A stretch of DNA of 64,000 nt from Candidatus Micrarchaeia archaeon (GCA_041663445.1 JBAYMR010000003.1:21123-85122), one strand, 5' to 3'; counted from the first letter of the stretch, positions 1 through 64,000 are shown. A program made the numbers and translations. Notes: a model not told the origin generated them from the sequence alone.

Positions 1-264
1 GCGCTCATCTCCGCGGAAACCGCCCCATCGTCCGAGCAGGAGCTCCCGCGCACCCTGTCGGGAGTGGAATCATTCGCCGATGGCTTCATCCACCTCTCCT
101 ACCTCCGCAGGGCGGGGAAGCGCGAGCGCGCGGTGGAGATTGTGAAGATGCGCGGCGCAAGCCACGTGCACGACGTCGTGCCTGCGCAGATAACCCCCCA
201 CGGGTTCGTGGTGGGCGCGCTCCCGTCGAAAAAGGCGAAAAAGGAGAATGTTCCCGATGAATAG
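1..264 (+). CDS. C-terminal part of a KaiC/RAD55-family ATPase (starts before the window)
   Basis: Frame open from base 1 (ALISAETAPSSEQELPRTLSGVESFADGFIHLSY...RERAVEIVKMRGASH...ITPHGFVV), matching the typical KaiC/RAD55 C-terminal pattern. Confidence 0.75.
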   Translation, partial: ALISAETAPSSEQELPRTLSGVESFADGFIHLSYLRRAGKRERAVEIVKMRGASHVHDVVPAQITPHGFVVGALPSKKAKKENVPDE

Positions 265-1357
265 CACTTCCATAGACCCCTGGGCGTCCGAGCAGCGGTT
301 CGACATCGCAAAGCTCATCGAGGAGTTCGGCATGTCTCCATTCACGCCAGCGCTTTCCGCGCGCCTGCCGGGCTTCCTTCTTGCAAGGCGCGGCGGCATG
401 CTTGCGCACCGCGAGCTTGAGCACTGGCTGGCCGACTCCGAGAAGGGAAAGCCAGTTGCCGTGATGTCCGGCATCAAGCCCTCGTCCGAGTTCCACCTGG
501 GCAGCAAGCTCACCGCGCAGGAGCTCATCTACTACCAGAAAAAATTCAACGCAAAGGTGTTCTACGCAATTGCCGACCTGGAGGCGTTTGCGGACAACGG
601 CCTCACGCTTGAGCAGTCCCACGAAACCGCAGTGTCAAACGTCGCCGACCTCCTTGCGCTCGGGCTTGACGAAAAGAACGCGCACATCTACAAGCAGTCG
701 GAGGAGCGGCGCGTGATGAATGCGGCGTTCATCTACAGCAAGCGCGCCACGCCCGCCATGCTTTCCGCGATTTACGGGGAGAGGAACTACTCGCTTTACT
801 TCTCCGCGCTTTTGCAGGTGGGCGACATACTGCTTCCCCAGCACAAGGACTTTGGCGGCCCCAAGCGCGTCCTGGTGCCGGTGGGCATTGACCAAGACCC
901 GCACATCCGCTTTGCGCGCGACATCGCATTCAAGGAAAAGCTCTCCCTCCCGTGCTCCACATACCACGTCACCATGCGCGGATTGCGCGGAGAGACGAAG
1001 ATGAGCAAGCGCGACCCGAATTCCACGCTGTCACTATCAGACTCGCCCGAGGTTGCGAAAAAGAAGCTCATGTCCGCCTTCACCGGCGGGCGCGCCACTG
1101 CCGAGGAGCAGAAAAGGCTTGGCGGCGAGATAGAGAAGGACGTGCTCTACGAGCTAGCGCGCTTCCACTTCATTGACGACGACGCGCTTCTTGAGGAAAT
1201 GAAGCAGGACATGGTGACCGGGCGCCTGCTGACCGGCGAGTACAAGCAGAAGTACATCCCCCACATGCTGGAATGGCTGGCCGCGCACCAGGCAAGGAAG
1301 AAGGAAATGCTGCCCCGCGCGCGCAAGATACTGGAAAGGGCGCGCACGGACGGCTGA
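248..1357 (+). CDS. trpS: Tryptophanyl-tRNA synthetase (archaeal type)
   Basis: SGIKPSSEFHLG (HIGH-like), VPVGIDQDPH, KMSK and AFTGG motifs. The start may be the ATG at 257. Confidence 0.93.
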   Translation: MFPMNSTSIDPWASEQRFDIAKLIEEFGMSPFTPALSARLPGFLLARRGGMLAHRELEHWLADSEKGKPVAVMSGIKPSSEFHLGSKLTAQELIYYQKKFNAKVFYAIADLEAFADNGLTLEQSHETAVSNVADLLALGLDEKNAHIYKQSEERRVMNAAFIYSKRATPAMLSAIYGERNYSLYFSALLQVGDILLPQHKDFGGPKRVLVPVGIDQDPHIRFARDIAFKEKLSLPCSTYHVTMRGLRGETKMSKRDPNSTLSLSDSPEVAKKKLMSAFTGGRATAEEQKRLGGEIEKDVLYELARFHFIDDDALLEEMKQDMVTGRLLTGEYKQKYIPHMLEWLAAHQARKKEMLPRARKILERARTDG

Positions 1358-1398
1358 TTTTTCCGGCGCGCGGAAGAGAAACCAGTGCATACTTTTTT

Positions 1399-2298
1399 CT
1401 AAAAAGTTTTTTCAGGAATCACAATCCTGCCCGGCTCCTGGGGCGCAAGCCCTGCCAATTTGAAAAAGCCCCTGGCGCCGTTTCCGAAGAACGCGGCAAC
1501 GTCCCCATAGCCGATTTCCGGGAAATCCTGGATAAGCCCCATGATTGTCCCTGCCGTAACCCTGTACTTCCTCAGCGCTGCGCCCCAGTCCAGCTTCAGG
1601 CTTGACAGGTCCATCTCAAGATGCGGCTGCCTGAACAATCCGTTTTCTCCTTTTTCAAGCGGCCAGTTCACAAGCCTGGCATCTGTGCTGCCTGCCTCGA
1701 AGAACCGTATTGCCTCTATGATGCCTTGTTCAGGCGAATCGACTGTCTTGTCCCCGAACGGAGTCGGCGCAGTCATGTGCATCATGGGCGTTGAGAAATC
1801 CTTGCCATATATGCCCCTGATGGTGTATGGGGCGAATTTTTCCGAATCAGGGTCGCGCGCCTTGGAGCCGTCTGTGGGGCCGCGCACCTTTTCCGCAGCC
1901 GTCCCGTCCCCCGCAATCAGGAAAAACCAAAGCTCGCTTTGCGCATATGGGCGCACCAGCTGCTCCATTGCAAATCCGCTCCCGTCCTTCGGGTTGAAGC
2001 CTGCCGGGTACTTGGCAATGTCAAAAGTGTGGCAGTAATGCGCAACAAAAACAGACTCGTCGAATTTCGCTTTCCTTGCAGCCACGACCTGGAATCCTGC
2101 GCTTGCGCCCATCGTCCTCATGGTGAACTGCATCACCGACATGTTCGCCACGTTAATGCCATTCCAATCATTTTCCCGCCTGTACCTTTCCCATACCCTG
2201 GGCGGGAATTTCCCAACAAGCGGCAGGCACTGCCTGAATTTTCCCTGCCCGTCCTTCATCTCGGGCTTCGTGAACAGCACAATCGGATGTAATACCAT
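1399..2298 (-). CDS. Divergent nucleoside-diphosphate-kinase-like protein
   Basis: IVLFTKPE (cf. TLVLIKPD), AHY, VRGPTD...PYTIRGIYG, a His followed at a distance by DSPE...EAIRFF. Carries insertions and a C-terminal extension. Confidence 0.6.
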   Translation of the reverse strand: MVLHPIVLFTKPEMKDGQGKFRQCLPLVGKFPPRVWERYRRENDWNGINVANMSVMQFTMRTMGASAGFQVVAARKAKFDESVFVAHYCHTFDIAKYPAGFNPKDGSGFAMEQLVRPYAQSELWFFLIAGDGTAAEKVRGPTDGSKARDPDSEKFAPYTIRGIYGKDFSTPMMHMTAPTPFGDKTVDSPEQGIIEAIRFFEAGSTDARLVNWPLEKGENGLFRQPHLEMDLSSLKLDWGAALRKYRVTAGTIMGLIQDFPEIGYGDVAAFFGNGARGFFKLAGLAPQEPGRIVIPEKTF

Positions 2299-2367
2299 GC
2301 CACGTTACTTTATGCAACATTTTATAAAATAATGCAGGTTCCTTCCCTCGCCTGCTTCCGCTGATTT

Positions 2368-2400
2368 TGAAAAGAAAAAAAAGAAGAAAAACAAAAAAAG
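2368..2400 (-). terminator. Oligo(T) terminator of the S-layer-like gene
   Basis: Long A-rich run on the + strand (T-run on -) immediately after the stop at 2405. Confidence 0.55.
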
Positions 2401-2404
2401 GCAA

Positions 2405-4630
2405 TTACTGGCCTGCAGCTTCCGAGCACTTCGCTTCGCCGGCCGCTTTCACGGCTTCAACGGCATTTGCCCTGCTTTCAACCGAAACCTTGCTTGTCTT
2501 GGTTTTGGCCTTGGCAGTTGCATTTAAGGCCGGCTTCTGTTTTTTGGCAGTCGGCGCAACGTCATCGGATGCCTTGCTCGTTTTCTTGGCCGTGCTGGCA
2601 ATCTTTGCGTTCTTGGCCTGCTTGTCTGTCTCGGTCAATGGCGTAGGAACGGGCAACACGCTTCCGCTCGGGCTTATGCCTGCGTAGGACACCTTGAAGG
2701 CTGGCTTGCTGCTGAGGAAGTTGTACGTGCCTCCCCTGGGCGTCTTCTCGAAGTTGTCGGTCTGGTAGACCACTATCTCGCGCAGGGAGTCTGCAACCGT
2801 GCTTGAGCCCGCGCCAGTGTAGTCGCGGTTCTTCCACAGGAGCGACACGCGGAAGTTCTTGTCAGGTGAGGCCGAGGACACCATGTCGTACCTGTATCCG
2901 TCCCTGAGGAAGATTTCCTCGGAGTAGATTGCGGTCTCCGCCCACTTCTCGCCCATCGTGAAGCCCGGGTGGGTCTTGTACGCATGTATCTTTACGCTGC
3001 TGTTGGTTCCTGCCTGTACGAAGGTGTACGTAGTTCCAGGGCACATTTCTACCTGCCCTACGACTGCATTGCCGGAATCCAGCACGTCATATATTGCCGG
3101 GAATTCTCCATTCTGGCAAGTATATGCGACTGAAACATCTGCAAGGCGCACTGACAGCGGGGAGTCCGATAGCGTTTGGCCCTGCATAAGAAGGCCATAT
3201 TTCTTTTCCTTTGCAAGCCTTATCTGCCCGCCGTTTATCGCGGCAGTCGAGCTTGCAAGCTCCGCTGTCGGCGCAACCATCTCGGAGAGTATCCATTCAT
3301 CATTGAGGAAACGGACCGTGAGGCGGTGCCTGTCTGTAAGCGGGCTGTATGTTGAGGTTCCGAAACTTCCATTGCACGACGTCCAGTCGTCAAGCGTGGT
3401 GAGATTGCCCGTGCAAACAGGGATGCCAAAGTCATTTCCCTCGAACTTGGCGCTGTCCACCATGGCGGAGTACTTGTTCACAATCACGTCCCGCATTGCC
3501 GAGCTGGCATCGTACGCAACTCCTGACGGCGTGCTGCCAATCCAGTATGCCTGCTTCTCATTGTAAGTGGCGCCTGCCTCGTCATCAACCACGGTATAGT
3601 CTGCAAACGGCGCGTACTCGCTTCCGCCTATCTTGTAGAGATTCTTCGCAACCGTGGCGTTTTGCGCAACCGCGCGCAGGGGCGAGGTTATTGCCCCGTT
3701 TGTGTCGGAGTCCGAAAGCATCGAGGGGTATTCGTCCTCGGGAAGCGTGTTCTGCCTGTTCTGCGGCGTCCTGTCCACAGTGTCCGTTATCAGCGTCTCA
3801 AAACTGTACAGCGGCCAGTTGGAGTTGGGGCCGCCGACTGAAGGCTTTGCCGTCCTGAATGTAAATGTGGGCTTTGCAAAATGGGTGGCAATCTGCGCGC
3901 TCACGCCCGTTGTAGTGACTGCGAGCCAGCGCGAGCCGCGCTCGGTCACAAAGACAGGCTCATAAGAGACATAGCCTGGCCCTGCAAATGTATTGTAATA
4001 TACTGCTGAAGCCGCACCCTCTTCCTTGAATCTCAGGGTCGAGTAGCTTGGGTTGGAAATGTATTCTATTGCCGTGTTTGCACCGCCAATTCCAATGCCT
4101 TCATTCAAGACAATGGTGTGCTTGGTGCTGCCGGAAATGAGTGCATTCTCAAACCTCAGGTTTCCCCAAGCTGTTCCGGGGTCGCCTGCGGCATTCAAGC
4201 CAATCATCGGTTCAATAATTATCACATTGTTCCAGTTATAGCAGTCCCTTCCGGGGGCTTTCCAGAAAATGCGCGGTTCCCATTCATTGGTGTTGGTGGA
4301 TTGGAAGTAAGTGCCGTTGAGCGAGGTGGAACCCGTGCCTGTAAGGCCAATCGGGTCAAAGAGCACCTTGGCAAAATAATAATCCCCTGAAAGCGCGTCC
4401 CCAGGGCCTCCGAAAATCGCCGAGGACGATTTCATCTCAATCAGTTTCGCGCCCTGGTAAATCCAGTCCTGCGAAGCGGAAGCGCCGCAGGCAACGTCTC
4501 CTGCCTGTGTCGCCACGCGATAAGTATCGGCTGAAAGCGCAGCATACGTCAATGGGACAACCGGATAGCTGCCTGCAAAAGCAAGCGAGAACATCAGCAT
4601 TATCCCGAGCAGCATTGCATTATACCTCAT
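2405..4630 (-). CDS. Secreted S-layer-like beta-rich protein with a Lys/Ala-rich C-terminal tail
   Basis: AGGTGG ribosome-binding site before the ATG at 4630. Signal peptide MRYNAMLLGIMLMFSLAFA, Thr/Ser/Gly/Tyr-rich body, basic low-complexity tail. The S-layer assignment is an inference. Confidence 0.55.
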   Translation of the reverse strand: MRYNAMLLGIMLMFSLAFAGSYPVVPLTYAALSADTYRVATQAGDVACGASASQDWIYQGAKLIEMKSSSAIFGGPGDALSGDYYFAKVLFDPIGLTGTGSTSLNGTYFQSTNTNEWEPRIFWKAPGRDCYNWNNVIIIEPMIGLNAAGDPGTAWGNLRFENALISGSTKHTIVLNEGIGIGGANTAIEYISNPSYSTLRFKEEGAASAVYYNTFAGPGYVSYEPVFVTERGSRWLAVTTTGVSAQIATHFAKPTFTFRTAKPSVGGPNSNWPLYSFETLITDTVDRTPQNRQNTLPEDEYPSMLSDSDTNGAITSPLRAVAQNATVAKNLYKIGGSEYAPFADYTVVDDEAGATYNEKQAYWIGSTPSGVAYDASSAMRDVIVNKYSAMVDSAKFEGNDFGIPVCTGNLTTLDDWTSCNGSFGTSTYSPLTDRHRLTVRFLNDEWILSEMVAPTAELASSTAAINGGQIRLAKEKKYGLLMQGQTLSDSPLSVRLADVSVAYTCQNGEFPAIYDVLDSGNAVVGQVEMCPGTTYTFVQAGTNSSVKIHAYKTHPGFTMGEKWAETAIYSEEIFLRDGYRYDMVSSASPDKNFRVSLLWKNRDYTGAGSSTVADSLREIVVYQTDNFEKTPRGGTYNFLSSKPAFKVSYAGISPSGSVLPVPTPLTETDKQAKNAKIASTAKKTSKASDDVAPTAKKQKPALNATAKAKTKTSKVSVESRANAVEAVKAAGEAKCSEAAGQ

Positions 4631-4870
4631 ATATCCACCTCGCACTCTATTATCAGGGGCTTCTTGACTGAACACTTTTTATATATAGTGGTCAATCCTG
4701 TTTTCATCACTTTTGAAAACACTGCTCCCCGCACACAACTGGCGCGAGCCGTGCTTAAAAAGAATTCCCGGGCTGCAGCCGGGGCGGATATATAAAGGTT
4801 GTGCGGTCCGAAGCCTTGCTCACGAAGTAAGTCCTGCTCACAAAGTAGGAAGGTTGCTCAGAAAGTCAAA

Positions 4871-5230
4871 TTAACGATATTTTTCAGATGTCTTTAGTTT
4901 CAAATTGCTTCCTGTTTTGTTGGTTTTTACACTAAACTCAAATTTTCTTTCAGCTATCTTTGCCTTTTCTTCCCTGCCTCGTAAAAACCATAAAATGCTC
5001 CCTATCAGCTTTGTTGTGCCTTCAATATCGGCTGCCACGCCAAGAATTTTAAAAATTATGCCAATCGAATTAGCCTTTCTAACCTCTATAATAAATTCTA
5101 AGTCTTTCTCTTCAATTAGTCCATGATATGTATTCACTTTGCCTCCAATGTTCTTCAAGACTACCCCTGCATCTATAGGGTCAAGCTTCATCTCAACTGA
5201 GAAGATTTCCTCTTTTTTAGGCTCATTCAT
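4871..5230 (-). CDS. Hypothetical protein (cargo of the TIR element)
   Basis: 119-aa ORF in the AT-rich island; no recognisable motif. Confidence 0.55.
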   Translation of the reverse strand: MNEPKKEEIFSVEMKLDPIDAGVVLKNIGGKVNTYHGLIEEKDLEFIIEVRKANSIGIIFKILGVAADIEGTTKLIGSILWFLRGREEKAKIAERKFEFSVKTNKTGSNLKLKTSEKYR

Positions 5231-5291
5231 TCAACCACTCTGCAAGAGTAGGGGGCGAAAGAAGTAAAAGCGTTGCCTTCTTAACAGAAAG

Positions 5292-5678
5292 GTGGATGCG
5301 CCTGTTGAAATAAGAAATACTTCTCCCATACCAATTAAATTAGAGGAAAATTTCGCAAATCGTAATATCAAAAAACTGGATAGAATTGCAGAACTTTCAA
5401 TCATCACAATTACTGGCTTCTCATTTGTTTATTCAAAATTGCCTTCCATTTTTTTGATTGGCTCGTTTGTACTACTTGCATTTGTAACTATTTTTTCGGT
5501 TTTTGGCATTTACCTTTTTGAAGGAACTATATTTAGTCTAGGTGGTTCTGCCATTACAGATAAGAAAATTCTTTTTTATCGCCCCAAAGCAGAGCATTTC
5601 TTTAAGTGGATACCCTGCGCTTATGCGATGTATGTGCTGGCTGTTTTTCTGTTTATATTGGCTATTTTACTATCATAA
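5292..5678 (+). CDS. Hypothetical membrane protein (cargo of the TIR element)
   Basis: 128-aa ORF with about 3 hydrophobic segments; GTG start uncertain. Confidence 0.5.
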   Translation: MDAPVEIRNTSPIPIKLEENFANRNIKKLDRIAELSIITITGFSFVYSKLPSIFLIGSFVLLAFVTIFSVFGIYLFEGTIFSLGGSAITDKKILFYRPKAEHFFKWIPCAYAMYVLAVFLFILAILLS

Positions 5679-5855
5679 GAAAATCTTTTCTGCTCATAAA
5701 ATGTCTCACTCGCTCACAAAGTCGTTCAAACCGATTACTTTATGAGCAAGGCTGCGGTCCGAAGCATATTCTACGTCGCAGAAAATAGACACCCTGCTGT
5801 GCTGCAAGTTTTGCTTTAATGGAAATAAAGGCGCGCGCATCTGTTCAATGAAAAA

Positions 5856-6845
5856 TCAGTACTTCACGTTCTTCTTCGCAATCGCAATCCTGGGCACGAG
5901 CGCGTTTGCAACAGCCTGCTCGACCTGGTCTGCGCGGTGCATCACGCCGTTCGAGAACCAGCCCAGCGCGCCCTGCTTCCTGCCAATGCCTTCCACGCCC
6001 GCAAGCTGTGCCATCACGCGCGAGAGGTCGGATTTCCCGCGGATTTTCCCTGCAATCCATGAAGGCACGCAAAAGCCGGCGCCTGTGCCGAATGTCGTGC
6101 CATTCCCGTCAAACACGCAGCAGACCGTGATGTCGAAGAACTCGCCCTTCCTCATTTCGAATAAGCCAGACTCTATGCCAACAGAATAATCGCATTTTCC
6201 TTTCGCCCTCTTCCACGCGGCGCGCGCCCTGTTCTCCGCGCCCGCAAAAGTCTCGGCATCGAACGGGTGGTGGCTCACGCGCGAATCCTCCTTGTGCCCA
6301 TGCAATATGAATTTCCTGCCGAACACGCGCGCAAGCGCGGTGCGCGCCCCTGACAGCTTTGTCGGGTTGTCGGTGCCTGCCTGAACTGCAACGGGCGCGC
6401 GAAGCTTTCCCTTCACATCGTATTTTCCGTGGAAAATGTCCTCGCATGAGATTTTCTTCAGGTTGTCCGCATAGGCAAGCGGCACTGAGGTTATTTCCAG
6501 CGCAGGCAGGCCGCGCTTCCTGCGCGCGGCGTTTATTTTCCTTGCGGCTGCCTCGGTTTCCTCGCTCACGATTATGGTGCCTGCGTCGGATTCCGGCGCC
6601 ACGCCCTCCTCGGTGCCGATTTCCACTATGGTGGAGTGCGCGAGCATCCCGTTGTTCGCCAGGTTTTCCTTGAGGTTGGCAAGGCGCCTGGCGTACGGGA
6701 AAGACGGGTATATCTTGTGCGCGCGCACATACCTGTCGGAGGTAAGCCCTATCGTGATTTTCGAGAATTTGCTGCATTCGAGCAGGAGCCCCACGTGCCC
6801 CGCGTGGATGTAGGTGAAAGTCCCGCCTATTATGCAATGCGTCAT
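5856..6845 (-). CDS. coaD: Bifunctional phosphopantetheine adenylyltransferase (archaeal CoaD) / inosine-xanthosine triphosphatase (YjjX-like)
   Basis: N-terminal GGTFTYIHAGH, IGLTSD and IIVSEET motifs. C-terminal GTDNPTK, GAENRA, VGIESG and GALGWFSNG motifs of the non-canonical purine NTPase family. Confidence 0.85.
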   Translation of the reverse strand: MTHCIIGGTFTYIHAGHVGLLLECSKFSKITIGLTSDRYVRAHKIYPSFPYARRLANLKENLANNGMLAHSTIVEIGTEEGVAPESDAGTIIVSEETEAAARKINAARRKRGLPALEITSVPLAYADNLKKISCEDIFHGKYDVKGKLRAPVAVQAGTDNPTKLSGARTALARVFGRKFILHGHKEDSRVSHHPFDAETFAGAENRARAAWKRAKGKCDYSVGIESGLFEMRKGEFFDITVCCVFDGNGTTFGTGAGFCVPSWIAGKIRGKSDLSRVMAQLAGVEGIGRKQGALGWFSNGVMHRADQVEQAVANALVPRIAIAKKNVKY

Positions 6846-6867
6846 GTGTACACCTTATGGCAGCCGC

Positions 6868-7509
6868 TCACTGGCACGATACGAGCTTCTTTATCTCGTC
6901 CGCAGATAGCACCTTGCCGTGCGTCTTCCCGTTCACCACAAGCGAAGGCGCGGACGTGATGTTGTATTCCATCCTTATCATGTCCAGTGTCGCCATGCTT
7001 TCCTTTATGTCCATCACAAAGGTGCGCATGTTGGGGCACGATGCGCGCACGGAGTCGAGTATCTTGCCCTGCACCTGGCACTCGCTGCACGACGGGTCGG
7101 ACGAGTAGATGTACAGCACGTCCGTGTGCGTGGCGTTGCAGTACTGCTTTTGCATCTGCGACACCTGCCAGAGCTGGATGTTCGAGAGCAGGAACTGGCG
7201 CTTGAGCGCGAAGAACTCGGCAAACAGGTTCGCTCTCTCATAGGCAAGCATCCTGTCCATGAGGTCGTTTGTTTTCGTGATTTTCTGCTGGTACGCCGAG
7301 TCTATTATCGTGCAATACTCCGCGTTTTGCGGCCCGGTCCGCAGGAGCGACACCGCGCTTTCAAGGTCCGCAGTCTCCGTGGAAAACGAGGACAGGTCGT
7401 TGGTGAATCGCAGCAGCCGCTGCATGTCCATGTAGTCTATCACAGAAAGCGTGATGAAGAACAGGTTGACCATGATTATGACTGCCATTGCATACTTGAG
7501 ATTCACCAT
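6868..7509 (-). CDS. Membrane-anchored thioredoxin-fold protein
   Basis: N-terminal TM helix, helical linker, CSEC (CxxC), and YNITSAPSLVVNG (cis-Pro region). Confidence 0.65.
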   Translation of the reverse strand: MVNLKYAMAVIIMVNLFFITLSVIDYMDMQRLLRFTNDLSSFSTETADLESAVSLLRTGPQNAEYCTIIDSAYQQKITKTNDLMDRMLAYERANLFAEFFALKRQFLLSNIQLWQVSQMQKQYCNATHTDVLYIYSSDPSCSECQVQGKILDSVRASCPNMRTFVMDIKESMATLDMIRMEYNITSAPSLVVNGKTHGKVLSADEIKKLVSCQ

Positions 7510-8774
7510 TGCAAATCACTTCCCCGTATTTCCTTGTACAGGCTATAAACATAAAAACCAGCGTTCACGAACGGGTAGACGAAAATCACCATGAGGAGGC
7601 CCGGCAGCTTGTCGAGCCCCAGCTTTTCCTTGATGAGCGACAGGCTCACCATCAGGAAAAACAGGTATGTGAGCAGGAAGGACAGGAACATCAGCATGTC
7701 CGCCCTGATGTAAAGCGGGTCCAGCGCAAGGGACGGCATCTGCCCGTACGCGGCAAACTGCGCGGCCTGCAGCCCGCTTTCAAGGATGAATCGCGCGCCG
7801 CGTGCCAGCACGAAAAAGAACGACACGATGGTGATTGGCACATACGCCGCCGTCACCGGGAAGGAGAACGTGCCGACTTCCGCATACTTGTCGTTGAACA
7901 TCAGGTCCTTGTATAGCGCGAGGTTGAACATGGTGCCCCTGTACCATCTTACCCTCTGCCTCATCAGGGCCGAGAACGTGGTCGGAACCTCGGTGGGCAC
8001 GTTTATCGGCAGGTAGCCTATCACGTAATGCGACTTGTGGAGCTTGAGGCCCATCTCGAAGTCCTCCGTTATGTTGTTCTCGTCAAAGCCGCCGATTTTC
8101 TCAAGCGCGCTCCTCCTGAAGATTGTGAGCGGGCCGGGCGTCACCAGTATCGCGTTGAATTTCGAGCCAAGGTAGGGGAACGCGCCGAACGAGAAATAAT
8201 ACTCCATCTGCTGCATCTTCTGCCAGATGTTGCGCGGCCTGTTCACGGTTATGTAATAGGTCATCGCGCCCATCTCCGGCGTGATGTATGGGACGCTGTC
8301 CATGAGCAGGTTCTCCGGCGGGTAGGTGTCCGAGTCCACGCATGCGACCAGGTCGCCCTTCGCCTGCTTTATCGCCTCGTTGAGCGACGCCGCCTTCCCC
8401 TTGTTTTCCCTGCGGTGCATTATCCTGACGGGGAACTTCGCGGCAATCTCCCGCGTCCTGTCGGTGCTTCCGTCGTCCACCAGCACCACTTCGTACTTTT
8501 GCGGGTATTTCATGGCGAGCACATGGCGCAGGCATTCATCAATCGTCTTTTCGCTGTTGTAGGACGGCACGATGATTGTGAGGCTCGGGTATTTGCCCGT
8601 GTTCCCCATTTTCTTCTCGTCGAAAAGCGTGAGCCCGTAGAATGAGACGACGAATAGGTTGACCAGGAAAATCAGGCAGATGTAGGCCAGCTGGAAGGAG
8701 GGGTCCATCACCACGAACACAAGGAACGCCACGATGAAGCCAAGAATCGAAGTGAACCCTAGAAACTCACGCAT
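7503..8774 (-). CDS. Processive family-2 glycosyltransferase (PgaC/cellulose/hyaluronan synthase-like)
   Basis: DDGSTD, KGKA, DSD, TED and QRVRW motifs plus flanking TM helices. Confidence 0.88.
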   Translation of the reverse strand: MREFLGFTSILGFIVAFLVFVVMDPSFQLAYICLIFLVNLFVVSFYGLTLFDEKKMGNTGKYPSLTIIVPSYNSEKTIDECLRHVLAMKYPQKYEVVLVDDGSTDRTREIAAKFPVRIMHRRENKGKAASLNEAIKQAKGDLVACVDSDTYPPENLLMDSVPYITPEMGAMTYYITVNRPRNIWQKMQQMEYYFSFGAFPYLGSKFNAILVTPGPLTIFRRSALEKIGGFDENNITEDFEMGLKLHKSHYVIGYLPINVPTEVPTTFSALMRQRVRWYRGTMFNLALYKDLMFNDKYAEVGTFSFPVTAAYVPITIVSFFFVLARGARFILESGLQAAQFAAYGQMPSLALDPLYIRADMLMFLSFLLTYLFFLMVSLSLIKEKLGLDKLPGLLMVIFVYPFVNAGFYVYSLYKEIRGSDLQW

Positions 8775-8798
8775 AAAAGCACGTCCTGCCAACGGCGC

Positions 8799-10286
8799 TT
8801 AGCTTCCCCTGCCGCCCTTGCCCTCTTCCCACATTTTCCTGATGAGCGAGCGCAGCTCGTCGCGCTTCCTTTCAAACTCCGCCTCGTCCTTCTGGGACAG
8901 CTTCACCCTTTCCACGAGCGCGGGGGATGCATCGTCCGCGGCAGATGCGCCCATGCTGGGCGCCGCGGCGCTTTCCGGGCCTGCCATCCCTGCCTGCGTT
9001 TCCATCTTGAGTATGTCCGATTCCTTGACGAGCACCTTCACCTTGTCCTCGAGCATCTCCTGCTCGTGGGAAAGCTCGCGGAGCAGGAAGGAAACCTTCT
9101 GTACTTCCTCCCGCGAATAGCTGCCGCCCGCCTGCGCGGACTTCGCGGCCTCAAGCGCGGACACCTGCGCCGCGATTTTCCTGCCGATGTCCTTCTGGCG
9201 CGCCGCAAGCTCCTCGTTTGCGCGGCTCATCTCCTCGGATATTTCAACGTACTCGTCAACAAGCGCCTTTGAGTCGCCGCCGGCATTGTCATATTTCCGA
9301 AGCACTCCCTCTATCTTCGCAGACTGCTTCTTTATGAGCGAAACCGAGTCCGACAGGTGGTTCTGCACCGCCTTCTTCTGCTTCTTCGCCTCCTCCGCCA
9401 TCTTCCGTATCTCGGCTATTTTTTTCCTGGAGGCCGCGACCGAGTTTTCCCCCTCGGAAAGCTCGGCTAGCTTCTTTTCCATCCCGGAAATCTTGCCGTC
9501 GAGCAGCTTCTGCTCCTCAAGCACGGCTTCCACCGCCTCGGCAAGCTCCTTTTTCTGCGCCATCGAATCGGCAATGTCAACCTTGAGCTCCTCTATCGCG
9601 GCGGAGTTCCTGCCCTCCTCTATCTGCTTCTGCAAATCGTCCACGCGGGTCTCGAACGCCTCGAAGAACATCTCGGTGTCGGACTGCTGCGATGCAAGCG
9701 TTTCCTCGAATTTCCTGAGGACCTCAAGCTCGTTCTTCAGGTCTGCCGCAGCCGAGCGCTCGGCCTCGCCAAGCCCGCCCTGCCCCTCGGCCTTCTGCCC
9801 CGCGGCAATCGCCTTTTTCCTCAGGGCGTCAAGCCTGGCGCTTGTCGCCTTTATCTTGTCGGCATAAGTCTCCTGGAGGGTGGCAAGGTCGCGCTTGAGC
9901 AAATCCACCTCGGATGCCGACATGGGCTTTGTGGTGAGGTTGGCAATCTCCTCCTGCATGGAGGACAGGCTCTTTCCCCCCTCCTCCACGCGCGTCAGCA
10001 GCTGCTCGATTTCGCCGCGGGTGTCTGTCGCCCTTTCCTCAAGCTTCTCGCGCTTCTGCTCCACTTCCTTCACCGCGGGGGTGCGCCACACGAGATATAC
10101 TTTGGTGAGCTTGTATTCAACCGTGATTATGCCCTCTTCCTCAAGCACGTGCGCCCAGTCCTCGGCTGTCCTTGCCGGGATTTTGAGCTCCTTTGCGGCT
10201 GCGCCTATCTCCACCCTGCCCCTTTCCTTCACGAGGCGTATCAGGCCGTCTACGCCGGTTGAGATTAGCAAGTCGTCAAGTGCCAT
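8799..10286 (-). CDS. N-terminal winged-helix plus long coiled-coil protein
   Basis: STGVDGLIRLVKERGRVEIGAAAKEL...DWAHVLEEEGII (wHTH-like) followed by about 400 aa of E/K/A heptads. Confidence 0.7.
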   Translation of the reverse strand: MALDDLLISTGVDGLIRLVKERGRVEIGAAAKELKIPARTAEDWAHVLEEEGIITVEYKLTKVYLVWRTPAVKEVEQKREKLEERATDTRGEIEQLLTRVEEGGKSLSSMQEEIANLTTKPMSASEVDLLKRDLATLQETYADKIKATSARLDALRKKAIAAGQKAEGQGGLGEAERSAAADLKNELEVLRKFEETLASQQSDTEMFFEAFETRVDDLQKQIEEGRNSAAIEELKVDIADSMAQKKELAEAVEAVLEEQKLLDGKISGMEKKLAELSEGENSVAASRKKIAEIRKMAEEAKKQKKAVQNHLSDSVSLIKKQSAKIEGVLRKYDNAGGDSKALVDEYVEISEEMSRANEELAARQKDIGRKIAAQVSALEAAKSAQAGGSYSREEVQKVSFLLRELSHEQEMLEDKVKVLVKESDILKMETQAGMAGPESAAAPSMGASAADDASPALVERVKLSQKDEAEFERKRDELRSLIRKMWEEGKGGRGS

Positions 10287-10382
10287 GTCCGTTCCTGCCA
10301 ATCCAATCCTTATAAAGATTTGTGCAATAGCTATTCGTCAGTTGAACCGTCCGCAGGCGCGCCGTGGTTAGCAGGGATTTTG

Positions 10383-11726
10383 ATGGCAGACATGGATTTT
10401 GACATGCGGCTGAAAAAAGAGGCAAAGACCACGCTTGCGGCATTCCGCGACCAGTCGCTGCTGCGCCGCAAATTCGGCGACGATGCCGTGAAGCTCTACA
10501 ACCTCATAGACAGCGGCAAGACCGCGTCGGGGCTGATGTCGTCGCTTGGCATGGACGAGGAAAAGTTCGTCGAGATACTTGAATTCATGAACAACAACGC
10601 CATGGTGAGCGTTGTCCCGTCCGAGCCCGCCCCCCAGGGCTGGCACGAGGCCGCGGAAGGCGAGCATGCGCTTGAGCGCGGGCAGCCCGAGTCCGATGCC
10701 GCAGGAAGCAAGCCTTCAGCCTGGGGCTCCGAGGGCGAAGCAGGCGGGCCTGAAGGGTTCCCTGCCAAAAAAGCAAGGCCGGGCGTGCCGGTCATCGCGC
10801 CTGCCGCTGAAAAGGAAATGGACGAGAATTCGCTTTCCCCCCTTGAAAAGGTGCTTTACAGGAAGCACGGCTCAATCGGCGTCAGGATATACAACCTTAT
10901 TGACGGGGAGAAGACAGCCGAGGAAATACTGCGCGAGACCGGCGTGTCCGAGGCAAAGCTTGTCGAAATACTCGAGTTCATGGACGAGCAGGGCATCATC
11001 AAGCTTGAAAAGCCGGATGAAAAGCCGGCCCCGCCAAGCACGGGCGGCGATGGCGCAGACGGCAAAGGGGACGGCGATGGCGAGGGCGGCGGCAGCGACG
11101 GCGAGGATGGCGAAGACAAGCCCGCGCGCGAGCCGCGCTTCAAGCCCATCGTGGAGGACGTGCCCGAAGGCAAGCCGTTCCAACCCCCCGAGGCGCCCAA
11201 GAAGGAGGAGAAGCCGGCGAAGGAGGAGGTTGACGAGCCGGGCGAGGACATCGTGATGGTGGACGTGCCTTCCATGGCAAGGCTTTCCATGGTGCAAAAG
11301 GCGATGATGTTCACCGAGCTTTCCACCAAATTCCCCCCTGCCGCGCGCCAGCTTTTCGACCTGTCGGACGGCAAGCGCGACTTTGTGGAGCTTTCCATGT
11401 CAACCGGCATGTCCATGTTCGACATAGACGCGGCGATGGCATATTTCGGCAAGAAGGGGTTCATCAGCTTCAGGCAGCTTGACCGCAACGAGATACGCGA
11501 CAGGTACGGCGAGGACGGGTTTGCAATCTACAAGCGCTTCGGCAGGGACGGGCTCCTCATATATGAAATGATAGGCAAGGAGGCGTCGCTGCGCGACATC
11601 ATACTCAAAAGCAAGGTTGACCCGGACCGCGCGATTGACATCTTCTCGTTTATCCACAAGGTGCTCGGGCTCGACATACCCCTTGACCGCGACCTCATCT
11701 ACAGGCAGATAGGGCTCAAGAAGTAA
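10383..11726 (+). CDS. Protein with four repeated winged-helix-like modules and acidic/Pro-rich linkers
   Basis: Repeats KFGDDAVKLYNLIDSGKT, KHGSIGVRIYNLIDGEKT, KFPPAARQLFDLSDGKRD and RFGRDGLLIYEMIGKEAS. Confidence 0.7.
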   Translation: MADMDFDMRLKKEAKTTLAAFRDQSLLRRKFGDDAVKLYNLIDSGKTASGLMSSLGMDEEKFVEILEFMNNNAMVSVVPSEPAPQGWHEAAEGEHALERGQPESDAAGSKPSAWGSEGEAGGPEGFPAKKARPGVPVIAPAAEKEMDENSLSPLEKVLYRKHGSIGVRIYNLIDGEKTAEEILRETGVSEAKLVEILEFMDEQGIIKLEKPDEKPAPPSTGGDGADGKGDGDGEGGGSDGEDGEDKPAREPRFKPIVEDVPEGKPFQPPEAPKKEEKPAKEEVDEPGEDIVMVDVPSMARLSMVQKAMMFTELSTKFPPAARQLFDLSDGKRDFVELSMSTGMSMFDIDAAMAYFGKKGFISFRQLDRNEIRDRYGEDGFAIYKRFGRDGLLIYEMIGKEASLRDIILKSKVDPDRAIDIFSFIHKVLGLDIPLDRDLIYRQIGLKK

Positions 11727-11828
11727 GTAATGGCCGTGGGCGGCCTGATTCTGCGGAAAGCAGCATTTTAAGCTTTTCTTTATTAAATTCTTATGAAAAT
11801 AGTATCAAAAAGGTATAATGGTGATTTT

Positions 11829-12065
11829 ATGGCCAATGCAAACATCGAGCTTTCCGGTTACACGGGCACAGTTGTGGATATGATGCTGCGCCTTGGCTAT
11901 GCAAAGACCAAAACGGAAGCAATCCGGCTTGCTCTTTTCCAGTTTGACCAAACCCATAAACTCACCGAGGAACAGGCGTACGGCAGCCTTGCCGGGAAAA
12001 TCCTGAAGGAGGTCGAATCTGGAAAAATGAAAACCAGGAAATTCTCGCCCAAAGAGCTGGATTGA
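11829..12065 (+). CDS. Putative type II antitoxin (RHH/CopG-like)
   Basis: GGTGAT SD before the ATG. NIELSG...LRLGYAKTKTEAIRLAL pattern, directly upstream of a RelE-like gene. Confidence 0.7.
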   Translation: MANANIELSGYTGTVVDMMLRLGYAKTKTEAIRLALFQFDQTHKLTEEQAYGSLAGKILKEVESGKMKTRKFSPKELD

Positions 12066-12066
12066 A

Positions 12067-12333
12067 ATGGAATTGGAATCCACGCCCATTTTTGACAAGG
12101 ACATCAAGAAGCTGGACAAGCACGGGCGCAAGGAACTGAAGGACTTGATTGATAAAATATCCCGGCAGCCGGAAATGGGCAAGCCCATGGAACATTGCTC
12201 CAATGTCTTCTCCAAGCGCACCATTCACCACCGACTGATTTGGAAAGTGAAAAAGCAGGAAAACGTGATTCTTCTTTTGATGTACAAGAACCGCGATGAG
12301 GTTTACGGGGCTCTCAGAAACCTGAAATTCTAG
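12067..12333 (+). CDS. RelE/ParE-family toxin
   Basis: TPIFDKDIKKL...PEMGKPM...SKRTIHHRLIW...VILLLMYKNRDEVY. Confidence 0.8.
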   Translation: MELESTPIFDKDIKKLDKHGRKELKDLIDKISRQPEMGKPMEHCSNVFSKRTIHHRLIWKVKKQENVILLLMYKNRDEVYGALRNLKF

Positions 12334-12770
12334 TTCCTCACTCGCGCAAGCGCCATCTGCTCCACCGCAAGCTCGCCTTCGAAATAAGCGCCCTTCCTCT
12401 TTCCCATGCGCGGAAGCGCGATTTTCTTTGCGCTCGCAAGCCCCAGTTCCTTCTTCACCTTTGCAAGCGGCACATCCTTTTCGCAGGCAAGGACGAACTC
12501 CCGCGCGTCATTTGCGCCGATTTTCCGCAAGGCGGACGCAAAATTCATTTCCCGCGCAAGGAACAGCAGCGCCTCGTTTGAAACCTTTCCCGAAATGTTG
12601 CTTTTCCCCAGGAACGCGCGCGAGGCAAGATGGAATGCCATCTCAAGCTCCATGCCCGTCCTTCCCTCCATTGCCTCGGTGGAGAGCAGAATGCATGGCG
12701 TGCCAAGCGCCCCGGCTGAGCTTACAATTGCGCCAAGCGGCTTTTCAGACGAGCACAGAAGAACCTGCAT
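12330..12770 (-). CDS. cgi121: KEOPS complex subunit Cgi121
   Basis: AFHLASRAFLGKSNISGKVSNEALLFLA...ASALRKIG pattern and size. Confidence 0.7.
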   Translation of the reverse strand: MQVLLCSSEKPLGAIVSSAGALGTPCILLSTEAMEGRTGMELEMAFHLASRAFLGKSNISGKVSNEALLFLAREMNFASALRKIGANDAREFVLACEKDVPLAKVKKELGLASAKKIALPRMGKRKGAYFEGELAVEQMALARVRN

Positions 12771-12867
12771 GGGAGCTTCCCTGACCGAACATTTAAAAAA
12801 TCAACACCGAATAATGAGCCTGCAACGGCTCTACTGCTATTTGCATGCTTATGATGGAGGTCATGAA

Positions 12868-13248
12868 ATGGAGAATTATCACGGCGCACGCGGTTCGACT
12901 ACGAAAGGCACGGGCGGCAAGCGCGGGAAGGCTGCGGACAAGAAGCTCCGCTTTGTAGGAGGCACATTCACGGCCACCAAGGTCGGCCCGAAGGAACTGC
13001 GCTCGGTGAAGCGCGGGCGCGGGAACACCGCAAAGGTGAAGCTCCGCACCGCCAAGTTCGTCAACGTGCTCACAAAGGAAGGCATGAAGAAAGTGACGCT
13101 GCGCACAGTGCTCGAGACTCCCGACAACCGCCACTACGCGCGCCAGAACATCCTCACGCGCGGCGCTGTCGTGGACACCGAAATCGGGAAGGTGAAAATC
13201 ACCAACCGCGTCGGGCAGGACGGGGTAGTCAACGGCAAGCTGCTTTAA
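12868..13248 (+). CDS. rps8e: 30S ribosomal protein S8e
   Basis: TGGKR...VLETPDNRHYARQNILTRGAVVDTEIGKVKITNRVGQDGVVNG. GGAGG SD upstream. Confidence 0.95.
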   Translation: MENYHGARGSTTKGTGGKRGKAADKKLRFVGGTFTATKVGPKELRSVKRGRGNTAKVKLRTAKFVNVLTKEGMKKVTLRTVLETPDNRHYARQNILTRGAVVDTEIGKVKITNRVGQDGVVNGKLL

Positions 13249-13285
13249 TTGCCGTTGGCTATAAGTTGCGCAAGAGCGCAACTGT

Positions 13286-13309
13286 GTCGTGAACGGCAAG
13301 CTGCTGTAG
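13286..13309 (+). repeat. Recoded duplicate of the last 8 codons of rps8e
   Basis: GTCGTGAACGGCAAGCTGCTGTAG versus the gene end GTAGTCAACGGCAAGCTGCTTTAA (13225-13248): 20/24 identical, with all differences at third codon positions. Confidence 0.8.
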
Positions 13310-13552
13310 TTTCTTCTTCTGTTTTTTTCTGTTATTTTTATTTTTGTATTTGTAAATTTGATAACCACCGCCTGCGAGCCAGTTGTCTGATACATTTTCG
13401 GTGCGCCGAAAATGTACATTTACAAATGCGGACAAATTTCTCTGGAATTTTGTCCTTTGTGCGAAAAGATATATTTCAATCTACTGTTTTCAGGGGCACC
13501 ATATCTTTTTAAACACTTTGTGGCAGAAAATATAAAAGGGAGGTTGAAAAAA

Positions 13553-14335
13553 ATGTTTCTTTTTTACGTTGGCATAGAGCACGAATCCGATACTTTTGGG
13601 CAGAAACTTGTCAATAGCGCCATCTACGCTTCTTCTGATAAAATGAAGGCGTGGCAGGCAAAATTCGAAGAAGGTGCGTTGGTCAAATGCGAGGAATTCG
13701 CAGGCAGGCTGGGATCGCTCAATATGGCAGTGGCCATCAGGGATACTGTTAGTTTGCGGCAATTCATCATGGACGGGGTTGCCGGCCTCAAGGAATACGA
13801 GGTGCTCCGGCACGACGTGCCCAACCACAAAAAGCGATCCGATGCCGCGTTGTACTCGACTGCACTTTCGCTCATGGCGATATTCAAATGCTACGAAAAA
13901 AATTGGGGCGAACCATTGCGCCATGCGCTTAAAGACGAGCAAGTCTCTTTCCCAGAACTGCGTGACTGCATTTCATCGTGGCTTAGAAACACGGACAGCA
14001 TCCAGCTGAACGCAGCCGTGAAGGAGAGGAATCCCGGCTTGGTGGTTGACCTTTTGGCATATTATTCGAATTTGAATAATCCGGCTGACCAGCTGGTTGT
14101 CTATTCCATTATCAAACAATGCTCTGAAAACAGCTGGCGCGAACCGCTGAGCAAATATCTTGAGAAAGATGCTAAAACCTACCCATATTTTAGAGAGGAC
14201 GTCAAGCGCACCCTGGACAAGATGGGGCCTGCAACTGACAAGGATATGGAATCAATGATGAGCAAAATAAAGAAAAAATGTCAGCCTGCTCCTGTTGATG
14301 CCAAAAAAACAATGGGCTGCAAACTCAAGCACTGA
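13553..14335 (+). CDS. Hypothetical helical protein
   Basis: Long ORF with a GGGAGG SD before the ATG at 13553; more AT-rich than the flanks; no motif recognised. Confidence 0.6.
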   Translation: MFLFYVGIEHESDTFGQKLVNSAIYASSDKMKAWQAKFEEGALVKCEEFAGRLGSLNMAVAIRDTVSLRQFIMDGVAGLKEYEVLRHDVPNHKKRSDAALYSTALSLMAIFKCYEKNWGEPLRHALKDEQVSFPELRDCISSWLRNTDSIQLNAAVKERNPGLVVDLLAYYSNLNNPADQLVVYSIIKQCSENSWREPLSKYLEKDAKTYPYFREDVKRTLDKMGPATDKDMESMMSKIKKKCQPAPVDAKKTMGCKLKH

Positions 14336-14360
14336 TGCTGGCGCAAACAATCTTCATTTC

Positions 14361-15527
14361 CTACAGCGCCAGCAATATCGACGGCACGATGATGAGCCCC
14401 ATCACGTGCGTCCTTCTCACGCCTAGCAATGGGGGCAGCAGGCCGACTGCCGTTGCAGTGGCAAACAGCAGCAATCCCTCCCCTCCCGAAATTATCGCAA
14501 CCGCGCACACGAGGTAGGCGAGCACCGCGAGATTCAGCGCGCGCGTGTCAAGCGAGGAAATCGCCGAGGCGTGGCGGGACAGCCGCATGAGGAGGAAAGC
14601 GCTTATGCCCATTGAAAGGAGGAGCACCCCCAAAAGCGCGGGCAAGTCCCCCGCGCCCACGGGCTTCACCTCGTTTATTATCGCCAGCGCGCCCTCGCGC
14701 GCCTTCCCGATGGAAAGCAGGGAGGAAAAGGCAAACACCGCGTGCGCCGCGGCAATGGACGAGACCAGCGCGAGGAATTTCCTCGCGTCGTCGGTTGCAA
14801 ATACCGCGGAGGCGAACACCGCAATCTGCGCAGGCGCAGCAAGGCCGGGAAGCAAATCCGAAAGCATCCCGAAGAGCACGCCTGCCGCGACGTATGGCAG
14901 AAAATCCAGTTCCGTCCTCCCGCTTTTCTGCGCAGGCAGGCGAGTGCGGCTGGTGAATGAAAGCAGGATGCCGCTTCCCGCAAACAGGCCCGAGAACGCA
15001 GGAAAGAGCGGGTCGTTTATGGCGCCTTGCAGCGTGGCAACGCCAAGCGCGCCGGAAAGCAGGAAAACAAACGCGGCAATCGTGATTTTCCTCCATTCCC
15101 TCTCGGACTGCAGCAGGAACAGCGAAGCAACGACCAGCACAAGCGCCATCTGGGGCTCGATTACCGCATAGGCTGCGGGCAGCACCGCGAGCGAAACCGG
15201 GATTAGAAGCACGGACGCGCCTGCCGCTGCAAGCGTGGAAAATGCACACACCGTTATCGCCTCGCGCCCCCTCCCTGCAAGCGCAAGGCGGTGCCCCGGC
15301 AGCACGGAAGCCACCACCGTGTCGTCTGGAATTGACAGGAATATCGAGGGCAGGAACTGGAAAAGCAGATGCGCGCCCACCACCGCCACCACTGCCAGCG
15401 AAAGCGCCTCTGGCGGGATGGGCAGCGTGGCAAGCATTGATGCCACGGTGTTCGAGTGGATGCCCGGCAGCAGGCCTGAGAAAATGCCGAGAAGAAGCCC
15501 GAATGCAACGGCAATCATCGCAAGCAC
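14361..15527 (-). CDS. TctA-family (archaeal COG1784-like) membrane transporter
   Basis: GLLLGIFSGLLPGIHSN, FLPSIFLSIPD...LPGHRL...GRG, and many TM helices. Confidence 0.8.
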   Translation of the reverse strand: MLAMIAVAFGLLLGIFSGLLPGIHSNTVASMLATLPIPPEALSLAVVAVVGAHLLFQFLPSIFLSIPDDTVVASVLPGHRLALAGRGREAITVCAFSTLAAAGASVLLIPVSLAVLPAAYAVIEPQMALVLVVASLFLLQSEREWRKITIAAFVFLLSGALGVATLQGAINDPLFPAFSGLFAGSGILLSFTSRTRLPAQKSGRTELDFLPYVAAGVLFGMLSDLLPGLAAPAQIAVFASAVFATDDARKFLALVSSIAAAHAVFAFSSLLSIGKAREGALAIINEVKPVGAGDLPALLGVLLLSMGISAFLLMRLSRHASAISSLDTRALNLAVLAYLVCAVAIISGGEGLLLFATATAVGLLPPLLGVRRTHVMGLIIVPSILLAL

Positions 15528-15558
15528 AAAACCATCCGTTTGAATTGCGAATATTTTT

Positions 15559-15897
15559 TTATTTCATCCAAATGCTTTCCGCCTCGAAATATCTGGCCCC
15601 CCTGTATTCCTTCACCCTGCCGAGCACGCGCAATTCATTTCCGTCCTCCACCAGCTGCGCGGAAACAATCCCGCCCTTTTTCATGCTTATGCAAAGCCCG
15701 CGCTGGCAGAGGTAGAACTTGTCGGCGGTGATGTTCTGCGCAACGCCCGTTATGCTGAGGTAGGAATTCGCCTGGGCGACAAGCGCCTCGGCAACGCTTG
15801 CCTCGCGCGGGGTCTCAGACAGGAAGAAAAGCAGGGCTATCCCTGCCACTGCGAACACTGCGGCGGCAAGTGCGACCTTTCGCTCATCCATCTCCAT
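15559..15897 (-). CDS. Membrane-anchored OB-fold protein
   Basis: N-terminal TM helix, ITGVAQN, and LRVLGRVKEYRGARYFEAESI. Confidence 0.6.
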   Translation of the reverse strand: MEMDERKVALAAAVFAVAGIALLFFLSETPREASVAEALVAQANSYLSITGVAQNITADKFYLCQRGLCISMKKGGIVSAQLVEDGNELRVLGRVKEYRGARYFEAESIWMK

Positions 15898-15936
15898 AGT
15901 GCAAACACTTTAAAATCAAGAGAATATAATCCTTGC

Positions 15937-17211
15937 ATGTCCCTCCTGATAAAGAACGCAACGCTCCTTTCCGGCAGGAAGTCCGACATCTTAGTTGATG
16001 GCAGTTGCATCTCCAAAATGGCGCCCTCAATAACTGCGCGCGCGGATGAGAAAATCGATGCAACCGGCAAAATCGCGCTTCCTGGCATGATAAACACGCA
16101 CACGCATGCGGCGATGACCCTGTTCCGCGGAGTGGGCGAGGACGCGGAGCTCCCGAAATGGCTTGCGGCTGTGCGCGCAGCCGAGGTGAAGGTAACCCCT
16201 TCGCAAATCCGCGCGGGAAGCTGTCTTGCCGCAGTTGAGATGATAAAAAGCGGCACCACATGCTTCAACGACATGTATTTCCACATGGATGAAGTCGCGT
16301 CCGCCGTCCAGGAAAGCGGCATGCGCGCAGTGCTCGGATATTCCATGGTGGACATCGGGCAGGGCGGGTTTGACGAAAAGAAAAGGAAGAGCGAGCTAGC
16401 GATTTGCGAGCAATTCATAAAAGGCTGGCAGGGCAAGGCGGGCGGGCGCATCACAACGTCAGTGCCGCCGCACTCCATTTACCTGTGCTCGCGCGAGCTT
16501 CTAAAAGCAAGCGGGGCGCTTAGCGAAAAACACGGCGTGCCCCTGCACATCCACCTTTCCGAGACGCGCAAGGAAGTTTTCGACTGCCTGTCAGCGCACA
16601 AGCTCCGCCCAGCGCCGTATCTTGATTCGCTCGGCATCCTTTCGCAGCGCACGGTTGCCGCGCACTGCGTCTGGCTCACAAAGGAGGAGGTGAGGCTTCT
16701 TGCCTCGCGCGGCGTGTCCGCCGCGCTCTGCCCCGTTTCCAACATGAAGCTCGCCGGCGGCGCAGTGGCGCCCTTGCCAGAAATGCAGGGGGCGAAGATG
16801 AACGTTTCGCTGGGCACGGACGGGAGCGCGAGCAACGATTCGCTTTCCATGTTCGAGACCATGAAGTTCCTGGCGCTTTTGGTGAAGCACTCGCGCTGGG
16901 ACGCAACGGCTGCAACCGCGCCGCAGATGCTCTCAGCCGCAACCGAAGGCGGCGCAGCCGCGCTTGGCATAAACGCGGGCGCGCTAGCAGAAGGAAAGCT
17001 TGCGGACATCATACTGGTTGATGCGCGCGCGGCAAACATGGCACCAATGCACAACATCGCCGCAAATCTCGTCTACTCCTCGCACGCTGGCAACATAACT
17101 GACAGCATCATCAACGGGGAAGTGGTGATGCGCGAGCGGAAAATCCTCACGCTTGACGAGGAAAAAGCCGTGGAGCGCGCGCAGAATGAGGCGGAAAGGC
17201 TGGCTGGTTAA
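15937..17211 (+). CDS. mtaD: Amidohydrolase, 5'-methylthioadenosine/S-adenosylhomocysteine deaminase family
   Basis: NTHTH, SGTTCFNDMY, PHS, HIHLSET, AAHCV, CPVSNMKL and LGTDG motifs. Confidence 0.8.
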   Translation: MSLLIKNATLLSGRKSDILVDGSCISKMAPSITARADEKIDATGKIALPGMINTHTHAAMTLFRGVGEDAELPKWLAAVRAAEVKVTPSQIRAGSCLAAVEMIKSGTTCFNDMYFHMDEVASAVQESGMRAVLGYSMVDIGQGGFDEKKRKSELAICEQFIKGWQGKAGGRITTSVPPHSIYLCSRELLKASGALSEKHGVPLHIHLSETRKEVFDCLSAHKLRPAPYLDSLGILSQRTVAAHCVWLTKEEVRLLASRGVSAALCPVSNMKLAGGAVAPLPEMQGAKMNVSLGTDGSASNDSLSMFETMKFLALLVKHSRWDATAATAPQMLSAATEGGAAALGINAGALAEGKLADIILVDARAANMAPMHNIAANLVYSSHAGNITDSIINGEVVMRERKILTLDEEKAVERAQNEAERLAG

Positions 17212-18206
17212 TTCTTCTTACGTTTTTTCGCCATCGCCGGTCTTTGCATCGCCCGTGCCATCCTCGTGTGCCTCAGCGGTATCCCTGCGCCGAACTTCGC
17301 CACCACTTTCGTGGCAAGATAGCAGCCTATCTTCGCGGAAGAGAGCGGCGTGTAGCCGCGCGAAATCCCGTAAAGCGTTCCCGCGCAATAGGCATCGCCC
17401 GCGCCGGTGGTGTCAATCACGCGCGCGGGAAGCGCCGGGATTGCGTGCGCGCTGCCGTTCAAGAAAAGGAGCGAGCCGTGCTTCCCTTTTTTCAGGTAAA
17501 CGGGCATTTGCGGGTTTAAGCGCGCGAGTTTTTTCTCGGCATCCGCGCCGCCAAGCAGCGCCTTGGCCTCGTCTTCATTGAGGAAAAGCGCGCTCGCATA
17601 CCTCTTGGCAAGGAAAAGCAGCATGACGCGGTTCTTTTCCACCATGGGCGGGCTTTCAAGCGCAATCGCGATTTTCTTGCCCGCCTTCCGGAACGTTTCC
17701 ATGCATGCGCGGCACGCGCGCGACGCAGGATTGTCCCCGCAGAGCGTGATTGAGGAAACGTAGAGCATGCGCGCGTTTTTTGCGGCAATGCCGTTCGCAT
17801 CGTCGTATTCCGTGGAAACCCCCAAGTCGGCGCAAAAAGTCCTCTGCCTGTCCGGGGTCACAAGTGCGAGTATTTTCCCTGTCGAGCCGCGCTTTTCCTG
17901 GAGGAAATTGCCGATGCCGCACTCGGACAGGTTCGCGGCAAATTCCGCGCCTGCCCTGTCGTCGCCCACCGTGCCTGCAAAGCCGCAAAAGCCGCCAAGC
18001 GCGGCAAACCCCTCGCAGACATTCCTTGCGTTGTCGCCGGGGTAGCGGTAGCTTATTTTCCTGCCAAGCTTCCTCTCAATCGCGGCAAGCTCAGATGCGG
18101 AAAAGAAATTCGTCGCGCCTTTCGTGACGCCAAGCGCGGAAAGCTCGCGGCTGCCCACGCGCGCGAACGAGTCAATGACCGGGGTGCCTATGGCAAAAAG
18201 GTCCAT
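17208..18206 (-). CDS. PfkB/ribokinase-family (adenosine/nucleoside kinase-like) kinase
   Basis: PGDNARN, TPDRQRTF, NEDEA and DTTGAGDAYCAG motifs. Confidence 0.85.
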   Translation of the reverse strand: MDLFAIGTPVIDSFARVGSRELSALGVTKGATNFFSASELAAIERKLGRKISYRYPGDNARNVCEGFAALGGFCGFAGTVGDDRAGAEFAANLSECGIGNFLQEKRGSTGKILALVTPDRQRTFCADLGVSTEYDDANGIAAKNARMLYVSSITLCGDNPASRACRACMETFRKAGKKIAIALESPPMVEKNRVMLLFLAKRYASALFLNEDEAKALLGGADAEKKLARLNPQMPVYLKKGKHGSLLFLNGSAHAIPALPARVIDTTGAGDAYCAGTLYGISRGYTPLSSAKIGCYLATKVVAKFGAGIPLRHTRMARAMQRPAMAKKRKKN

Positions 18207-18268
18207 AAGCCCCCTTTTGCGCGCTAGGTAAATATCCCTTCCGCTACCATCACAGTTTTAAACTCTTT

Positions 18269-18766
18269 TTGGCACATTACATGGGTGTGTTTATGGGAAC
18301 TGAATCTCACGTGAAGCTGCCCCCGAAGGGCATGTCGACCAATAGCCTGCTCATGATTGTCAAAAAGCAGTCCGCTCCAAAATCATTCGACAATCTCATG
18401 CTTGATGTTGACAGGCTGAACCAAACGAGGAACGAATCGCCCCAAGCAAAAAAGGCGGACTTGCTGGCAAACGCAATCACTGATGCGCTGAAAATCCTTT
18501 CATATCCTTATGGCTCGCAGCCCGAGCACAAGAGAAAAGCAATGGAACTTCTTTCAAGCGCGCTTGCCAGCGCGGATGGAATCAGCGCGGCTCCCCAGGC
18601 TGGCGGGTTTGGCAAGGCGGAGTACGCCAAGACGCTGTCCAATGTGCTTGATGCGCTTCAAAACGATGACCAGCTGCTTGCGGTGGACGTTGTTTGCGAC
18701 GCGATTTCACTGCTTGAGAAACAAAAGGCAAAATCCGGCGCATCGCAAGCGGGCGCCTCCGAATAA
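18269..18766 (+). CDS. Hypothetical helical protein
   Basis: 165-aa ORF between divergent/co-directional genes; start uncertain. Confidence 0.5.
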   Translation: MAHYMGVFMGTESHVKLPPKGMSTNSLLMIVKKQSAPKSFDNLMLDVDRLNQTRNESPQAKKADLLANAITDALKILSYPYGSQPEHKRKAMELLSSALASADGISAAPQAGGFGKAEYAKTLSNVLDALQNDDQLLAVDVVCDAISLLEKQKAKSGASQAGASE

Positions 18767-18908
18767 ATGCCGCGCCCGCACAAGGCTTCTTCTATCTGCG
18801 CAAACTGCGCGCGCCATCGCAAAAAAACGCGCGCCTGCCCTGCCTATCTCCCTCGTTGGCGTGCAGGTACTATTTTAAACAATCACGCCGATTATCTGCC
18901 AGTTAGCC

Positions 18909-20450
18909 GTGCCCGTGGCGCGGCGGGTGTTTCCCATGGCCGATCCCAAGAAGCGAATGCCTGAAAAGGAAGGCGTGCTCGACTCATACGTATTTGACAA
19001 CGAGGGCATACAGGTGCTCGCAAAGATATTCACCAAGGGCGGGGAATACGTGCCGCAGTACGAGGTGAACGTGCGCGAGCTGTCCGAGGGCACGCGCCTG
19101 GTGCTCAACACCCTCAAGGGCGAGCTTATCACCACGGTGAAGCTCGACATCACCGACATCATAGACCCGAAAAAGAGCGACGAGGTGAGGGTCAAGTTCG
19201 AGTCGCGCGCGAATTTCCTGCTTTCCAAGCACTTCCCCACGCTTTCCGAGGCCGACAAGAAAGTGCTCACCGCCTACCTTCTCCAGAACAGCCTGGGATT
19301 GGGCGACCTGGAGCCTCTCATGCACGACAATGCGCTTGAAGAGGTGGCGATAAATTCCTCTACCGAGCCCGTGTGGGTGTACCACAAAAAATACGGCTGG
19401 TGCAAGACGAACGTGCACCTCAAGAGCGAGGAATCCATCTACGACATCTCGGCGATGATTGGAAGGAGGATTGGCAAGCAGATAAACACCCTGAACCCGG
19501 TGATGGACGCCCATCTTTCTACAGGCGACCGTGTGAACGCCACCATGTTCCCGGTCTCCAGTTTCGGCAACACGATTACCATCAGGAAATTCTCCCGGAA
19601 TCCCTGGACAGTTCCCTACCTCATCGAGCTAAACTGCATCTCCCCGCAGGTGGCGGGCCTCATCTGGCTCTGCATGCAAAACGAGCTGTCCCTGCTGGTC
19701 GCCGGAGGCACGGGCTCGGGAAAAACATCCTTCCTGAATGCCATATCCTGCCTCATCCCCGCCAACCAGCGCATCATTTCCATTGAAGACACGCGCGAAC
19801 TTACGCTCCCCGGCTTCCTGCAATGGGTGCCCATGGTGACGCGCGAGCCGAACGCGGAAGGCAAGGGCGAGATAACCATGCTCGACCTGCTGGTGAACTC
19901 GCTGCGCCAGAGGCCCGACAGGATAATCGTCGGCGAAGTGAGGAAGCAGCGCGAGGCCGAGATACTTTTCGAGGCAATGCACACCGGGCACTCCGTCTAT
20001 GCGACGCTGCACGCGGACAACGCGGCAGAGGCGGTGACAAGGCTTACCACGCCCCCGATTTCAATGCCGAGGGAATCCCTCTCCGCGCTTGCGGGCGTGG
20101 TGGTGCAGTTCCGCCACAGGCGCCTGAACATCCGCCGCACCCTTGAATTCGCAGAGGTGCAGAAGGGCGGCGACATCAACTCGCTTTACCGCTGGGACGT
20201 GAAGACGGACAAGATTGCCGAGGTCGGGAAAATGGTCTCCCTCGCGGCAACGCTTTCCCTCTACTCTGGCCTCACGCAGCGCGAGATAGACCAGGACGTG
20301 TCGGACAAGGCGAAGATTTTCTCCTGGATGGTGAAGAAGGGCTACAAGAGCGTGAACACCGTCGGGGCGCTGGTGTCGCAGTATTACATGAACCCCGACG
20401 CGGTGTTGGCGCTTGCCACAAAGAACGCTGACTGGAACGGGCCCGAGTGA
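18909..20450 (+). CDS. Type IV pilus/Tad assembly ATPase (CpaF/TadA/VirB11 family)
   Basis: Walker A GGTGSGKT, SIEDTREL, RQRPDRIIVGEVR and HTGH...TLHA. The true start is probably a few codons downstream. Confidence 0.93.
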   Translation: MPVARRVFPMADPKKRMPEKEGVLDSYVFDNEGIQVLAKIFTKGGEYVPQYEVNVRELSEGTRLVLNTLKGELITTVKLDITDIIDPKKSDEVRVKFESRANFLLSKHFPTLSEADKKVLTAYLLQNSLGLGDLEPLMHDNALEEVAINSSTEPVWVYHKKYGWCKTNVHLKSEESIYDISAMIGRRIGKQINTLNPVMDAHLSTGDRVNATMFPVSSFGNTITIRKFSRNPWTVPYLIELNCISPQVAGLIWLCMQNELSLLVAGGTGSGKTSFLNAISCLIPANQRIISIEDTRELTLPGFLQWVPMVTREPNAEGKGEITMLDLLVNSLRQRPDRIIVGEVRKQREAEILFEAMHTGHSVYATLHADNAAEAVTRLTTPPISMPRESLSALAGVVVQFRHRRLNIRRTLEFAEVQKGGDINSLYRWDVKTDKIAEVGKMVSLAATLSLYSGLTQREIDQDVSDKAKIFSWMVKKGYKSVNTVGALVSQYYMNPDAVLALATKNADWNGPE

Positions 20451-20539
20451 GCATCAGGCGAGCTCGCTTTGGCGACTGGCGCATCCATGGCGATGCGCGC
20501 GGCACGCCGCAAGGCTTGCAGGGCAACCTGGCTGATACA

Positions 20540-23521
20540 ATGGGCGCAAAAACCGATTTATTCCCCACATTTTCCGAGCTTTGCGCCACCGCCCGCGAGG
20601 TGGAGAAAAAGCCGCTTTCCATCCCTCCCCGCCAAATTGACGGCAAGCTGGTGCTTGACGAGAACTTCGGGATTTTCCCGCGCGAGTTCGAGGATTACAC
20701 CTACAGCTTCCTGCTTTTCGAGGCGCAGAAAATCGAGCGCAGGCGCACCACGGACGCAATCATTTCCTCTTCCGCCAGGCCCGACTCCGCCTCAAGCGCG
20801 CGCCACTTCACTCCCGAGCAGCAGATGGAAAGCGACCTTCGCACGTTTGTCCTGGCACAGGAGCAGCCCTCATTTGATGACGAAGAGGGCAGGCTCCTCA
20901 GGTCGCTCCGGGAAAGGAAGGCGCCCGCGGCATCCCGGCCAAGCGAGGCGGAAGAGTACGAAAAGGAAAATCAGGCGCCGCGCGTTTCCGAAGATGAAGG
21001 CGGCGCGCCTGCCCCTGACGGCGAGGACGCGCCCCTGCCTGAAAAGGAGGCGCCGCTTTTGCCTAGGCAGCAAAGCGCAGATGCCCCGCAGTTGCCCCAG
21101 GCGAGGCCACGGGTGCTGCCGCCCAAGCTGCCCATGGGCGCAGGGCAGACAAAAGCCGCCGCGCCCATCGCTGCGCCGCAGGCCCCATCGGCAAGGCCGC
21201 CCACGCATCTCGTGCGGCAAGCCGGCGCCGCAAGGGCATCCGAGCAGGACGCTTCCCAGCCTTATGAGCCAATCCGGCAGCAACCATCTTCATTGGGCGC
21301 GCCCGAGCAGCCTTCCGTTTCCGAAGGCGGAAAAAAGCCGCCGGCGGGAATCACATCCTACTCCAAGCTTTCCCCGCGCCTGCAATCGCTCATAGAGGCG
21401 AAGCTGCGCCGCGAGGAGGAAAAGGCGAAGAAATCGCGCGAGGACTCGGACATCTTCAAGACCCCGCCGCCAGCGCCGGACGAGGAGCCTGCGGAAGCCG
21501 AATCAGGGCAGGGGCAGGAAGATGCGGATGCGCCCAATGCATGGAATGTTCATGATGAGGAAACTGACGCCGAAGGCGCGGAGGGCGTGCCGGACGCGCG
21601 CGCCAGGGGAAAGAAAGTTCCGCTGCCCGCGCCCGCCGCCGATGGCGATGGCGGGGAAATAATGCCTGAATTCTCCCCTGATGCGGAAGAAGAGGCTGGC
21701 GCGCGCGAGCCTGATGCGAAAAGCCAGCGCAAGCCGCCGCTCCGCAGGATGCAGGGCGAATCATCCCCGGCGCAGGATGAAGGGCGGCTTTCGCAGCAAG
21801 ATGAAGAAGAGGCGCCTGCGCCGGACGAAAAGGAACAGGCTCCCCTGGAAGAAGAGGAAGAAAGGGAGGCGCCTGAGCCTGAAGAGGAAGCGCAGCCGCA
21901 ATCCGCGCGCGGCGAAGAAGAGCCGCAGCCCGGGCGCAGCGAAAAGGAGGAAACAATCTTCCCGGAGCCGGAGCAAGCCCATGCCCGCGCAGGGCCAATC
22001 ACGATAAAGCCGCTATTCCCCGATGCCGCTTCCGGGCCTTCACAGGAAAGGCAGGCGGCATCCAAGGCGGATGACTCGGACAGGATGCGCCGCATCCAGC
22101 GGATAATCGAGGATTTGTCGCCGGACAAGGTGCGCGCGCAGCCAAAGCGGGATGACATTTCATTTGAGAAGGATGAAAAAACCCACGATGGCGGAAAAGC
22201 CGAGGAAGACGGGATGGCAAAAGAGCCGCAAGAGGAAATGCCGTCTCCCGCACCGGCGCAGCAAAAGGGCGTCCCCGGCAGAAAATCCAAGGCGCTGCCA
22301 TTGCCAAAATCCGCTGGCGCGAAGAAGAGAAAAGCTGTGCCTGCGCAGGAAAAAGAAGCGCCCAAAGGAAAGCAAAGGGCAACACCTGCCAAAAAACTGC
22401 CGAGCAAAGCCAAAGCGCAGGCAGAAGAACTGCCAGAAGAAGAGGCAACCGAAGCTCCCGGAACAAGAAAAATAGTTCCCGCCCTCCCTGCGCGCGAGGA
22501 GGAAAGCGAACAGGCAGAAACGCAGGAGGATGAAATTCCCGCTCCGAAAAAGCTTGCTCCCCGCCTGCCTGTGCGCGAAGAGGCGGAGGAGGGATGGCAA
22601 GCGCCGCAAAGGCAGCCGCGCAAGCTGGTGCCAAGGATTCCTGCGCGCGAGGAGGAAAGCGGCGAGGAAACGGAAGAGGCGCCTGCCGCGCCGGCCAGGA
22701 AAAAACTAATTCCCCGCCTGCCTTCACGCGAAGAGGCGGAAACTGATGTGGAAACGGAAGACGAAGCGCCTGCCGCGCAGGTTTCCCCCCTGCGGCGAAG
22801 GGTGCTGCCGGGCATGGGGCGCACCGCGCCTTCCACCCCTCAAACTTACGTGCCTCCTGCGCGGGAAAGGAAACCAGCCTTGCAGCCGGTTGCCGAGCCT
22901 GCGCAGCCAGCGGGCGAGCCTGAAGAAGCTGAAACAAATGAAGCTGAAACAGAAGAAGCGCCGGCGGCAGGGGAGGAAGGGGCTTCGCCCCGCCTTGCGC
23001 CGCTCAAGCCCAGGAAGCTGGTTTCAGACGAAGCCATGCCTGACTCGGAAAAAACCCCGGAGCAGGTTTTGCAGGAGAAGAAGATGGAGAAGATGGCCGA
23101 GCAGCTTGCAAGGCTCGAGGCCGGCAAGGTGAAGGAAGTGGCTGGCACGGCTGCATTGCCTGCGGAGGAAGAGGACGTCCCGCTCCCTGACGATGACGGG
23201 GGCGTGCCCAAGCCCGAGCAATACGAGCAGGCAAAGGAAAGCCTGCGCAAGGAGCTTGAGCACGAGGAGACCGCGCGCAAGGTGAAGCAGGAGGACGAGG
23301 CCATAGTCGAGCAGTACGCAAAGGACCGCCTGGTGTGGCTTTACGAGATATACAAGATGGGCGGCATGGGCAGGGAGGATTTCCTGCAAAAGGCATCCGA
23401 GAAATATTCCGAGGCGCAAAACGCAGGCGCAGCCCCGGCTGCGGCGGCTGGCGATGGCGCGCCGCCAAACCCGGCGCTTGCGGCGCTTGGGAAGGAAATT
23501 GAAAAGAAGGACAAAAAGTAG
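20540..23521 (+). CDS. Large acidic/Pro-rich, largely disordered protein within the pilus locus
   Basis: About 990-aa ORF rich in E/A/P/K, with internal repeats and short helical N- and C-terminal regions. Confidence 0.75.
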   Translation: MGAKTDLFPTFSELCATAREVEKKPLSIPPRQIDGKLVLDENFGIFPREFEDYTYSFLLFEAQKIERRRTTDAIISSSARPDSASSARHFTPEQQMESDLRTFVLAQEQPSFDDEEGRLLRSLRERKAPAASRPSEAEEYEKENQAPRVSEDEGGAPAPDGEDAPLPEKEAPLLPRQQSADAPQLPQARPRVLPPKLPMGAGQTKAAAPIAAPQAPSARPPTHLVRQAGAARASEQDASQPYEPIRQQPSSLGAPEQPSVSEGGKKPPAGITSYSKLSPRLQSLIEAKLRREEEKAKKSREDSDIFKTPPPAPDEEPAEAESGQGQEDADAPNAWNVHDEETDAEGAEGVPDARARGKKVPLPAPAADGDGGEIMPEFSPDAEEEAGAREPDAKSQRKPPLRRMQGESSPAQDEGRLSQQDEEEAPAPDEKEQAPLEEEEEREAPEPEEEAQPQSARGEEEPQPGRSEKEETIFPEPEQAHARAGPITIKPLFPDAASGPSQERQAASKADDSDRMRRIQRIIEDLSPDKVRAQPKRDDISFEKDEKTHDGGKAEEDGMAKEPQEEMPSPAPAQQKGVPGRKSKALPLPKSAGAKKRKAVPAQEKEAPKGKQRATPAKKLPSKAKAQAEELPEEEATEAPGTRKIVPALPAREEESEQAETQEDEIPAPKKLAPRLPVREEAEEGWQAPQRQPRKLVPRIPAREEESGEETEEAPAAPARKKLIPRLPSREEAETDVETEDEAPAAQVSPLRRRVLPGMGRTAPSTPQTYVPPARERKPALQPVAEPAQPAGEPEEAETNEAETEEAPAAGEEGASPRLAPLKPRKLVSDEAMPDSEKTPEQVLQEKKMEKMAEQLARLEAGKVKEVAGTAALPAEEEDVPLPDDDGGVPKPEQYEQAKESLRKELEHEETARKVKQEDEAIVEQYAKDRLVWLYEIYKMGGMGREDFLQKASEKYSEAQNAGAAPAAAAGDGAPPNPALAALGKEIEKKDKK
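22466..22744 (+). repeat. Four in-frame degenerate peptide repeats [RK]K[IL]xPx[LI]PxREE
   Basis: RKIVPALPAREEES, KKLAPRLPVREEAE, RKLVPRIPAREEES, KKLIPRLPSREEAE. Confidence 0.85.
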
Positions 23522-23599
23522 AAGGGCAAAAAGTGGCTGTGCGCCAACAGGTGCATTTTAATAAATTGCACCGGAATTAATGTCAAGCGAGGGAAACGG

Positions 23600-24526
23600 A
23601 TGGAACAAAACGACAAGAACGCAAAACTGGCGCCGCGCTCCCCTCACCCGCTGGTGGCCCAGCCCCTGCGCGAAACCGAAGGCGCCCAGGACCCGTCAAG
23701 CTTCCGCCTGTTCTTCAAGTCAATTTCGCTGCGGTTCCCCCTCCTCAAGCGCCAGCTCGTCCAGGCGCAGATGAACTACACCCCTGCGGGCTTTGTCCGC
23801 TACGCGCTTTTCGGGGCGGTCTACATCACCGCGGTGCTGCTCCTGCTTTCATGGCTGCTGCTCCGCTCCACCGACATCTCCCTGCTGTTCCTCGCCGTGC
23901 TTGCGCCAATGCTCTACATCGCCATGTTCCTGTACCTCATGCAGTTCCCGGTGGTGGAGGCAAGGCAGCGCGCGAAAAGGATAGACCAGGAGCTTGTCTT
24001 TGCGGGCAGGCACATGCTGATAGAATTGCAGTCGGGCGTGCCGCTTTTCGACGCCATGCTCGGCATAAGCCGCGACTACGGGCCGGTGTCCGAGGAGTTC
24101 AACAAGATAGTTGAGAAAGTCACGCTCGGCGTGCCGCTGGGGGCCGCGCTCCACGAGGTCGCGGAGAACAACCCGTCCCCATACTTCAACCGCCTCGTGC
24201 TCCAGCTTGCAAACTCGCTGGCGTCGGGCGCGGATGTCGCAGTCACGCTCGAATCGTCCCTCGACCAGATATCCAAGGAGCAGGTGCTTGAGCTCAAGGC
24301 ATACGGGCAGAAGCTCAATCCGCTCGTGATGTTCTTCATGATTTTCGGCATAATCATGCCCTCGCTGGGCGTCGCATTCATGATAATGCTGGTGTCCTTC
24401 ATCGGCGGCACGGGCATATCGTTCGGGCCGACCGCGCTTTTCGGGATACTTGCCTGCATAGGCATCATCCAGTTCATTTTCCTGTCGGTGGTAGAATCGT
24501 CCAGGCCGAAGTTCGACATAGTTTGA
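23600..24526 (+). CDS. Type II secretion F-domain / TadC-like pilus platform protein
   Basis: IDQELVFAGRHMLIELQSGVPL, YGPVSEEF, and YGQKLNPL followed by TM helices. Confidence 0.88.
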   Translation: MEQNDKNAKLAPRSPHPLVAQPLRETEGAQDPSSFRLFFKSISLRFPLLKRQLVQAQMNYTPAGFVRYALFGAVYITAVLLLLSWLLLRSTDISLLFLAVLAPMLYIAMFLYLMQFPVVEARQRAKRIDQELVFAGRHMLIELQSGVPLFDAMLGISRDYGPVSEEFNKIVEKVTLGVPLGAALHEVAENNPSPYFNRLVLQLANSLASGADVAVTLESSLDQISKEQVLELKAYGQKLNPLVMFFMIFGIIMPSLGVAFMIMLVSFIGGTGISFGPTALFGILACIGIIQFIFLSVVESSRPKFDIV

Positions 24527-24536
24527 CGGTGCGCTT

Positions 24537-25604
24537 ATGGCATTGAGATTATACGAGATGGTGGGGCGGGTTTTCAGCCGCTCGCAGACGCGCCAGCTCG
24601 GGCATTTGCTCGAGGCGTCCGGCATGGACTTTGTCCCCGAGGCGTTTGCGGGCTTCCTGGTGATACTCTGCACGCTCACCTCCATCCTCACATACCTCCT
24701 TTTTGTCGGGGTTGCGCCGCTGCGGGGCGTGCTTTTCAAGTTCGCGCTCATGCTGTCCACCAGCCTCACCATGTCCTCCCCCTACCTCCTGACGCTTTTT
24801 GCCGCGCTCTTTTCCGTCCTGCTTGCGAGCGGAATCATATGCCTTGTCGCATACGTGTCGCTCCTCCTCATGGCGGACGAGCGCAGGCGCAGGGTGGAAG
24901 ACGTGCTTCCCGAGTTCCTGTCTCTTTCGGCCTCGAACGTGCGCGCGGGGATGACCATTGACCAGGCGATGTGGTATGCGGCAAAGCCGGAGTTCGGCAT
25001 ATTGTCCGACGAGGTGGCGACTGTCGCGAAAAAGGCGTTCGGCGGCGTCCCCTTCAACACCGCCATAGACCATCTCACCGAGCGCTTCAATTCCAAGGCG
25101 ATAAGGCGGACCGTCGCGCTCATAAAGCAGGGCATCGCATCGGGCGGAAAGCTTGCGGACATACTTGAGCGGACCGCGGAGGACACGCGCCAGATGGCGT
25201 CGCTTAGGAAGGAGATTTCCACCTCGCTCATAATGTACGTGATATTCATAGTGTTCGCAGGCGCAGTCGGCACGCCGTTCCTTTTCGCAATCTCGGGCAA
25301 GCTCGTGGGCATGATTGAGAGCATCTTTGCCGCGCAGCAGTTCTCGGACATCTCGACTTCCGCCTACTCCAGCTCGCTCATCGTCCCGCAGAAGCCGCTC
25401 ATCACATCGTCCGAGTTCTACATCTTCACCATTCTCTGCTGCATCGTGACCGCGGTCTTCTCCTCGCTCATAATCGGGGTGATTTCCAAGGGGAGCAAGA
25501 AGGACGGCATGACTTACCTTCCCGTGCTGCTGATAGGGTCGCTCCTGATACTTTTCCTGATGGGCTTTTTGCTCGACACCGTACTGGCAAATATATATAT
25601 TTAA
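24537..25604 (+). CDS. Second type II secretion F-domain / TadB-TadC-like platform protein
   Basis: VEDVLPEFL...NVRAGMT, EFGILSDE, SGGKLADIL and TM helices. Confidence 0.88.
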   Translation: MALRLYEMVGRVFSRSQTRQLGHLLEASGMDFVPEAFAGFLVILCTLTSILTYLLFVGVAPLRGVLFKFALMLSTSLTMSSPYLLTLFAALFSVLLASGIICLVAYVSLLLMADERRRRVEDVLPEFLSLSASNVRAGMTIDQAMWYAAKPEFGILSDEVATVAKKAFGGVPFNTAIDHLTERFNSKAIRRTVALIKQGIASGGKLADILERTAEDTRQMASLRKEISTSLIMYVIFIVFAGAVGTPFLFAISGKLVGMIESIFAAQQFSDISTSAYSSSLIVPQKPLITSSEFYIFTILCCIVTAVFSSLIIGVISKGSKKDGMTYLPVLLIGSLLILFLMGFLLDTVLANIYI

Positions 25605-25630
25605 CGTGAAAATAGGCAATAGGTGGTTTG

Positions 25631-26173
25631 ATGATTGGTAAAAGAACCGGGCAGGCAGCCATGGAATACTTAATGACTTATGGCTGGGCGCTTCTTGTCA
25701 TCGTCGTGGTTATCGCAATCCTACTCGTCATGAACCCATTCTCAGCCCCGCAGTCCTGCAAGTTTGACTCGGTGGGCTTTGTCTGCGACGCTCCCGCAAT
25801 CGGGACGGACGGCTACCTCTTCATGAAGCTCACGAACGGGAACAACAACGCAATCAACCTCTTTGGGGTGAAATGCACACAGGCAAAGACAAACGCTGCG
25901 CCAGACTTTACGGCGCCAACTGACCCGCTCAAGATGGTGCAGAGGCAGGACTACTACCAAATCAACTCCACTAACAAGGTTCAATGCACCGACGCAAACG
26001 GCAATAAGCTGACAAGCATCGCGTCCGGCACCGATTTCTCCGGCAAGATTTGGGTGTACTACAGGAACACCGAGGACGGGAGCGACTACCCGATGCGCAC
26101 TGCGAGCGCAACCATCGTGACAAAGGTGGTGGGCACGAGTTCCACTGTAACGCCGCCAAACAACGACGTGTAA
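25631..26173 (+). CDS. Type IV pilin with class III signal peptide
   Basis: KRTG|QAAMEYLMTYGWALLVIVVVIAILL with Glu at +5; followed by an oligo(T) terminator. Confidence 0.88.
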   Translation: MIGKRTGQAAMEYLMTYGWALLVIVVVIAILLVMNPFSAPQSCKFDSVGFVCDAPAIGTDGYLFMKLTNGNNNAINLFGVKCTQAKTNAAPDFTAPTDPLKMVQRQDYYQINSTNKVQCTDANGNKLTSIASGTDFSGKIWVYYRNTEDGSDYPMRTASATIVTKVVGTSSTVTPPNNDV

Positions 26174-26307
26174 GCCTGAGTTCCCTTTTTTCTTTTTCTG
26201 TTTTTTCTTCCCCCTTAGCGCAAAGCCTGCGCGCACTCTTCCAATACAAACCATTATAAACCACATCTAGCATATTAAGCATATTAGATGCGCATCAGGG
26301 ATTCTCT

Positions 26308-27006
26308 ATGAAATTCAAAACCGCAGCAGCCGTTGCCATAGCCGCAGTGGGGATGTCCCTTTTCGGAGGGCATGCCATGCCCGGCAACGCCGCGCCGTTT
26401 CAGGCAACCCGCATCTGTGCACCTTCCGGGAAAGCATATTCTCCCGGGCCATTTTCTGCAATGGCAATGCCTGACACCATAATAAAAGAAGTCAAGGGCG
26501 CGCAGCCTGGCAATCTCGCTTCAGCCCTTTCGGCCCTCAGGAACGCTCCCCAGAACGACACCCTCTGCGGCGAAGTGGCAAGCATCTACTACGGGCTTTC
26601 CCAGTTCGGCAAGGCTGGAAAATACTACGGAAAGGCGGCTGCCATTGCGCCCAGCCAGCCAATGTGGCAATATGCCCTCGGCGATGTCGCATTCACGCAG
26701 TCCAAGCATTCCGACGCCATCGTGCACTATGAAAAGGCAATCTCCCTCGCAGGCAGCGAGGCTGCAGGCTCCTATGCGGGCATTTTCTTCAGGCTGGGGC
26801 TTTGCTATTCGGAACTCGGCACAAGGCTTTCCGACAGGAAGATGATGGAAAAAGGCGTGGACGCGCTCTCAAGGTCCATACAGCTCGGCTATTCCGTCGT
26901 GGACTGCCTGTCAGTGCGCATCGGGCTGTACTCGCTGCTTGGCAACGCCGCTGCCGCTCAGAAGGATTATGAAACCCTCGCAGGCATGCTGCAAGGCGAA
27001 GAATGA
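26308..27006 (+). CDS. Secreted TPR-repeat protein
   Basis: Signal peptide, then TPR-like repeats (YYGKAAAIAP, YALGDVAF, HYEKAISL, FFRLGLCY). Confidence 0.75.
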   Translation: MKFKTAAAVAIAAVGMSLFGGHAMPGNAAPFQATRICAPSGKAYSPGPFSAMAMPDTIIKEVKGAQPGNLASALSALRNAPQNDTLCGEVASIYYGLSQFGKAGKYYGKAAAIAPSQPMWQYALGDVAFTQSKHSDAIVHYEKAISLAGSEAAGSYAGIFFRLGLCYSELGTRLSDRKMMEKGVDALSRSIQLGYSVVDCLSVRIGLYSLLGNAAAAQKDYETLAGMLQGEE

Positions 27007-27016
27007 CGTTGCGCGC

Positions 27017-27448
27017 CTACTGGGCCTGGAGCTTCGGGCCGGTCATTTTCTTCTTCTCCAGAGTGATTGCGTTGTTAGTGGCCTCTTGCAGGATTTTCGC
27101 CGTCTCCGTGCCTGGCATGGTCATTTTTGCCACGTTGTTCAGCTTGACCATCTCCGGTGGGGGAAGAATGTGTGGCTGGGTGTCAATCCCAAGGGGCCTG
27201 CGCTCACCTGAGAATTCCTTTTCCGATGGTACAGTAATTTCCCGTCCCTTGAAGCTGGCCAGGTAATTCTCCGACTCGGTGCTCTTTCCGCCATGCCTCT
27301 GCGCGGCGTCTATGGCGTTCAAGGCAGTCCCAACTTTCTCCGCCTCCTCGGCAGTGAGGGGGACAACATTTATCTTGGTGTTATCTATGACCCCGTCCCG
27401 GCTTCCAACGCAGTACAATGCAACGTATTCTTCCTTTCCTGGCGCCAA
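27017..27448 (-). CDS. Hypothetical protein
   Basis: 3' part of the 27017..28021 ORF. An AGGTGG SD precedes a TTG at 27448 (MAPGKEEYVALYC...). Confidence 0.45.
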   Translation of the reverse strand: MAPGKEEYVALYCVGSRDGVIDNTKINVVPLTAEEAEKVGTALNAIDAAQRHGGKSTESENYLASFKGREITVPSEKEFSGERRPLGIDTQPHILPPPEMVKLNNVAKMTMPGTETAKILQEATNNAITLEKKKMTGPKLQAQ

Positions 27449-27587
27449 AGAACCACCTGTGTTTTCTCTACTTACAAACCCTTTTAAACCCTCAGCCTTC
27501 CAATAGGGGACGTACACATACACAAAAAAGGAGACGACGGCTTTTTGTCTTCTTAGGAACCATAATGCGAATATTGAGGTGAAACTT

Positions 27588-28295
27588 ATGTACCCACCCG
27601 CACAGCAGGCATATGACCGCGCAATCACGGTCTTCTCCCCTGACGGCAGGCTATTCCAGGTGGAATACGCCAAGGAGGCGGTGAAGCGCGGCGCAACCGC
27701 AATCGGCATGGTCTTCGAAGGGGGCGTGCTTCTTGTCGCATACAAGAACGCCAACTCCAAGCTTCTCGTTCCCGAATCCATGAAAAAGGTTTTCGAAATC
27801 GACAAGCACATCGCCGCGACGGCGTCGGGCCTCATCGCGGACGCGCGGCGGCTCGTGGACCTTGCGCGCACGGAATCCCAGCGCCACAAGCTGGCATACT
27901 CCGAGCCCGCATCCGTCGAGATGATTTCAAAGGAGCTTTGCGACCTCATGCAGGTGTACACCCAGTATGGGGGAATCCGCCCCTTCGGCGTGTCGCTGCT
28001 CGTTGCCGGCGTGGACGACAAGCCGCGCCTGTTCGAGGCAGAGCCCTCGGGCGCACTGACCGGCTACCTTGCCGACGCAGTGGGCTCGGGCAAGAAGGAG
28101 GTCGAGGAATTCTTCGAGAAGGAGTACAAGCCCGGCATGAGCCAGGACGAGGCAATCGCCCTTGCCATGAAGGCGCTCAAAAAGTCCGCCGACCTCAAGG
28201 TGACGCCGGACACGGTTGAAATCGCGGTGGCCACCATGAAGAGCAAGGAGTTCACCATCCTCTCCCCCAAGGAGATAGAGAAGTACATCAAGTAA
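27588..28295 (+). CDS. psmA: Proteasome alpha subunit
   Basis: YDRAITVFSPDGRLFQVEYA and RPFGVSLL. Confidence 0.97.
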   Translation: MYPPAQQAYDRAITVFSPDGRLFQVEYAKEAVKRGATAIGMVFEGGVLLVAYKNANSKLLVPESMKKVFEIDKHIAATASGLIADARRLVDLARTESQRHKLAYSEPASVEMISKELCDLMQVYTQYGGIRPFGVSLLVAGVDDKPRLFEAEPSGALTGYLADAVGSGKKEVEEFFEKEYKPGMSQDEAIALAMKALKKSADLKVTPDTVEIAVATMKSKEFTILSPKEIEKYIK

Positions 28296-28325
28296 ATCAA
28301 ATGGAAGCAAATAGAAGATGGAACA

Positions 28326-29018
28326 ATGGCAACCCTTGACAACTCCATAACTGCGCACATGGAAATAGGCGGCGAGCGCTTCGAGGTCATGGTTGACCCG
28401 GACCTTGCGCTTGCGTTCCGCCTTGGGCAGAAAAAGGAGCTCAACAACGTGCTCACAGTGGAGGAGGTTTTCAAGAACTTCCGGAAGGGCGAGCGGCACA
28501 CCTCGGGCGCGCTGCAGAAGGCGTTTGGCACCACGGACGTGTTCGCCATCGCCGAGCGCATCGTGAAGAACGGGGAACTGGCGCTCACAACCGACCAGAA
28601 GCGGAAAATGCTCGAGGAGAAACGGAAGCAGATTGTCGCAATCCTCATGCGCGAGTGCATTGACCCGAGGACAGGGGCGCCGCACACGCAGCTCCGCCTG
28701 GAGCAGTCCATGGACGCCGCGCGCGTGCACATAGACGGCTTCCGCGACGCGGCCTCGCAAATCGAGGAAGTGATGAAGGCGCTGCGCCCCATCATCCCGC
28801 TGAAAGTGGAGCGCGTGCGCGTTGCGGTGAAGGTGCCGCCAGAGCATGCGCAGCGGGTGTACGGCACGCTGAAAGGGTACGGGATAAAGAAGGAGGAATG
28901 GGCGCGCGACGGGAGCCTCATCGTCGTCCTGGAGATGTCAGCCGGGATGCAGGGGGAGTTCTACGACAAGATAAACCGCGCAACCGCGGGCGCCGCGGAA
29001 ACGAAGCTGATGAAGTAA
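28326..29018 (+). CDS. Ribosome maturation factor SBDS/Sdo1
   Basis: GERFEVMVDP, AFGTTD and IDPRTGAPH; position in the exosome cluster. Confidence 0.93.
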   Translation: MATLDNSITAHMEIGGERFEVMVDPDLALAFRLGQKKELNNVLTVEEVFKNFRKGERHTSGALQKAFGTTDVFAIAERIVKNGELALTTDQKRKMLEEKRKQIVAILMRECIDPRTGAPHTQLRLEQSMDAARVHIDGFRDAASQIEEVMKALRPIIPLKVERVRVAVKVPPEHAQRVYGTLKGYGIKKEEWARDGSLIVVLEMSAGMQGEFYDKINRATAGAAETKLMK

Positions 29019-29035
29019 GTTTCATTCATGGTGAT

Positions 29036-29647
29036 ATGATGGACAAAAGCAGGATAGTGATGCCGGGCGAAATGGTCGCCGACAGGCCCGAGCGGATAAG
29101 CTACGCCTATGTGGACAAGGGGAAGACCTATTCCACTGTGGTGGGGCTTTTTTCCGAGGGCAAGCTCGTGCCTCTTGAAGGCCCGTACGAGCCGCTTCCG
29201 GACGACTTCATAGTAGGGATAGTCTCCGAAGTGCGCTTCTCGGGCTACAGCGTGGACACGAACTCCGCCTACGCCGCCTTCCTTTCCTCCCGCGAAATCC
29301 GCGAGAGGTACGAGATGGGCGACGCGATATTCGCGAGGATAACGAAGACGGACGAGACGCGCAGCATCGAGCTCGGGGACGCGAAGAAGCTCCCCGAAGG
29401 AAGGCTGGTGCGCGTGTCTGCCGTGAAAATCCCGCGCATAATCGGCAAGAAGAATTCCATGGTGGACATGATCCGCGCAAACACCGGCTGCGAGGTAATC
29501 GCGGGCAGGAACGGATACGTCTGGATAGCCGGCAAGGGCGACTCCAACCTCGCCGAGAAGGCGATACGCATGATTGAGGCGCAGGCGCACACGCACGGGC
29601 TTACCGACCGCGTGGCAGCATACCTGAAGTCCCAGAAGAAAGCTTAG
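29036..29647 (+). CDS. rrp4: Exosome RNA-binding subunit Rrp4
   Basis: IVMPGE, S1 domain, and KH motif PRIIGKKNSM...GRNGYVWI. Confidence 0.92.
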   Translation: MMDKSRIVMPGEMVADRPERISYAYVDKGKTYSTVVGLFSEGKLVPLEGPYEPLPDDFIVGIVSEVRFSGYSVDTNSAYAAFLSSREIRERYEMGDAIFARITKTDETRSIELGDAKKLPEGRLVRVSAVKIPRIIGKKNSMVDMIRANTGCEVIAGRNGYVWIAGKGDSNLAEKAIRMIEAQAHTHGLTDRVAAYLKSQKKA

Positions 29648-29668
29648 GCATATTCAAACGGTGATAAA

Positions 29669-30421
29669 ATGGGAAACCCAGCAGAAAAGCCGGCGCTCTT
29701 TGCGAACGGCAGGCGCGTTGACGGGCGTGGCGTGGAAGACGTCCGCCCCCTGAAGATTGTCGCGCGCGTGCTCAACGACGCCGAAGGCTCCGCATACATA
29801 GAATGGGGCAAGAACAGGATACTCGCAGGCGTTTACGGGCCGCGCGAATGCATCCCGCGCCACGACCAGTCGCTTTACCGCGCAGTCGTGAAATGCCGCT
29901 ACAACATGGCGCCATTCTCCGGCGCCGAGGAGCACGGCAGGAGCGGGCCGAACAGGCGCAGCAAGGAAATCTCGAAAGTGATAAAGGAGGCGTTCGAGAA
30001 CGTGATAATCTCCGAGAACTTCCCGAAGACGGAAATCTCCATCTTCGTCGAGGTCCTCCAGTCCGACGGCGGAACGCGCTGCGCGGCTGTCACCGCGGCT
30101 GCGGTGGCGCTTGCGGACGCGGGCATCCCGATGAAGGACCTGATAAGCGCGGTGGCGGTGTGCAAGATTGACGGCACGATGGCAGTGGACCCCGGCAAGG
30201 AGGAGGACAACTTCGGCGAATCAGACATGCCGATTGCATTCTCCCCCCGCACGGGCGAGGTGCTGCTTTTCCAGATGGACGGCAACCTGTCCCGCGAGGA
30301 GCTTTCGCGCGGGCTTGAGCTTGCAAGGAACGCAGCGGCAAAAATCCGCGAGGTCCAGGTGGAAGCGATCAAGAAAGTTTACGACGAGCCGAAGGAGGAC
30401 AGGTTCCTCCTCATCGGCTGA
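29669..30421 (+). CDS. rrp41: Exosome subunit Rrp41 (RNase PH fold, catalytic)
   Basis: RVDGR, GSAYIEWGKN, YNMAPFS and DGGTR. Confidence 0.95.
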   Translation: MGNPAEKPALFANGRRVDGRGVEDVRPLKIVARVLNDAEGSAYIEWGKNRILAGVYGPRECIPRHDQSLYRAVVKCRYNMAPFSGAEEHGRSGPNRRSKEISKVIKEAFENVIISENFPKTEISIFVEVLQSDGGTRCAAVTAAAVALADAGIPMKDLISAVAVCKIDGTMAVDPGKEEDNFGESDMPIAFSPRTGEVLLFQMDGNLSREELSRGLELARNAAAKIREVQVEAIKKVYDEPKEDRFLLIG

Positions 30422-30433
30422 AAAGGTGCTATT

Positions 30434-31210
30434 ATGGAATCCATAAACGAAATAAAGCGCGACACGCTTAGCGCACTGATTTCCCAGGGGCAACGCGGCG
30501 ACGGGCGCGGCATGTTCGACTACAGGGCGATAAACGTCCAGGGCGGCATACTGCAGAACCCGGAAGGCTCGGCGCTCGTGTCCATCGGCAAGAGCCAGGT
30601 GATGGCGGGGATAAAGTTCGACGTTGCAAAGCCGTTCCCTGACAGGCCGAAGGAAGGCGTGCTTTCCACGTCGGCAGAGCTGCTGCCCCTCGCATCGCAC
30701 CTCTTCGAGCTCGGCCCGCCGTCCGACGAGTCAATCGAGCTCGCGCGCGTGGTGGACAGGGGCATCAGGAGCGCGAACATCATAGACCTCGGCTCGTTTT
30801 TCATAGACGACGAGAAGGTGCTGGCGGTCTACATTGACCTCTTCATCCTCGACCACGACGGCAACCTCATTGACACCGCGGCGCTCGCGGCGATGGGCGC
30901 CCTGCTTTCGGCGCGCATGCCGAAGGTGGAGGAAGGCAAGATAATCCGCGGCGAGTTCACCGGCAAGGTTCCGATAAAGGAAAAGGTCGTTACCTGCACG
31001 TTCGGGAAACTCGGCGACAAGGCGTTCCTCGACCCCTCGCTTGACGAGGAGAAGGGGATGGACTGCCGCCTCACGCTTGCCACCACGCCTGACCATCTCT
31101 GCGCGGCGCAGAAGGGCGGCTGGGGCGCGGTGAGCGAGAAAGACCTGATGGAGCTATTCGACATTTCGCTTGAAAAGGGCAAGGCGCTCCGCGCATTGCT
31201 CGGCGACTAA
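30434..31210 (+). CDS. rrp42: Exosome subunit Rrp42
   Basis: RGDGR, GSALV, PFPDRPKEG, ELARVVDRGIR and HDGNLID. Confidence 0.95.
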   Translation: MESINEIKRDTLSALISQGQRGDGRGMFDYRAINVQGGILQNPEGSALVSIGKSQVMAGIKFDVAKPFPDRPKEGVLSTSAELLPLASHLFELGPPSDESIELARVVDRGIRSANIIDLGSFFIDDEKVLAVYIDLFILDHDGNLIDTAALAAMGALLSARMPKVEEGKIIRGEFTGKVPIKEKVVTCTFGKLGDKAFLDPSLDEEKGMDCRLTLATTPDHLCAAQKGGWGAVSEKDLMELFDISLEKGKALRALLGD

Positions 31211-31224
31211 AACGGTGATGTTGT

Positions 31225-31464
31225 ATGTCAAAAAGAGACGTAAGATCCGGGGCTGAACTCCGAAAGCGCGCAGACAGCATGGACATGCTGAGGCGCACGC
31301 TTTTCGTGTGCAGCGCATGCGGCAAGAAGAAGGTGAAGCGCCAGGGCAATTCCCTCTGGGAATGCAAGGGCTGCGGCGCAGTCTTCGCCGGCGGCACGTA
31401 TTCGCTCTCCACCCCATCGGGGGATGTGGCGGCGCGCCTGATAAAGGAATACAAGACGAGGTAA
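31225..31464 (+). CDS. rpl37ae: 50S ribosomal protein L37Ae
   Basis: CSAC...VKR...WECKGC...FAGGTY. Confidence 0.9.
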   Translation: MSKRDVRSGAELRKRADSMDMLRRTLFVCSACGKKKVKRQGNSLWECKGCGAVFAGGTYSLSTPSGDVAARLIKEYKTR

Positions 31465-31468
31465 TGGA

Positions 31469-31600
31469 ATGTACGTTTGCCCAAAATGCAAGAAGAGAAT
31501 CGAGTCGCTCGACACCAAGTCCACGCGCTGCCCGCACTGTGCGCACCGCGTGCTCTACAAGGTGCGCGAGCCGCTTGCGCGCGAAGTCAAGACCGACTAG
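31469..31600 (+). CDS. rpoP: RNA polymerase subunit Rpo12 (RpoP); absent from the ORF track
   Basis: Manual translation MYVCPKCKKRIESLDTKSTRCPHCAHRVLYKVREPLAREVKTD*, in the conserved position after L37Ae. Confidence 0.92.
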   Translation: MYVCPKCKKRIESLDTKSTRCPHCAHRVLYKVREPLAREVKTD

Positions 31601-31621
31601 GCAGCCGGTTGGGTGTCTTTG

Positions 31622-31876
31622 ATGGGGAAGGGAACCGTGTCCGGAAGCGCCGTGCTTGCCCTCACGTTCCCATCCTGCAAGCTCTCGAAAGCCGCCTACG
31701 GCGCGCTTGCCGCAGAGGCGGATTTCTCGCACCGCGGAGGCTCGCGCGTAACCCTGTCGGGAAAAAGCGTGCGCGTGGAGATAAAGGCGGACGACCCGGT
31801 GTCGCTTCGCGCCTCGCTGAACTCATACCTGCGGCTCATGCGCATTATTAAGGATGTCGAGGAAAACACTGAATGA
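31622..31876 (+). CDS. pcc1: KEOPS subunit Pcc1
   Basis: VEIKADDPVSLRASLNSYLRL; conserved position. Confidence 0.85.
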   Translation: MGKGTVSGSAVLALTFPSCKLSKAAYGALAAEADFSHRGGSRVTLSGKSVRVEIKADDPVSLRASLNSYLRLMRIIKDVEENTE

Positions 31877-31905
31877 CGGCTGACTGATGGGATGGAGGGA
31901 TATTT

Positions 31906-32262
31906 ATGGCAGCGGAACTTCGCAATGCAGACGAGCTCCAGAAGAAGCTGATGGAATTCCAGGAACTGCAGCGCCAGCTCCAGATGGTCTCCGGCCAGAA
32001 GCAGCAGCTCATCATGCAGACCGAGGAAATAAAGATGGCCGAGGCCGAGCTTTCCAAGTCAGACAAGACGGTTTACCGCTACGTGGGGCCGCTTCTCATC
32101 GAAACCAACAAGGCGGACGCCTCCTCGGACCTGAAGGAGAAGCGCGAGCTGTTCGAGATGCGCGTGTCCGTGCTTGAGAAGCAGGAGACGAAGATGCGCC
32201 CGAAATACGACGAATTGCGCGCCGACCTTGAGAAGGCATTGAAAGAGGGCAAGCTGCGCTGA
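31906..32262 (+). CDS. pfdB: Prefoldin beta subunit
   Basis: Coiled coils flanking VYRYVGPLLI; conserved position. Confidence 0.9.
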   Translation: MAAELRNADELQKKLMEFQELQRQLQMVSGQKQQLIMQTEEIKMAEAELSKSDKTVYRYVGPLLIETNKADASSDLKEKRELFEMRVSVLEKQETKMRPKYDELRADLEKALKEGKLR

Positions 32263-32374
32263 ACAGGCTCTTTTTGATTTTTTTGTATTGCTGCCCGAAA
32301 ACCGGCATTACAAACGTTTTTATACTTTTACACACAGATAATCATGCAAGCCTGACAGGTGTGGGGGTATTTTC

Positions 32375-32920
32375 ATGACTAAAATTTTGCCAAACTTTTT
32401 CTTAGCCCAGTGGGCTATTCTCACGGCTCAAAGGTCTTCGCTACTCCATAAAAATAAAGCCAACAATGCCAGTGGCAACGGCGCTGCCAAGCCTATCATA
32501 AACTCTTCCACGCCCACCCTGACGGAGGGCATATCCACCGCTCCCAGCAAAAAGCTCTCGGAATGCCGCGTGCTCGCGGTTGACGTCATCGCGCTTGACG
32601 CGCTCTATGTTCGGGCCTTGCTGCGAAAGACAATGAATATAACGTGCGACGTCGCGCACTCGCCATCGGAAGCCCTGGCAAAAATCAGCGAGGCTGCCAA
32701 AAACGGCAAATACGACTTTGTGGTATGCAACCTTGACAAACGCCTGGGCCTGGACGGGCTTGAGCTGGAACAAAAGGCTGGCATAATCTCGCCTGGCACG
32801 CAATTCGTTTTCACTTCAGCCTGGGAACCGAAAGATTTCCCTGCCGGAAAGCCGGTGCTGCGGAAGCCATACACTCCGGCGTCCCTCGTCAGCATGCTTG
32901 AGCAACGCTGCGAATCCTAG
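32375..32920 (+). CDS. Degenerate stand-alone receiver (CheY-like) domain protein
   Basis: RVLAVDV, YDFVVCNL, GLDGLEL, FVFTSA and LRKPY. The acidic pocket and phospho-acceptor Asp appear substituted. Start uncertain. Confidence 0.65.
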   Translation: MTKILPNFFLAQWAILTAQRSSLLHKNKANNASGNGAAKPIINSSTPTLTEGISTAPSKKLSECRVLAVDVIALDALYVRALLRKTMNITCDVAHSPSEALAKISEAAKNGKYDFVVCNLDKRLGLDGLELEQKAGIISPGTQFVFTSAWEPKDFPAGKPVLRKPYTPASLVSMLEQRCES

Positions 32921-32975
32921 CTTTCCCTGCCAGCATGGGTTTTAAACTTCCCCCCCTTTTCTTTGGCGGGAGAAA

Positions 32976-33980
32976 ATGGCAAAATTTCCAAAGATTTCCT
33001 CAAAGCGCATAATCATCACCTTCCACTCCATTGGCGACCTGGACGCAGTGGGCGCGGCAATCGCGCTTTCCCGCTTCCTTGGCAAAAAGGCGGTGATTGC
33101 TGCCCCGGACAGGCCCGGCGCTTCCGCGCGCAGGCTCCTTGGCTACACCGGCACGCCATGCCCCCTTTTTTCTGAAATCAAGCGCACGCCATCCGATTTC
33201 ATAATAGTGCTCGACTCATCCTCGCCGAAAATGCTGCCCCAGCTTGTGGGCATAATCCCGGACCTCACAATTGACCATCACATGCAGTTCGGCAATGAAA
33301 TAGCCTCGAGAAAAACGATAAACGACCCGTCCGCATCCTCCACGTGCGAAATCCTCCATTCCCTGCTTCGGCCCAAGGACAGGATTTCCTGCCTCGCGCT
33401 CCTTCTCGGCATAATCTCCGACTCGGCGAATTTCAAGTCGGCCTCGCCCGCGACCTTCAAGGCGGCATCCGAGCTCCTCTCCCAATCCGGAGTCTCCTAT
33501 TCCCAGCTCCTCGCGCTCTCCCATGCCCCGGAATCGCTTTCCGAGCGCATCGAGGCGCTGCGCTCCTGCTCTTCGGTGTCGGCGGAGCACATCGGCGGGC
33601 ACATAATCGCGTTTGCAATGGCCAAGTCGCACGAGGCGCATTTTGCCGACGTCCTGGTCTCATTAGGCGCCGACGTGGCATTCGTGGGATGCGAAGGCGA
33701 GGGCAGCCCTTCGCGCGATGGCGCCTCCCTGCCGGATGCCAACTCCGGCGGCAGGATTTCCGCGCGCGCACGCGATTCGCTGAAGGGGCATGTCAGGCTT
33801 GACCAGATAATGTCCGAAGTCGGCAAAGTGATTGAAGGCGACGGCGGCGGGCACGAAATGGCCGCGGGCGCGACAGGCAAGCGCGCGCTCGTGCGCGAAT
33901 CGCTGGCGGTGTGCAAAAAGCTCTGCGAGCAGCAGATGCTGTCTAGCGAGCGCGGGAAAATAAGGGAAATCAAATGGTAA
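32976..33980 (+). CDS. DHH/DHHA1 phosphoesterase (NrnA-like)
   Basis: HSIGDLDAVGA, VLD, IDHH, DSANF and GGGHEMAAG motifs. Confidence 0.88.
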   Translation: MAKFPKISSKRIIITFHSIGDLDAVGAAIALSRFLGKKAVIAAPDRPGASARRLLGYTGTPCPLFSEIKRTPSDFIIVLDSSSPKMLPQLVGIIPDLTIDHHMQFGNEIASRKTINDPSASSTCEILHSLLRPKDRISCLALLLGIISDSANFKSASPATFKAASELLSQSGVSYSQLLALSHAPESLSERIEALRSCSSVSAEHIGGHIIAFAMAKSHEAHFADVLVSLGADVAFVGCEGEGSPSRDGASLPDANSGGRISARARDSLKGHVRLDQIMSEVGKVIEGDGGGHEMAAGATGKRALVRESLAVCKKLCEQQMLSSERGKIREIKW

Positions 33981-34016
33981 TCCATGCTGGCAATCAGATA
34001 AAAACGTGGTGATAAA

Positions 34017-35330
34017 ATGGCGTTCGTAATAGTGGTCGGCACTCAGTGGGGCGACGAGGGAAAGGGAAAAGTCGTGGACTGCTACGCAGCGCAGGCCGAC
34101 ATCGTGGTGCGCTTCAACGGCGGCGCGAACGCAGGGCACACCATCGTGTCCGGCGGCAGGAAATTCGCATTCCACCACGTGCCCTCGGGCGTCCTCTACC
34201 CGGAAAAAATAAACATCATAGGCAACGGCGTGGTGCTGGAGCCGAAAAAATTCTTCGAGGAACTCTCGCAGCTCGATGCAGTCGGCATCAAGCCCAACAT
34301 AAGAATATCCCCGCGCGCGCACCTCGTGATGCCATACCACATCGCGCAGGACGGCGCAGAGGAGGGCAAGAAAGGCGCGCTTGCCGCAGGCACCACCAAG
34401 CGCGGCATAGGCCCGTGCTACTCGGACAAGGCGGCGCGCTTCGGCATCCGCGTGGGCGAACTTCTGCAGCCCGCACTTTTCAAGGAGAAGCTCCATACCA
34501 TGCACGCGCTGAAGGTGAAGCTCCTCAAGGAAGTGTATGGCGTGGACTTCAAGCAATCCGAGGGGGAAATCTTCGCCCTTTACAGCGAATACGGGAAGAG
34601 GCTCGCGCCCTTTGTCGCAGAGACGGGCGAAATCCTCGCAGGCGCGCTTGCGGAAAACAAAAAAGTTCTTTTCGAAGGCGCACAGGCGACCATGCTTGAC
34701 ATTGACCATGGCATGTACCCGTTCGGCACTTCCTCCAACACTTCGGCAGGGGGCGCATGCACCGGGGCAGGCGTCGGCCCAACTGCCATAGACGAGGTCG
34801 TGGGCGTGGTGAAGGTCTACACGAGCAGGGTGGGCACAGGCCCCCTCCCCACCGAGCTTAACGACGCGACAGGGCAGGCGATACGCGACAAGGGCGGGGA
34901 ATACGGCACCACAACCGGGCGCCCGAGGCGCATCGGCTGGCTTGACCTCCCCACGCTGCGCTACGCCGCGCGCGTGAACGGGCTGACCGGGCTGGCATTC
35001 ACCCGCACAGACACGCTGTCGGGGGTGCAAAAGCTGCAGGTATGCACGCACTACGAGCTTGACGGCAGGAAACTGCTCACGCCGCCCGCTTCCTACGCCG
35101 ATATCGCGCGCTGCAAGCCCATCTACAAGGCATTTGCCGGATGGGACGACATCGGCGCCGGCAAATGGCGCGCGTGCGCAAAGGCGGGCTTCAAGTCCCT
35201 CCCGCGCGAGGCGCAGGCGTACCTCAAGTTCATCTCAGACGAAGTCGGCGTGCCCATCTACGTAATAGGCGTGGGCGCGGGCAGGGAGGACACTATTGTT
35301 TTAAAAGACGTGTTTTCAAAGAAAGCCTAG
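34017..35330 (+). CDS. purA: Adenylosuccinate synthetase
   Basis: QWGDEGKGK, GGANAGHT, GTTKRGIGPCY, EGAQ and EYGTTTGRPRRIGWLD. Confidence 0.97.
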   Translation: MAFVIVVGTQWGDEGKGKVVDCYAAQADIVVRFNGGANAGHTIVSGGRKFAFHHVPSGVLYPEKINIIGNGVVLEPKKFFEELSQLDAVGIKPNIRISPRAHLVMPYHIAQDGAEEGKKGALAAGTTKRGIGPCYSDKAARFGIRVGELLQPALFKEKLHTMHALKVKLLKEVYGVDFKQSEGEIFALYSEYGKRLAPFVAETGEILAGALAENKKVLFEGAQATMLDIDHGMYPFGTSSNTSAGGACTGAGVGPTAIDEVVGVVKVYTSRVGTGPLPTELNDATGQAIRDKGGEYGTTTGRPRRIGWLDLPTLRYAARVNGLTGLAFTRTDTLSGVQKLQVCTHYELDGRKLLTPPASYADIARCKPIYKAFAGWDDIGAGKWRACAKAGFKSLPREAQAYLKFISDEVGVPIYVIGVGAGREDTIVLKDVFSKKA

Positions 35331-35533
35331 AAAATTCGGCTTGGTCATAAACGCGCGCGTTCAGAATGCGCGCGGTTCTGGCGAAGCTTGCCAAAACCTG
35401 CGGGTTGTTGGCGATTGGAGTTGAACGGCGCACCGTTCAACTGCCGACCATTTTGCCTCGCACTTTTTCGCTTCGGCGAAAAAGGCGCGCCCCTTTTTGC
35501 CTGTGGGCAAAAAGAGAGCGGCAAAATAGTCGT

Positions 35534-35682
35534 GCCCCTGTAGCTCAGCGGTAGAGCGCGTGCATGGTAGAACCCTTTTGCTCGCTCCCGTAAACGCTCG
35601 CTTCGCAAAAGCGTTCACGGAAAAAAGTGCAAATGGGTTTCCATCAAGCACGAGGTCACGAGTTCAATCCTCGTCGGGGGCT
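35534..35682 (+). tRNA. tRNA-Thr(GGT) with a 77-nt intron at the canonical 37/38 position (intron 35570-35646)
   Basis: Acceptor GCCCCTG/CGGGGGC, D-arm GCTC/GAGC, anticodon stem CGTGC/GCACG, T-loop TTCAATC. The BHB has an ATGG/CCAT central helix with TAG and CAA bulges. No encoded CCA. Confidence 0.93.
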
Positions 35683-35753
35683 CTCACTCCGTTCGAGCCC
35701 CCGCCGTTTTGGCGCTGCGCGCCAAAAACTGTCGCAGAGCTGCGCTCTGCTCC

Positions 35754-35769
35754 ATCCTCGTCGGGGGCT
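35754..35769 (+). repeat. 16-bp exact duplicate of the tRNA-Thr 3' end (att-like)
   Basis: ATCCTCGTCGGGGGCT at 35667-35682 and 35754-35769. Confidence 0.85.
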
Positions 35770-35897
35770 TAAGGCTCTTTTTTACTTCGTAGAAGCAGAT
35801 TCATGGCTGGAGGATTGAACTCCAAATTGTTGCGACTGCGCGGGATGTCTCAGAAAAAGCCCTCTCGCAAAAGCCGCGTAACAATCAAGTAAAAAGA

Positions 35898-36533
35898 TCA
35901 GCCATAATCCAAATATGGCCCGTCCTGATCAAAATCAATGCGTATCCTTTGGTGGCAGGCATTTCGAAGCTCGGTAGAGCTTCCATGATAAAGATGCAGA
36001 TTGATTGTCCTGACACCGAACTTCTTGATGACTTCAATTCCTGGCACAAAGTCGCCATCGCCAGAAAGGAGAATCACCGCCTCGTGCTCCTTGGTCCGCG
36101 CAAGCTCTATGGCATCCGCAATCAGCATAACATCTATGCCTTTCTCCTTTGTCAGCCGTATCAGCCCAAGCTTTTTGAGCAGCGCCCATATTTTCTGCCT
36201 GCAAGCATCCACAATGCCGACTTCGGCTGCAGCATTTTCCACTTCGTCTAAAGTCAGGTTGGCAATGTAACGCAGTTTCCTTGTCTTTATCTTAAGTGGC
36301 ACAGCAAGCTTTGACAGGCTTGAATGGAACCTCTGTTGCCCTGCATAGCCTTCGGGGTCTCTTATCCTGTCCTTGAGGGCATCATAAAAGTAGATGTGCT
36401 TAAGCTCGAACTTGTCCGACAGCTGCTGGAAAAGCATGTCAAAATGCTCTGCATTGAACGGAAGTTTGTTGTCAGCTTTGAGAGAATGGTAGAAGTTGGA
36501 GCTATCAATGAAAAGTGCGGCTATGGTCTTCAT
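35898..36533 (-). CDS. NYN-domain (PIN-like) protein
   Basis: FIDSSNFY, EKGIDVMLIAD and LLSGDGDFVP. Confidence 0.88.
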   Translation of the reverse strand: MKTIAALFIDSSNFYHSLKADNKLPFNAEHFDMLFQQLSDKFELKHIYFYDALKDRIRDPEGYAGQQRFHSSLSKLAVPLKIKTRKLRYIANLTLDEVENAAAEVGIVDACRQKIWALLKKLGLIRLTKEKGIDVMLIADAIELARTKEHEAVILLSGDGDFVPGIEVIKKFGVRTINLHLYHGSSTELRNACHQRIRIDFDQDGPYLDYG

Positions 36534-36883
36534 AAAAAGAACCATTAGCCTGCGGTTGCCCGCCCTCGCGGGAAGGCAAACGCAGGGAAGCAATGTTTCC
36601 ATTGTGCCAAGTTAGGTTTTAAAGGCTTTGCCATCGTCGAAAAACTGTTGAAACGCCGCCTCGCGCTTTACGTGATATAAGTCATTGCGATATTCTATCT
36701 TCAGTTTTCGTAGTATGAAAGACGAGGCTGTGCAAATAATAAAGAGCCAAATCCCGGGGCTTTTAGCGTCGTTCAAGTTTCAAAGTGATACAAATCGTTC
36801 CAGGCGCGTCGTGTGCTTAAACGCCTTTTTTACTTGGGATGGCAGGCAATCAGGCTTTTAATTTCACCCTGCGTGGCATCAAG

Positions 36884-38632
36884 ATGGCAAAAGCAAAAGA
36901 TGGCAACTATTCCTGGCTGTGGCTCGCATTGGTTTTCGTCGGGGCGGCAATCATTTTCTCGATTGCCCTGCCTGCCGGGCATGCTGCGCAAGAGGAGCCT
37001 GCGCAGCAGGCAAGCTATCCAATCGATTCCAATGCCGTTACAACGCTTGACAGGGTAGTTCTTCCAGTTCCCGTGCCATCAACGTCCCCCAAGCTCCCTC
37101 CCGAGGCGATTTCCAATTTCTCGCAGTATGGCTATGGCAAGTGGGAGTACGGGCGCGGGCTTGGCTTTGAAAAAAGGCTGGACCTCATGCCCTCCGCGTA
37201 CAATGGCACGTCCGCCACGGGAGCTGCAAGGCTCCTGAATTTCTTCACCATGACCGACATCCACCTTACCGACAAGGAATCCCCCGCAGAGGCGGTCTAT
37301 TACGGCTACAAATGGGGCGTAATCTCGGGGTATTCCCCCGCCATGCTATACACAACACACATGCTCGACGCAGCCATCCAGACCGTCAACTCCCTCCACA
37401 AGGAAAACCCGTTTGATTTCGGCATCTCATTGGGCGACGATATCAACAGCGCGCAGTACAACGAGCTAAGATGGTTCATAGACGTCCTTGACGGCAAGAA
37501 CATAATCCCCGATTCCGGCGCCAGGGATGACCCGGTCCCCGGGCCACTCAATGATTACCAGGACGAATACAGGGCGGCAGGGCTTGACAAGTCAATCCCG
37601 TGGTACCAGGCGCTTGGCAACCACGACCATTTCTGGATGGGCATGTTCACCCCCGACTCTTACGTCAAGGATGCCATGGCTGGCAATGCATCGCTTGACA
37701 TCGGCAACATATTCACCAGCCCCCTTGGCATAAAATCCCGCGGCTTCTACATGGGCGCAATAGACGGCAGGACGCCTTACGGCGACATTGTGGGCGCAGG
37801 CCCCGTCGGCAATTTCCCATCCGCCCCAGTTGTGCCTTCCGACCCAGACCGCCGCTTCCTTTCCAAAAACGAGTGGATGGCCGAATTTTTCAACACGACA
37901 TCAAAACCCGCAGGGCACGGATTCACCCAAGCGGGCGTGGCGGACGGGTTTGCCTGCTACTCTTTCGAGCCGAACTCAAGCCTGCCCGTCAAGGTCATTG
38001 TGCTTGACGATACGCAAGGGGAAGACGACACCGATGGCAACAGCGGGCACGGCTCCATTGACCAAAAGCGCTATGACTGGCTTGTGAAAGAGCTGGACGC
38101 GGGCCAGGCTGAAGGCAAGCTCATGATAATCGCCGCGCACATCCCGATAGGCATTGAACTGGACAGCTCTGGGCTTGGCGCCCTGATGACTTGGAGCGAA
38201 TACGCGGCTGTATCCGATACCGCGCTTCTTGCCAAGCTCCACACATACCCGAATCTCATATTGCTGGTCGCAGGGCACCGCCATTTCAATACAGTCACTG
38301 CGCTAAAATCGCCCGATGCCTCCCGCCCTGAGCTTGGCTTCTGGGAGGTCGAAACCGCGTCATTGAGGGAGTTCCCCCAGCAGTTCCGCACTTTCGAGAT
38401 TGTCCGCAACAGCGACAACACAATCTCCATATTTGCAACCGATATTGACCCTGCTGCAAAAGAAGGCTCCCCCGCCGCGCTGTCCCGCTCTTATGCCATT
38501 GCGGCGCACCAGATATTCAATGATTCGAAAACCAACATGCCCTCCGGGGCATACAACGTGGAGCTGGTCAAGCAACTGACTCCTGAAATGCAGGCAAAAA
38601 TAAAGAACTACGGGACGCCCTTGGGCAAGTGA
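36884..38632 (+). CDS. Secreted calcineurin-like metallophosphoesterase (TIGR03768-like)
   Basis: N-terminal TM/signal, FFTMTDIHLTDKESP, GDDINS, GNHD, AAHIP and AGHRH motifs. Confidence 0.8.
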   Translation: MAKAKDGNYSWLWLALVFVGAAIIFSIALPAGHAAQEEPAQQASYPIDSNAVTTLDRVVLPVPVPSTSPKLPPEAISNFSQYGYGKWEYGRGLGFEKRLDLMPSAYNGTSATGAARLLNFFTMTDIHLTDKESPAEAVYYGYKWGVISGYSPAMLYTTHMLDAAIQTVNSLHKENPFDFGISLGDDINSAQYNELRWFIDVLDGKNIIPDSGARDDPVPGPLNDYQDEYRAAGLDKSIPWYQALGNHDHFWMGMFTPDSYVKDAMAGNASLDIGNIFTSPLGIKSRGFYMGAIDGRTPYGDIVGAGPVGNFPSAPVVPSDPDRRFLSKNEWMAEFFNTTSKPAGHGFTQAGVADGFACYSFEPNSSLPVKVIVLDDTQGEDDTDGNSGHGSIDQKRYDWLVKELDAGQAEGKLMIIAAHIPIGIELDSSGLGALMTWSEYAAVSDTALLAKLHTYPNLILLVAGHRHFNTVTALKSPDASRPELGFWEVETASLREFPQQFRTFEIVRNSDNTISIFATDIDPAAKEGSPAALSRSYAIAAHQIFNDSKTNMPSGAYNVELVKQLTPEMQAKIKNYGTPLGK

Positions 38633-38698
38633 TGCATAGCGCTTTATCCTCGCCCAGCCTCCAAAGCGCCAATGCTGGCAACGCCAACCGCGCCGGGG

Positions 38699-39898
38699 CT
38701 ATCTTATCCTGCCCAGCAATTTCAAAATCGTGCCTGCAATCCCCCTGCCTTCCTCTTTCCCGCTTCCCTCTGCTTCCGCAGGCTCCGCCTTCCCGTCCAG
38801 CACTTCCTCAAGCGCGCGAAGCCCTGCGATGGATTTTTCCAGCGACGCCCTGTCCACGCCGGCAAGCTCCGCCCTTTTCCGCATTATCCTTTCCGCGCGC
38901 GCCCATTCCTTTTCATCCTCGCTTTTTGTCTTCCCAAGCTCGGACAGCCTTTCGGCAATCTTCCGCGCGCTTTCATCATGCCCCGGCAGGCAGGCAAGCC
39001 CTGGCGCGCGCGAGTCTGCGGAAAACGACATTATGCCGAACAGGAAGCTTCTCCTCGCAGCCACTTCCTGCCTGAACAGGGGCAAGTCCACTCCCAGGTG
39101 CCGAAGCTTCTGCTCGCTTTCCCCAACCATCTCGTGCAGCTGCCCTGCCGATTTTCCCTCGAGCCTTGCCTGCTTCAAAAATGCAGCCAGCGCATCCGCA
39201 TCCTGCGCGCTTAGCTCCGGAAAGCCCATTTTTCCAAGCTCCCCTTCCTTCATTTTCCCGAGAAGCGCGCCAAGCGGCATGGATTTCAGCGCCTGCACGT
39301 GCGATTGCCAGATTTTAGAAAGCTGCCCCTCAAGCCGCGCCATCTCGTCGTGCCTTTTCACCCTTTCCGCGTCTATCGCAGGCTCATTCTCCAGCCATTC
39401 CAAGCCGGAAAGCTTTGCCTCTGCCTCGCGCCTTGTGCGCTCAAGCTGCGCCTTTTTCTTCAGGAGCATGCCATCCACAATCTCCAGCCTCGCGCCCATT
39501 TCCAGAAAAGAGTAGAACTCGGCGGCTTCGCGCCTTGCCTTGTCCGTGCTTTTTGACCTCAGCAGCTTGATGATGGAGACCATCCTCTTCCCGTGCTCCA
39601 GCGTGATGTGCTTGTTCTCATACTCGGACACAAGGTGCTGCTCGAAGTTCTTCAGGTCCTTTGCCTTGCGCCGTATTTTCCTTGAGAACTTCACCTTCGA
39701 TTCAAAGGCGGCGTGCTCCTTTTCCTGCATCTGGCTGCTTACGTCCTCTATTTCATCTATGATGTCGGACAAGTCCGTGCAGTCCTCCAGCAGGAAATGG
39801 AAATCCTCCCCGCCCGCAAGCGCAAGCTTGCCCTCTATCCGCCTCTTCTCCAGCACAAGGGCGCGCACCTCTTTTCCATCATTCCCTATATCGTCCAT
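38699..39898 (-). CDS. Hypothetical coiled-coil/helical protein
   Basis: About 400-aa E/K/L/A-rich ORF; start uncertain. Confidence 0.65.
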   Translation of the reverse strand: MDDIGNDGKEVRALVLEKRRIEGKLALAGGEDFHFLLEDCTDLSDIIDEIEDVSSQMQEKEHAAFESKVKFSRKIRRKAKDLKNFEQHLVSEYENKHITLEHGKRMVSIIKLLRSKSTDKARREAAEFYSFLEMGARLEIVDGMLLKKKAQLERTRREAEAKLSGLEWLENEPAIDAERVKRHDEMARLEGQLSKIWQSHVQALKSMPLGALLGKMKEGELGKMGFPELSAQDADALAAFLKQARLEGKSAGQLHEMVGESEQKLRHLGVDLPLFRQEVAARRSFLFGIMSFSADSRAPGLACLPGHDESARKIAERLSELGKTKSEDEKEWARAERIMRKRAELAGVDRASLEKSIAGLRALEEVLDGKAEPAEAEGSGKEEGRGIAGTILKLLGRIR

Positions 39899-40063
39899 AT
39901 CATTGCCAAAAAGATTCCGCTGGGAAGGGTTAAAGGGCTTATTGCGCAGGGCGGGGAAGGCAAGGGCAATTCCGCCCCGGGCGCAGGCTTCCTGCTTTTC
40001 ACGTAACACCAGTTTCCATCATTTTACACAAACTTTATAAATCATCCCAATCACTATCCATCC

Positions 40064-41827
40064 ATGGACTTTTCTCCACCCCTTAGCAAATCCCATATCT
40101 CGGTATTTGTTACAAGCAACGGGCAGCGCAAGCTGGTGGCGGAGCTTCCAAAAAGCGCGCTTGGCGACTTCAGGCGCTACATGCTCGCCTCAACCGAGGT
40201 GCCATTGCAGGAGCGCACCCGCTGGGCCTCCCACGGCAACATCCATCGGGAAAGCCTGCTCGGGGCGGCCCTCTTCGACACCGGGCGCCTGATTGGCGAG
40301 CTTGAGCCCCAGGCGGCAAGCCTGGAAGCCGCCATCGCCCATGCCAACAAGGCGCGCCTGGAATCCATGCAGGCGCTTTCCATGAACCGCGGAAAGGCAG
40401 CCGACCTTGTCAAAAGCCTCTCGGGCACGGCAGAATCGCTCAAGCAAACAATCGCTGACATCCGCGTTTCGCTCGAAGGGTGCCCATCCCTCAAGGAAAT
40501 GGGCGCCGAGCTTAGCAGCCAAGCCCTGGTCGCGTTGGACTGCTTTGCCGAAGCCGAAAGCCTCCTGGAAATCCAGCACTCCCAAAAGCTAAGGAAGCAG
40601 ATGTGCTGCGACCAAATGGCGCAAATCGCAGTGCTGTGCGACGGAGCAGCGGATTACCTTGGAGGGAACTATTCCATGTTCCTGCCCAGGGCGGAGCGGA
40701 TGGCCATTTTCATAACCGACAACGTGCGCCTGCTTGGCCCGGACAGCCGCGGGCGGGAGTATTTCCTTGCAAGCATGTCCCAATATCCCGGCCTGTTTGA
40801 CAAGAAGAAAACCGATTGGGACGGCTACAATGGCATAGCAGACGACGTGAGGAGCCTGATTTTCAAGTTAAACGGCTCGATATCGGGCATACAGCACGCA
40901 TCCCAGAAATATGCCAGCGAGCACAAGCGTTTTTTCGGCACCATGGCAATTCCCCCCAGCCCGAACCAGGATTTCATTTTGGGCGCGAGGGAAACGATTT
41001 CCCGGCTCAATGTCTTCAATTCCGTGATAAAACGCCTTTTTGACGCCCATCGGACGTACATGGTTTCATTCGGCGCGCTCTGCACGGTGTTGAAAGAGCA
41101 AAAGAAGCTTGAGGCAAATCTTGCCGCGCTCCCAAGCCTTAACAAAGAGGCGGCGGCGCTCCTGCAAATCCGGCAAAGGCTTGCCGGCCTTCGCGCAACC
41201 GAGCGCGAGCTTGCGGAAGAGCTTGATTCCCTCAAGGAAGAAAGGATGCTTGGCGAAAGGCGCAAGCAACAGCACAGGGAAAACCACGTCTGCCTCGAGC
41301 AGTGGGAAAAGATAAAAAATGGCACAGGGAGCGACCCCCGGCAGCGCTTCACCTTTTCCAGGGAGCCGCAAATCGAGCCCGCATCGGAAGACTGTGCAAA
41401 TGCCGTCAAGCAGCGGTTTGTCTCCAACGCGCTGGCCGTTTTCAACAGCCCTATCGCCCGCAACGCCGCGCTCCGCGACCAGTTCGAGGCCACCCTTTCC
41501 GAGCTTGCCGAGCTTTACCTGAAATGCAAATGCTCGCTCACTGGCAAGTCGCTCTACTCCCGGTTCCCAAAGCGCGCGAAGCACGAGACGGTCTTTCGGA
41601 ACGACGCGAACGATTACGACGTCTTGCGCATCGGGCTTTCCAGCACCAACGTCTACAGGCTGATTATCGACGTGAAAGACCCGCGCCGCCCGCTCATCTA
41701 CTTTGTGGGGCACAAGGACGATTGCAAGGCATTCATGGATTCGATACCCCGGAAAATCCCCTCTTTCCGCGAAAAGGCGCTCTCAAACGGCGCAGGGGCG
41801 CTCTTCCCATCCCTCTCGCCCGAGTGA
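40064..41827 (+). CDS. Coiled-coil protein with a putative C-terminal RelE-like domain
   Basis: Helical body; C-terminal VLRIG...YRLIIDV...LIYFVGHKD resembles the RelE/StbE beta-sheet pattern. Confidence 0.55.
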   Translation: MDFSPPLSKSHISVFVTSNGQRKLVAELPKSALGDFRRYMLASTEVPLQERTRWASHGNIHRESLLGAALFDTGRLIGELEPQAASLEAAIAHANKARLESMQALSMNRGKAADLVKSLSGTAESLKQTIADIRVSLEGCPSLKEMGAELSSQALVALDCFAEAESLLEIQHSQKLRKQMCCDQMAQIAVLCDGAADYLGGNYSMFLPRAERMAIFITDNVRLLGPDSRGREYFLASMSQYPGLFDKKKTDWDGYNGIADDVRSLIFKLNGSISGIQHASQKYASEHKRFFGTMAIPPSPNQDFILGARETISRLNVFNSVIKRLFDAHRTYMVSFGALCTVLKEQKKLEANLAALPSLNKEAAALLQIRQRLAGLRATERELAEELDSLKEERMLGERRKQQHRENHVCLEQWEKIKNGTGSDPRQRFTFSREPQIEPASEDCANAVKQRFVSNALAVFNSPIARNAALRDQFEATLSELAELYLKCKCSLTGKSLYSRFPKRAKHETVFRNDANDYDVLRIGLSSTNVYRLIIDVKDPRRPLIYFVGHKDDCKAFMDSIPRKIPSFREKALSNGAGALFPSLSPE

Positions 41828-41884
41828 TAACCTATTTATACTCCTCCATTCCCATTACGTCGGTCATTCTAAAGAGGTGAGCTT

Positions 41885-42853
41885 ATGGCAACTGACACGG
41901 GTTTCCATCCAGGGTGGGGCATGCGCCTAAGGGTCATGCTGACAAGCATACTCGTATTCGGATTGGTGGCGGCGGTAATGGGGCTGCTCCTCAACGCGCT
42001 TGGCTTCGGCGGGTCGGGAAGCATCCTGATGTGGATGGCTGTCTCGTTCGTCATGATAGGCGTGCAGTGGTATTTCGGGCCGGTAATAATCAAGTGGGCG
42101 ACGGGCGCAAAGGAGCTCACGCGCGAATCGGCGCCCGAGCTTTTCGAAACCGTGCAGCGCCTCACGAAGAAAGCCGGCCTTCCCATGCCCAAGCTTTACA
42201 CGGTGAACAACCCCACGCCAAACGCATTCGCGTTCGGCAGGACGCAATCCGACTCGGGCATCGCGGTGCACGCGGGGCTCCTCTCCGCGCTCAACAAGGA
42301 CGAGGTGGAAGGCGTGCTCGCGCACGAAATCGGGCACATAAACAACCGCGACGTGGCGGTGATGACGCTGGCAAGCGTCATTCCGGTGATGCTCTACTAC
42401 GGCTTCCTGATTTTCGGCAGGGACGACGACGGCAACGGCAGCATCATGACCATACTCGGCGCATTCGTGGCGCAGTTCATAGGGCAGCTGCTCGTGATGT
42501 GGCTCTCGCGCCAGCGCGAATATTTCGCCGACGAGTTTTCCGCGCGCCTCACCGGCAACCCGGTGCACCTCATGTCCGCGCTTGCAAAAATATCCTACGG
42601 GCAGGCAGCAGGGGCAGGGAAATCCGGCACGGGCAACAACATGGCAAGCGCGCTCTACATCGCCGAGGCATCGAATGCCAGGATGGACGTGGCGGAAATC
42701 GCCAGCGCCATCCGCAGCGGCAACGAGGCCGGGCTTGCAGAGGCGATAGAGAAGGAAAAGAAGGGCGGCGCACTGGAGTTCCTCATGACCCACCCCCTCA
42801 CTTCAAAAAGGCTTGAGAGGCTATTGAAGCTGAAGAAGGGGATTGCTGCCTGA
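41885..42853 (+). CDS. htpX: HtpX-like M48 zinc metalloprotease
   Basis: PNAFAFG, AHEIGH, REYFAD, LAKI and THP, with TM helices. Confidence 0.92.
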   Translation: MATDTGFHPGWGMRLRVMLTSILVFGLVAAVMGLLLNALGFGGSGSILMWMAVSFVMIGVQWYFGPVIIKWATGAKELTRESAPELFETVQRLTKKAGLPMPKLYTVNNPTPNAFAFGRTQSDSGIAVHAGLLSALNKDEVEGVLAHEIGHINNRDVAVMTLASVIPVMLYYGFLIFGRDDDGNGSIMTILGAFVAQFIGQLLVMWLSRQREYFADEFSARLTGNPVHLMSALAKISYGQAAGAGKSGTGNNMASALYIAEASNARMDVAEIASAIRSGNEAGLAEAIEKEKKGGALEFLMTHPLTSKRLERLLKLKKGIAA

Positions 42854-42865
42854 AACGGTGATTTT

Positions 42866-45718
42866 TTGGAAAAGATAAGCGACGGGATTTGGGAAATGCC
42901 GCGCGAGGGCGCCATGAGGGTGGCTGCGCGCGTGTTTGCTACCGACAAGATGTTCGCCACCATGGGCAAGGACAGGACATTCGGGCAGCTTCGAAACGTC
43001 GCATCATTGCCCGGCATCGTGGGCAAGGCATGCCTCATGCCGGACGGGCACGAGGGCTACGGCTTCCCCATCGGCGGCGTGGCGGCATTCGACCCGGAGC
43101 AGGGCGGTGTGGTGTCGCCGGGCGGAGTCGGCTATGACATCAACTGCCTCGAGGCAAAATCAAAAATCCTCACCGAATTCGGCTTTTCATTGCCCATCGA
43201 GAAATTTGCAACTCAGTTTGAAAGCTTCGAGCGCTCAGGCGGCTATCTTGTGAGCATGTATAGCTCTGCCTTGCAGGTGCGCACGCTTGCAGGCAGCCTG
43301 CTTTCCTCTGCAAAGCCCGTCGCATTCATGTCGAAGAAAGCAGACAAGCGCATGCTTGAGGTAAAGACGCTCTGCGGGAAGCGGCTAGTGTGCTCAGAAG
43401 ACCACCCAGTTCTTACAAGAAGTGGCATGGTGAAAGCGGGCGAACTTGCTTCTGGCAAGGAAATTGCAGTCTCGCTTTTCGAGGGCGTTGAGTTTGAGCA
43501 GCCCGCTGCCTTTGCAGGCAAGGTGGAAGAGCTTGCCATCTGGGCCAAGCTCCTTGGCTACATGATGGGGGACGGTACGTTTTACACTTCTGGCGGGAAG
43601 ATGCGCACGGTTGCCTATGGAAAGCGCGAGGACTTGGAGGCGATGCAGAAGGACGTCTCAAGGCTGGGCTTCCATTCACACATCGTTGAAAGGCAAAGAA
43701 ACCACATCATTGAAACACAGTATGGCAGGAAGGAATTTTCCTCCTCAAACTGCGAGCTTCACATATACTCGCAGGAATTCTGCGAAAAGATTTCCGGGCT
43801 TGGCATGCCGATGGGCAAGAAAGCTTCGCAGGGCTATCGCGTGCCGCAGTGGCTTAACGAGTCGCCAAAATGGGTGAAAAGGCTTTTCCTCGCAGGCCTG
43901 TTCGGCGCAGAGCTCACCTCTCCAAAAACGCACTCGCGCACTGGCTTTAACGCGCCAATATTCGCGCAGAACAAGAACGAGGCGAATCTTGAGTCCGGCA
44001 GGATGTTCATGATTGACATCATGCGCCTGCTGGAGGAATTCGGAGTGAAAACCACCAAGATAGCCCAGAGGGCCGAACATAAAAACCTCGAGGGAAAGAC
44101 CTGCCGGCTCAGGCTTGAGATATCTGCCGAGGAAGAGAACCTTTTCCGCCTTTTCACCCTCGTGGGCATTGAATATTCAGTGCACAAGGCCAAGCTTTCC
44201 GAAATCGCCTCGCTTTACATCAAAAGGAAGCAGAAGTTGTCAGGAAAGCGTGCAGCCATTGCTGCTCGCGTGCGCGAGCTTAAGCAGAAAGGCGTAAGGC
44301 TCTCCGAGGCTCAGCAGCTTCTTTGCAGCGAAATTGCAAATGCGCGCTTCATAGAGCGTGCCTATTACGAAGGAAGAGTGCCAAGAATATCGCAGGGCTT
44401 TGAGCCATTCGAAAAGTTTGTCGGGAGGATGACGGCTGAAATCTCCTCAAACGGCGTGCTGTTTGACGAAATCGCCTCGATAACAGAAGTGCCCTACACT
44501 GGCGACGTCTATGATTTCACGGTGGAAGGCTCGCACAACTTTGTGGCGGATGGCATAATTGTTTCCAATTGCGGCGTAAGGCTCATCTCCACCCCGCTTA
44601 CTTCAGCCGAGGTGCGCGCGAAAATGCGCCAGCTCGTGGACCTTCTTTTCAAGAACGTCCCGTCGGGAGTCGGCTCCAAGGGCAAGCTGCGCGTGACGGA
44701 ACGCGAGCTTGACGAGGCCCTCACGCGCGGCATTGACTGGGCAATAGACTCGGGGTACGGCACGCGGCAGGACAAGGAAAGGACGGAGGAAGGCGGCAGG
44801 ATGGAGGGCGCAGACCCGTCAGCCGTCACTGAAAAGGCGAAAAAGAGGGGCTTGCCCCAGTTCGGGACGGTGGGCGCGGGCAACCATTTCGTCGAGATAC
44901 AGGATGTCGGGGAAATAATGCTCCCTGACGTAGCCGAAAAGTTCGGCGTGAAAAAAGGCAACGCCGTTGTCATGCTCCACTGCGGCTCGCGCGGGTTCGG
45001 GCACCAGGTGTGCGACGATTCCCTGCGCGACATGCTTGCGGCATCAAGGAAATACGGGATAGCGCTTCCCGACCCGGAGCTTTGCTGCGCGCCCATAAAT
45101 TCCCCCGAGGCGGAGAAATACCTCAAGGGGATGCGCTGCGCGGTGAATTACGCATTCTGCAACCGCCACATCATGATGCACTGGGTGAGGGAAACATTCG
45201 ACGAGGTGTTCGGCAAGGGCACGTCCGACCAGATGCCGCTTGTCTACGACGTGTGCCACAACATAGCAAAATTCGAGGAGCACACGGTGGACGGGCAGAG
45301 GAAGAAGGTGTGCGTTCACCGCAAAGGCGCCACACGCGCATTCGCCGCGGGCAGGATGGAAGTGCCCGCGATTTACCGCGACATCGGCCAGCCGGTGATA
45401 ATCCCGGGCAGCATGGGCACATCCTCCTATCTGCTTGTGGGCAAGCAGGGGGCGATGGACAACACGTTCGGCTCCTCATGCCACGGCGCAGGGCGTGCAA
45501 TGAGCCGCTCGCGCGCAATCCACACGTGGAAGGGCAATGCCATCCAGGGCGAGCTTGCGGGCAGGGGCATAATGGTCAAGTCCACCGAGTCGGAGCTTCT
45601 TGCCGAGGAGGCGCCGGGCGCCTACAAGGACGTTGACGAGGTCGTGCTTTCGGTCCAGGCTGCCGGCATCTCGGACATCGTCGCGAAGCTGCTGCCGATG
45701 GGCGTTGTGAAGGGTTAA
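42866..45718 (+). CDS. rtcB: RNA-splicing ligase RtcB interrupted by an intein
   Basis: PDGHEGYGFPIGG, GGVGYDIN|C, GNHFVE, HCGSRG, HRKGAT, HGAGR and EEAPGAYK. Confidence 0.96.
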   Translation: MEKISDGIWEMPREGAMRVAARVFATDKMFATMGKDRTFGQLRNVASLPGIVGKACLMPDGHEGYGFPIGGVAAFDPEQGGVVSPGGVGYDINCLEAKSKILTEFGFSLPIEKFATQFESFERSGGYLVSMYSSALQVRTLAGSLLSSAKPVAFMSKKADKRMLEVKTLCGKRLVCSEDHPVLTRSGMVKAGELASGKEIAVSLFEGVEFEQPAAFAGKVEELAIWAKLLGYMMGDGTFYTSGGKMRTVAYGKREDLEAMQKDVSRLGFHSHIVERQRNHIIETQYGRKEFSSSNCELHIYSQEFCEKISGLGMPMGKKASQGYRVPQWLNESPKWVKRLFLAGLFGAELTSPKTHSRTGFNAPIFAQNKNEANLESGRMFMIDIMRLLEEFGVKTTKIAQRAEHKNLEGKTCRLRLEISAEEENLFRLFTLVGIEYSVHKAKLSEIASLYIKRKQKLSGKRAAIAARVRELKQKGVRLSEAQQLLCSEIANARFIERAYYEGRVPRISQGFEPFEKFVGRMTAEISSNGVLFDEIASITEVPYTGDVYDFTVEGSHNFVADGIIVSNCGVRLISTPLTSAEVRAKMRQLVDLLFKNVPSGVGSKGKLRVTERELDEALTRGIDWAIDSGYGTRQDKERTEEGGRMEGADPSAVTEKAKKRGLPQFGTVGAGNHFVEIQDVGEIMLPDVAEKFGVKKGNAVVMLHCGSRGFGHQVCDDSLRDMLAASRKYGIALPDPELCCAPINSPEAEKYLKGMRCAVNYAFCNRHIMMHWVRETFDEVFGKGTSDQMPLVYDVCHNIAKFEEHTVDGQRKKVCVHRKGATRAFAAGRMEVPAIYRDIGQPVIIPGSMGTSSYLLVGKQGAMDNTFGSSCHGAGRAMSRSRAIHTWKGNAIQGELAGRGIMVKSTESELLAEEAPGAYKDVDEVVLSVQAAGISDIVAKLLPMGVVKG
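43145..44569 (+). mobile_element. Intein (475 aa) with LAGLIDADG homing endonuclease in rtcB
   Basis: Begins CLEAKSKI, block B SEDHP, LLGYMMGDG and FLAGLFGAE motifs, block F VYDFTV, ends IIVSN before the extein Cys. Confidence 0.93.
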
Positions 45719-45774
45719 TCCCATCCAAGCGCGCCAAAGCAAGCTTAATAAACTCCAATTGCGCTTTCCAAATC

Positions 45775-46671
45775 ATGAAAGCGGCCGGGCAAATCGAAGC
45801 ACTCCAGGGCGCAATCTCATCGCTTACCCGCGAGTCCAACGCGCTTAGGCGCGCACTTCTCTCTTCCGCAAAGTCGTCTAGCGGTTTTTCCAATTCCATG
45901 GACAAGCTTGAGGACCAGCTCGGGCGCGCGCAGTCGCGCCTCGCGCGCGCGGGCACCGACATCGAGCTGAATGAAACGGCGGTTATCGCCGAAAAAATAT
46001 CCAAGGAGCTGGAGTCGCTCTCCCCGCTTGCAACAGGCGCGGCAGTTGCGGCTGACGGGATTTATGTCGCGCGCGAGTTCCGCGAGATACGCGCCCAGCT
46101 TGGCAAAATGCAGGACACGCTGGATGCAATGGCAAAGCGCACGCGGAAAACGAGGCTGCCCCCCGGCAAAATCGCCGTGCTGTCTTTTTCAAACTCCGCA
46201 AAGCTCGTCAAAGCCAAGCTCGCGCGCGCAGGCAGGCTCCTCACCGCAAAGGACAGCCGCGCGCACCTGCGGCTTTTCGAGGCAAAAGCCGAGGCGCAAG
46301 AGCTTGCCGCAGGGGCGGGCGAGGCGCTCTCCCTGATGGCGCGCTCGCACCTCAAGGGCAAGATACGCGCAGAAAAGGCGGAAATAATCTCGTTCATGCG
46401 CCGCACGGGCGAGGGCAGGATTTTCCTCGACCACAAGCACCTCACGCTCCGCTCGGGCAAGGACTCGATTTCCTTCCCGTTCTCCCAGGCCACCCGCTTT
46501 TGCATGGAAGACCTGGTGCCCGTGGAAAAGCTGTTCGACAACATCGGGAAAAGCGCGGTGGTGATAGGCAGCTTCGAGGAGCGCAACGGCGGGGCAAGGA
46601 TAAGCATCGGCGAGCGGGCGGTGGTGGGCGACACCATCGTCTACCGCGAGAAGACGTTCCTGGTGGGATGA
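45775..46671 (+). CDS. Hypothetical protein (coiled-coil N-terminus, beta-rich C-terminus)
   Basis: 298-aa ORF with typical codon style; no family recognised. Confidence 0.65.
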   Translation: MKAAGQIEALQGAISSLTRESNALRRALLSSAKSSSGFSNSMDKLEDQLGRAQSRLARAGTDIELNETAVIAEKISKELESLSPLATGAAVAADGIYVAREFREIRAQLGKMQDTLDAMAKRTRKTRLPPGKIAVLSFSNSAKLVKAKLARAGRLLTAKDSRAHLRLFEAKAEAQELAAGAGEALSLMARSHLKGKIRAEKAEIISFMRRTGEGRIFLDHKHLTLRSGKDSISFPFSQATRFCMEDLVPVEKLFDNIGKSAVVIGSFEERNGGARISIGERAVVGDTIVYREKTFLVG

Positions 46672-46737
46672 GCAGCCTGCCCGTTTGCGCCCGCCTGCGC
46701 AAGCTTCTTATAGGTTTTGGGGCACAATCGAGGATAC

Positions 46738-46860
46738 AGCGGAATTGCGATTCCGCTTATGAGAAGCTTCTCTGGAAGCTTTCCATGCCTAATATGTGCG
46801 GTTCGTCCAGGCTTCAAGCCGGACCCCGGATAAATCCGGGCAAGTCACGCGAATGGGCAA
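46738..46860 (+). promoter_or_regulatory. Hairpin-rich 5' leader of rpl15e (candidate cis-regulatory RNA)
   Basis: Stems AGCGGAAT/ATTCCGCT, GAGAAGCTTCTC, GGAA/TTCC, GTCC-GGCT/AGCC-GGAC and CCCGGA/TCCGGG lie between a TATA-like element and the start codon. Confidence 0.45.
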
Positions 46861-46888
46861 GCAGGAACAACAAAAGGACGGTGAAAAC

Positions 46889-47359
46889 ATGGGAATGTAC
46901 AAATATATCAAGGAGACTTTTGAGAAGGAATATCACGAGAGGAGCATGATTCTCCGCCGGAGAATCACCGAATGGAGAAAGCAGGGCACGGTGGCAAGAA
47001 TCGAGAGGCCCACAAACCTTTCGCGCGCACGCTCGCTCGGCTACAAGGCGAAGGAAGGCATCTACATGGCTCGCGTCGCCGTGGGGAGAGGCTCGCGCAA
47101 GAGGCCGCACCCGTGGGGCGGCAGGAAGCCCGCAAAGAACGTCGCTTACCTTTCGCCGGGGAAATCGCTCCAGCGCCAGGCCGAGGAAAAGGCAGCGCGC
47201 ACTTTTTCGAACCTTGAAATCGTGAACTCCTACTGGGTCGGCCAGGACGGCGTGAAGAAATATTTCGAGGTAATAATGGCGGACAGGAAACTCCTGCCGA
47301 ACGTGAAGGGCCGCGCATTCCGCGGGTTGACCTCGGCTGCGAAGAAGGGAAGGTCATAA
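46889..47359 (+). CDS. rpl15e: 50S ribosomal protein L15e (short C-terminus)
   Basis: [42 protein letters not shown] and RAFRGLTSA. Confidence 0.95.
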
Positions 47360-47462
47360 GGTGCGACCATGCCGTGTGCATCAATGCAGGGCTGCGCAAC
47401 CAATCCAAGGCTGGCATGCCTCGGCTCGAGCCGAGGTCCGTCCCGCCTTATGAGGCAATAAA

Positions 47463-47969
47463 ATGCCAGACATCGTCCGCTTTGAGCCAACTGGAAAAGA
47501 TGGCGCAGGGCGGGCGCTGCCAGCATCTTCCCTTCCCAATTTTTTCGAAGCAGCGAACGCCTTGGCAGCCAGGCAGTTCTGCAGGAAAAAAGGCGCAATT
47601 GTGCACCCGTCAGGCTATGACGTTGACGATGGCGACCTGCTGGAGCTTGCGCGCGCAGGCGGCGCAATCGCCTTTTCGTTTTCCGACGTGCTTTCGGAGC
47701 GCGGCTTCCGCAGGAGCATCCTGATTTCAAAGATGCGGCTGCTCCTGTCGGCGTGCCGCAAGCGCGGCACCCCATTTGTTTTCGTGACGTTGGCAAAAGA
47801 CGCGTCGCAGGCGAGGGGCGCGCGCGAGCTTTCGGCGTTCGCAACCGTGCTTGGCGCAACCGACGTGGAAAGGAAAGCCGCCGAGAAAAAAATGTCCGGC
47901 ATTGCGGATGGAAGCGCAAGGCAGAAGAAAGGCACGCCGCCCGATGCGGCAAAGGCGGTGGAAAAATGA
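47463..47969 (+). CDS. rnp3: RNase P protein Rpp30-like (shortened)
   Basis: IAFSFSDVL...KMRLLLSACRKRGTPFVFVTLA...ARGARELSAFATVLG; position between L15e and Pop5. Confidence 0.7.
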   Translation: MPDIVRFEPTGKDGAGRALPASSLPNFFEAANALAARQFCRKKGAIVHPSGYDVDDGDLLELARAGGAIAFSFSDVLSERGFRRSILISKMRLLLSACRKRGTPFVFVTLAKDASQARGARELSAFATVLGATDVERKAAEKKMSGIADGSARQKKGTPPDAAKAVEK

Positions 47970-48277
47970 AGCCAACAGAGCGCTTCAAGCGCCGCTACAT
48001 CTCATTCTCCCTCTCGCTGTCAGGCATGCCTCCGGCGTATCCCGAGGCAAAGGAAATAGTGCACGTGCACTTCCTCTCGTTTTTCGGCGAGAGCGGAATT
48101 TCCTCGCTTGCCTTCAAGCTGGTGAAATACGACGCGCAGAGCGGCGAGGGCATCCTCCGCTGCGAGCGCTCGCGCACGGACGAGGCGATTTTCTGCATGG
48201 CATGCCTTTCCGAGTGGAAAGGCGCGCCTGCCAGGCTTGAGCCAAAATCCACTAGCGGGACGATAAAGAGGCTGTAA
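47966..48277 (+). CDS. rnp2: RNase P protein Pop5/Rpp14
   Basis: KRRYISF, FFGESG, GILRC and STSGTIKR; overlaps the rnp3 stop codon. Confidence 0.85.
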   Translation: MKPTERFKRRYISFSLSLSGMPPAYPEAKEIVHVHFLSFFGESGISSLAFKLVKYDAQSGEGILRCERSRTDEAIFCMACLSEWKGAPARLEPKSTSGTIKRL

Positions 48278-48412
48278 GCCATTGCCAACCGAGGGATACC
48301 CCTGCTTGCAGCGGCGTGCCTTCGGTCGAATTTATTGCCGTCTGGGCGGCACTCCGCTGGCTGGGCCTTTTTGCTTCAGGCAAAACACGCCATCCGTCCT
48401 GCTGCGCGGCGG

Positions 48413-49099
48413 TTACTTTTTCCCGTCGGTGTGCTGCGAGAAGAACTGTTTCCTGGCGTCAGGCGCGGGCTTTTTTTCCTTCCTGCGCCCCTCGGAGAGC
48501 GGCTCCTCGATGCCAAGCTGCCCCTCTTCCTCCTCCATCATCCTCCTTTCCTTGAGGTTGAACCTCTCCTGGCTTTTCCTCCGCCTCTCATTGTCCTCCT
48601 GCTCGCTTGGCGCCCTGATGCCGATTTTTCCCGGCGGAGGAATCTGGATAACTTTTGGCTTCTGCCTCACGCCGAGCGCAAGCGCCATTTTTTCCACGAA
48701 AAGCGAAAGCAACGAAGCGCCCCCCGGGCTTGCGCCGCCGGGCGCCCCGACCGAGTAGCAATTGGAGCAAAGCTTCCTGCCAAGGATGGCATAAAGCGTG
48801 TCGGTTTCCCGCCCGCACCGCTCGCAAATCCCGAGGGCGTTGCCCTTCTCCCCCGCCCTTCCATCCCCCGCCTTGCCCCTCTTCTCCTCGTCTTGGATGT
48901 CCATTATGCAATATGAGCAGTAAAGCCGCGAACTGTGCATGCGGAGCTCGTAGCTGGGGAGGTACATCCCGCAGCGCTGGCACTGCACGTTTGCGCTGCC
49001 GCCCTGCGCGCCGCCTGCCGACTCGCAGTTCTGGCAAATCATGTCCCCGCCCGCGTCGAATTCCCCGAGCGGCCCCCCGCATTTTATGCAGCTTGCCAT
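48413..49099 (-). CDS. Multi-zinc-finger protein
   Basis: Six CxxC pairs (CIKC, CQNC, CQRC, CSYC, CERC, CSNC) and a charged C-terminal tail. Confidence 0.7.
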   Translation of the reverse strand: MASCIKCGGPLGEFDAGGDMICQNCESAGGAQGGSANVQCQRCGMYLPSYELRMHSSRLYCSYCIMDIQDEEKRGKAGDGRAGEKGNALGICERCGRETDTLYAILGRKLCSNCYSVGAPGGASPGGASLLSLFVEKMALALGVRQKPKVIQIPPPGKIGIRAPSEQEDNERRRKSQERFNLKERRMMEEEEGQLGIEEPLSEGRRKEKKPAPDARKQFFSQHTDGKK

Positions 49100-49474
49100 G
49101 CCAAATGCTCGCATGCGGTGTATTTATTGGTTTGCAGCCCGCGCGGCTTTTCCCGAAAATCCCGCTCCGCATGGAATGCGATTAAATCAGTTATAATGTG
49201 CCTGATTGCGCTTAAATCAGACATTAGCTTGCCGTTTTCAAAAAAATCAAGGATAGAAATGCCAAATCAAGCCAAAATGCTTATTACAGTGCCTAATTGA
49301 ATAAAAGAAGCTTTTAAGGCTCTTTTTCTGAAAAAGAACGCTATAAATGCCCTCTTTTGTGCCAATAGCGCGTATAATCTTCCTTTTTTCTGCGATATGG
49401 CAAACGTTTATAAGCAATAACTCTCACGGAAATAGCATGTTTCCCTAGACCGGGAACGGGAGGAAAAGAAACAA

Positions 49475-49912
49475 ATGTTTGGACCGCACTTGACGATGGA
49501 CATGTATGGATGCAATAAAAAGAAGCTCAAAGACATCAATTTCGTTTCCACTTTCTTGGACGAGCTGCCGTCATTGATTGGCATGACCAAGATAATGCCG
49601 CCCTATACGTTCTCATACTCCGGCCTCAAGCCCGAGGACTGGGGCGTGTCGGGCATAGTGCTGATAGCCGAATCGCACATCAGCATCCACACCTTCCCGG
49701 AGAAGAATTACGCATCGCTTGACATATTCTCCTGCAAGGATTTCGACGTCGAGGCCGCGGCGGACATCATAGCCTCCAAGTTCGAGGTAAAGACGTACGA
49801 GAAGAACTTCCTCATGCGCGGAAGGCACTTCCCCAAGGACGTCATGAGGAACCGCCAGATAATCGAGCTTGAACGCGAGCGCGATTCAAGCCGCGTGAAG
49901 AACAGCGAGTAG
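49475..49912 (+). CDS. speD: S-adenosylmethionine decarboxylase proenzyme (pyruvoyl type)
   Basis: GVSGIVLIAE|SHISIHTFPE and DIFSC. An arginine-decarboxylase paralog cannot be excluded. Confidence 0.85.
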   Translation: MFGPHLTMDMYGCNKKKLKDINFVSTFLDELPSLIGMTKIMPPYTFSYSGLKPEDWGVSGIVLIAESHISIHTFPEKNYASLDIFSCKDFDVEAAADIIASKFEVKTYEKNFLMRGRHFPKDVMRNRQIIELERERDSSRVKNSE

Positions 49913-50049
49913 TTTCCTCCTTTTCAGTTTTCTTCCTGCCCCAGCGCAAGCGTGCTGCAAGGGCAAATCCGGCATGCAATGAAAGGCAAAATCTGTCTGC
50001 TATTGGAAATGCGATGAGATGCAATACAAAAATAAAAACGAACGCCCCC

Positions 50050-52302
50050 TCACTTCGGGCAGTCGCTGTCGCATGCCGAGACTGCCGCGCGGTAGCGGCT
50101 CATCACCTGCGCGCCGTAGCTGTTCTTGGGCGAAAGCGAGCGCAGGTAGGCGATATAGTTCTGGTAACACTGCGTGTTCTGGCTGCCGTCACTTCCTGCG
50201 CAGCACTCGCCATTGGCATCGCGCTGCTTCACAAATTCGTTAAGCGTGGCTGGCTTGAGGCCGAAATAGCGGTTGGAGGCAAGATAATACTCAGCCCAGC
50301 CTTTTTCCTCCGGCTTCATGCCGCCTGTGCACTTTGAAAGCTGCGCCCAGTTGCTGTTCACCCAATTCTCGGTTGAACCGGAACCTCCGCGCAGGACGTC
50401 CGCGAACTTGTTCACGCCGCAGCACGCGCTCTGGCTGGCGTCAAACGGGTTGTAGTTTTCCCCGCCGCAGTTGGCAACTGGCGCAGGGACGCCGCCGCTC
50501 ACCTGCCCGTATGGATTGTCTATCGTGTATGCCTTGCCCGGGTATTCTATGCACTGCGCGAGCCCGTACGCGCACGGCTTCTGCTTCTTGCCGTTCTGCG
50601 GGTTTATGCCTGTGCATTTGTCTTTCTGGCACTTGGGGTCGTCCGCCATGCCTGCAAGCTCGCATATCTGCGCCATCGTGTACTTCTCCGGGTTGCATGC
50701 CGAATAATCATCATCCACGCACGTTGAGACTGCATACGGGTCAAACCCGCTTTCCTGCTCGAACTCCGCGCGCATGTATGTCGTGCTTATGTCCGCATCG
50801 TCCGCGCGCTCGTCTATTATTGGATAAGGCTCGCAATGGTTCCCGTCAAATCCGCCGGCAGTGCCGCTGTAATAAACGTATGGCATGGATGTTTCTGCAG
50901 GGCAGGCCTCCCCGCAGCCGAGCTTGGCTATTTTTGCCTCCGGCACCACCTCATCGCTGGAAAAGCCCTGCCCGCTGTTTATCATGGTTGCGGCATGGAG
51001 GCTTGGCTGGTCGTTCGTCATCACTTCGCACGATGAGCCCTGGCCGTTCCTGGAGAATATGAGTGGATTACGGTATTCGCTGTTCGCCCCCACTTCCTGG
51101 CACATGTCGGCCCACGCATTCATCTGGGGGTGCTTCTGCGACCCATTGGCGCTCAGCATCCCGAAGCTGCAGCCCTGCACGCCGTTGCACGGAAGCGAGC
51201 CGCTGCCATCCACGAACTCGTAAAAGCCCATGCCAAGCACTCCCGAGCTTGCAAGCCCGCCCGTGCGCGTGAGCAATTCCTGGTAAAAGCCGCTTACCAT
51301 AGTGCCGTCCCACTGGCAGGAGCCGTCGCTATTGTTGCCCTCGCTTGCGCCAGCGTAAAGCCATATCGTGGGCTTGTTGTAGTTTTTGAGTATGTAGCGC
51401 GAGAAGTTCAGGTTCTCGTAAATTATCCTGTCGGCATCGCAGTGGGGGTAGTCGTTTGCGCGGAAGCCGAAGCCTGCTGCATCTATGCTGTCAAGCATCG
51501 TGGTGTCTATCCCGTCCGGCGGCACGCCAATCACCTTGTAAAGCGCATTGTAGTCGTTTGGCTTCACTGCCAGCACGGTCATGCATTTTGTGCAGAAATG
51601 GCGGATGTTGTAAAGCTGCTGCTTCACATTGCTTATTGCATTGTCGTCCGAGCTGTTCAGCCATACTTCTGTTGTGACAAACACGGGCCCGATGTCCGCA
51701 GCCTGGAATGCGCTCGCAATTTCCTGGGTTCTTGAAGGGTCAATTGCCTTGCCCTCGGTATAATATATGTAAAGCGGCAGCGTGCTCCGCTGGAGCCAGC
51801 AGGCAGCGCGGGAGACCTGCGGCACGCGCGGCGGTGAATTTTTTGTGCCCTTCATCCACTTGGTGGCAAGCTGCAGCGTGTAGTTGCAGTAAAGGTTGGC
51901 GTGTCCGGTGGAGACGAAAGACTGCCCGGCTCCCAGCCCGAACACGCGCATCTGCGTGCTGTTGTCGCTTTCCACTATTTCCTCGTAATCCGTTTCATTG
52001 CACTTGCTGATGCTGCAGTTCCCGCCCTGGAGGTTGCTGTCATAGTAGCCGACCAGCCAGCCGAGCCCCAGGAAGCCATACGATGTCTTGTTGCTGCATG
52101 CCATGCAGTAGCATGGCTTGTTGCCAGGAATCCCCTGGCAGATAAGCTCGCTGTCGTTGAGGTATTTTGGCACGGTCATGTCCCCTCCGCTCACCGTCTC
52201 GATTGGGTTCCCATTCTGGTCCTGCAGCACGCAGCCTGGCACTGTGAGCAGAAGCACGGCAAAAAGCGCCAACAGCGCCGGAGGTTTCCATTTAATAGAC
52301 AT
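50050..52302 (-). CDS. Cys-rich lipoprotein with a glycoside-hydrolase-like barrel and a C-terminal lytic transglycosylase (SLT/lysozyme-like) domain
   Basis: Lipobox LLLTVPG|C; MRAEFEQESGFDPYAVS, AYGLAQ and NPFDASQSACCG motifs. The start overlaps the stop of the upstream giant gene. Confidence 0.7.
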   Translation of the reverse strand: MSIKWKPPALLALFAVLLLTVPGCVLQDQNGNPIETVSGGDMTVPKYLNDSELICQGIPGNKPCYCMACSNKTSYGFLGLGWLVGYYDSNLQGGNCSISKCNETDYEEIVESDNSTQMRVFGLGAGQSFVSTGHANLYCNYTLQLATKWMKGTKNSPPRVPQVSRAACWLQRSTLPLYIYYTEGKAIDPSRTQEIASAFQAADIGPVFVTTEVWLNSSDDNAISNVKQQLYNIRHFCTKCMTVLAVKPNDYNALYKVIGVPPDGIDTTMLDSIDAAGFGFRANDYPHCDADRIIYENLNFSRYILKNYNKPTIWLYAGASEGNNSDGSCQWDGTMVSGFYQELLTRTGGLASSGVLGMGFYEFVDGSGSLPCNGVQGCSFGMLSANGSQKHPQMNAWADMCQEVGANSEYRNPLIFSRNGQGSSCEVMTNDQPSLHAATMINSGQGFSSDEVVPEAKIAKLGCGEACPAETSMPYVYYSGTAGGFDGNHCEPYPIIDERADDADISTTYMRAEFEQESGFDPYAVSTCVDDDYSACNPEKYTMAQICELAGMADDPKCQKDKCTGINPQNGKKQKPCAYGLAQCIEYPGKAYTIDNPYGQVSGGVPAPVANCGGENYNPFDASQSACCGVNKFADVLRGGSGSTENWVNSNWAQLSKCTGGMKPEEKGWAEYYLASNRYFGLKPATLNEFVKQRDANGECCAGSDGSQNTQCYQNYIAYLRSLSPKNSYGAQVMSRYRAAVSACDSDCPK

Positions 52303-55300
52303 CATAATCACTGCCATAATTTCCTGTGATGAGCGCCAGTTCCATGTACTCTTCCCTGGTGTTATCGGATATTCTCCTGCTGCCAGGGCTGCTGATGTAG
52401 TGTGCCCTCTTCATCTTCCTTATCACCCACCTGGCCGGGGCGAACTGGCTCAGGTAATCGCTTGTTCTTTCTCCCATCTGCACCAGGTTCTGTGCTTTAA
52501 ACCTGCTCACCCAGCGTGACTGGTAAAGGTCCCGCGGATATTCGTATTCTTCCGGCTTCTGCCTATGTTCCTTGGGCGCGTGATTAATCAGCCGGTTTAC
52601 TTTCCTTGTAAGCAAAGGCTCTTCAAACGTAGATGACAGGCTGGACATCGCTGGGTTAAGATAAGCAAGATTCTTATAAGCTCCCCTGATAATCGGCACC
52701 CACACTGGCGACATGAACGCAAGCGTATAGTTGTTGATTGACGAATAGTTTACCTCTCTGCTCTGCATCTTCATCAGGTGCATCATCACCGGCACGTCGG
52801 TTTTGTAGTTCTCTGCGACAGAGTCCATCCTGGTCTGGAAACGGTCCGTGAAGTATATTTCCTTTGTATCCTGGTCATATCTCGCCTCCCAGTAGCTCTT
52901 CAGCGTGCCAAGGTGGCTCTTCTCATCTGCATTGTCCACAGTGCGCGCAACCTGGGGGAACGAGTGCCATTCGCCGCTGCCAATGGGTGCGGATTGCAGC
53001 ATTCCCGGGATGGTAGGGGTGAATACGTTGGTGTGGAACATGATATACATGTCCAGGAACCTGTTCCTCGAGCCGTCCTCCGCAATGTCCCTTCCCGAAA
53101 GCACATCCCTGATATATCTGCCTCTCTTATCATTAAAGTTTGCCGCGTTGTCCAATGTTTTGAACAGCGCGTCCGTGTAAGTTTTCTCCTTCGCAATATC
53201 CATCTCTATCGCTGCTTCGCTCAGCCTGCGGTTTGCCTCTGCCAAACCTATTTTCTCGCCATTCACATCCACGTCTAAGCCGCCGTTTTTTTCAATGAAC
53301 TTGTCAAACTCGCGCACCTGGTCAATGTACCTCTGCTGCAAGGACAACTGATATGGGGTGTCCCAGTACTGGTGGCTTTCCATGCCCATCTTGTCCAGCT
53401 GGTTTCTCACCCAGCTTCGGCCCTCCTCTCCCCTGTCATAGCCACCTGTCGCCTGGTGGGCGGCAATCATGTGCCCAACGCCTGTGAATGTCACGGTGTC
53501 CTGCAGCCTGGCCTTGAAAAAGTCGGTGTATGTCTTTGCCTGGAACAGGGCAATGAACGGCGCTTTCATGTATGATGTTGGACCCCTATGTTCATGGTCT
53601 GGCGCGTACATCATGTCGCTTTTCACCGGGGCGGGGTAGCCTGTGGTGTAGCGTGCCATGAAGCTGATTTTGTCGTTCCACCACTTGTGCACGGCGTATG
53701 CAATGTTAAGCTGGAGGTGCATGTGCTGTTCCCAAAGTGAGTTGGTCGCCCAGAAGCGCGCCCGCTCGTAGACATTCTGCCCTGTGTGATAGCCAACGTA
53801 CCACGCCCAGTCCATGCCAGGCGCGCCTGCGCCTATTGCGGTGCGCGGGTCACGCATGACGCTTGATTCGGTTATCTCGTAAAATACATCCTTCTGCCCC
53901 TGCACCTGATGGCTGTCCAAAAGCCTGCTTACAATCCCCATGTTCCACATTGTCCTTGCCGGGTTATACGTCGGGCCGCTGCCGTGGCTTCCGTTCCAGG
54001 TGATAAGCATCCTGTTCAAGTCGCCATAGTCGTGCTTTGCCTCCCTGTATTCCCTCCTCATCTCATTTTTCTTGTCCTGTATTTCGCTGCGCAGCGCATC
54101 GTACTTCGAATCCGCAATTTCCCCCCTTGCATGCAGCTTGTCCAGCGCACGAAGCTCGAGGCGCGCATTGTAATAGTTGTTCTCAGCCTCGCCAATGTCT
54201 TTCACCACTGTCGAGGCAATCCGCCCGCGCCACTCATGCCACCATGCCTGCTTGCCTTCCCAATACGTAACATCCTTCCCTTTCGCAAGATTTTCCATTT
54301 CATTCGTCAGCCTGTTCCGGTCCGAGGCATCCAGCTGCGTCTTGAAATCATCCGATTTTATCTTTTTTGCCGCATACATCTCGTCAATCCTGTCGAGCGC
54401 CGCGTTGCCAGTTTTCCACCTTTTGTTCCCGTCCATCATTTCTTCGCTTATGGCGCCCCCAAACCTGTCCAATGCCTGGCGGAGCTGGTACTGTGCCGAA
54501 TACCATTCCTGCATCTTGTCCAGCCTATCGGCAAATGCACCATATGATGACTCTGCCGAGCGCATGGCATATCCGTAATACTTTGACCGTATCCATTCCC
54601 TGGTCCTATCAAGCCCGGTGTATTCGCCAAAGGCATCGCTCTTTTTTCTGCCATACTCGTTGAAGTCGCGGGTCGAGACCACCCGCAACCCTGCATCTTC
54701 TGGCTTGCTGCCTTCATTGATTTTTACCATGCTCTCGATTATTTCCTTGCGGAACGCCACCCTTTTCTCAGCACCCATTGCCATCGCTTGCGCTTCTTTT
54801 TCCTTGAACGGGTCGGTGTATATCCACCTGATTTTTTCATTCCCATCCTTATCCTTATAGGTATCCTTCTTAAGTATCACAAATCCGATTTCCCTGCTGG
54901 TATAAAACGAACCCATGGTGCGCGCAACAAGCGCGGCATAGTTGGGCACATCCCCTTTGCGCACAATGCCGTCCCTTTGCTCGATTGGCAGGAGCTTTCC
55001 ATCCTTGCCCTTCTGCCACGTCATGTACTTCTGGTCAAACTCCACCATGGGCACGGACTTCCTGTCCACGCTCAGCAAAAGCCCCACGCCGTTTTTCATG
55101 TCGCCCCAGCGGTAGCCTCGATCGATGATGGCATCATATGCGTCAACATCGAACACGGCAAGCCCTTTCTCCCCCGTCTTCAGTATGCCCCTCTTTTTCA
55201 TGTCATCTGCGAATTTCTTGTCGTAGAAAATGCTTTCCCCGTGCACCAGGCCCTGGTAGAACTTTTCATATTTTTTCAGGTCGTCGTTATAGGCCCTGCG

Positions 55301-58300
55301 TGTGGCGTCCAGCAGCCCGAGCACGTTGTCGCCCCTGCTGCTGCCTTCCCATTTATGCGATACCGTGAAGCCGAAAATTGCTTCCCACCCCCTATTTTCG
55401 AAAATCAGCCCTTCCACATCATGGCTCTTGTACTCTGCATAGCCCATTTCGCGCCTATACGCCGGCTTTTCGAATCTGAGGTAGTCCATGTTGGTTTTGA
55501 ACGTGCCTGAGGTTCTCACATCGTATGCTGCCGCATTCCCGCTTGCCATGTACCTGGCAGCGTCTTTGCCTCCGTGCAGTATCTCGGTGGCTGCATAGTT
55601 CCTTGCCACCCAATCTGTGTTGTATTTCTTCATATCTGTAAGGATGGACTTCAGCATCGTTTCCAGCGGGTCCTTGCTCATGTTGGCGGGCGTTGTCGCA
55701 TCCTTCCTGCCTGCCATTATCTCCCTTACCTTTTGCTGGAAGAGGTATTCCTCCCTCGCACTGTCTGGATTCCCTATCACCTTGCCGAAGAACTGGTCCA
55801 GCGCGTCAATGTTGGTGAATACTGGGATGGGCTTCCCTTTCTCGTCTAGCTTGAGGTTGCCGTTGCCGTCTTTCTTGTAAAGGAACTCGTCTTCGATGCC
55901 ATGCTTTTTCATCGCATATATCATGAATAGCTCAAGCGGGTTCTTTCCGAACCAGCAGCCTTCGCGCACCATCTGCCCAAAGTCAATATCAGGCAGCCTT
56001 CCATCCTTGCCCCTATTCTCCAGCTGCCTGTCCAGTTTTTTTATGAGCGCATCCATTATGCCCGTCGTTATACTCTCGTACTTCGCATAAATTTCCTGCG
56101 CATTCTTCCCGTCAAGGAGATATTTTTTCATCTCCTTTCTCCTGTCATCATACGCTTTGAACGTTACGTTTTCCGCTTCTTTCAGCGACTTGAGGGAATC
56201 GAGCGTCTTGCGCGCCGCGTTAAGCTCCTTTTGGGAAAGCGTGCCACCCTTGGCCCCTGATGCCAGCTTGTCCAGCGCCGCCCGGTCCGCATCCGAAAGC
56301 GCCACCCCGGCTTTCTCCATCTGCTGTTTCATCTTTTCCACTGCGCCTGCAACCCCCTTGCCGCTGGTGGCTGCGCTGCGGAGGTCAATCAGGCTCGCGT
56401 AAAGCTCGCGGTGCTTGAACAGTTCGTTTACTAAGTCATCCCCGTACTTTTCCCTAAGCCTCTTTTCCTTGCCTACTTTGTCCCTGCTGTCCATCTCTAT
56501 TTCTACGTCTTTTTTCTCTATTATCTTGTAAATGTTTTTCGCATCTTCCTCATTTGAAAGGTAGATAAGCATTTTTTCCTTCAGTCCTTTCTCCACTTCG
56601 CCGAACGTCTTGATGGCAGTGCCGAGTGTTGTCAGGTATTCCATCGTTTCCTTGTCGCTCTTGGACGCTTTTTTGGCCAGTTCCAAAAGCTCTTCCAGCT
56701 TTTTCTGCTGGTTCATGCCCCTGTCATTTATTATCCTGGCCACTTCCTGCTCATAGCCTATTGACTCGCGAAGCTGCGTTGCAAATGCCTTTGCAACATC
56801 CTTGTCGGTTTTGGAAAGGCCCTTGAGGCCGTCAATGGTTTTCACAATCTGCTTCAGCTGCCTGTCCAGGTCTGCCGTTTCAAGGTTCTTCCCGTTCTTG
56901 TCCATCCCATTCCCGCTGTAAAGTTTATCCAGCGCAGCGGCAAGCTCGTGGCTCTCCTTGCTATTGACCTTTTCCCTCAGTTGTTTCTTTATTTTTTCAA
57001 AAATATATTCCATGCCCTTCCGCCTGGCAAGATCATCCAGCTCCCTCTTATCCTGCTCTTTCTTTGGCAGTATTTTCCTAAGCTCGGCTGCAAGCTTGCG
57101 TGAAGCGTTGCTGCGCGTTGGTATGCTGGAAAGCACGTTGAAGCCAAGCGCCGCGAACATCCTGTTGAGCTGGTCGGTTTCGTGCTGCGCCTTGCTATTT
57201 ACCGTATTGTAAAGTGTCACCAGCCTTTTCGTGAGCAGGTCATGCTTCGTCTCGAAAGCCGCCCAGCTTTTGCCTGTGATTTTTTCATAATATTTGCCGA
57301 ACTTCGTCTTCTTGCCGTCCTTGACGTGGAGGCTCTCGAACATCTTGTAAATGCGTTTGGGCTTGCCATTCTTGTCGTGTCCTGCCCTATATGCCATCTG
57401 GCCCAGCATCTCGTTTCTCACTCCCTTGATTGCCGCGCGCGAGCTTCGGAACTGCGCACCAACATCCAGCACCTTCCCGGGTATTGTCAGCACATGCCCC
57501 ACGAACGGGACGTAGCCAAGTATGTTGACGATTTTGGAAGATTCAAAGGCATTCACGGCTTTCGTTGTCTTGTCAAGACCCTTGCTCACCTTTTTCGAAA
57601 GAATGTTCGTTCCGCCCCTGCTCCTTGCCGCCTCCATCATTTTCATTGCCGCGTGCGTATCCAGATAAATCGTCAAAAGTCCGCTTGACAGCTTGAGGGA
57701 GCGCTCATAATCATGCATCTTCCACTTGAAGCTAATATTGCTCTCATCCTTCCTCTTCACCGGCGCGTATTTCCCCATCAGGTTGTTCCAGTCCCTCAGC
57801 AGCATCGCCCTGTCTGCATCGGAAAGCGGCTCCTTGCCTCCCATCATCTTTTCCGCTTTGTCATACAGGTTCTGCATCTCCTTCTTTGCCTTTTCCGCGT
57901 CCATGCCGTTTTTCCTGGCAAAGCGCGCAATTTCCTTGACTGAATCGCGGCGTGATTTCACCCCGATCATCATGTACCTGCGCTTGACTTGGCGCAGCAT
58001 CTGCGGGGACTGCCCCATCCTGACCCTGAAGGTCTTGGCCTTCGGCAGCTTGGGCGTGGTGATATCAAAAAGCGAGAGCGGGTCCCTGCCCGCATAGTAC
58101 ATTGCAGCTATGAGCAATCCTGCGATGAGCATGGCCGGGAAGCAGAACGGGAGCCTGTTCCGGTCGCTTATCGCCTTGTATATCGCTGGCGCAAAAGCCG
58201 AAAGCCCTGCATTGCTGACTGGGCACACCACTGCAGTCTGGGAAGCTTCCGGGAATTTTGCCGAGCCGCGGACCATCGAGTCCGCCCTTATCGTCACATA

Positions 58301-58774
58301 TCCGCAGCTCTTGTAATCATCAATGGGGTGCACCGTGCCGTTTGCGTCCTTGTAGTGCGTGATTTTGCACGAGGCCATTCCCTGCTCGCTCGTGTTGATT
58401 GGGTCGCACGCCTTTTCGCCTGCCCCATCGACTATTTCCATTCCTTCGAACGTGAAGTGCAATGCCGAGCAGTTGAGCGGATCCACTTCGGCCGTGAAAT
58501 TGTCAATCGAGTAATTGCCCATCTGGTGCAAGTCGTCGAGGTTTCCTGCCTCGGTCACTTTTTTTGTCACTTCCGCTATCGCGGTTTCATTGTACTGGCT
58601 GAAGTAAGTGATATTGAGGAAGGTCACCCTCACGGTGACATTGGTCTCGTTCACCGATGTCGAGATGAACGTGCTGAAGGCCGCGTCGGAGTAGGGCGCC
58701 TGGGCAAGCGCAAGATGCGCCTGCAGCGCCAGCAGTAAGAGAAAAAGCCCTGATGCTGGTACGGCTGACCTCAT
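52292..58774 (-). CDS. Giant (2160 aa) membrane-anchored hypothetical protein
   Basis: Signal peptide, Cys-containing ~180-aa domain, TM helix FPAMLIAGLLIAAMYY, then ~1900 aa of charged, helical sequence. Confidence 0.85.
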   Translation of the reverse strand: MRSAVPASGLFLLLLALQAHLALAQAPYSDAAFSTFISTSVNETNVTVRVTFLNITYFSQYNETAIAEVTKKVTEAGNLDDLHQMGNYSIDNFTAEVDPLNCSALHFTFEGMEIVDGAGEKACDPINTSEQGMASCKITHYKDANGTVHPIDDYKSCGYVTIRADSMVRGSAKFPEASQTAVVCPVSNAGLSAFAPAIYKAISDRNRLPFCFPAMLIAGLLIAAMYYAGRDPLSLFDITTPKLPKAKTFRVRMGQSPQMLRQVKRRYMMIGVKSRRDSVKEIARFARKNGMDAEKAKKEMQNLYDKAEKMMGGKEPLSDADRAMLLRDWNNLMGKYAPVKRKDESNISFKWKMHDYERSLKLSSGLLTIYLDTHAAMKMMEAARSRGGTNILSKKVSKGLDKTTKAVNAFESSKIVNILGYVPFVGHVLTIPGKVLDVGAQFRSSRAAIKGVRNEMLGQMAYRAGHDKNGKPKRIYKMFESLHVKDGKKTKFGKYYEKITGKSWAAFETKHDLLTKRLVTLYNTVNSKAQHETDQLNRMFAALGFNVLSSIPTRSNASRKLAAELRKILPKKEQDKRELDDLARRKGMEYIFEKIKKQLREKVNSKESHELAAALDKLYSGNGMDKNGKNLETADLDRQLKQIVKTIDGLKGLSKTDKDVAKAFATQLRESIGYEQEVARIINDRGMNQQKKLEELLELAKKASKSDKETMEYLTTLGTAIKTFGEVEKGLKEKMLIYLSNEEDAKNIYKIIEKKDVEIEMDSRDKVGKEKRLREKYGDDLVNELFKHRELYASLIDLRSAATSGKGVAGAVEKMKQQMEKAGVALSDADRAALDKLASGAKGGTLSQKELNAARKTLDSLKSLKEAENVTFKAYDDRRKEMKKYLLDGKNAQEIYAKYESITTGIMDALIKKLDRQLENRGKDGRLPDIDFGQMVREGCWFGKNPLELFMIYAMKKHGIEDEFLYKKDGNGNLKLDEKGKPIPVFTNIDALDQFFGKVIGNPDSAREEYLFQQKVREIMAGRKDATTPANMSKDPLETMLKSILTDMKKYNTDWVARNYAATEILHGGKDAARYMASGNAAAYDVRTSGTFKTNMDYLRFEKPAYRREMGYAEYKSHDVEGLIFENRGWEAIFGFTVSHKWEGSSRGDNVLGLLDATRRAYNDDLKKYEKFYQGLVHGESIFYDKKFADDMKKRGILKTGEKGLAVFDVDAYDAIIDRGYRWGDMKNGVGLLLSVDRKSVPMVEFDQKYMTWQKGKDGKLLPIEQRDGIVRKGDVPNYAALVARTMGSFYTSREIGFVILKKDTYKDKDGNEKIRWIYTDPFKEKEAQAMAMGAEKRVAFRKEIIESMVKINEGSKPEDAGLRVVSTRDFNEYGRKKSDAFGEYTGLDRTREWIRSKYYGYAMRSAESSYGAFADRLDKMQEWYSAQYQLRQALDRFGGAISEEMMDGNKRWKTGNAALDRIDEMYAAKKIKSDDFKTQLDASDRNRLTNEMENLAKGKDVTYWEGKQAWWHEWRGRIASTVVKDIGEAENNYYNARLELRALDKLHARGEIADSKYDALRSEIQDKKNEMRREYREAKHDYGDLNRMLITWNGSHGSGPTYNPARTMWNMGIVSRLLDSHQVQGQKDVFYEITESSVMRDPRTAIGAGAPGMDWAWYVGYHTGQNVYERARFWATNSLWEQHMHLQLNIAYAVHKWWNDKISFMARYTTGYPAPVKSDMMYAPDHEHRGPTSYMKAPFIALFQAKTYTDFFKARLQDTVTFTGVGHMIAAHQATGGYDRGEEGRSWVRNQLDKMGMESHQYWDTPYQLSLQQRYIDQVREFDKFIEKNGGLDVDVNGEKIGLAEANRRLSEAAIEMDIAKEKTYTDALFKTLDNAANFNDKRGRYIRDVLSGRDIAEDGSRNRFLDMYIMFHTNVFTPTIPGMLQSAPIGSGEWHSFPQVARTVDNADEKSHLGTLKSYWEARYDQDTKEIYFTDRFQTRMDSVAENYKTDVPVMMHLMKMQSREVNYSSINNYTLAFMSPVWVPIIRGAYKNLAYLNPAMSSLSSTFEEPLLTRKVNRLINHAPKEHRQKPEEYEYPRDLYQSRWVSRFKAQNLVQMGERTSDYLSQFAPARWVIRKMKRAHYISSPGSRRISDNTREEYMELALITGNYGSDYDVY

Positions 58775-58854
58775 GGTGTCTCCCAGATTGTTTTCGCCCT
58801 CTCATTCTTATAAATATGCTTCCCGAAATAGGCGAAAGGGCAGGTGCTGGCGCG

Positions 58855-60288
58855 ATGTTTGGATACCTTCTGACAACCCCCGCGGAACTGCTTGCGAACA
58901 GCAACGTATTCATGGCTTTCGCATTTGCAGTCTCCATCATCTCGCTCTCTTACATGGCGGGCGAGTTCATGTCCATGGCAAGCCTGAAAGGGTTTGCCAA
59001 GGCGGAGCTTTACGAGCTGGGCGTGAGTGCAGTCATACTCGTTCTCCTTCTTGTCATGATCACTCCCGACGGGCCGTTCGACATGGTTTCGCGCGGATTC
59101 ATGCCATCCGTCAGCCCCACCGGCTCCGGGCCCGAGCTTTGCGAGCAATGGAAGGAGATACACAAGCCCGTGGTGCTTGACCCGCTGACCGGCACATGGT
59201 TCGCGCAGAATGGCAACATTGCATTCGGCTCCGCCAACTATTTCCTGGGCTGCAAGCCCAAAATCAGCAACATCATCCACGCTTTTTCAGGCTGGACCGA
59301 CCCGTCATCGGGCGTGCCCGCAGATATTTTTCCCGGCGTGATTTCGTCCCGCCTGATGAAAGGCTACACCTCGCTCATGCTTACCCAGATGTTCACGGGT
59401 TTCCTGTCCGGGCTTTCCACCAACATCCCGCTCATCTTCATGGGAATTCCCCTTGAAATAGGGTTCATGCCGTTCGTCGGCATCGGGCCAGTCAATCAGG
59501 CGCACACAGGGATTGTCGACCTGCTGGGCACGGTGTTTGCTGCTTTCACTGCGCAGAACATGCTGCTGACTTTCATCGAGGAAGCCGCGATTCCCGTTTT
59601 CCTCCCGTTCGGCATGATACTGCGCGCCTTCCCTTTCAGCAGGAAAACCGGCTCCACCATAATCGCCGTGGTGGTGGCCGCGTATTTCGTCTATCCCCTG
59701 TCCATCCTGTTAAACCAGCAGATATGGCTCATGGTTGTCTCCCCGCCATGCCCCGCCGGCTTCCAATGCCTCGCAGTGGGTGCGACATGCCAAAACGACG
59801 AGGATTGCGCCTCGTTCGACTGCCGCGCGGAAAGGTGCGTGGTGCCGCTCACGGACTTCACGGAATACCATTCAATCTATTCGCTCTGCAAAGGCACATA
59901 CACCCCGTCCAATTCGGAGAGGACGCTGTCCATCATTGGGATGGAACAGGACAAGCGCATGATGGAGATGTATTTCTCGGGCACGCCTACCAGCGTGGAA
60001 CCCACAAAAACCGAGGGGCGGCTGCACGACGGGTTTTTATCTCTTATTGAAAGGCACGGCATATCCGCATTGAAGTTCGGAACATCGTTCCTTTTTGCGC
60101 CAGTCGGGGCTGCCGCACAGACCGCGTTCAGCGAAATCGAGGTGTTGGTGATGGATGCAGGGCAATACGCCCTGCTCGCACTAATATTCACGGTGTTAAC
60201 AGTGGTCATATCCCTTACCATGCTCAAGGACATCGCCATATTGATAGGGGGCGAGCCGCGCGTGTTCGGGCTTTCAAAACTGGTGTAA
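58855..60288 (+). CDS. Polytopic membrane protein, CedA/VirB6-like paralog 1
   Basis: AKAELYELGVSAVIL; LPFGMILRAFPFSRKTGSTIIA...YFVYP; Cys-rich loop; C-terminal IGGEPRVFGLSKLV. Confidence 0.65.
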   Translation: MFGYLLTTPAELLANSNVFMAFAFAVSIISLSYMAGEFMSMASLKGFAKAELYELGVSAVILVLLLVMITPDGPFDMVSRGFMPSVSPTGSGPELCEQWKEIHKPVVLDPLTGTWFAQNGNIAFGSANYFLGCKPKISNIIHAFSGWTDPSSGVPADIFPGVISSRLMKGYTSLMLTQMFTGFLSGLSTNIPLIFMGIPLEIGFMPFVGIGPVNQAHTGIVDLLGTVFAAFTAQNMLLTFIEEAAIPVFLPFGMILRAFPFSRKTGSTIIAVVVAAYFVYPLSILLNQQIWLMVVSPPCPAGFQCLAVGATCQNDEDCASFDCRAERCVVPLTDFTEYHSIYSLCKGTYTPSNSERTLSIIGMEQDKRMMEMYFSGTPTSVEPTKTEGRLHDGFLSLIERHGISALKFGTSFLFAPVGAAAQTAFSEIEVLVMDAGQYALLALIFTVLTVVISLTMLKDIAILIGGEPRVFGLSKLV

Positions 60289-60305
60289 CGCAGTGCGCAG
60301 CATGA

Positions 60306-61274
60306 TTGAAAAATGAAAATGGTGTCTTGATGTACCTGTTGTCAGCAGCATACTCGTCCGATTCCATGCTTAGCCTGGTGGGCACCATGATCGGGACCGG
60401 CGCCGCCACCATGGTGTTCATGCTTGCCCTTTTCTACATGGCAGCCCAGTTTTTCAAGAAGCCCGAGTATGAGGCGTTTGTCTCGATAGAAATCTACCAG
60501 CTCGCAGTTTCGCTCATGCTGTTCACCACGATATTCGGCGCCGCCTATTTTGCAAACGAGTTGTCTGCCTCGTTTTCATCCGCCATTTCCGGCACCAGCG
60601 GGGACGCATTCGACGTGGGGAGCAACTACCTCAACTACGTGGCAAACGAGGTTGCATTGCAGGCCATAAAGAAGCTCCAGGGGCTGATGCTCCTCTCGCA
60701 GTGGATGGGCTCCATCACCATGCGCTTTGGCGCCGGGGTGTGGGGCGTGGTCGTGCCCGCATTCCCCTCTTTCATAGTGATAGAGAAGGTGATGGAGTTC
60801 CTGCTCATGCTGGTTTCACCGTTCACTGCCAGCCTGATTGTGCAGCAGGTGGGGTTGCAGATCATCAAGGCGACCATGCTGCCATTTGTCCTTCCGATGG
60901 GCGTGGTGCTGCGCATCTTCCCGCCCACCCGCGACGCAGGCTCGTTCATCATCTCGACCGCGTTGGCATTCCAGGTAATATTTCCCTTCAGTTACGTGAT
61001 GCATGCCCAGATAGTGAAAGGCATACTCATCCCGAACGCATATGCCAATGAAAAGAACGTCGCCGACTACATGACGAACACGCTCGGAGCCGGCAGGCTG
61101 ACTGCATTTGTGAGCGAGAACGGGCTTTTTGACATAACCAGCATGCTATTCAGCCCCATCCTGTCGCTTTCCTTCCTGCTCCTGCAGGCGGTTTTCCTTC
61201 CCGCGCTCAGCATGGTGCTCACAGTGGCATTTATCAAGAGCTTCAATAAATTCATAAGCCAGAAATTCAGCTGA
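60306..61274 (+). CDS. Polytopic membrane protein, CedA/VirB6-like paralog 2
   Basis: VSIEIYQLAVSLML; LPMGVVLRIFPPTRDAGSFIIS...VIFP. Start uncertain. Confidence 0.65.
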   Translation: MKNENGVLMYLLSAAYSSDSMLSLVGTMIGTGAATMVFMLALFYMAAQFFKKPEYEAFVSIEIYQLAVSLMLFTTIFGAAYFANELSASFSSAISGTSGDAFDVGSNYLNYVANEVALQAIKKLQGLMLLSQWMGSITMRFGAGVWGVVVPAFPSFIVIEKVMEFLLMLVSPFTASLIVQQVGLQIIKATMLPFVLPMGVVLRIFPPTRDAGSFIISTALAFQVIFPFSYVMHAQIVKGILIPNAYANEKNVADYMTNTLGAGRLTAFVSENGLFDITSMLFSPILSLSFLLLQAVFLPALSMVLTVAFIKSFNKFISQKFS

Positions 61275-61280
61275 TATTGT

Positions 61281-62570
61281 ATGGCAAGCAAAAACCTATT
61301 GATTGTGGCGGGCATCCTGCTTTTGCTTTTCGCCAGCTTCGGCTGCACCAGCCCGCCTTCGGGCGCTGCCACGCCCAAAACCAGCTCAATGGGCTGGAAC
61401 CTGCTCGTAGGCGTGGCAGTGATGATAGTGGTGCTGCTGCTTGCGCTTGGCTACATGGTCGCGGCTTTCTTGGGTGATGACCGGCTCAAGGCATGGGTGA
61501 GCCGCGAGCTTGGGCAGGTCTTCTTCTCAGTGGTGATAATCGTCGTTGTGGTCGCGCTTGCAGGCTCTCTTGACCAGTGGCTGAATCTGCTCTCCCTTGC
61601 AGGTGGCTCCACTTGGCAGAATTACGTGAGCACCGGGGTGTGCTGCCCGGCAGGAGGCGCATGCAGTTTCCCAACAAGCAGCCAGCCGCGCGGAAGGGCG
61701 TGCCACATTGAAATCGCCTCGGACTACCTACAGGTCCTCTATGAAAGCACAAGGCAAAGCGCGAGCGCCGACCTGAGCAACTACGGGATGTTCGCCTTTC
61801 TATCCCATCTATCGGTAAGTAAGTCTCTTGTGCTCAAATACCTGGCTATAAACTCCACCATGCCATTCGCAGGCCTGGAGCTTGCTGCCGAATTCTTCTC
61901 GAACCTGTTCGACCTTTCCATAAAGACCATGATGCTTTTGCGTGCGCAGCAGATTTTCCTGGACTTCATGTGGTATCCGCTGTTTCCTGTGATGCTTTCC
62001 ATGGGCTTGGTGCTGCGCATATTCTATTTCACGCGCAAGCTAGGGGGACTGATGATTGCGCTGGGCCTTTCCTTCTACGTGGTTTTCCCCATGTTCTACG
62101 TTCTTGCCAACGGCATCATGTGGGGCTTCATGGACAATCCCGCCTCGCTTTCGGTTGGCATGACATATAATTCCGACCAGACAACCGGCACGCCCCTGCC
62201 ACTGTATGGCCAGAACCAGCTTGCGCCGCAGCAGCGCGCCAAGAACGTGTTTAACTCTGGCACATCGGTGGATATTGACATCTGCAACGCAAGCACGGTG
62301 CAGGAGTTCAATGCTGCTGCCAGCGAGTTTGACAGGTTCGGCAGTTCCTGGAACACGTTTGAAGGCGGCAAATGGTATCAGCAGTTCTGGACGTTCATAT
62401 CTGTCCGTGCATTTTCCTTAGACGGGCCCATCGCCAACCTCGCATTCCTCATGGTTTTCACCATGATTATCCCGTTCCTTTCGCTCATGACGTCTCTTGC
62501 CGCATTCAAGGTGCTCTCGCCCATGATAGGCGGAGATGTGGAAATCTCACTGCTCTCGAGGCTGATATGA
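61281..62570 (+). CDS. Polytopic membrane protein with lipobox-like N-terminus, CedA/VirB6-like paralog 3
   Basis: ASFG|C; VSRELGQVFFSVVII; MGLVLRIFYFTRKLGGLMIA...YVVFP; C-terminal IGGDVEISLLSRLI. Confidence 0.65.
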   Translation: MASKNLLIVAGILLLLFASFGCTSPPSGAATPKTSSMGWNLLVGVAVMIVVLLLALGYMVAAFLGDDRLKAWVSRELGQVFFSVVIIVVVVALAGSLDQWLNLLSLAGGSTWQNYVSTGVCCPAGGACSFPTSSQPRGRACHIEIASDYLQVLYESTRQSASADLSNYGMFAFLSHLSVSKSLVLKYLAINSTMPFAGLELAAEFFSNLFDLSIKTMMLLRAQQIFLDFMWYPLFPVMLSMGLVLRIFYFTRKLGGLMIALGLSFYVVFPMFYVLANGIMWGFMDNPASLSVGMTYNSDQTTGTPLPLYGQNQLAPQQRAKNVFNSGTSVDIDICNASTVQEFNAAASEFDRFGSSWNTFEGGKWYQQFWTFISVRAFSLDGPIANLAFLMVFTMIIPFLSLMTSLAAFKVLSPMIGGDVEISLLSRLI

Positions 62571-63914
62571 TTGGCAAAAATTAGCAGAATCTCAATCGTG
62601 CTTGCCGCATTGCTCACGCTCCTGCTGCTTTCAGGCAGGCTTTACCCAGGCAACCTGATAGACGGGCTTTTCAGCCCGGCAAGCTCGCTCACGACGTGTG
62701 CGCCCAACCCGGGATTTGCAAGCGTGCTTGAATGGGCTGGGCTTTCCCTCGTTGCAATCATGATCGGAGTGGTATGGGCAACGATAGGGCAGGTGCTGGG
62801 CGGCACGTTTGGCGGGCAAAAATACAACGAGTTCATCAAGGGCATGCTATGGGGTGCAGTGGAAACCGCGGCTCTCTTGGGACTATTCCTCTCGCTCTTT
62901 TCCGTACTTTGGCCATTCGGCATGGAAAATCTGGACAAGGCGCGCGCATATGCTGTGCTCACCAAAAATACGGTCCAATTCGATTTTGCCATATTGCTTT
63001 CAACCAACGTGTTCATAGGTTTTCTCGCCAATTTCAGTCCCCCTCTCAAGATGCCTGGCAAGATATTCGTCACATTCGGGGTCCAGTTCGCCCCCATGCT
63101 CAAGCCTCTAATGGACATACTCGGCACTGCCATGCAGCTCATCACCACTGCGGTGGTGATGTGGAACGCACAGGAATTCCTGCTCTGCTTCATCAAGTCC
63201 AACATGCTTACCATACTCCTTCCCGCCGGCTTTTTCCTGCGCGGCTTTGGCGTCAAGGCAGGCGGCAACGCGCTTCTCGGCATTGCGATTTCATTGTTTT
63301 TTGTCTATCCTTACATGGTAAACATGACTGGCGAGGTGGTAGCAAATCACCTCGTGCTCGAGCGCGCGTATGAAGACTCGCCCCATCTATGGGGCGACTG
63401 CCACAACCGGCCAATCTGTTGCCTGATTGTCGGGAGTGCCCGCCCGAGCAGTATGAACGAGCCATTCATCAAAAACGGCGTAAACTGGGCGACGGATTTG
63501 GACTATCGCATCTCGCCGGAAAAGGTCAATCAGGGTATGTTTGACATGAAGTTCGACAACCAGGTGGCGGGTGGGGGCAATGCAAACAGCTGGTGTATGT
63601 ACAATACGGCCGTGAGCAATGCTTACAAGGCATTCCTCAGCCCCATCATGGCCACTGGCTTTGTCGGCGGTGCTGGCGCAGCAGGAACGCTTGTAGTGCT
63701 GAAATACCTCAACCTCGGTCTGCTTGCAGTAAGTGCAGTAATCCCAATCTCCATGTTCACCTTCTATATAATGAGCGACATCATGTACTTTGTCTTCGTG
63801 GTCACCATGATAGTGCCGCTTTTCATAATCTTCGTCACGCTCACATTGGCAAAGGAAATCGCCAAGGTGCTTGGCACCGAGATAGACCTAAGCTCGCTTG
63901 AGAAGCTGATATGA
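62571..63914 (+). CDS. Polytopic membrane protein, CedA/VirB6-like paralog 4
   Basis: LPAGFFLRGFGVKAGGNALLGIA...FVYP; Cys-containing loop; C-terminal LGTEIDLSSLEKLI. Confidence 0.62.
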   Translation: MAKISRISIVLAALLTLLLLSGRLYPGNLIDGLFSPASSLTTCAPNPGFASVLEWAGLSLVAIMIGVVWATIGQVLGGTFGGQKYNEFIKGMLWGAVETAALLGLFLSLFSVLWPFGMENLDKARAYAVLTKNTVQFDFAILLSTNVFIGFLANFSPPLKMPGKIFVTFGVQFAPMLKPLMDILGTAMQLITTAVVMWNAQEFLLCFIKSNMLTILLPAGFFLRGFGVKAGGNALLGIAISLFFVYPYMVNMTGEVVANHLVLERAYEDSPHLWGDCHNRPICCLIVGSARPSSMNEPFIKNGVNWATDLDYRISPEKVNQGMFDMKFDNQVAGGGNANSWCMYNTAVSNAYKAFLSPIMATGFVGGAGAAGTLVVLKYLNLGLLAVSAVIPISMFTFYIMSDIMYFVFVVTMIVPLFIIFVTLTLAKEIAKVLGTEIDLSSLEKLI

Positions 63915-63927
63915 AAGGGTAGATTTC

Positions 63928-64000
63928 ATGACTGATATGGCTGCAATGGCATGCGACCCGGTGATGCGGGGCCAGCTAGGGGGAATGCTGCTTGGAGGGG
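63928..64000 (+). CDS. 5' start of a further gene of the cluster (runs off the window)
   Basis: ATG 13 nt after the previous stop; open frame MTDMAAMACDPVMRGQLGGMLLGG... to the window end. Confidence 0.4.
   Translation, partial: MTDMAAMACDPVMRGQLGGMLLGG

Follow-up and report, generated by a model that had tools for sequence, protein, structure and literature searches.

A giant single-anchor membrane protein of Micrarchaeota, encoded beside a Cys-rich lipoprotein and often beside an array of polytopic paralogs, as a candidate scaffold of an envelope machine

Among the type IV secretion systems (T4SSs) of Gram-positive bacteria, the Prg/Pcf system of pCF10 includes PrgH, a VirB6-like protein, and PrgK, which carries LytM, SLT and CHAP domains, while ICEBs1 encodes ConG and CwlT; SLT and M23 are the types of hydrolase attached to these systems (PrgK, CwlT). 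In other envelope machines, bitopic proteins join membrane and cytoplasmic parts. For example, PilN is a bitopic assembly-platform protein whose juxtamembrane INLLP peptide binds PilM. Giant surface proteins are known from DPANN archaea (e.g., SPEARE), but these are mostly extracellular and carry recognisable protease, adhesin or nuclease domains. Archaea also possess T4SS-like systems, Ced and Ted (PMC9905601, PMC11868833). The Micrarchaeota cluster described here resembles T4SSs in that polytopic channel-like proteins are found with a membrane-attached putative wall hydrolase of SLT/M23 type. However, its channel-like protein exists as six fixed paralogs, no VirB4/CedB-type ATPase is encoded with the channel genes, unlike in T4SS, Ced and Ted systems, the cluster contains neither a pilin nor a coupling protein, and no described component of these systems is known to resemble a bitopic protein of this size, with 1900 aa in its cytoplasmic domain.

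The window, i.e. the whole stretch of 64,000 nucleotides analysed from Candidatus Micrarchaeia archaeon (GCA_041663445.1 JBAYMR010000003.1:21123-85122), carries a 2160-residue ORF on its minus strand that is a real gene (protein P0001; Table 1). Its full length is conserved in Micrarchaeota (Anstonellales) with 21-48% identity, the 16 full-length homologs measuring 1913-2302 aa, and the gene is present in DNA metagenomes only. The giant has no match in Pfam, NCBIfam, PHROG, PADLOC, PDB sequences or Foldseek, toxin and defence families included, and a Pfam scan of 17 members of its family gave zero matches. Among 1.84 billion proteins, 42 representatives of the family were found, nearly all of them giants or giant fragments; the named records all belong to Micrarchaeota or Anstonellaceae, except two under other labels. 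Judged by sequence, the giant thus belongs to a narrow and hitherto unnamed protein family confined to Micrarchaeota, which are tiny symbionts, and for this family we propose the name "juxtamembrane-motif giants". Such a protein has a signal peptide, a Cys-rich ectodomain and C-x-P-TM, followed by the juxtamembrane motif G(R/K)(D/N)P(L/F)x(L/F)(F/L)D(I/L/F)(T/S)xPR(L/M) and by at least 900 aa of helical cytoplasmic sequence, and is encoded beside a large Cys-rich lipoprotein; the giant of the window has all of these. It recalls the SPEARE proteins of Nanohaloarchaeota, which are also very large, specific to a host-dependent DPANN lineage and presumed to act in host interaction, but it is mostly cytoplasmic and without recognisable domain.

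The first-pass annotation had found the gene more AT-rich than housekeeping genes, and the difference is real but modest (GC 0.523 vs 0.57-0.62 in housekeeping neighbours). Most of the excess is carried by second codon positions (GC2 0.378), because the encoded protein is rich in K, E, D and N, whereas GC3 is only slightly lower (0.68 vs 0.72-0.80). This composition is no sign of foreign origin since the flanking synteny is conserved: the locus is chromosomal, fixed in 22 loci and vertically inherited, and the whole neighbourhood is syntenic, including SecDF, AdoMetDC, RNase P and L15e.

Table 1. Features of the giant gene and its neighbours (positions in the window)
Feature	Position	Strand	Basis or remarks
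Giant gene, complete, protein P0001	52292-58774	(-)	2160 codons + TAA stop at 52292-52294
Signal peptide, aa 1-24	58703..58774	(-)	hydropathy scan; MRS, hydrophobic core, ALA before QA
Extracellular domain, aa 25-207	58154..58702	(-)	beta-rich; AlphaFold, Cys/sequon enrichment, invariant columns
Single TM helix, aa 208-229	58088..58153	(-)	hydropathy; opened by invariant C211-F-P
Juxtamembrane signature, aa 223-267	57974..58108	(-)	AAMYYAGRDPLSLFDITTPKLPK then basic residues
Conserved helical-bundle region, aa 257-560	57095..58006	(-)	conservation 0.55-0.78; helices at pLDDT 70-90
Variable charged helical spacer, aa 561-1040	55655..57094	(-)	conservation 0.30-0.49, many indels, KEDR 28-53%
Conserved region, aa 1041-1589	54008..55654	(-)	mixed helix and strand; invariant G1220, D1225, S1289, R1432
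Most conserved cytoplasmic core, aa 1590-2040	52655..54007	(-)	alignment blocks
Cys-rich lipoprotein gene, 755 aa	50050..52317	(-)	lipobox VPGC; SLT-like QESGFD...GLAQ...YNPFD
Paralogs 1-4 of the six polytopic membrane proteins	58855..63914	(+)	divergent from giant
Promoter box CATATTTATAAGAATGAGAG, TATA-like	58799..58818	(.)	conserved in 8/8 homologous intergenic regions

Sequence features show the giant to be a type I membrane protein, N-out and C-in, with one spanning helix. All the parts initially described, i.e. a single anchor, a signal peptide, a small Cys-containing domain and a TM helix followed by GRDPLSLFDITTP, were found again; GRDPLSLFDITTP occupies aa 229-241 (window 58052-58090), immediately after the TM helix, which according to hydropathy is the sole hydrophobic segment besides the signal peptide. 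The latter is cleavable, the residues directly after its cleavage site (AQxPYSDAAF) being conserved in the family alignment, and is shown to export a small beta-domain predicted to be glycosylated and disulfide-bonded. This ectodomain of ~180 aa contains 9 N-x-S/T sequons for N-glycosylation and 6 Cys, among which Cys 123, 136, 157 and 184 are invariant among the close family, and AlphaFold predicts strands throughout aa 100-190 (pLDDT 85-91). Five N-terminal Cys are invariant in the close family and three still are across the wide alignment; the five include C211, which sits at the outer end of the TM helix and is invariant in 29/29 aligned sequences. Per 100 aa, the members of the family carry 2.3 Cys and 2.6 sequons in the ectodomain, compared with 0.10 and 0.36 in the remainder of the protein, so that the two densities fall 23-fold and 7-fold past the TM helix. 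As Cys and sequons are concentrated in the ectodomain and sparse elsewhere, the bulk of the giant, ~1930 residues, is shown by these densities to remain cytoplasmic.

This anatomy bears on two roles proposed by the first-pass annotation, a TraG-like mating-pair stabiliser and a delivered effector (or toxin), both of which now appear very improbable. They draw on the large size of the protein and on its closeness to a putative transfer apparatus. However, membership in TraG (F-type), VirB6 or TrbL requires at least five TM helices, and the giant has a single one; TraG_N and TrbL are unmatched in 17 members, and the giant shows no TraG or VirB6 similarity. In the same way, effectors are expected to lack a stable anchor, to be patchily distributed or mobile and to vary in architecture, and delivery as an effector is contradicted by the cleavable signal peptide, the ectodomain with its predicted glycosylation, the invariant anchor, conservation over the full length and vertical inheritance at a fixed locus, and by the absence of toxin or defence family matches.

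Conservation within the family peaks at the membrane, where the signature reads Cys-x-Pro-TM-G(R/K)(D/N)P(L/F)S(L/F)FD(I/F)(T/S)xPR(L/M), with 12 residues invariant in 29 sequences in the juxtamembrane signature. This signature is the only part shared with the distant giants and with those of a second type of cluster (type 2, see below), in which variants of the motif are present. The first-pass annotation had suggested using the motif as a search query, and a motif-only search reveals giant relatives in 119 of the 301 sampled genomes of the phylum; in distant genomes, the signature alone scores E 1e-8 to 1e-22, always within ORFs of 1000-2200 aa. AlphaFold gives it a pLDDT of 26-44 compared with 70-91 for the flanking domains, so this peptide is probably not folded on its own; being highly conserved and modelled with such low confidence, it suits folding upon a partner. 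PilN and GspL/GspM, from type IV pili and type II secretion, likewise have a single TM helix and a conserved juxtamembrane cytoplasmic peptide. By analogy with them, we infer that the peptide of the giant could be a docking site joining membrane and cytoplasmic parts of a machine. However, the giant has neither sequence nor fold similarity with these proteins, its size split is opposite (1930 aa cytoplasmic, 180 aa outside), and it is archaeal, predicted to be glycosylated and paired with a lipoprotein.

The cytoplasmic part had been described as ~1900 aa of charged helical tail. This is true for aa ~260-1040 (KEDR 35-50%, helices predicted by AlphaFold at pLDDT 70-90) but not for aa 1040-2040, a well-conserved stretch in which aromatic residues and Gly are frequent. 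Only in the ectodomain and in the first helical region is the AlphaFold model of good quality; its confidence is low for aa 1041-1589 and its pLDDT is about 25-40 for the core aa 1590-2040. Structure prediction followed by Foldseek led to no fold match. None was found for the helical-bundle region aa 257-560, and the spacer aa 561-1040, helical in the model, returned only coiled-coil noise from the PDB. The best Foldseek hit in the PDB has an E of 0.38, and the best one in BFVD (E 1.6e-3 at a TM-score of at most 0.11) is tape-measure noise. An all-against-all hhalign comparison of 150-aa chunks detected no repeat units (best probability 1.5%). Spectrin- or EzrA-like repeat scaffolds and phage tape-measure proteins were rejected for want of tandem repeats and of a significant fold match. 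Bridge-like lipid-transfer proteins (VPS13, AsmA, TamB) were rejected too, the sequence after the TM helix being predicted as overwhelmingly helical, with low confidence in the C-terminal half, and showing no long beta-groove and no fold match.

These data also make it improbable that the giant is an EzrA- or nesprin-like scaffold, anchored in the membrane and serving the cytoskeleton or cell shape and division without taking part in secretion or cell contact. An N-terminal anchor followed by hundreds of residues in helical bundles, and a chromosomal core gene amid housekeeping genes, would fit such a role. At the level of concept, the giant resembles EzrA and nesprin/KASH-SUN (LINC) as a giant, mostly helical cytoplasmic protein on one TM helix, and, as for nesprin/KASH-SUN, its small far-side domain would pair with a partner there. 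However, homology, spectrin-like repeats and EzrA- or spectrin-like fold matches are all absent, and the conserved, non-repetitive head (aa 1040-2040) has no counterpart in these proteins. Furthermore, the ectodomain is conserved and predicted to be glycosylated, the gene is always paired with that of a secreted hydrolase-like lipoprotein, and there are duplicate systems per genome.

Within the head, near-invariant blocks at aa 1590-1760 and 1880-2040 contain conserved E, R, T, Q, Y, H and D; the motifs of the core are GSH, ESSxMRDPR, VGYxTGQxVYER, WE, HK, QRxxD, DGSRNRF and PxxPGM. E1636, R1641, T1664, Q1666, Y1669, E1670 and R1905, as well as D1225, S1289 and R1432, are invariant in 29 aligned sequences, at least 90% of which also have H1696. 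Foldseek found no match for the core. Such invariant polar residues could mean catalysis, not scaffolding: aa 1040-2040 would then be a cytoplasmic enzyme or energiser of a new kind, which powers the machine in place of the missing VirB4-type ATPase or modifies substrates at the membrane, and the helices would serve only as a tether. In line with this, the cluster of the window lacks a VirB4/CedB-type ATPase, no ATPase gene occurs in its continuation or surroundings, and the HerA/VirB4-like ATPases of the genome (AAA_10, DUF87) are confined to contigs C1 and C2. We nevertheless judge this distinctly unlikely. Regular expressions found neither Walker A (GxxxxGK[ST], loose forms included), as already noticed in the first reading, nor the metal-binding motif HExxH, and P-loop families of Pfam and NCBIfam are unmatched; P-loop NTPases (VirB4, VirD4, FtsK/HerA, SMC heads) were rejected on the lack of Walker A. 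Family, PDB and fold matches are also absent. Moreover, the core motifs are specific to type-1 giants with a sequence-detectable C-terminal region, mainly from the GTDB family of the window. A single-sequence search with the C-terminal half gave strong matches within the genus and weak ones in other genera, through the core aa 1590-2040, and also matched one genome from another family of the order. As these motifs are missing from four distant type-1 giants and three type-2 giants that retain the anchor motif, the head cannot be a universal motor.

The proposed coupling of the giant with the SLT gene proved to be constant. In the window, the lipoprotein gene begins within the 3' end of the giant gene, and a homologous Cys-rich lipoprotein gene is found directly downstream of the giant in 22/22 type-1 loci, including lineages with six-paralog arrays elsewhere. 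Pfam SLT is matched by 6 of the 20 members of the lipoprotein family, with a best E of 2.9e-4, below the trusted level, and one member carries Peptidase_M23 (5.7e-15); the lipoprotein of the window itself has no Pfam match, although it retains the SLT-like motifs.

On its other side, the giant gene faces the six-paralog array, whose paralogs 5 and 6, followed by SecF/SecD, lie just outside the window. The CATATTTATAAGAATGAGAG box lies in the 80-bp intergenic region from which the giant gene and paralog 1 diverge. In 18/22 loci, giant and array are back to back, with a fixed order from par1 to par6; in the remaining 4, the giant-lipoprotein pair is unlinked and the array lies elsewhere in the genome. 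The four paralogs of the window have zero matches at E<=1 in NCBIfam, and the CedA model NF041796 matches one type-2 paralog on contig C9, weakly (E 0.02), and none of those of the window. As points against the reading favoured below, a profile of the conserved C-terminal tails of the paralogs does not match the giant, and hhalign finds no similarity between the paralogs and its N-terminus.

The first-pass annotation had stated that homologs independent of the VirB6-like cluster would speak against a common function, and such independence is seen in part: besides the unlinked pairs, arrays were found in 16 of the 17 genomes without profile-detectable giant, with no giant adjoining them. Thus, either the arrays are not strictly dependent on the giant family or their partner has diverged beyond recognition. 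Giant and lipoprotein could therefore form a self-contained module independent of the arrays, i.e. an enzyme cutting the wall or a host envelope under the control of its transmembrane partner, the large cytoplasmic domain being regulatory and the array adjacency inherited gene order. This reading, which we consider unlikely although worth keeping in mind, agrees with a pair more constant than its link to the array, with the giant-negative genomes and with the synteny of the entire neighbourhood. Since this synteny extends to housekeeping genes, adjacency within Anstonellaceae may indeed partly be inherited. However, arrays persist in all six tested genomes with an unlinked pair or a merely weak giant match, and the promoter box between giant and paralog 1 is conserved. 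Furthermore, in several genomes and on contig C9 of this one, the second type of cluster again unites the same parts in one co-directional operon, in the order paralogs, Cys-rich protein of ~1300-1700 aa, giant with the same juxtamembrane motif. Three types of parts joined twice in different gene orders make inherited synteny alone harder to invoke, and the initially proposed link of the giant with the adjacent membrane-protein cluster is supported.

The reading that we favour, and to which we give about an even chance, is that the giant serves an undescribed, Micrarchaeota-specific envelope machine as its transmembrane scaffold or adaptor subunit; among the roles first suggested, that of a tether is the one that fits its anatomy, which is that of a tether or scaffold. 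Outside the cell, the ectodomain would pair with the Cys-rich SLT/M23-type lipoprotein, whose gene always adjoins that of the giant, with probable translational coupling. On the cytoplasmic side of the membrane, G(R/K)(D/N)PLSLFDITTPRLP, unstructured alone, would act as a docking peptide fixing the giant to a partner, as the INLLP peptide of PilN does with PilM; this partner would most likely be a ring or platform made by the six paralogs, putatively VirB6/CedA-like, or else a cytoplasmic domain attached to this ring. In the cytoplasm, the helical-bundle stalk (aa 260-560) and the charged spacer (aa 560-1040) would hold off the membrane a head of ~1000 aa (aa 1040-2040), which could recruit or gate whatever the machine handles or, alternatively, relay signals across the membrane, between the cytoplasm and the putative wall cutter, the lipoprotein. 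Considering the DPANN lifestyle and the T4SS-like list of parts, the purpose of such a machine would be contact or exchange with another cell.

The giant gene is a single uninterrupted ORF on the minus strand, and its product is among the largest proteins of this 1.2-Mb genome (see table). The N-terminal features reported by the first-pass annotation, i.e., a signal peptide, a Cys-containing domain, a TM helix and the peptide that follows it, were all found, and neither a Walker A motif, whose absence had already been reported, nor an HExxH motif is present. The region following the membrane had been described as a charged helical tail of ~1900 aa. The conservation profile of 17 full-length homologs (29 sequences sharing 21-48% identity in a wider alignment) reveals that these 1930 residues are not uniform and split into unlike regions, so that this description suits only ~40% of what lies in the cytoplasm. 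At the peaks of the C-terminal half are found the motifs GSH, ESSxMRDPR, VGYxTGQxVYER, WE, HK, QRxxD, DGSRNRF and PxxPGM. Such motifs could be those of a novel enzyme or energiser located in the conserved head (aa 1040-2040), an improbable reading for a protein lacking both Walker A and HExxH. Alignment of chunks of the giant by hhalign detected no internal repeats.

Features of the giant, of its partner genes and of related loci (window positions unless amino acids, a contig or a locus are indicated)
Feature	Position	Length	Description
Giant gene	52292-58774 (-)	2160 aa	
Signal sequence of the giant	aa 1-24		
Ectodomain of the giant	aa 25-207		6 Cys, 9 N-x-S/T sequons
TM helix of the giant	aa 208-229		only one
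Peptide following the TM helix	aa 229-241		GRDPLSLFDITTP
Juxtamembrane stretch	aa 223-267		very conserved
Helical region	aa 257-560		conserved
Helical spacer	aa 561-1040		weakly conserved, indel-rich, 35-50% charged
C-terminal half	aa 1041-2040		conserved; peaks at aa 1590-1760 and aa 1880-2040
Partner lipoprotein gene	50050-52317 (-)	755 aa	lipobox VPGC, many Cys and sequons
Intergenic box	58799-58818		CATATTTATAAGAATGAGAG
Paralog 1, ATG start	58855 (+)	477 aa	homologs 473-497 aa
Paralog 1, longest-ORF start	58753 (+)		would overlap the start codon of the giant
Paralogs with conserved tail (5 of 6)	59900-63914; contig C3 85050-87115		strongly conserved cytoplasmic tail right after the last TM helix
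RtcB gene	42866-45718 (+)		intein with LAGLIDADG homing-endonuclease domain
Second cluster, same genome, outside the window	contig C9:2-18060		co-directional
C9 paralog-like genes (six)		579, 343, 1401, 398, 445, 465 aa	
C9 Cys-rich protein	after the six paralog-like genes	1689 aa	99 Cys, 30 sequons
C9 giant-like protein	after the 1689-aa protein		665-aa Cys-rich ectodomain; motif variant GKNPFHSFDFSSPRMG / CWPLMLILGLLLGANFAAGKNPFHSFDFSSPRMG; cut off by the contig edge
Two-ORF giant	L026:8797-14763	1026 + 950 aa	adjoining ORFs, both matching the giant profile
Gap between paralog 1 and a short giant	L011:6845-9676	~2.8 kb; giant 1542 aa	
Proteins ~5 kb downstream of par6	L056:4188-6608; L058:2859-5279; L060:4646-7006; L062:4423-6795	~800 aa	

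The AT-richness that had been pointed out is real and modest, the GC content of the giant gene being 0.523 versus 0.57-0.62 in its neighbours. Most of this difference comes from the second codon position (GC2 of 0.378), because the protein is rich in Lys, Glu, Asp and Asn; GC3 is 0.68 versus 0.72-0.80 in the neighbours. Since second positions account for most of the difference and synteny is conserved at the locus, the foreign origin that such a composition could suggest was rejected.

In all full-length family members, the part preceding the TM helix contains 2.32 Cys and 2.60 sequons per 100 aa, compared with 0.10 and 0.36 after it. Because of this contrast and of the strongly basic residues that follow the helix, the giant is predicted to be a type I protein that exposes a small domain outside the cell and keeps ~1930 aa in the cytoplasm. 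AlphaFold models were built with the 17-sequence alignment. That of the N-terminal half is usable (mean pLDDT 67), with a beta-rich ectodomain (pLDDT 85-91 across aa 100-190) and helical bundles over aa 257-920 (pLDDT 70-90); the TM helix and the invariant motif (aa 202-257) reach only 26-44. The model of the C-terminal half is unusable (pLDDT 44.7) and its Foldseek matches are noise. Foldseek searches of PDB and BFVD with both models gave nothing significant (best E-values 0.33, 0.38 and 1.6e-3, TM-scores <=0.11), the viral list consisting of tape-measure noise, as expected of a long helical query. The helical bundles might evoke a cytoskeletal scaffold, a very unlikely identity given the conserved ectodomain and the constant pairing with the lipoprotein.

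Neither the giant of the window, scanned with Pfam, NCBIfam, PHROG and PADLOC, nor its 17 close homologs, scanned with Pfam, showed a consistent match, and sequence and profile searches of PDB yielded only coiled-coil noise (aa 520-970). Judged from its sequence, the giant is thus a new protein family without detectable relative in any characterised family. The alternatives of the first-pass annotation, a delivered effector or a TraG-like protein, are scarcely credible. A HMMER search of 1.84 billion representative proteins with its C-terminal half retrieved 42 proteins, nearly all giants (1850-2400 aa) or fragments of them, and 28 giant loci emerged from 185,579 scanned species genomes. The sequencing runs that contain the gene are DNA metagenomes, none of them an RNA run. 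The named relatives all belong to Candidatus Micrarchaeota, Micrarchaeia or Anstonellaceae except for two contigs. One is a 3.4-kb contig labelled 'Patescibacteria group bacterium' (L039) that carries a giant fragment at 51% identity; the other, labelled 'Woesearchaeota UBA10216' (L051), encodes a complete giant. Both are probably mis-binned or mislabelled Micrarchaeota.

Among 301 sampled genomes of the phylum, a single C-terminal sequence matches 18 and the full-length profile 119. Matches in the distant genomes are limited to profile positions ~200-245, i.e., the TM helix and the juxtamembrane peptide, always within ORFs of 1000-2200 aa; two such genes are present in many genomes. Since these distant giants match over this segment only and lack the C-terminal motifs, C-x-P-TM-G(R/K)(D/N)P(L/F)x(L/F)(F/L)D(I/L/F)(T/S)xPR(L/M) is the predicted deep signature of the family, and the conserved head would be a later, family-level addition. 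The full-length giant is retained throughout an order of Micrarchaeota. In L026, its division into two ORFs may reflect a genuine split, a frameshift or a misassembly. The sole match from another family of the order (L011) is a shorter giant, separated from paralog 1 by ~2.8 kb.

The lipoprotein gene overlaps by its start the end of the giant gene. In agreement with the coupling of the giant to an SLT gene already proposed, it directly follows the giant in all of the 22 loci. The SLT label itself receives moderate support: when lipoprotein homologs (L001-L027) were scanned singly, 6 of 20 matched Pfam SLT (best E-value 2.9e-4) and one matched Peptidase_M23 (E-value 5.7e-15), but the copy of the window has no family match, although it retains QESGFD...GLAQ...YNPFD with Cys-rich inserts. 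Wall hydrolases are attached to the T4SS of Gram-positive bacteria, and this SLT/M23-matching family is reminiscent of them.

The window is archaeal (RtcB with an intein, L15e, RNase P Pop5 and p30, AdoMetDC), and its gene order is identical in seven contigs whose giants share 28-48% identity. One strand carries SecD, SecF and par6 through par1, the array of six polytopic membrane paralogs; the other, diverging from par1, carries the giant and then the ~750-aa lipoprotein, beyond which lie AdoMetDC, RNase P, L15e and RtcB. At homologous loci, RtcB is ~475 aa long and intein-less. The eight-gene block was also found in nine more distant genomes and in L026. The array adjoins the giant in 18 of 22 loci. 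In four class- or order-level genomes, giant and lipoprotein are adjacent without an array beside them; arrays lie elsewhere in the genome in all six genomes tested, including these four. Furthermore, 16 of 17 genomes without detectable giant keep arrays, and no giant was found beside these. The giant-lipoprotein module could therefore work independently of the arrays, which we consider unlikely given the arrays kept in the six genomes tested and the second type of cluster described below. In families having arrays but no detectable giant, a ~800-aa protein without Pfam match recurs downstream of par6. Besides its N-terminal anchor, this protein contains a second TM helix near aa 550, after which comes (R/K)xPxRDxxYIDVPxxPP, a loose echo of the RDPLSLFDITTPRLP of the giant.

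The giant and paralog 1 are separated by an 80-bp region whose box was found in 8 of 8 homologous intergenic regions. Its near-palindromic TATA core lies ~35-40 nt from the start codon of either gene, as expected of a conserved archaeal TATA element, and suggests a bidirectional promoter shared by the two genes. The ATG start is the probable start of paralog 1. The paralog tails have the form G-x-(D/E)-x(5-7)-L-x-(K/R)-(L/I)-(I/V) (e.g., GGEPRVFGLSKLV, GGDVEISLLSRLI, GTEIDLSSLEKLI, GDEIDVSNLTRLI), each being near-invariant among genomes whose giants share only 28-48% identity. By eye, the TM helix and motif of the giant are alike to the last TM helix and tail of the paralogs (GGEPRIFGLSKLV and similar). 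That they are a seventh copy was rejected as unsupported: hhalign of the giant with the paralogs gave <=1.9% probability and an HMM of the tails did not find the giant among the 7309 ORFs of the genome. The CedA model of NCBIfam matched none of the paralogs of the window and one C9 paralog only weakly (E-value 0.02). Contig C5 of this genome carries a single-copy relative of the paralogs, next to which no T4SS-like genes lie.

A second type of cluster consists of a co-directional row of paralog-like genes, a ~1300-1700-aa Cys-rich protein and a motif-bearing giant (L019, L020, L023, L025), and contig C9 carries such a cluster in the genome of the window itself. An array, a Cys-rich exoprotein and a motif-bearing giant have thus been brought together twice, in different gene orders.

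Joined to the constant pairing with the lipoprotein and to the anatomy of the giant, this double assembly suggests that the giant serves an envelope machine as transmembrane scaffold or adaptor, with interactions that we infer; we hold this reading to be about evenly balanced between right and wrong. Its anatomy runs from a small exported domain through one helix and a long helical stalk to the conserved head, with an invariant inner-face peptide that is predicted to have no fold of its own. Until a structure or an interaction shows otherwise, an unusual variant of T4SS-like envelope machinery is the most economical label for the system. No description of the giant or of its cluster was found in the literature searched.

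To our knowledge, none of the cryo-ET structures of DPANN archaea has been linked to genes. In the envelope of the symbiotic micrarchaeon ARM-1, cryo-ET revealed a large 21-nm barrel at which nanotubes of the host dock, its genes not being assigned (PMC11329633). Speculatively, and with little probability, the giant, the SLT/M23-type lipoprotein and the six paralogs could build this barrel, the cytoplasmic 1900 aa forming the inner cage or gate of the conduit. If so, the conduit would connect cytoplasm to cytoplasm and represent a novel class of cell-cell junction in archaea, built on a core subunit unrelated to those of all known secretion systems.

The giant may bear on the way in which DPANN archaea bind to their hosts and trade material with them. 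Owing to its large size, its full-length retention and its association always with the lipoprotein and usually with the six paralogs, it is a specific candidate, and one amenable to testing, for the core of a host-contact apparatus. Its short invariant juxtamembrane peptide provides both a simple sequence tag for the family in metagenomes and a well-defined site at which interaction and mutagenesis experiments can aim.
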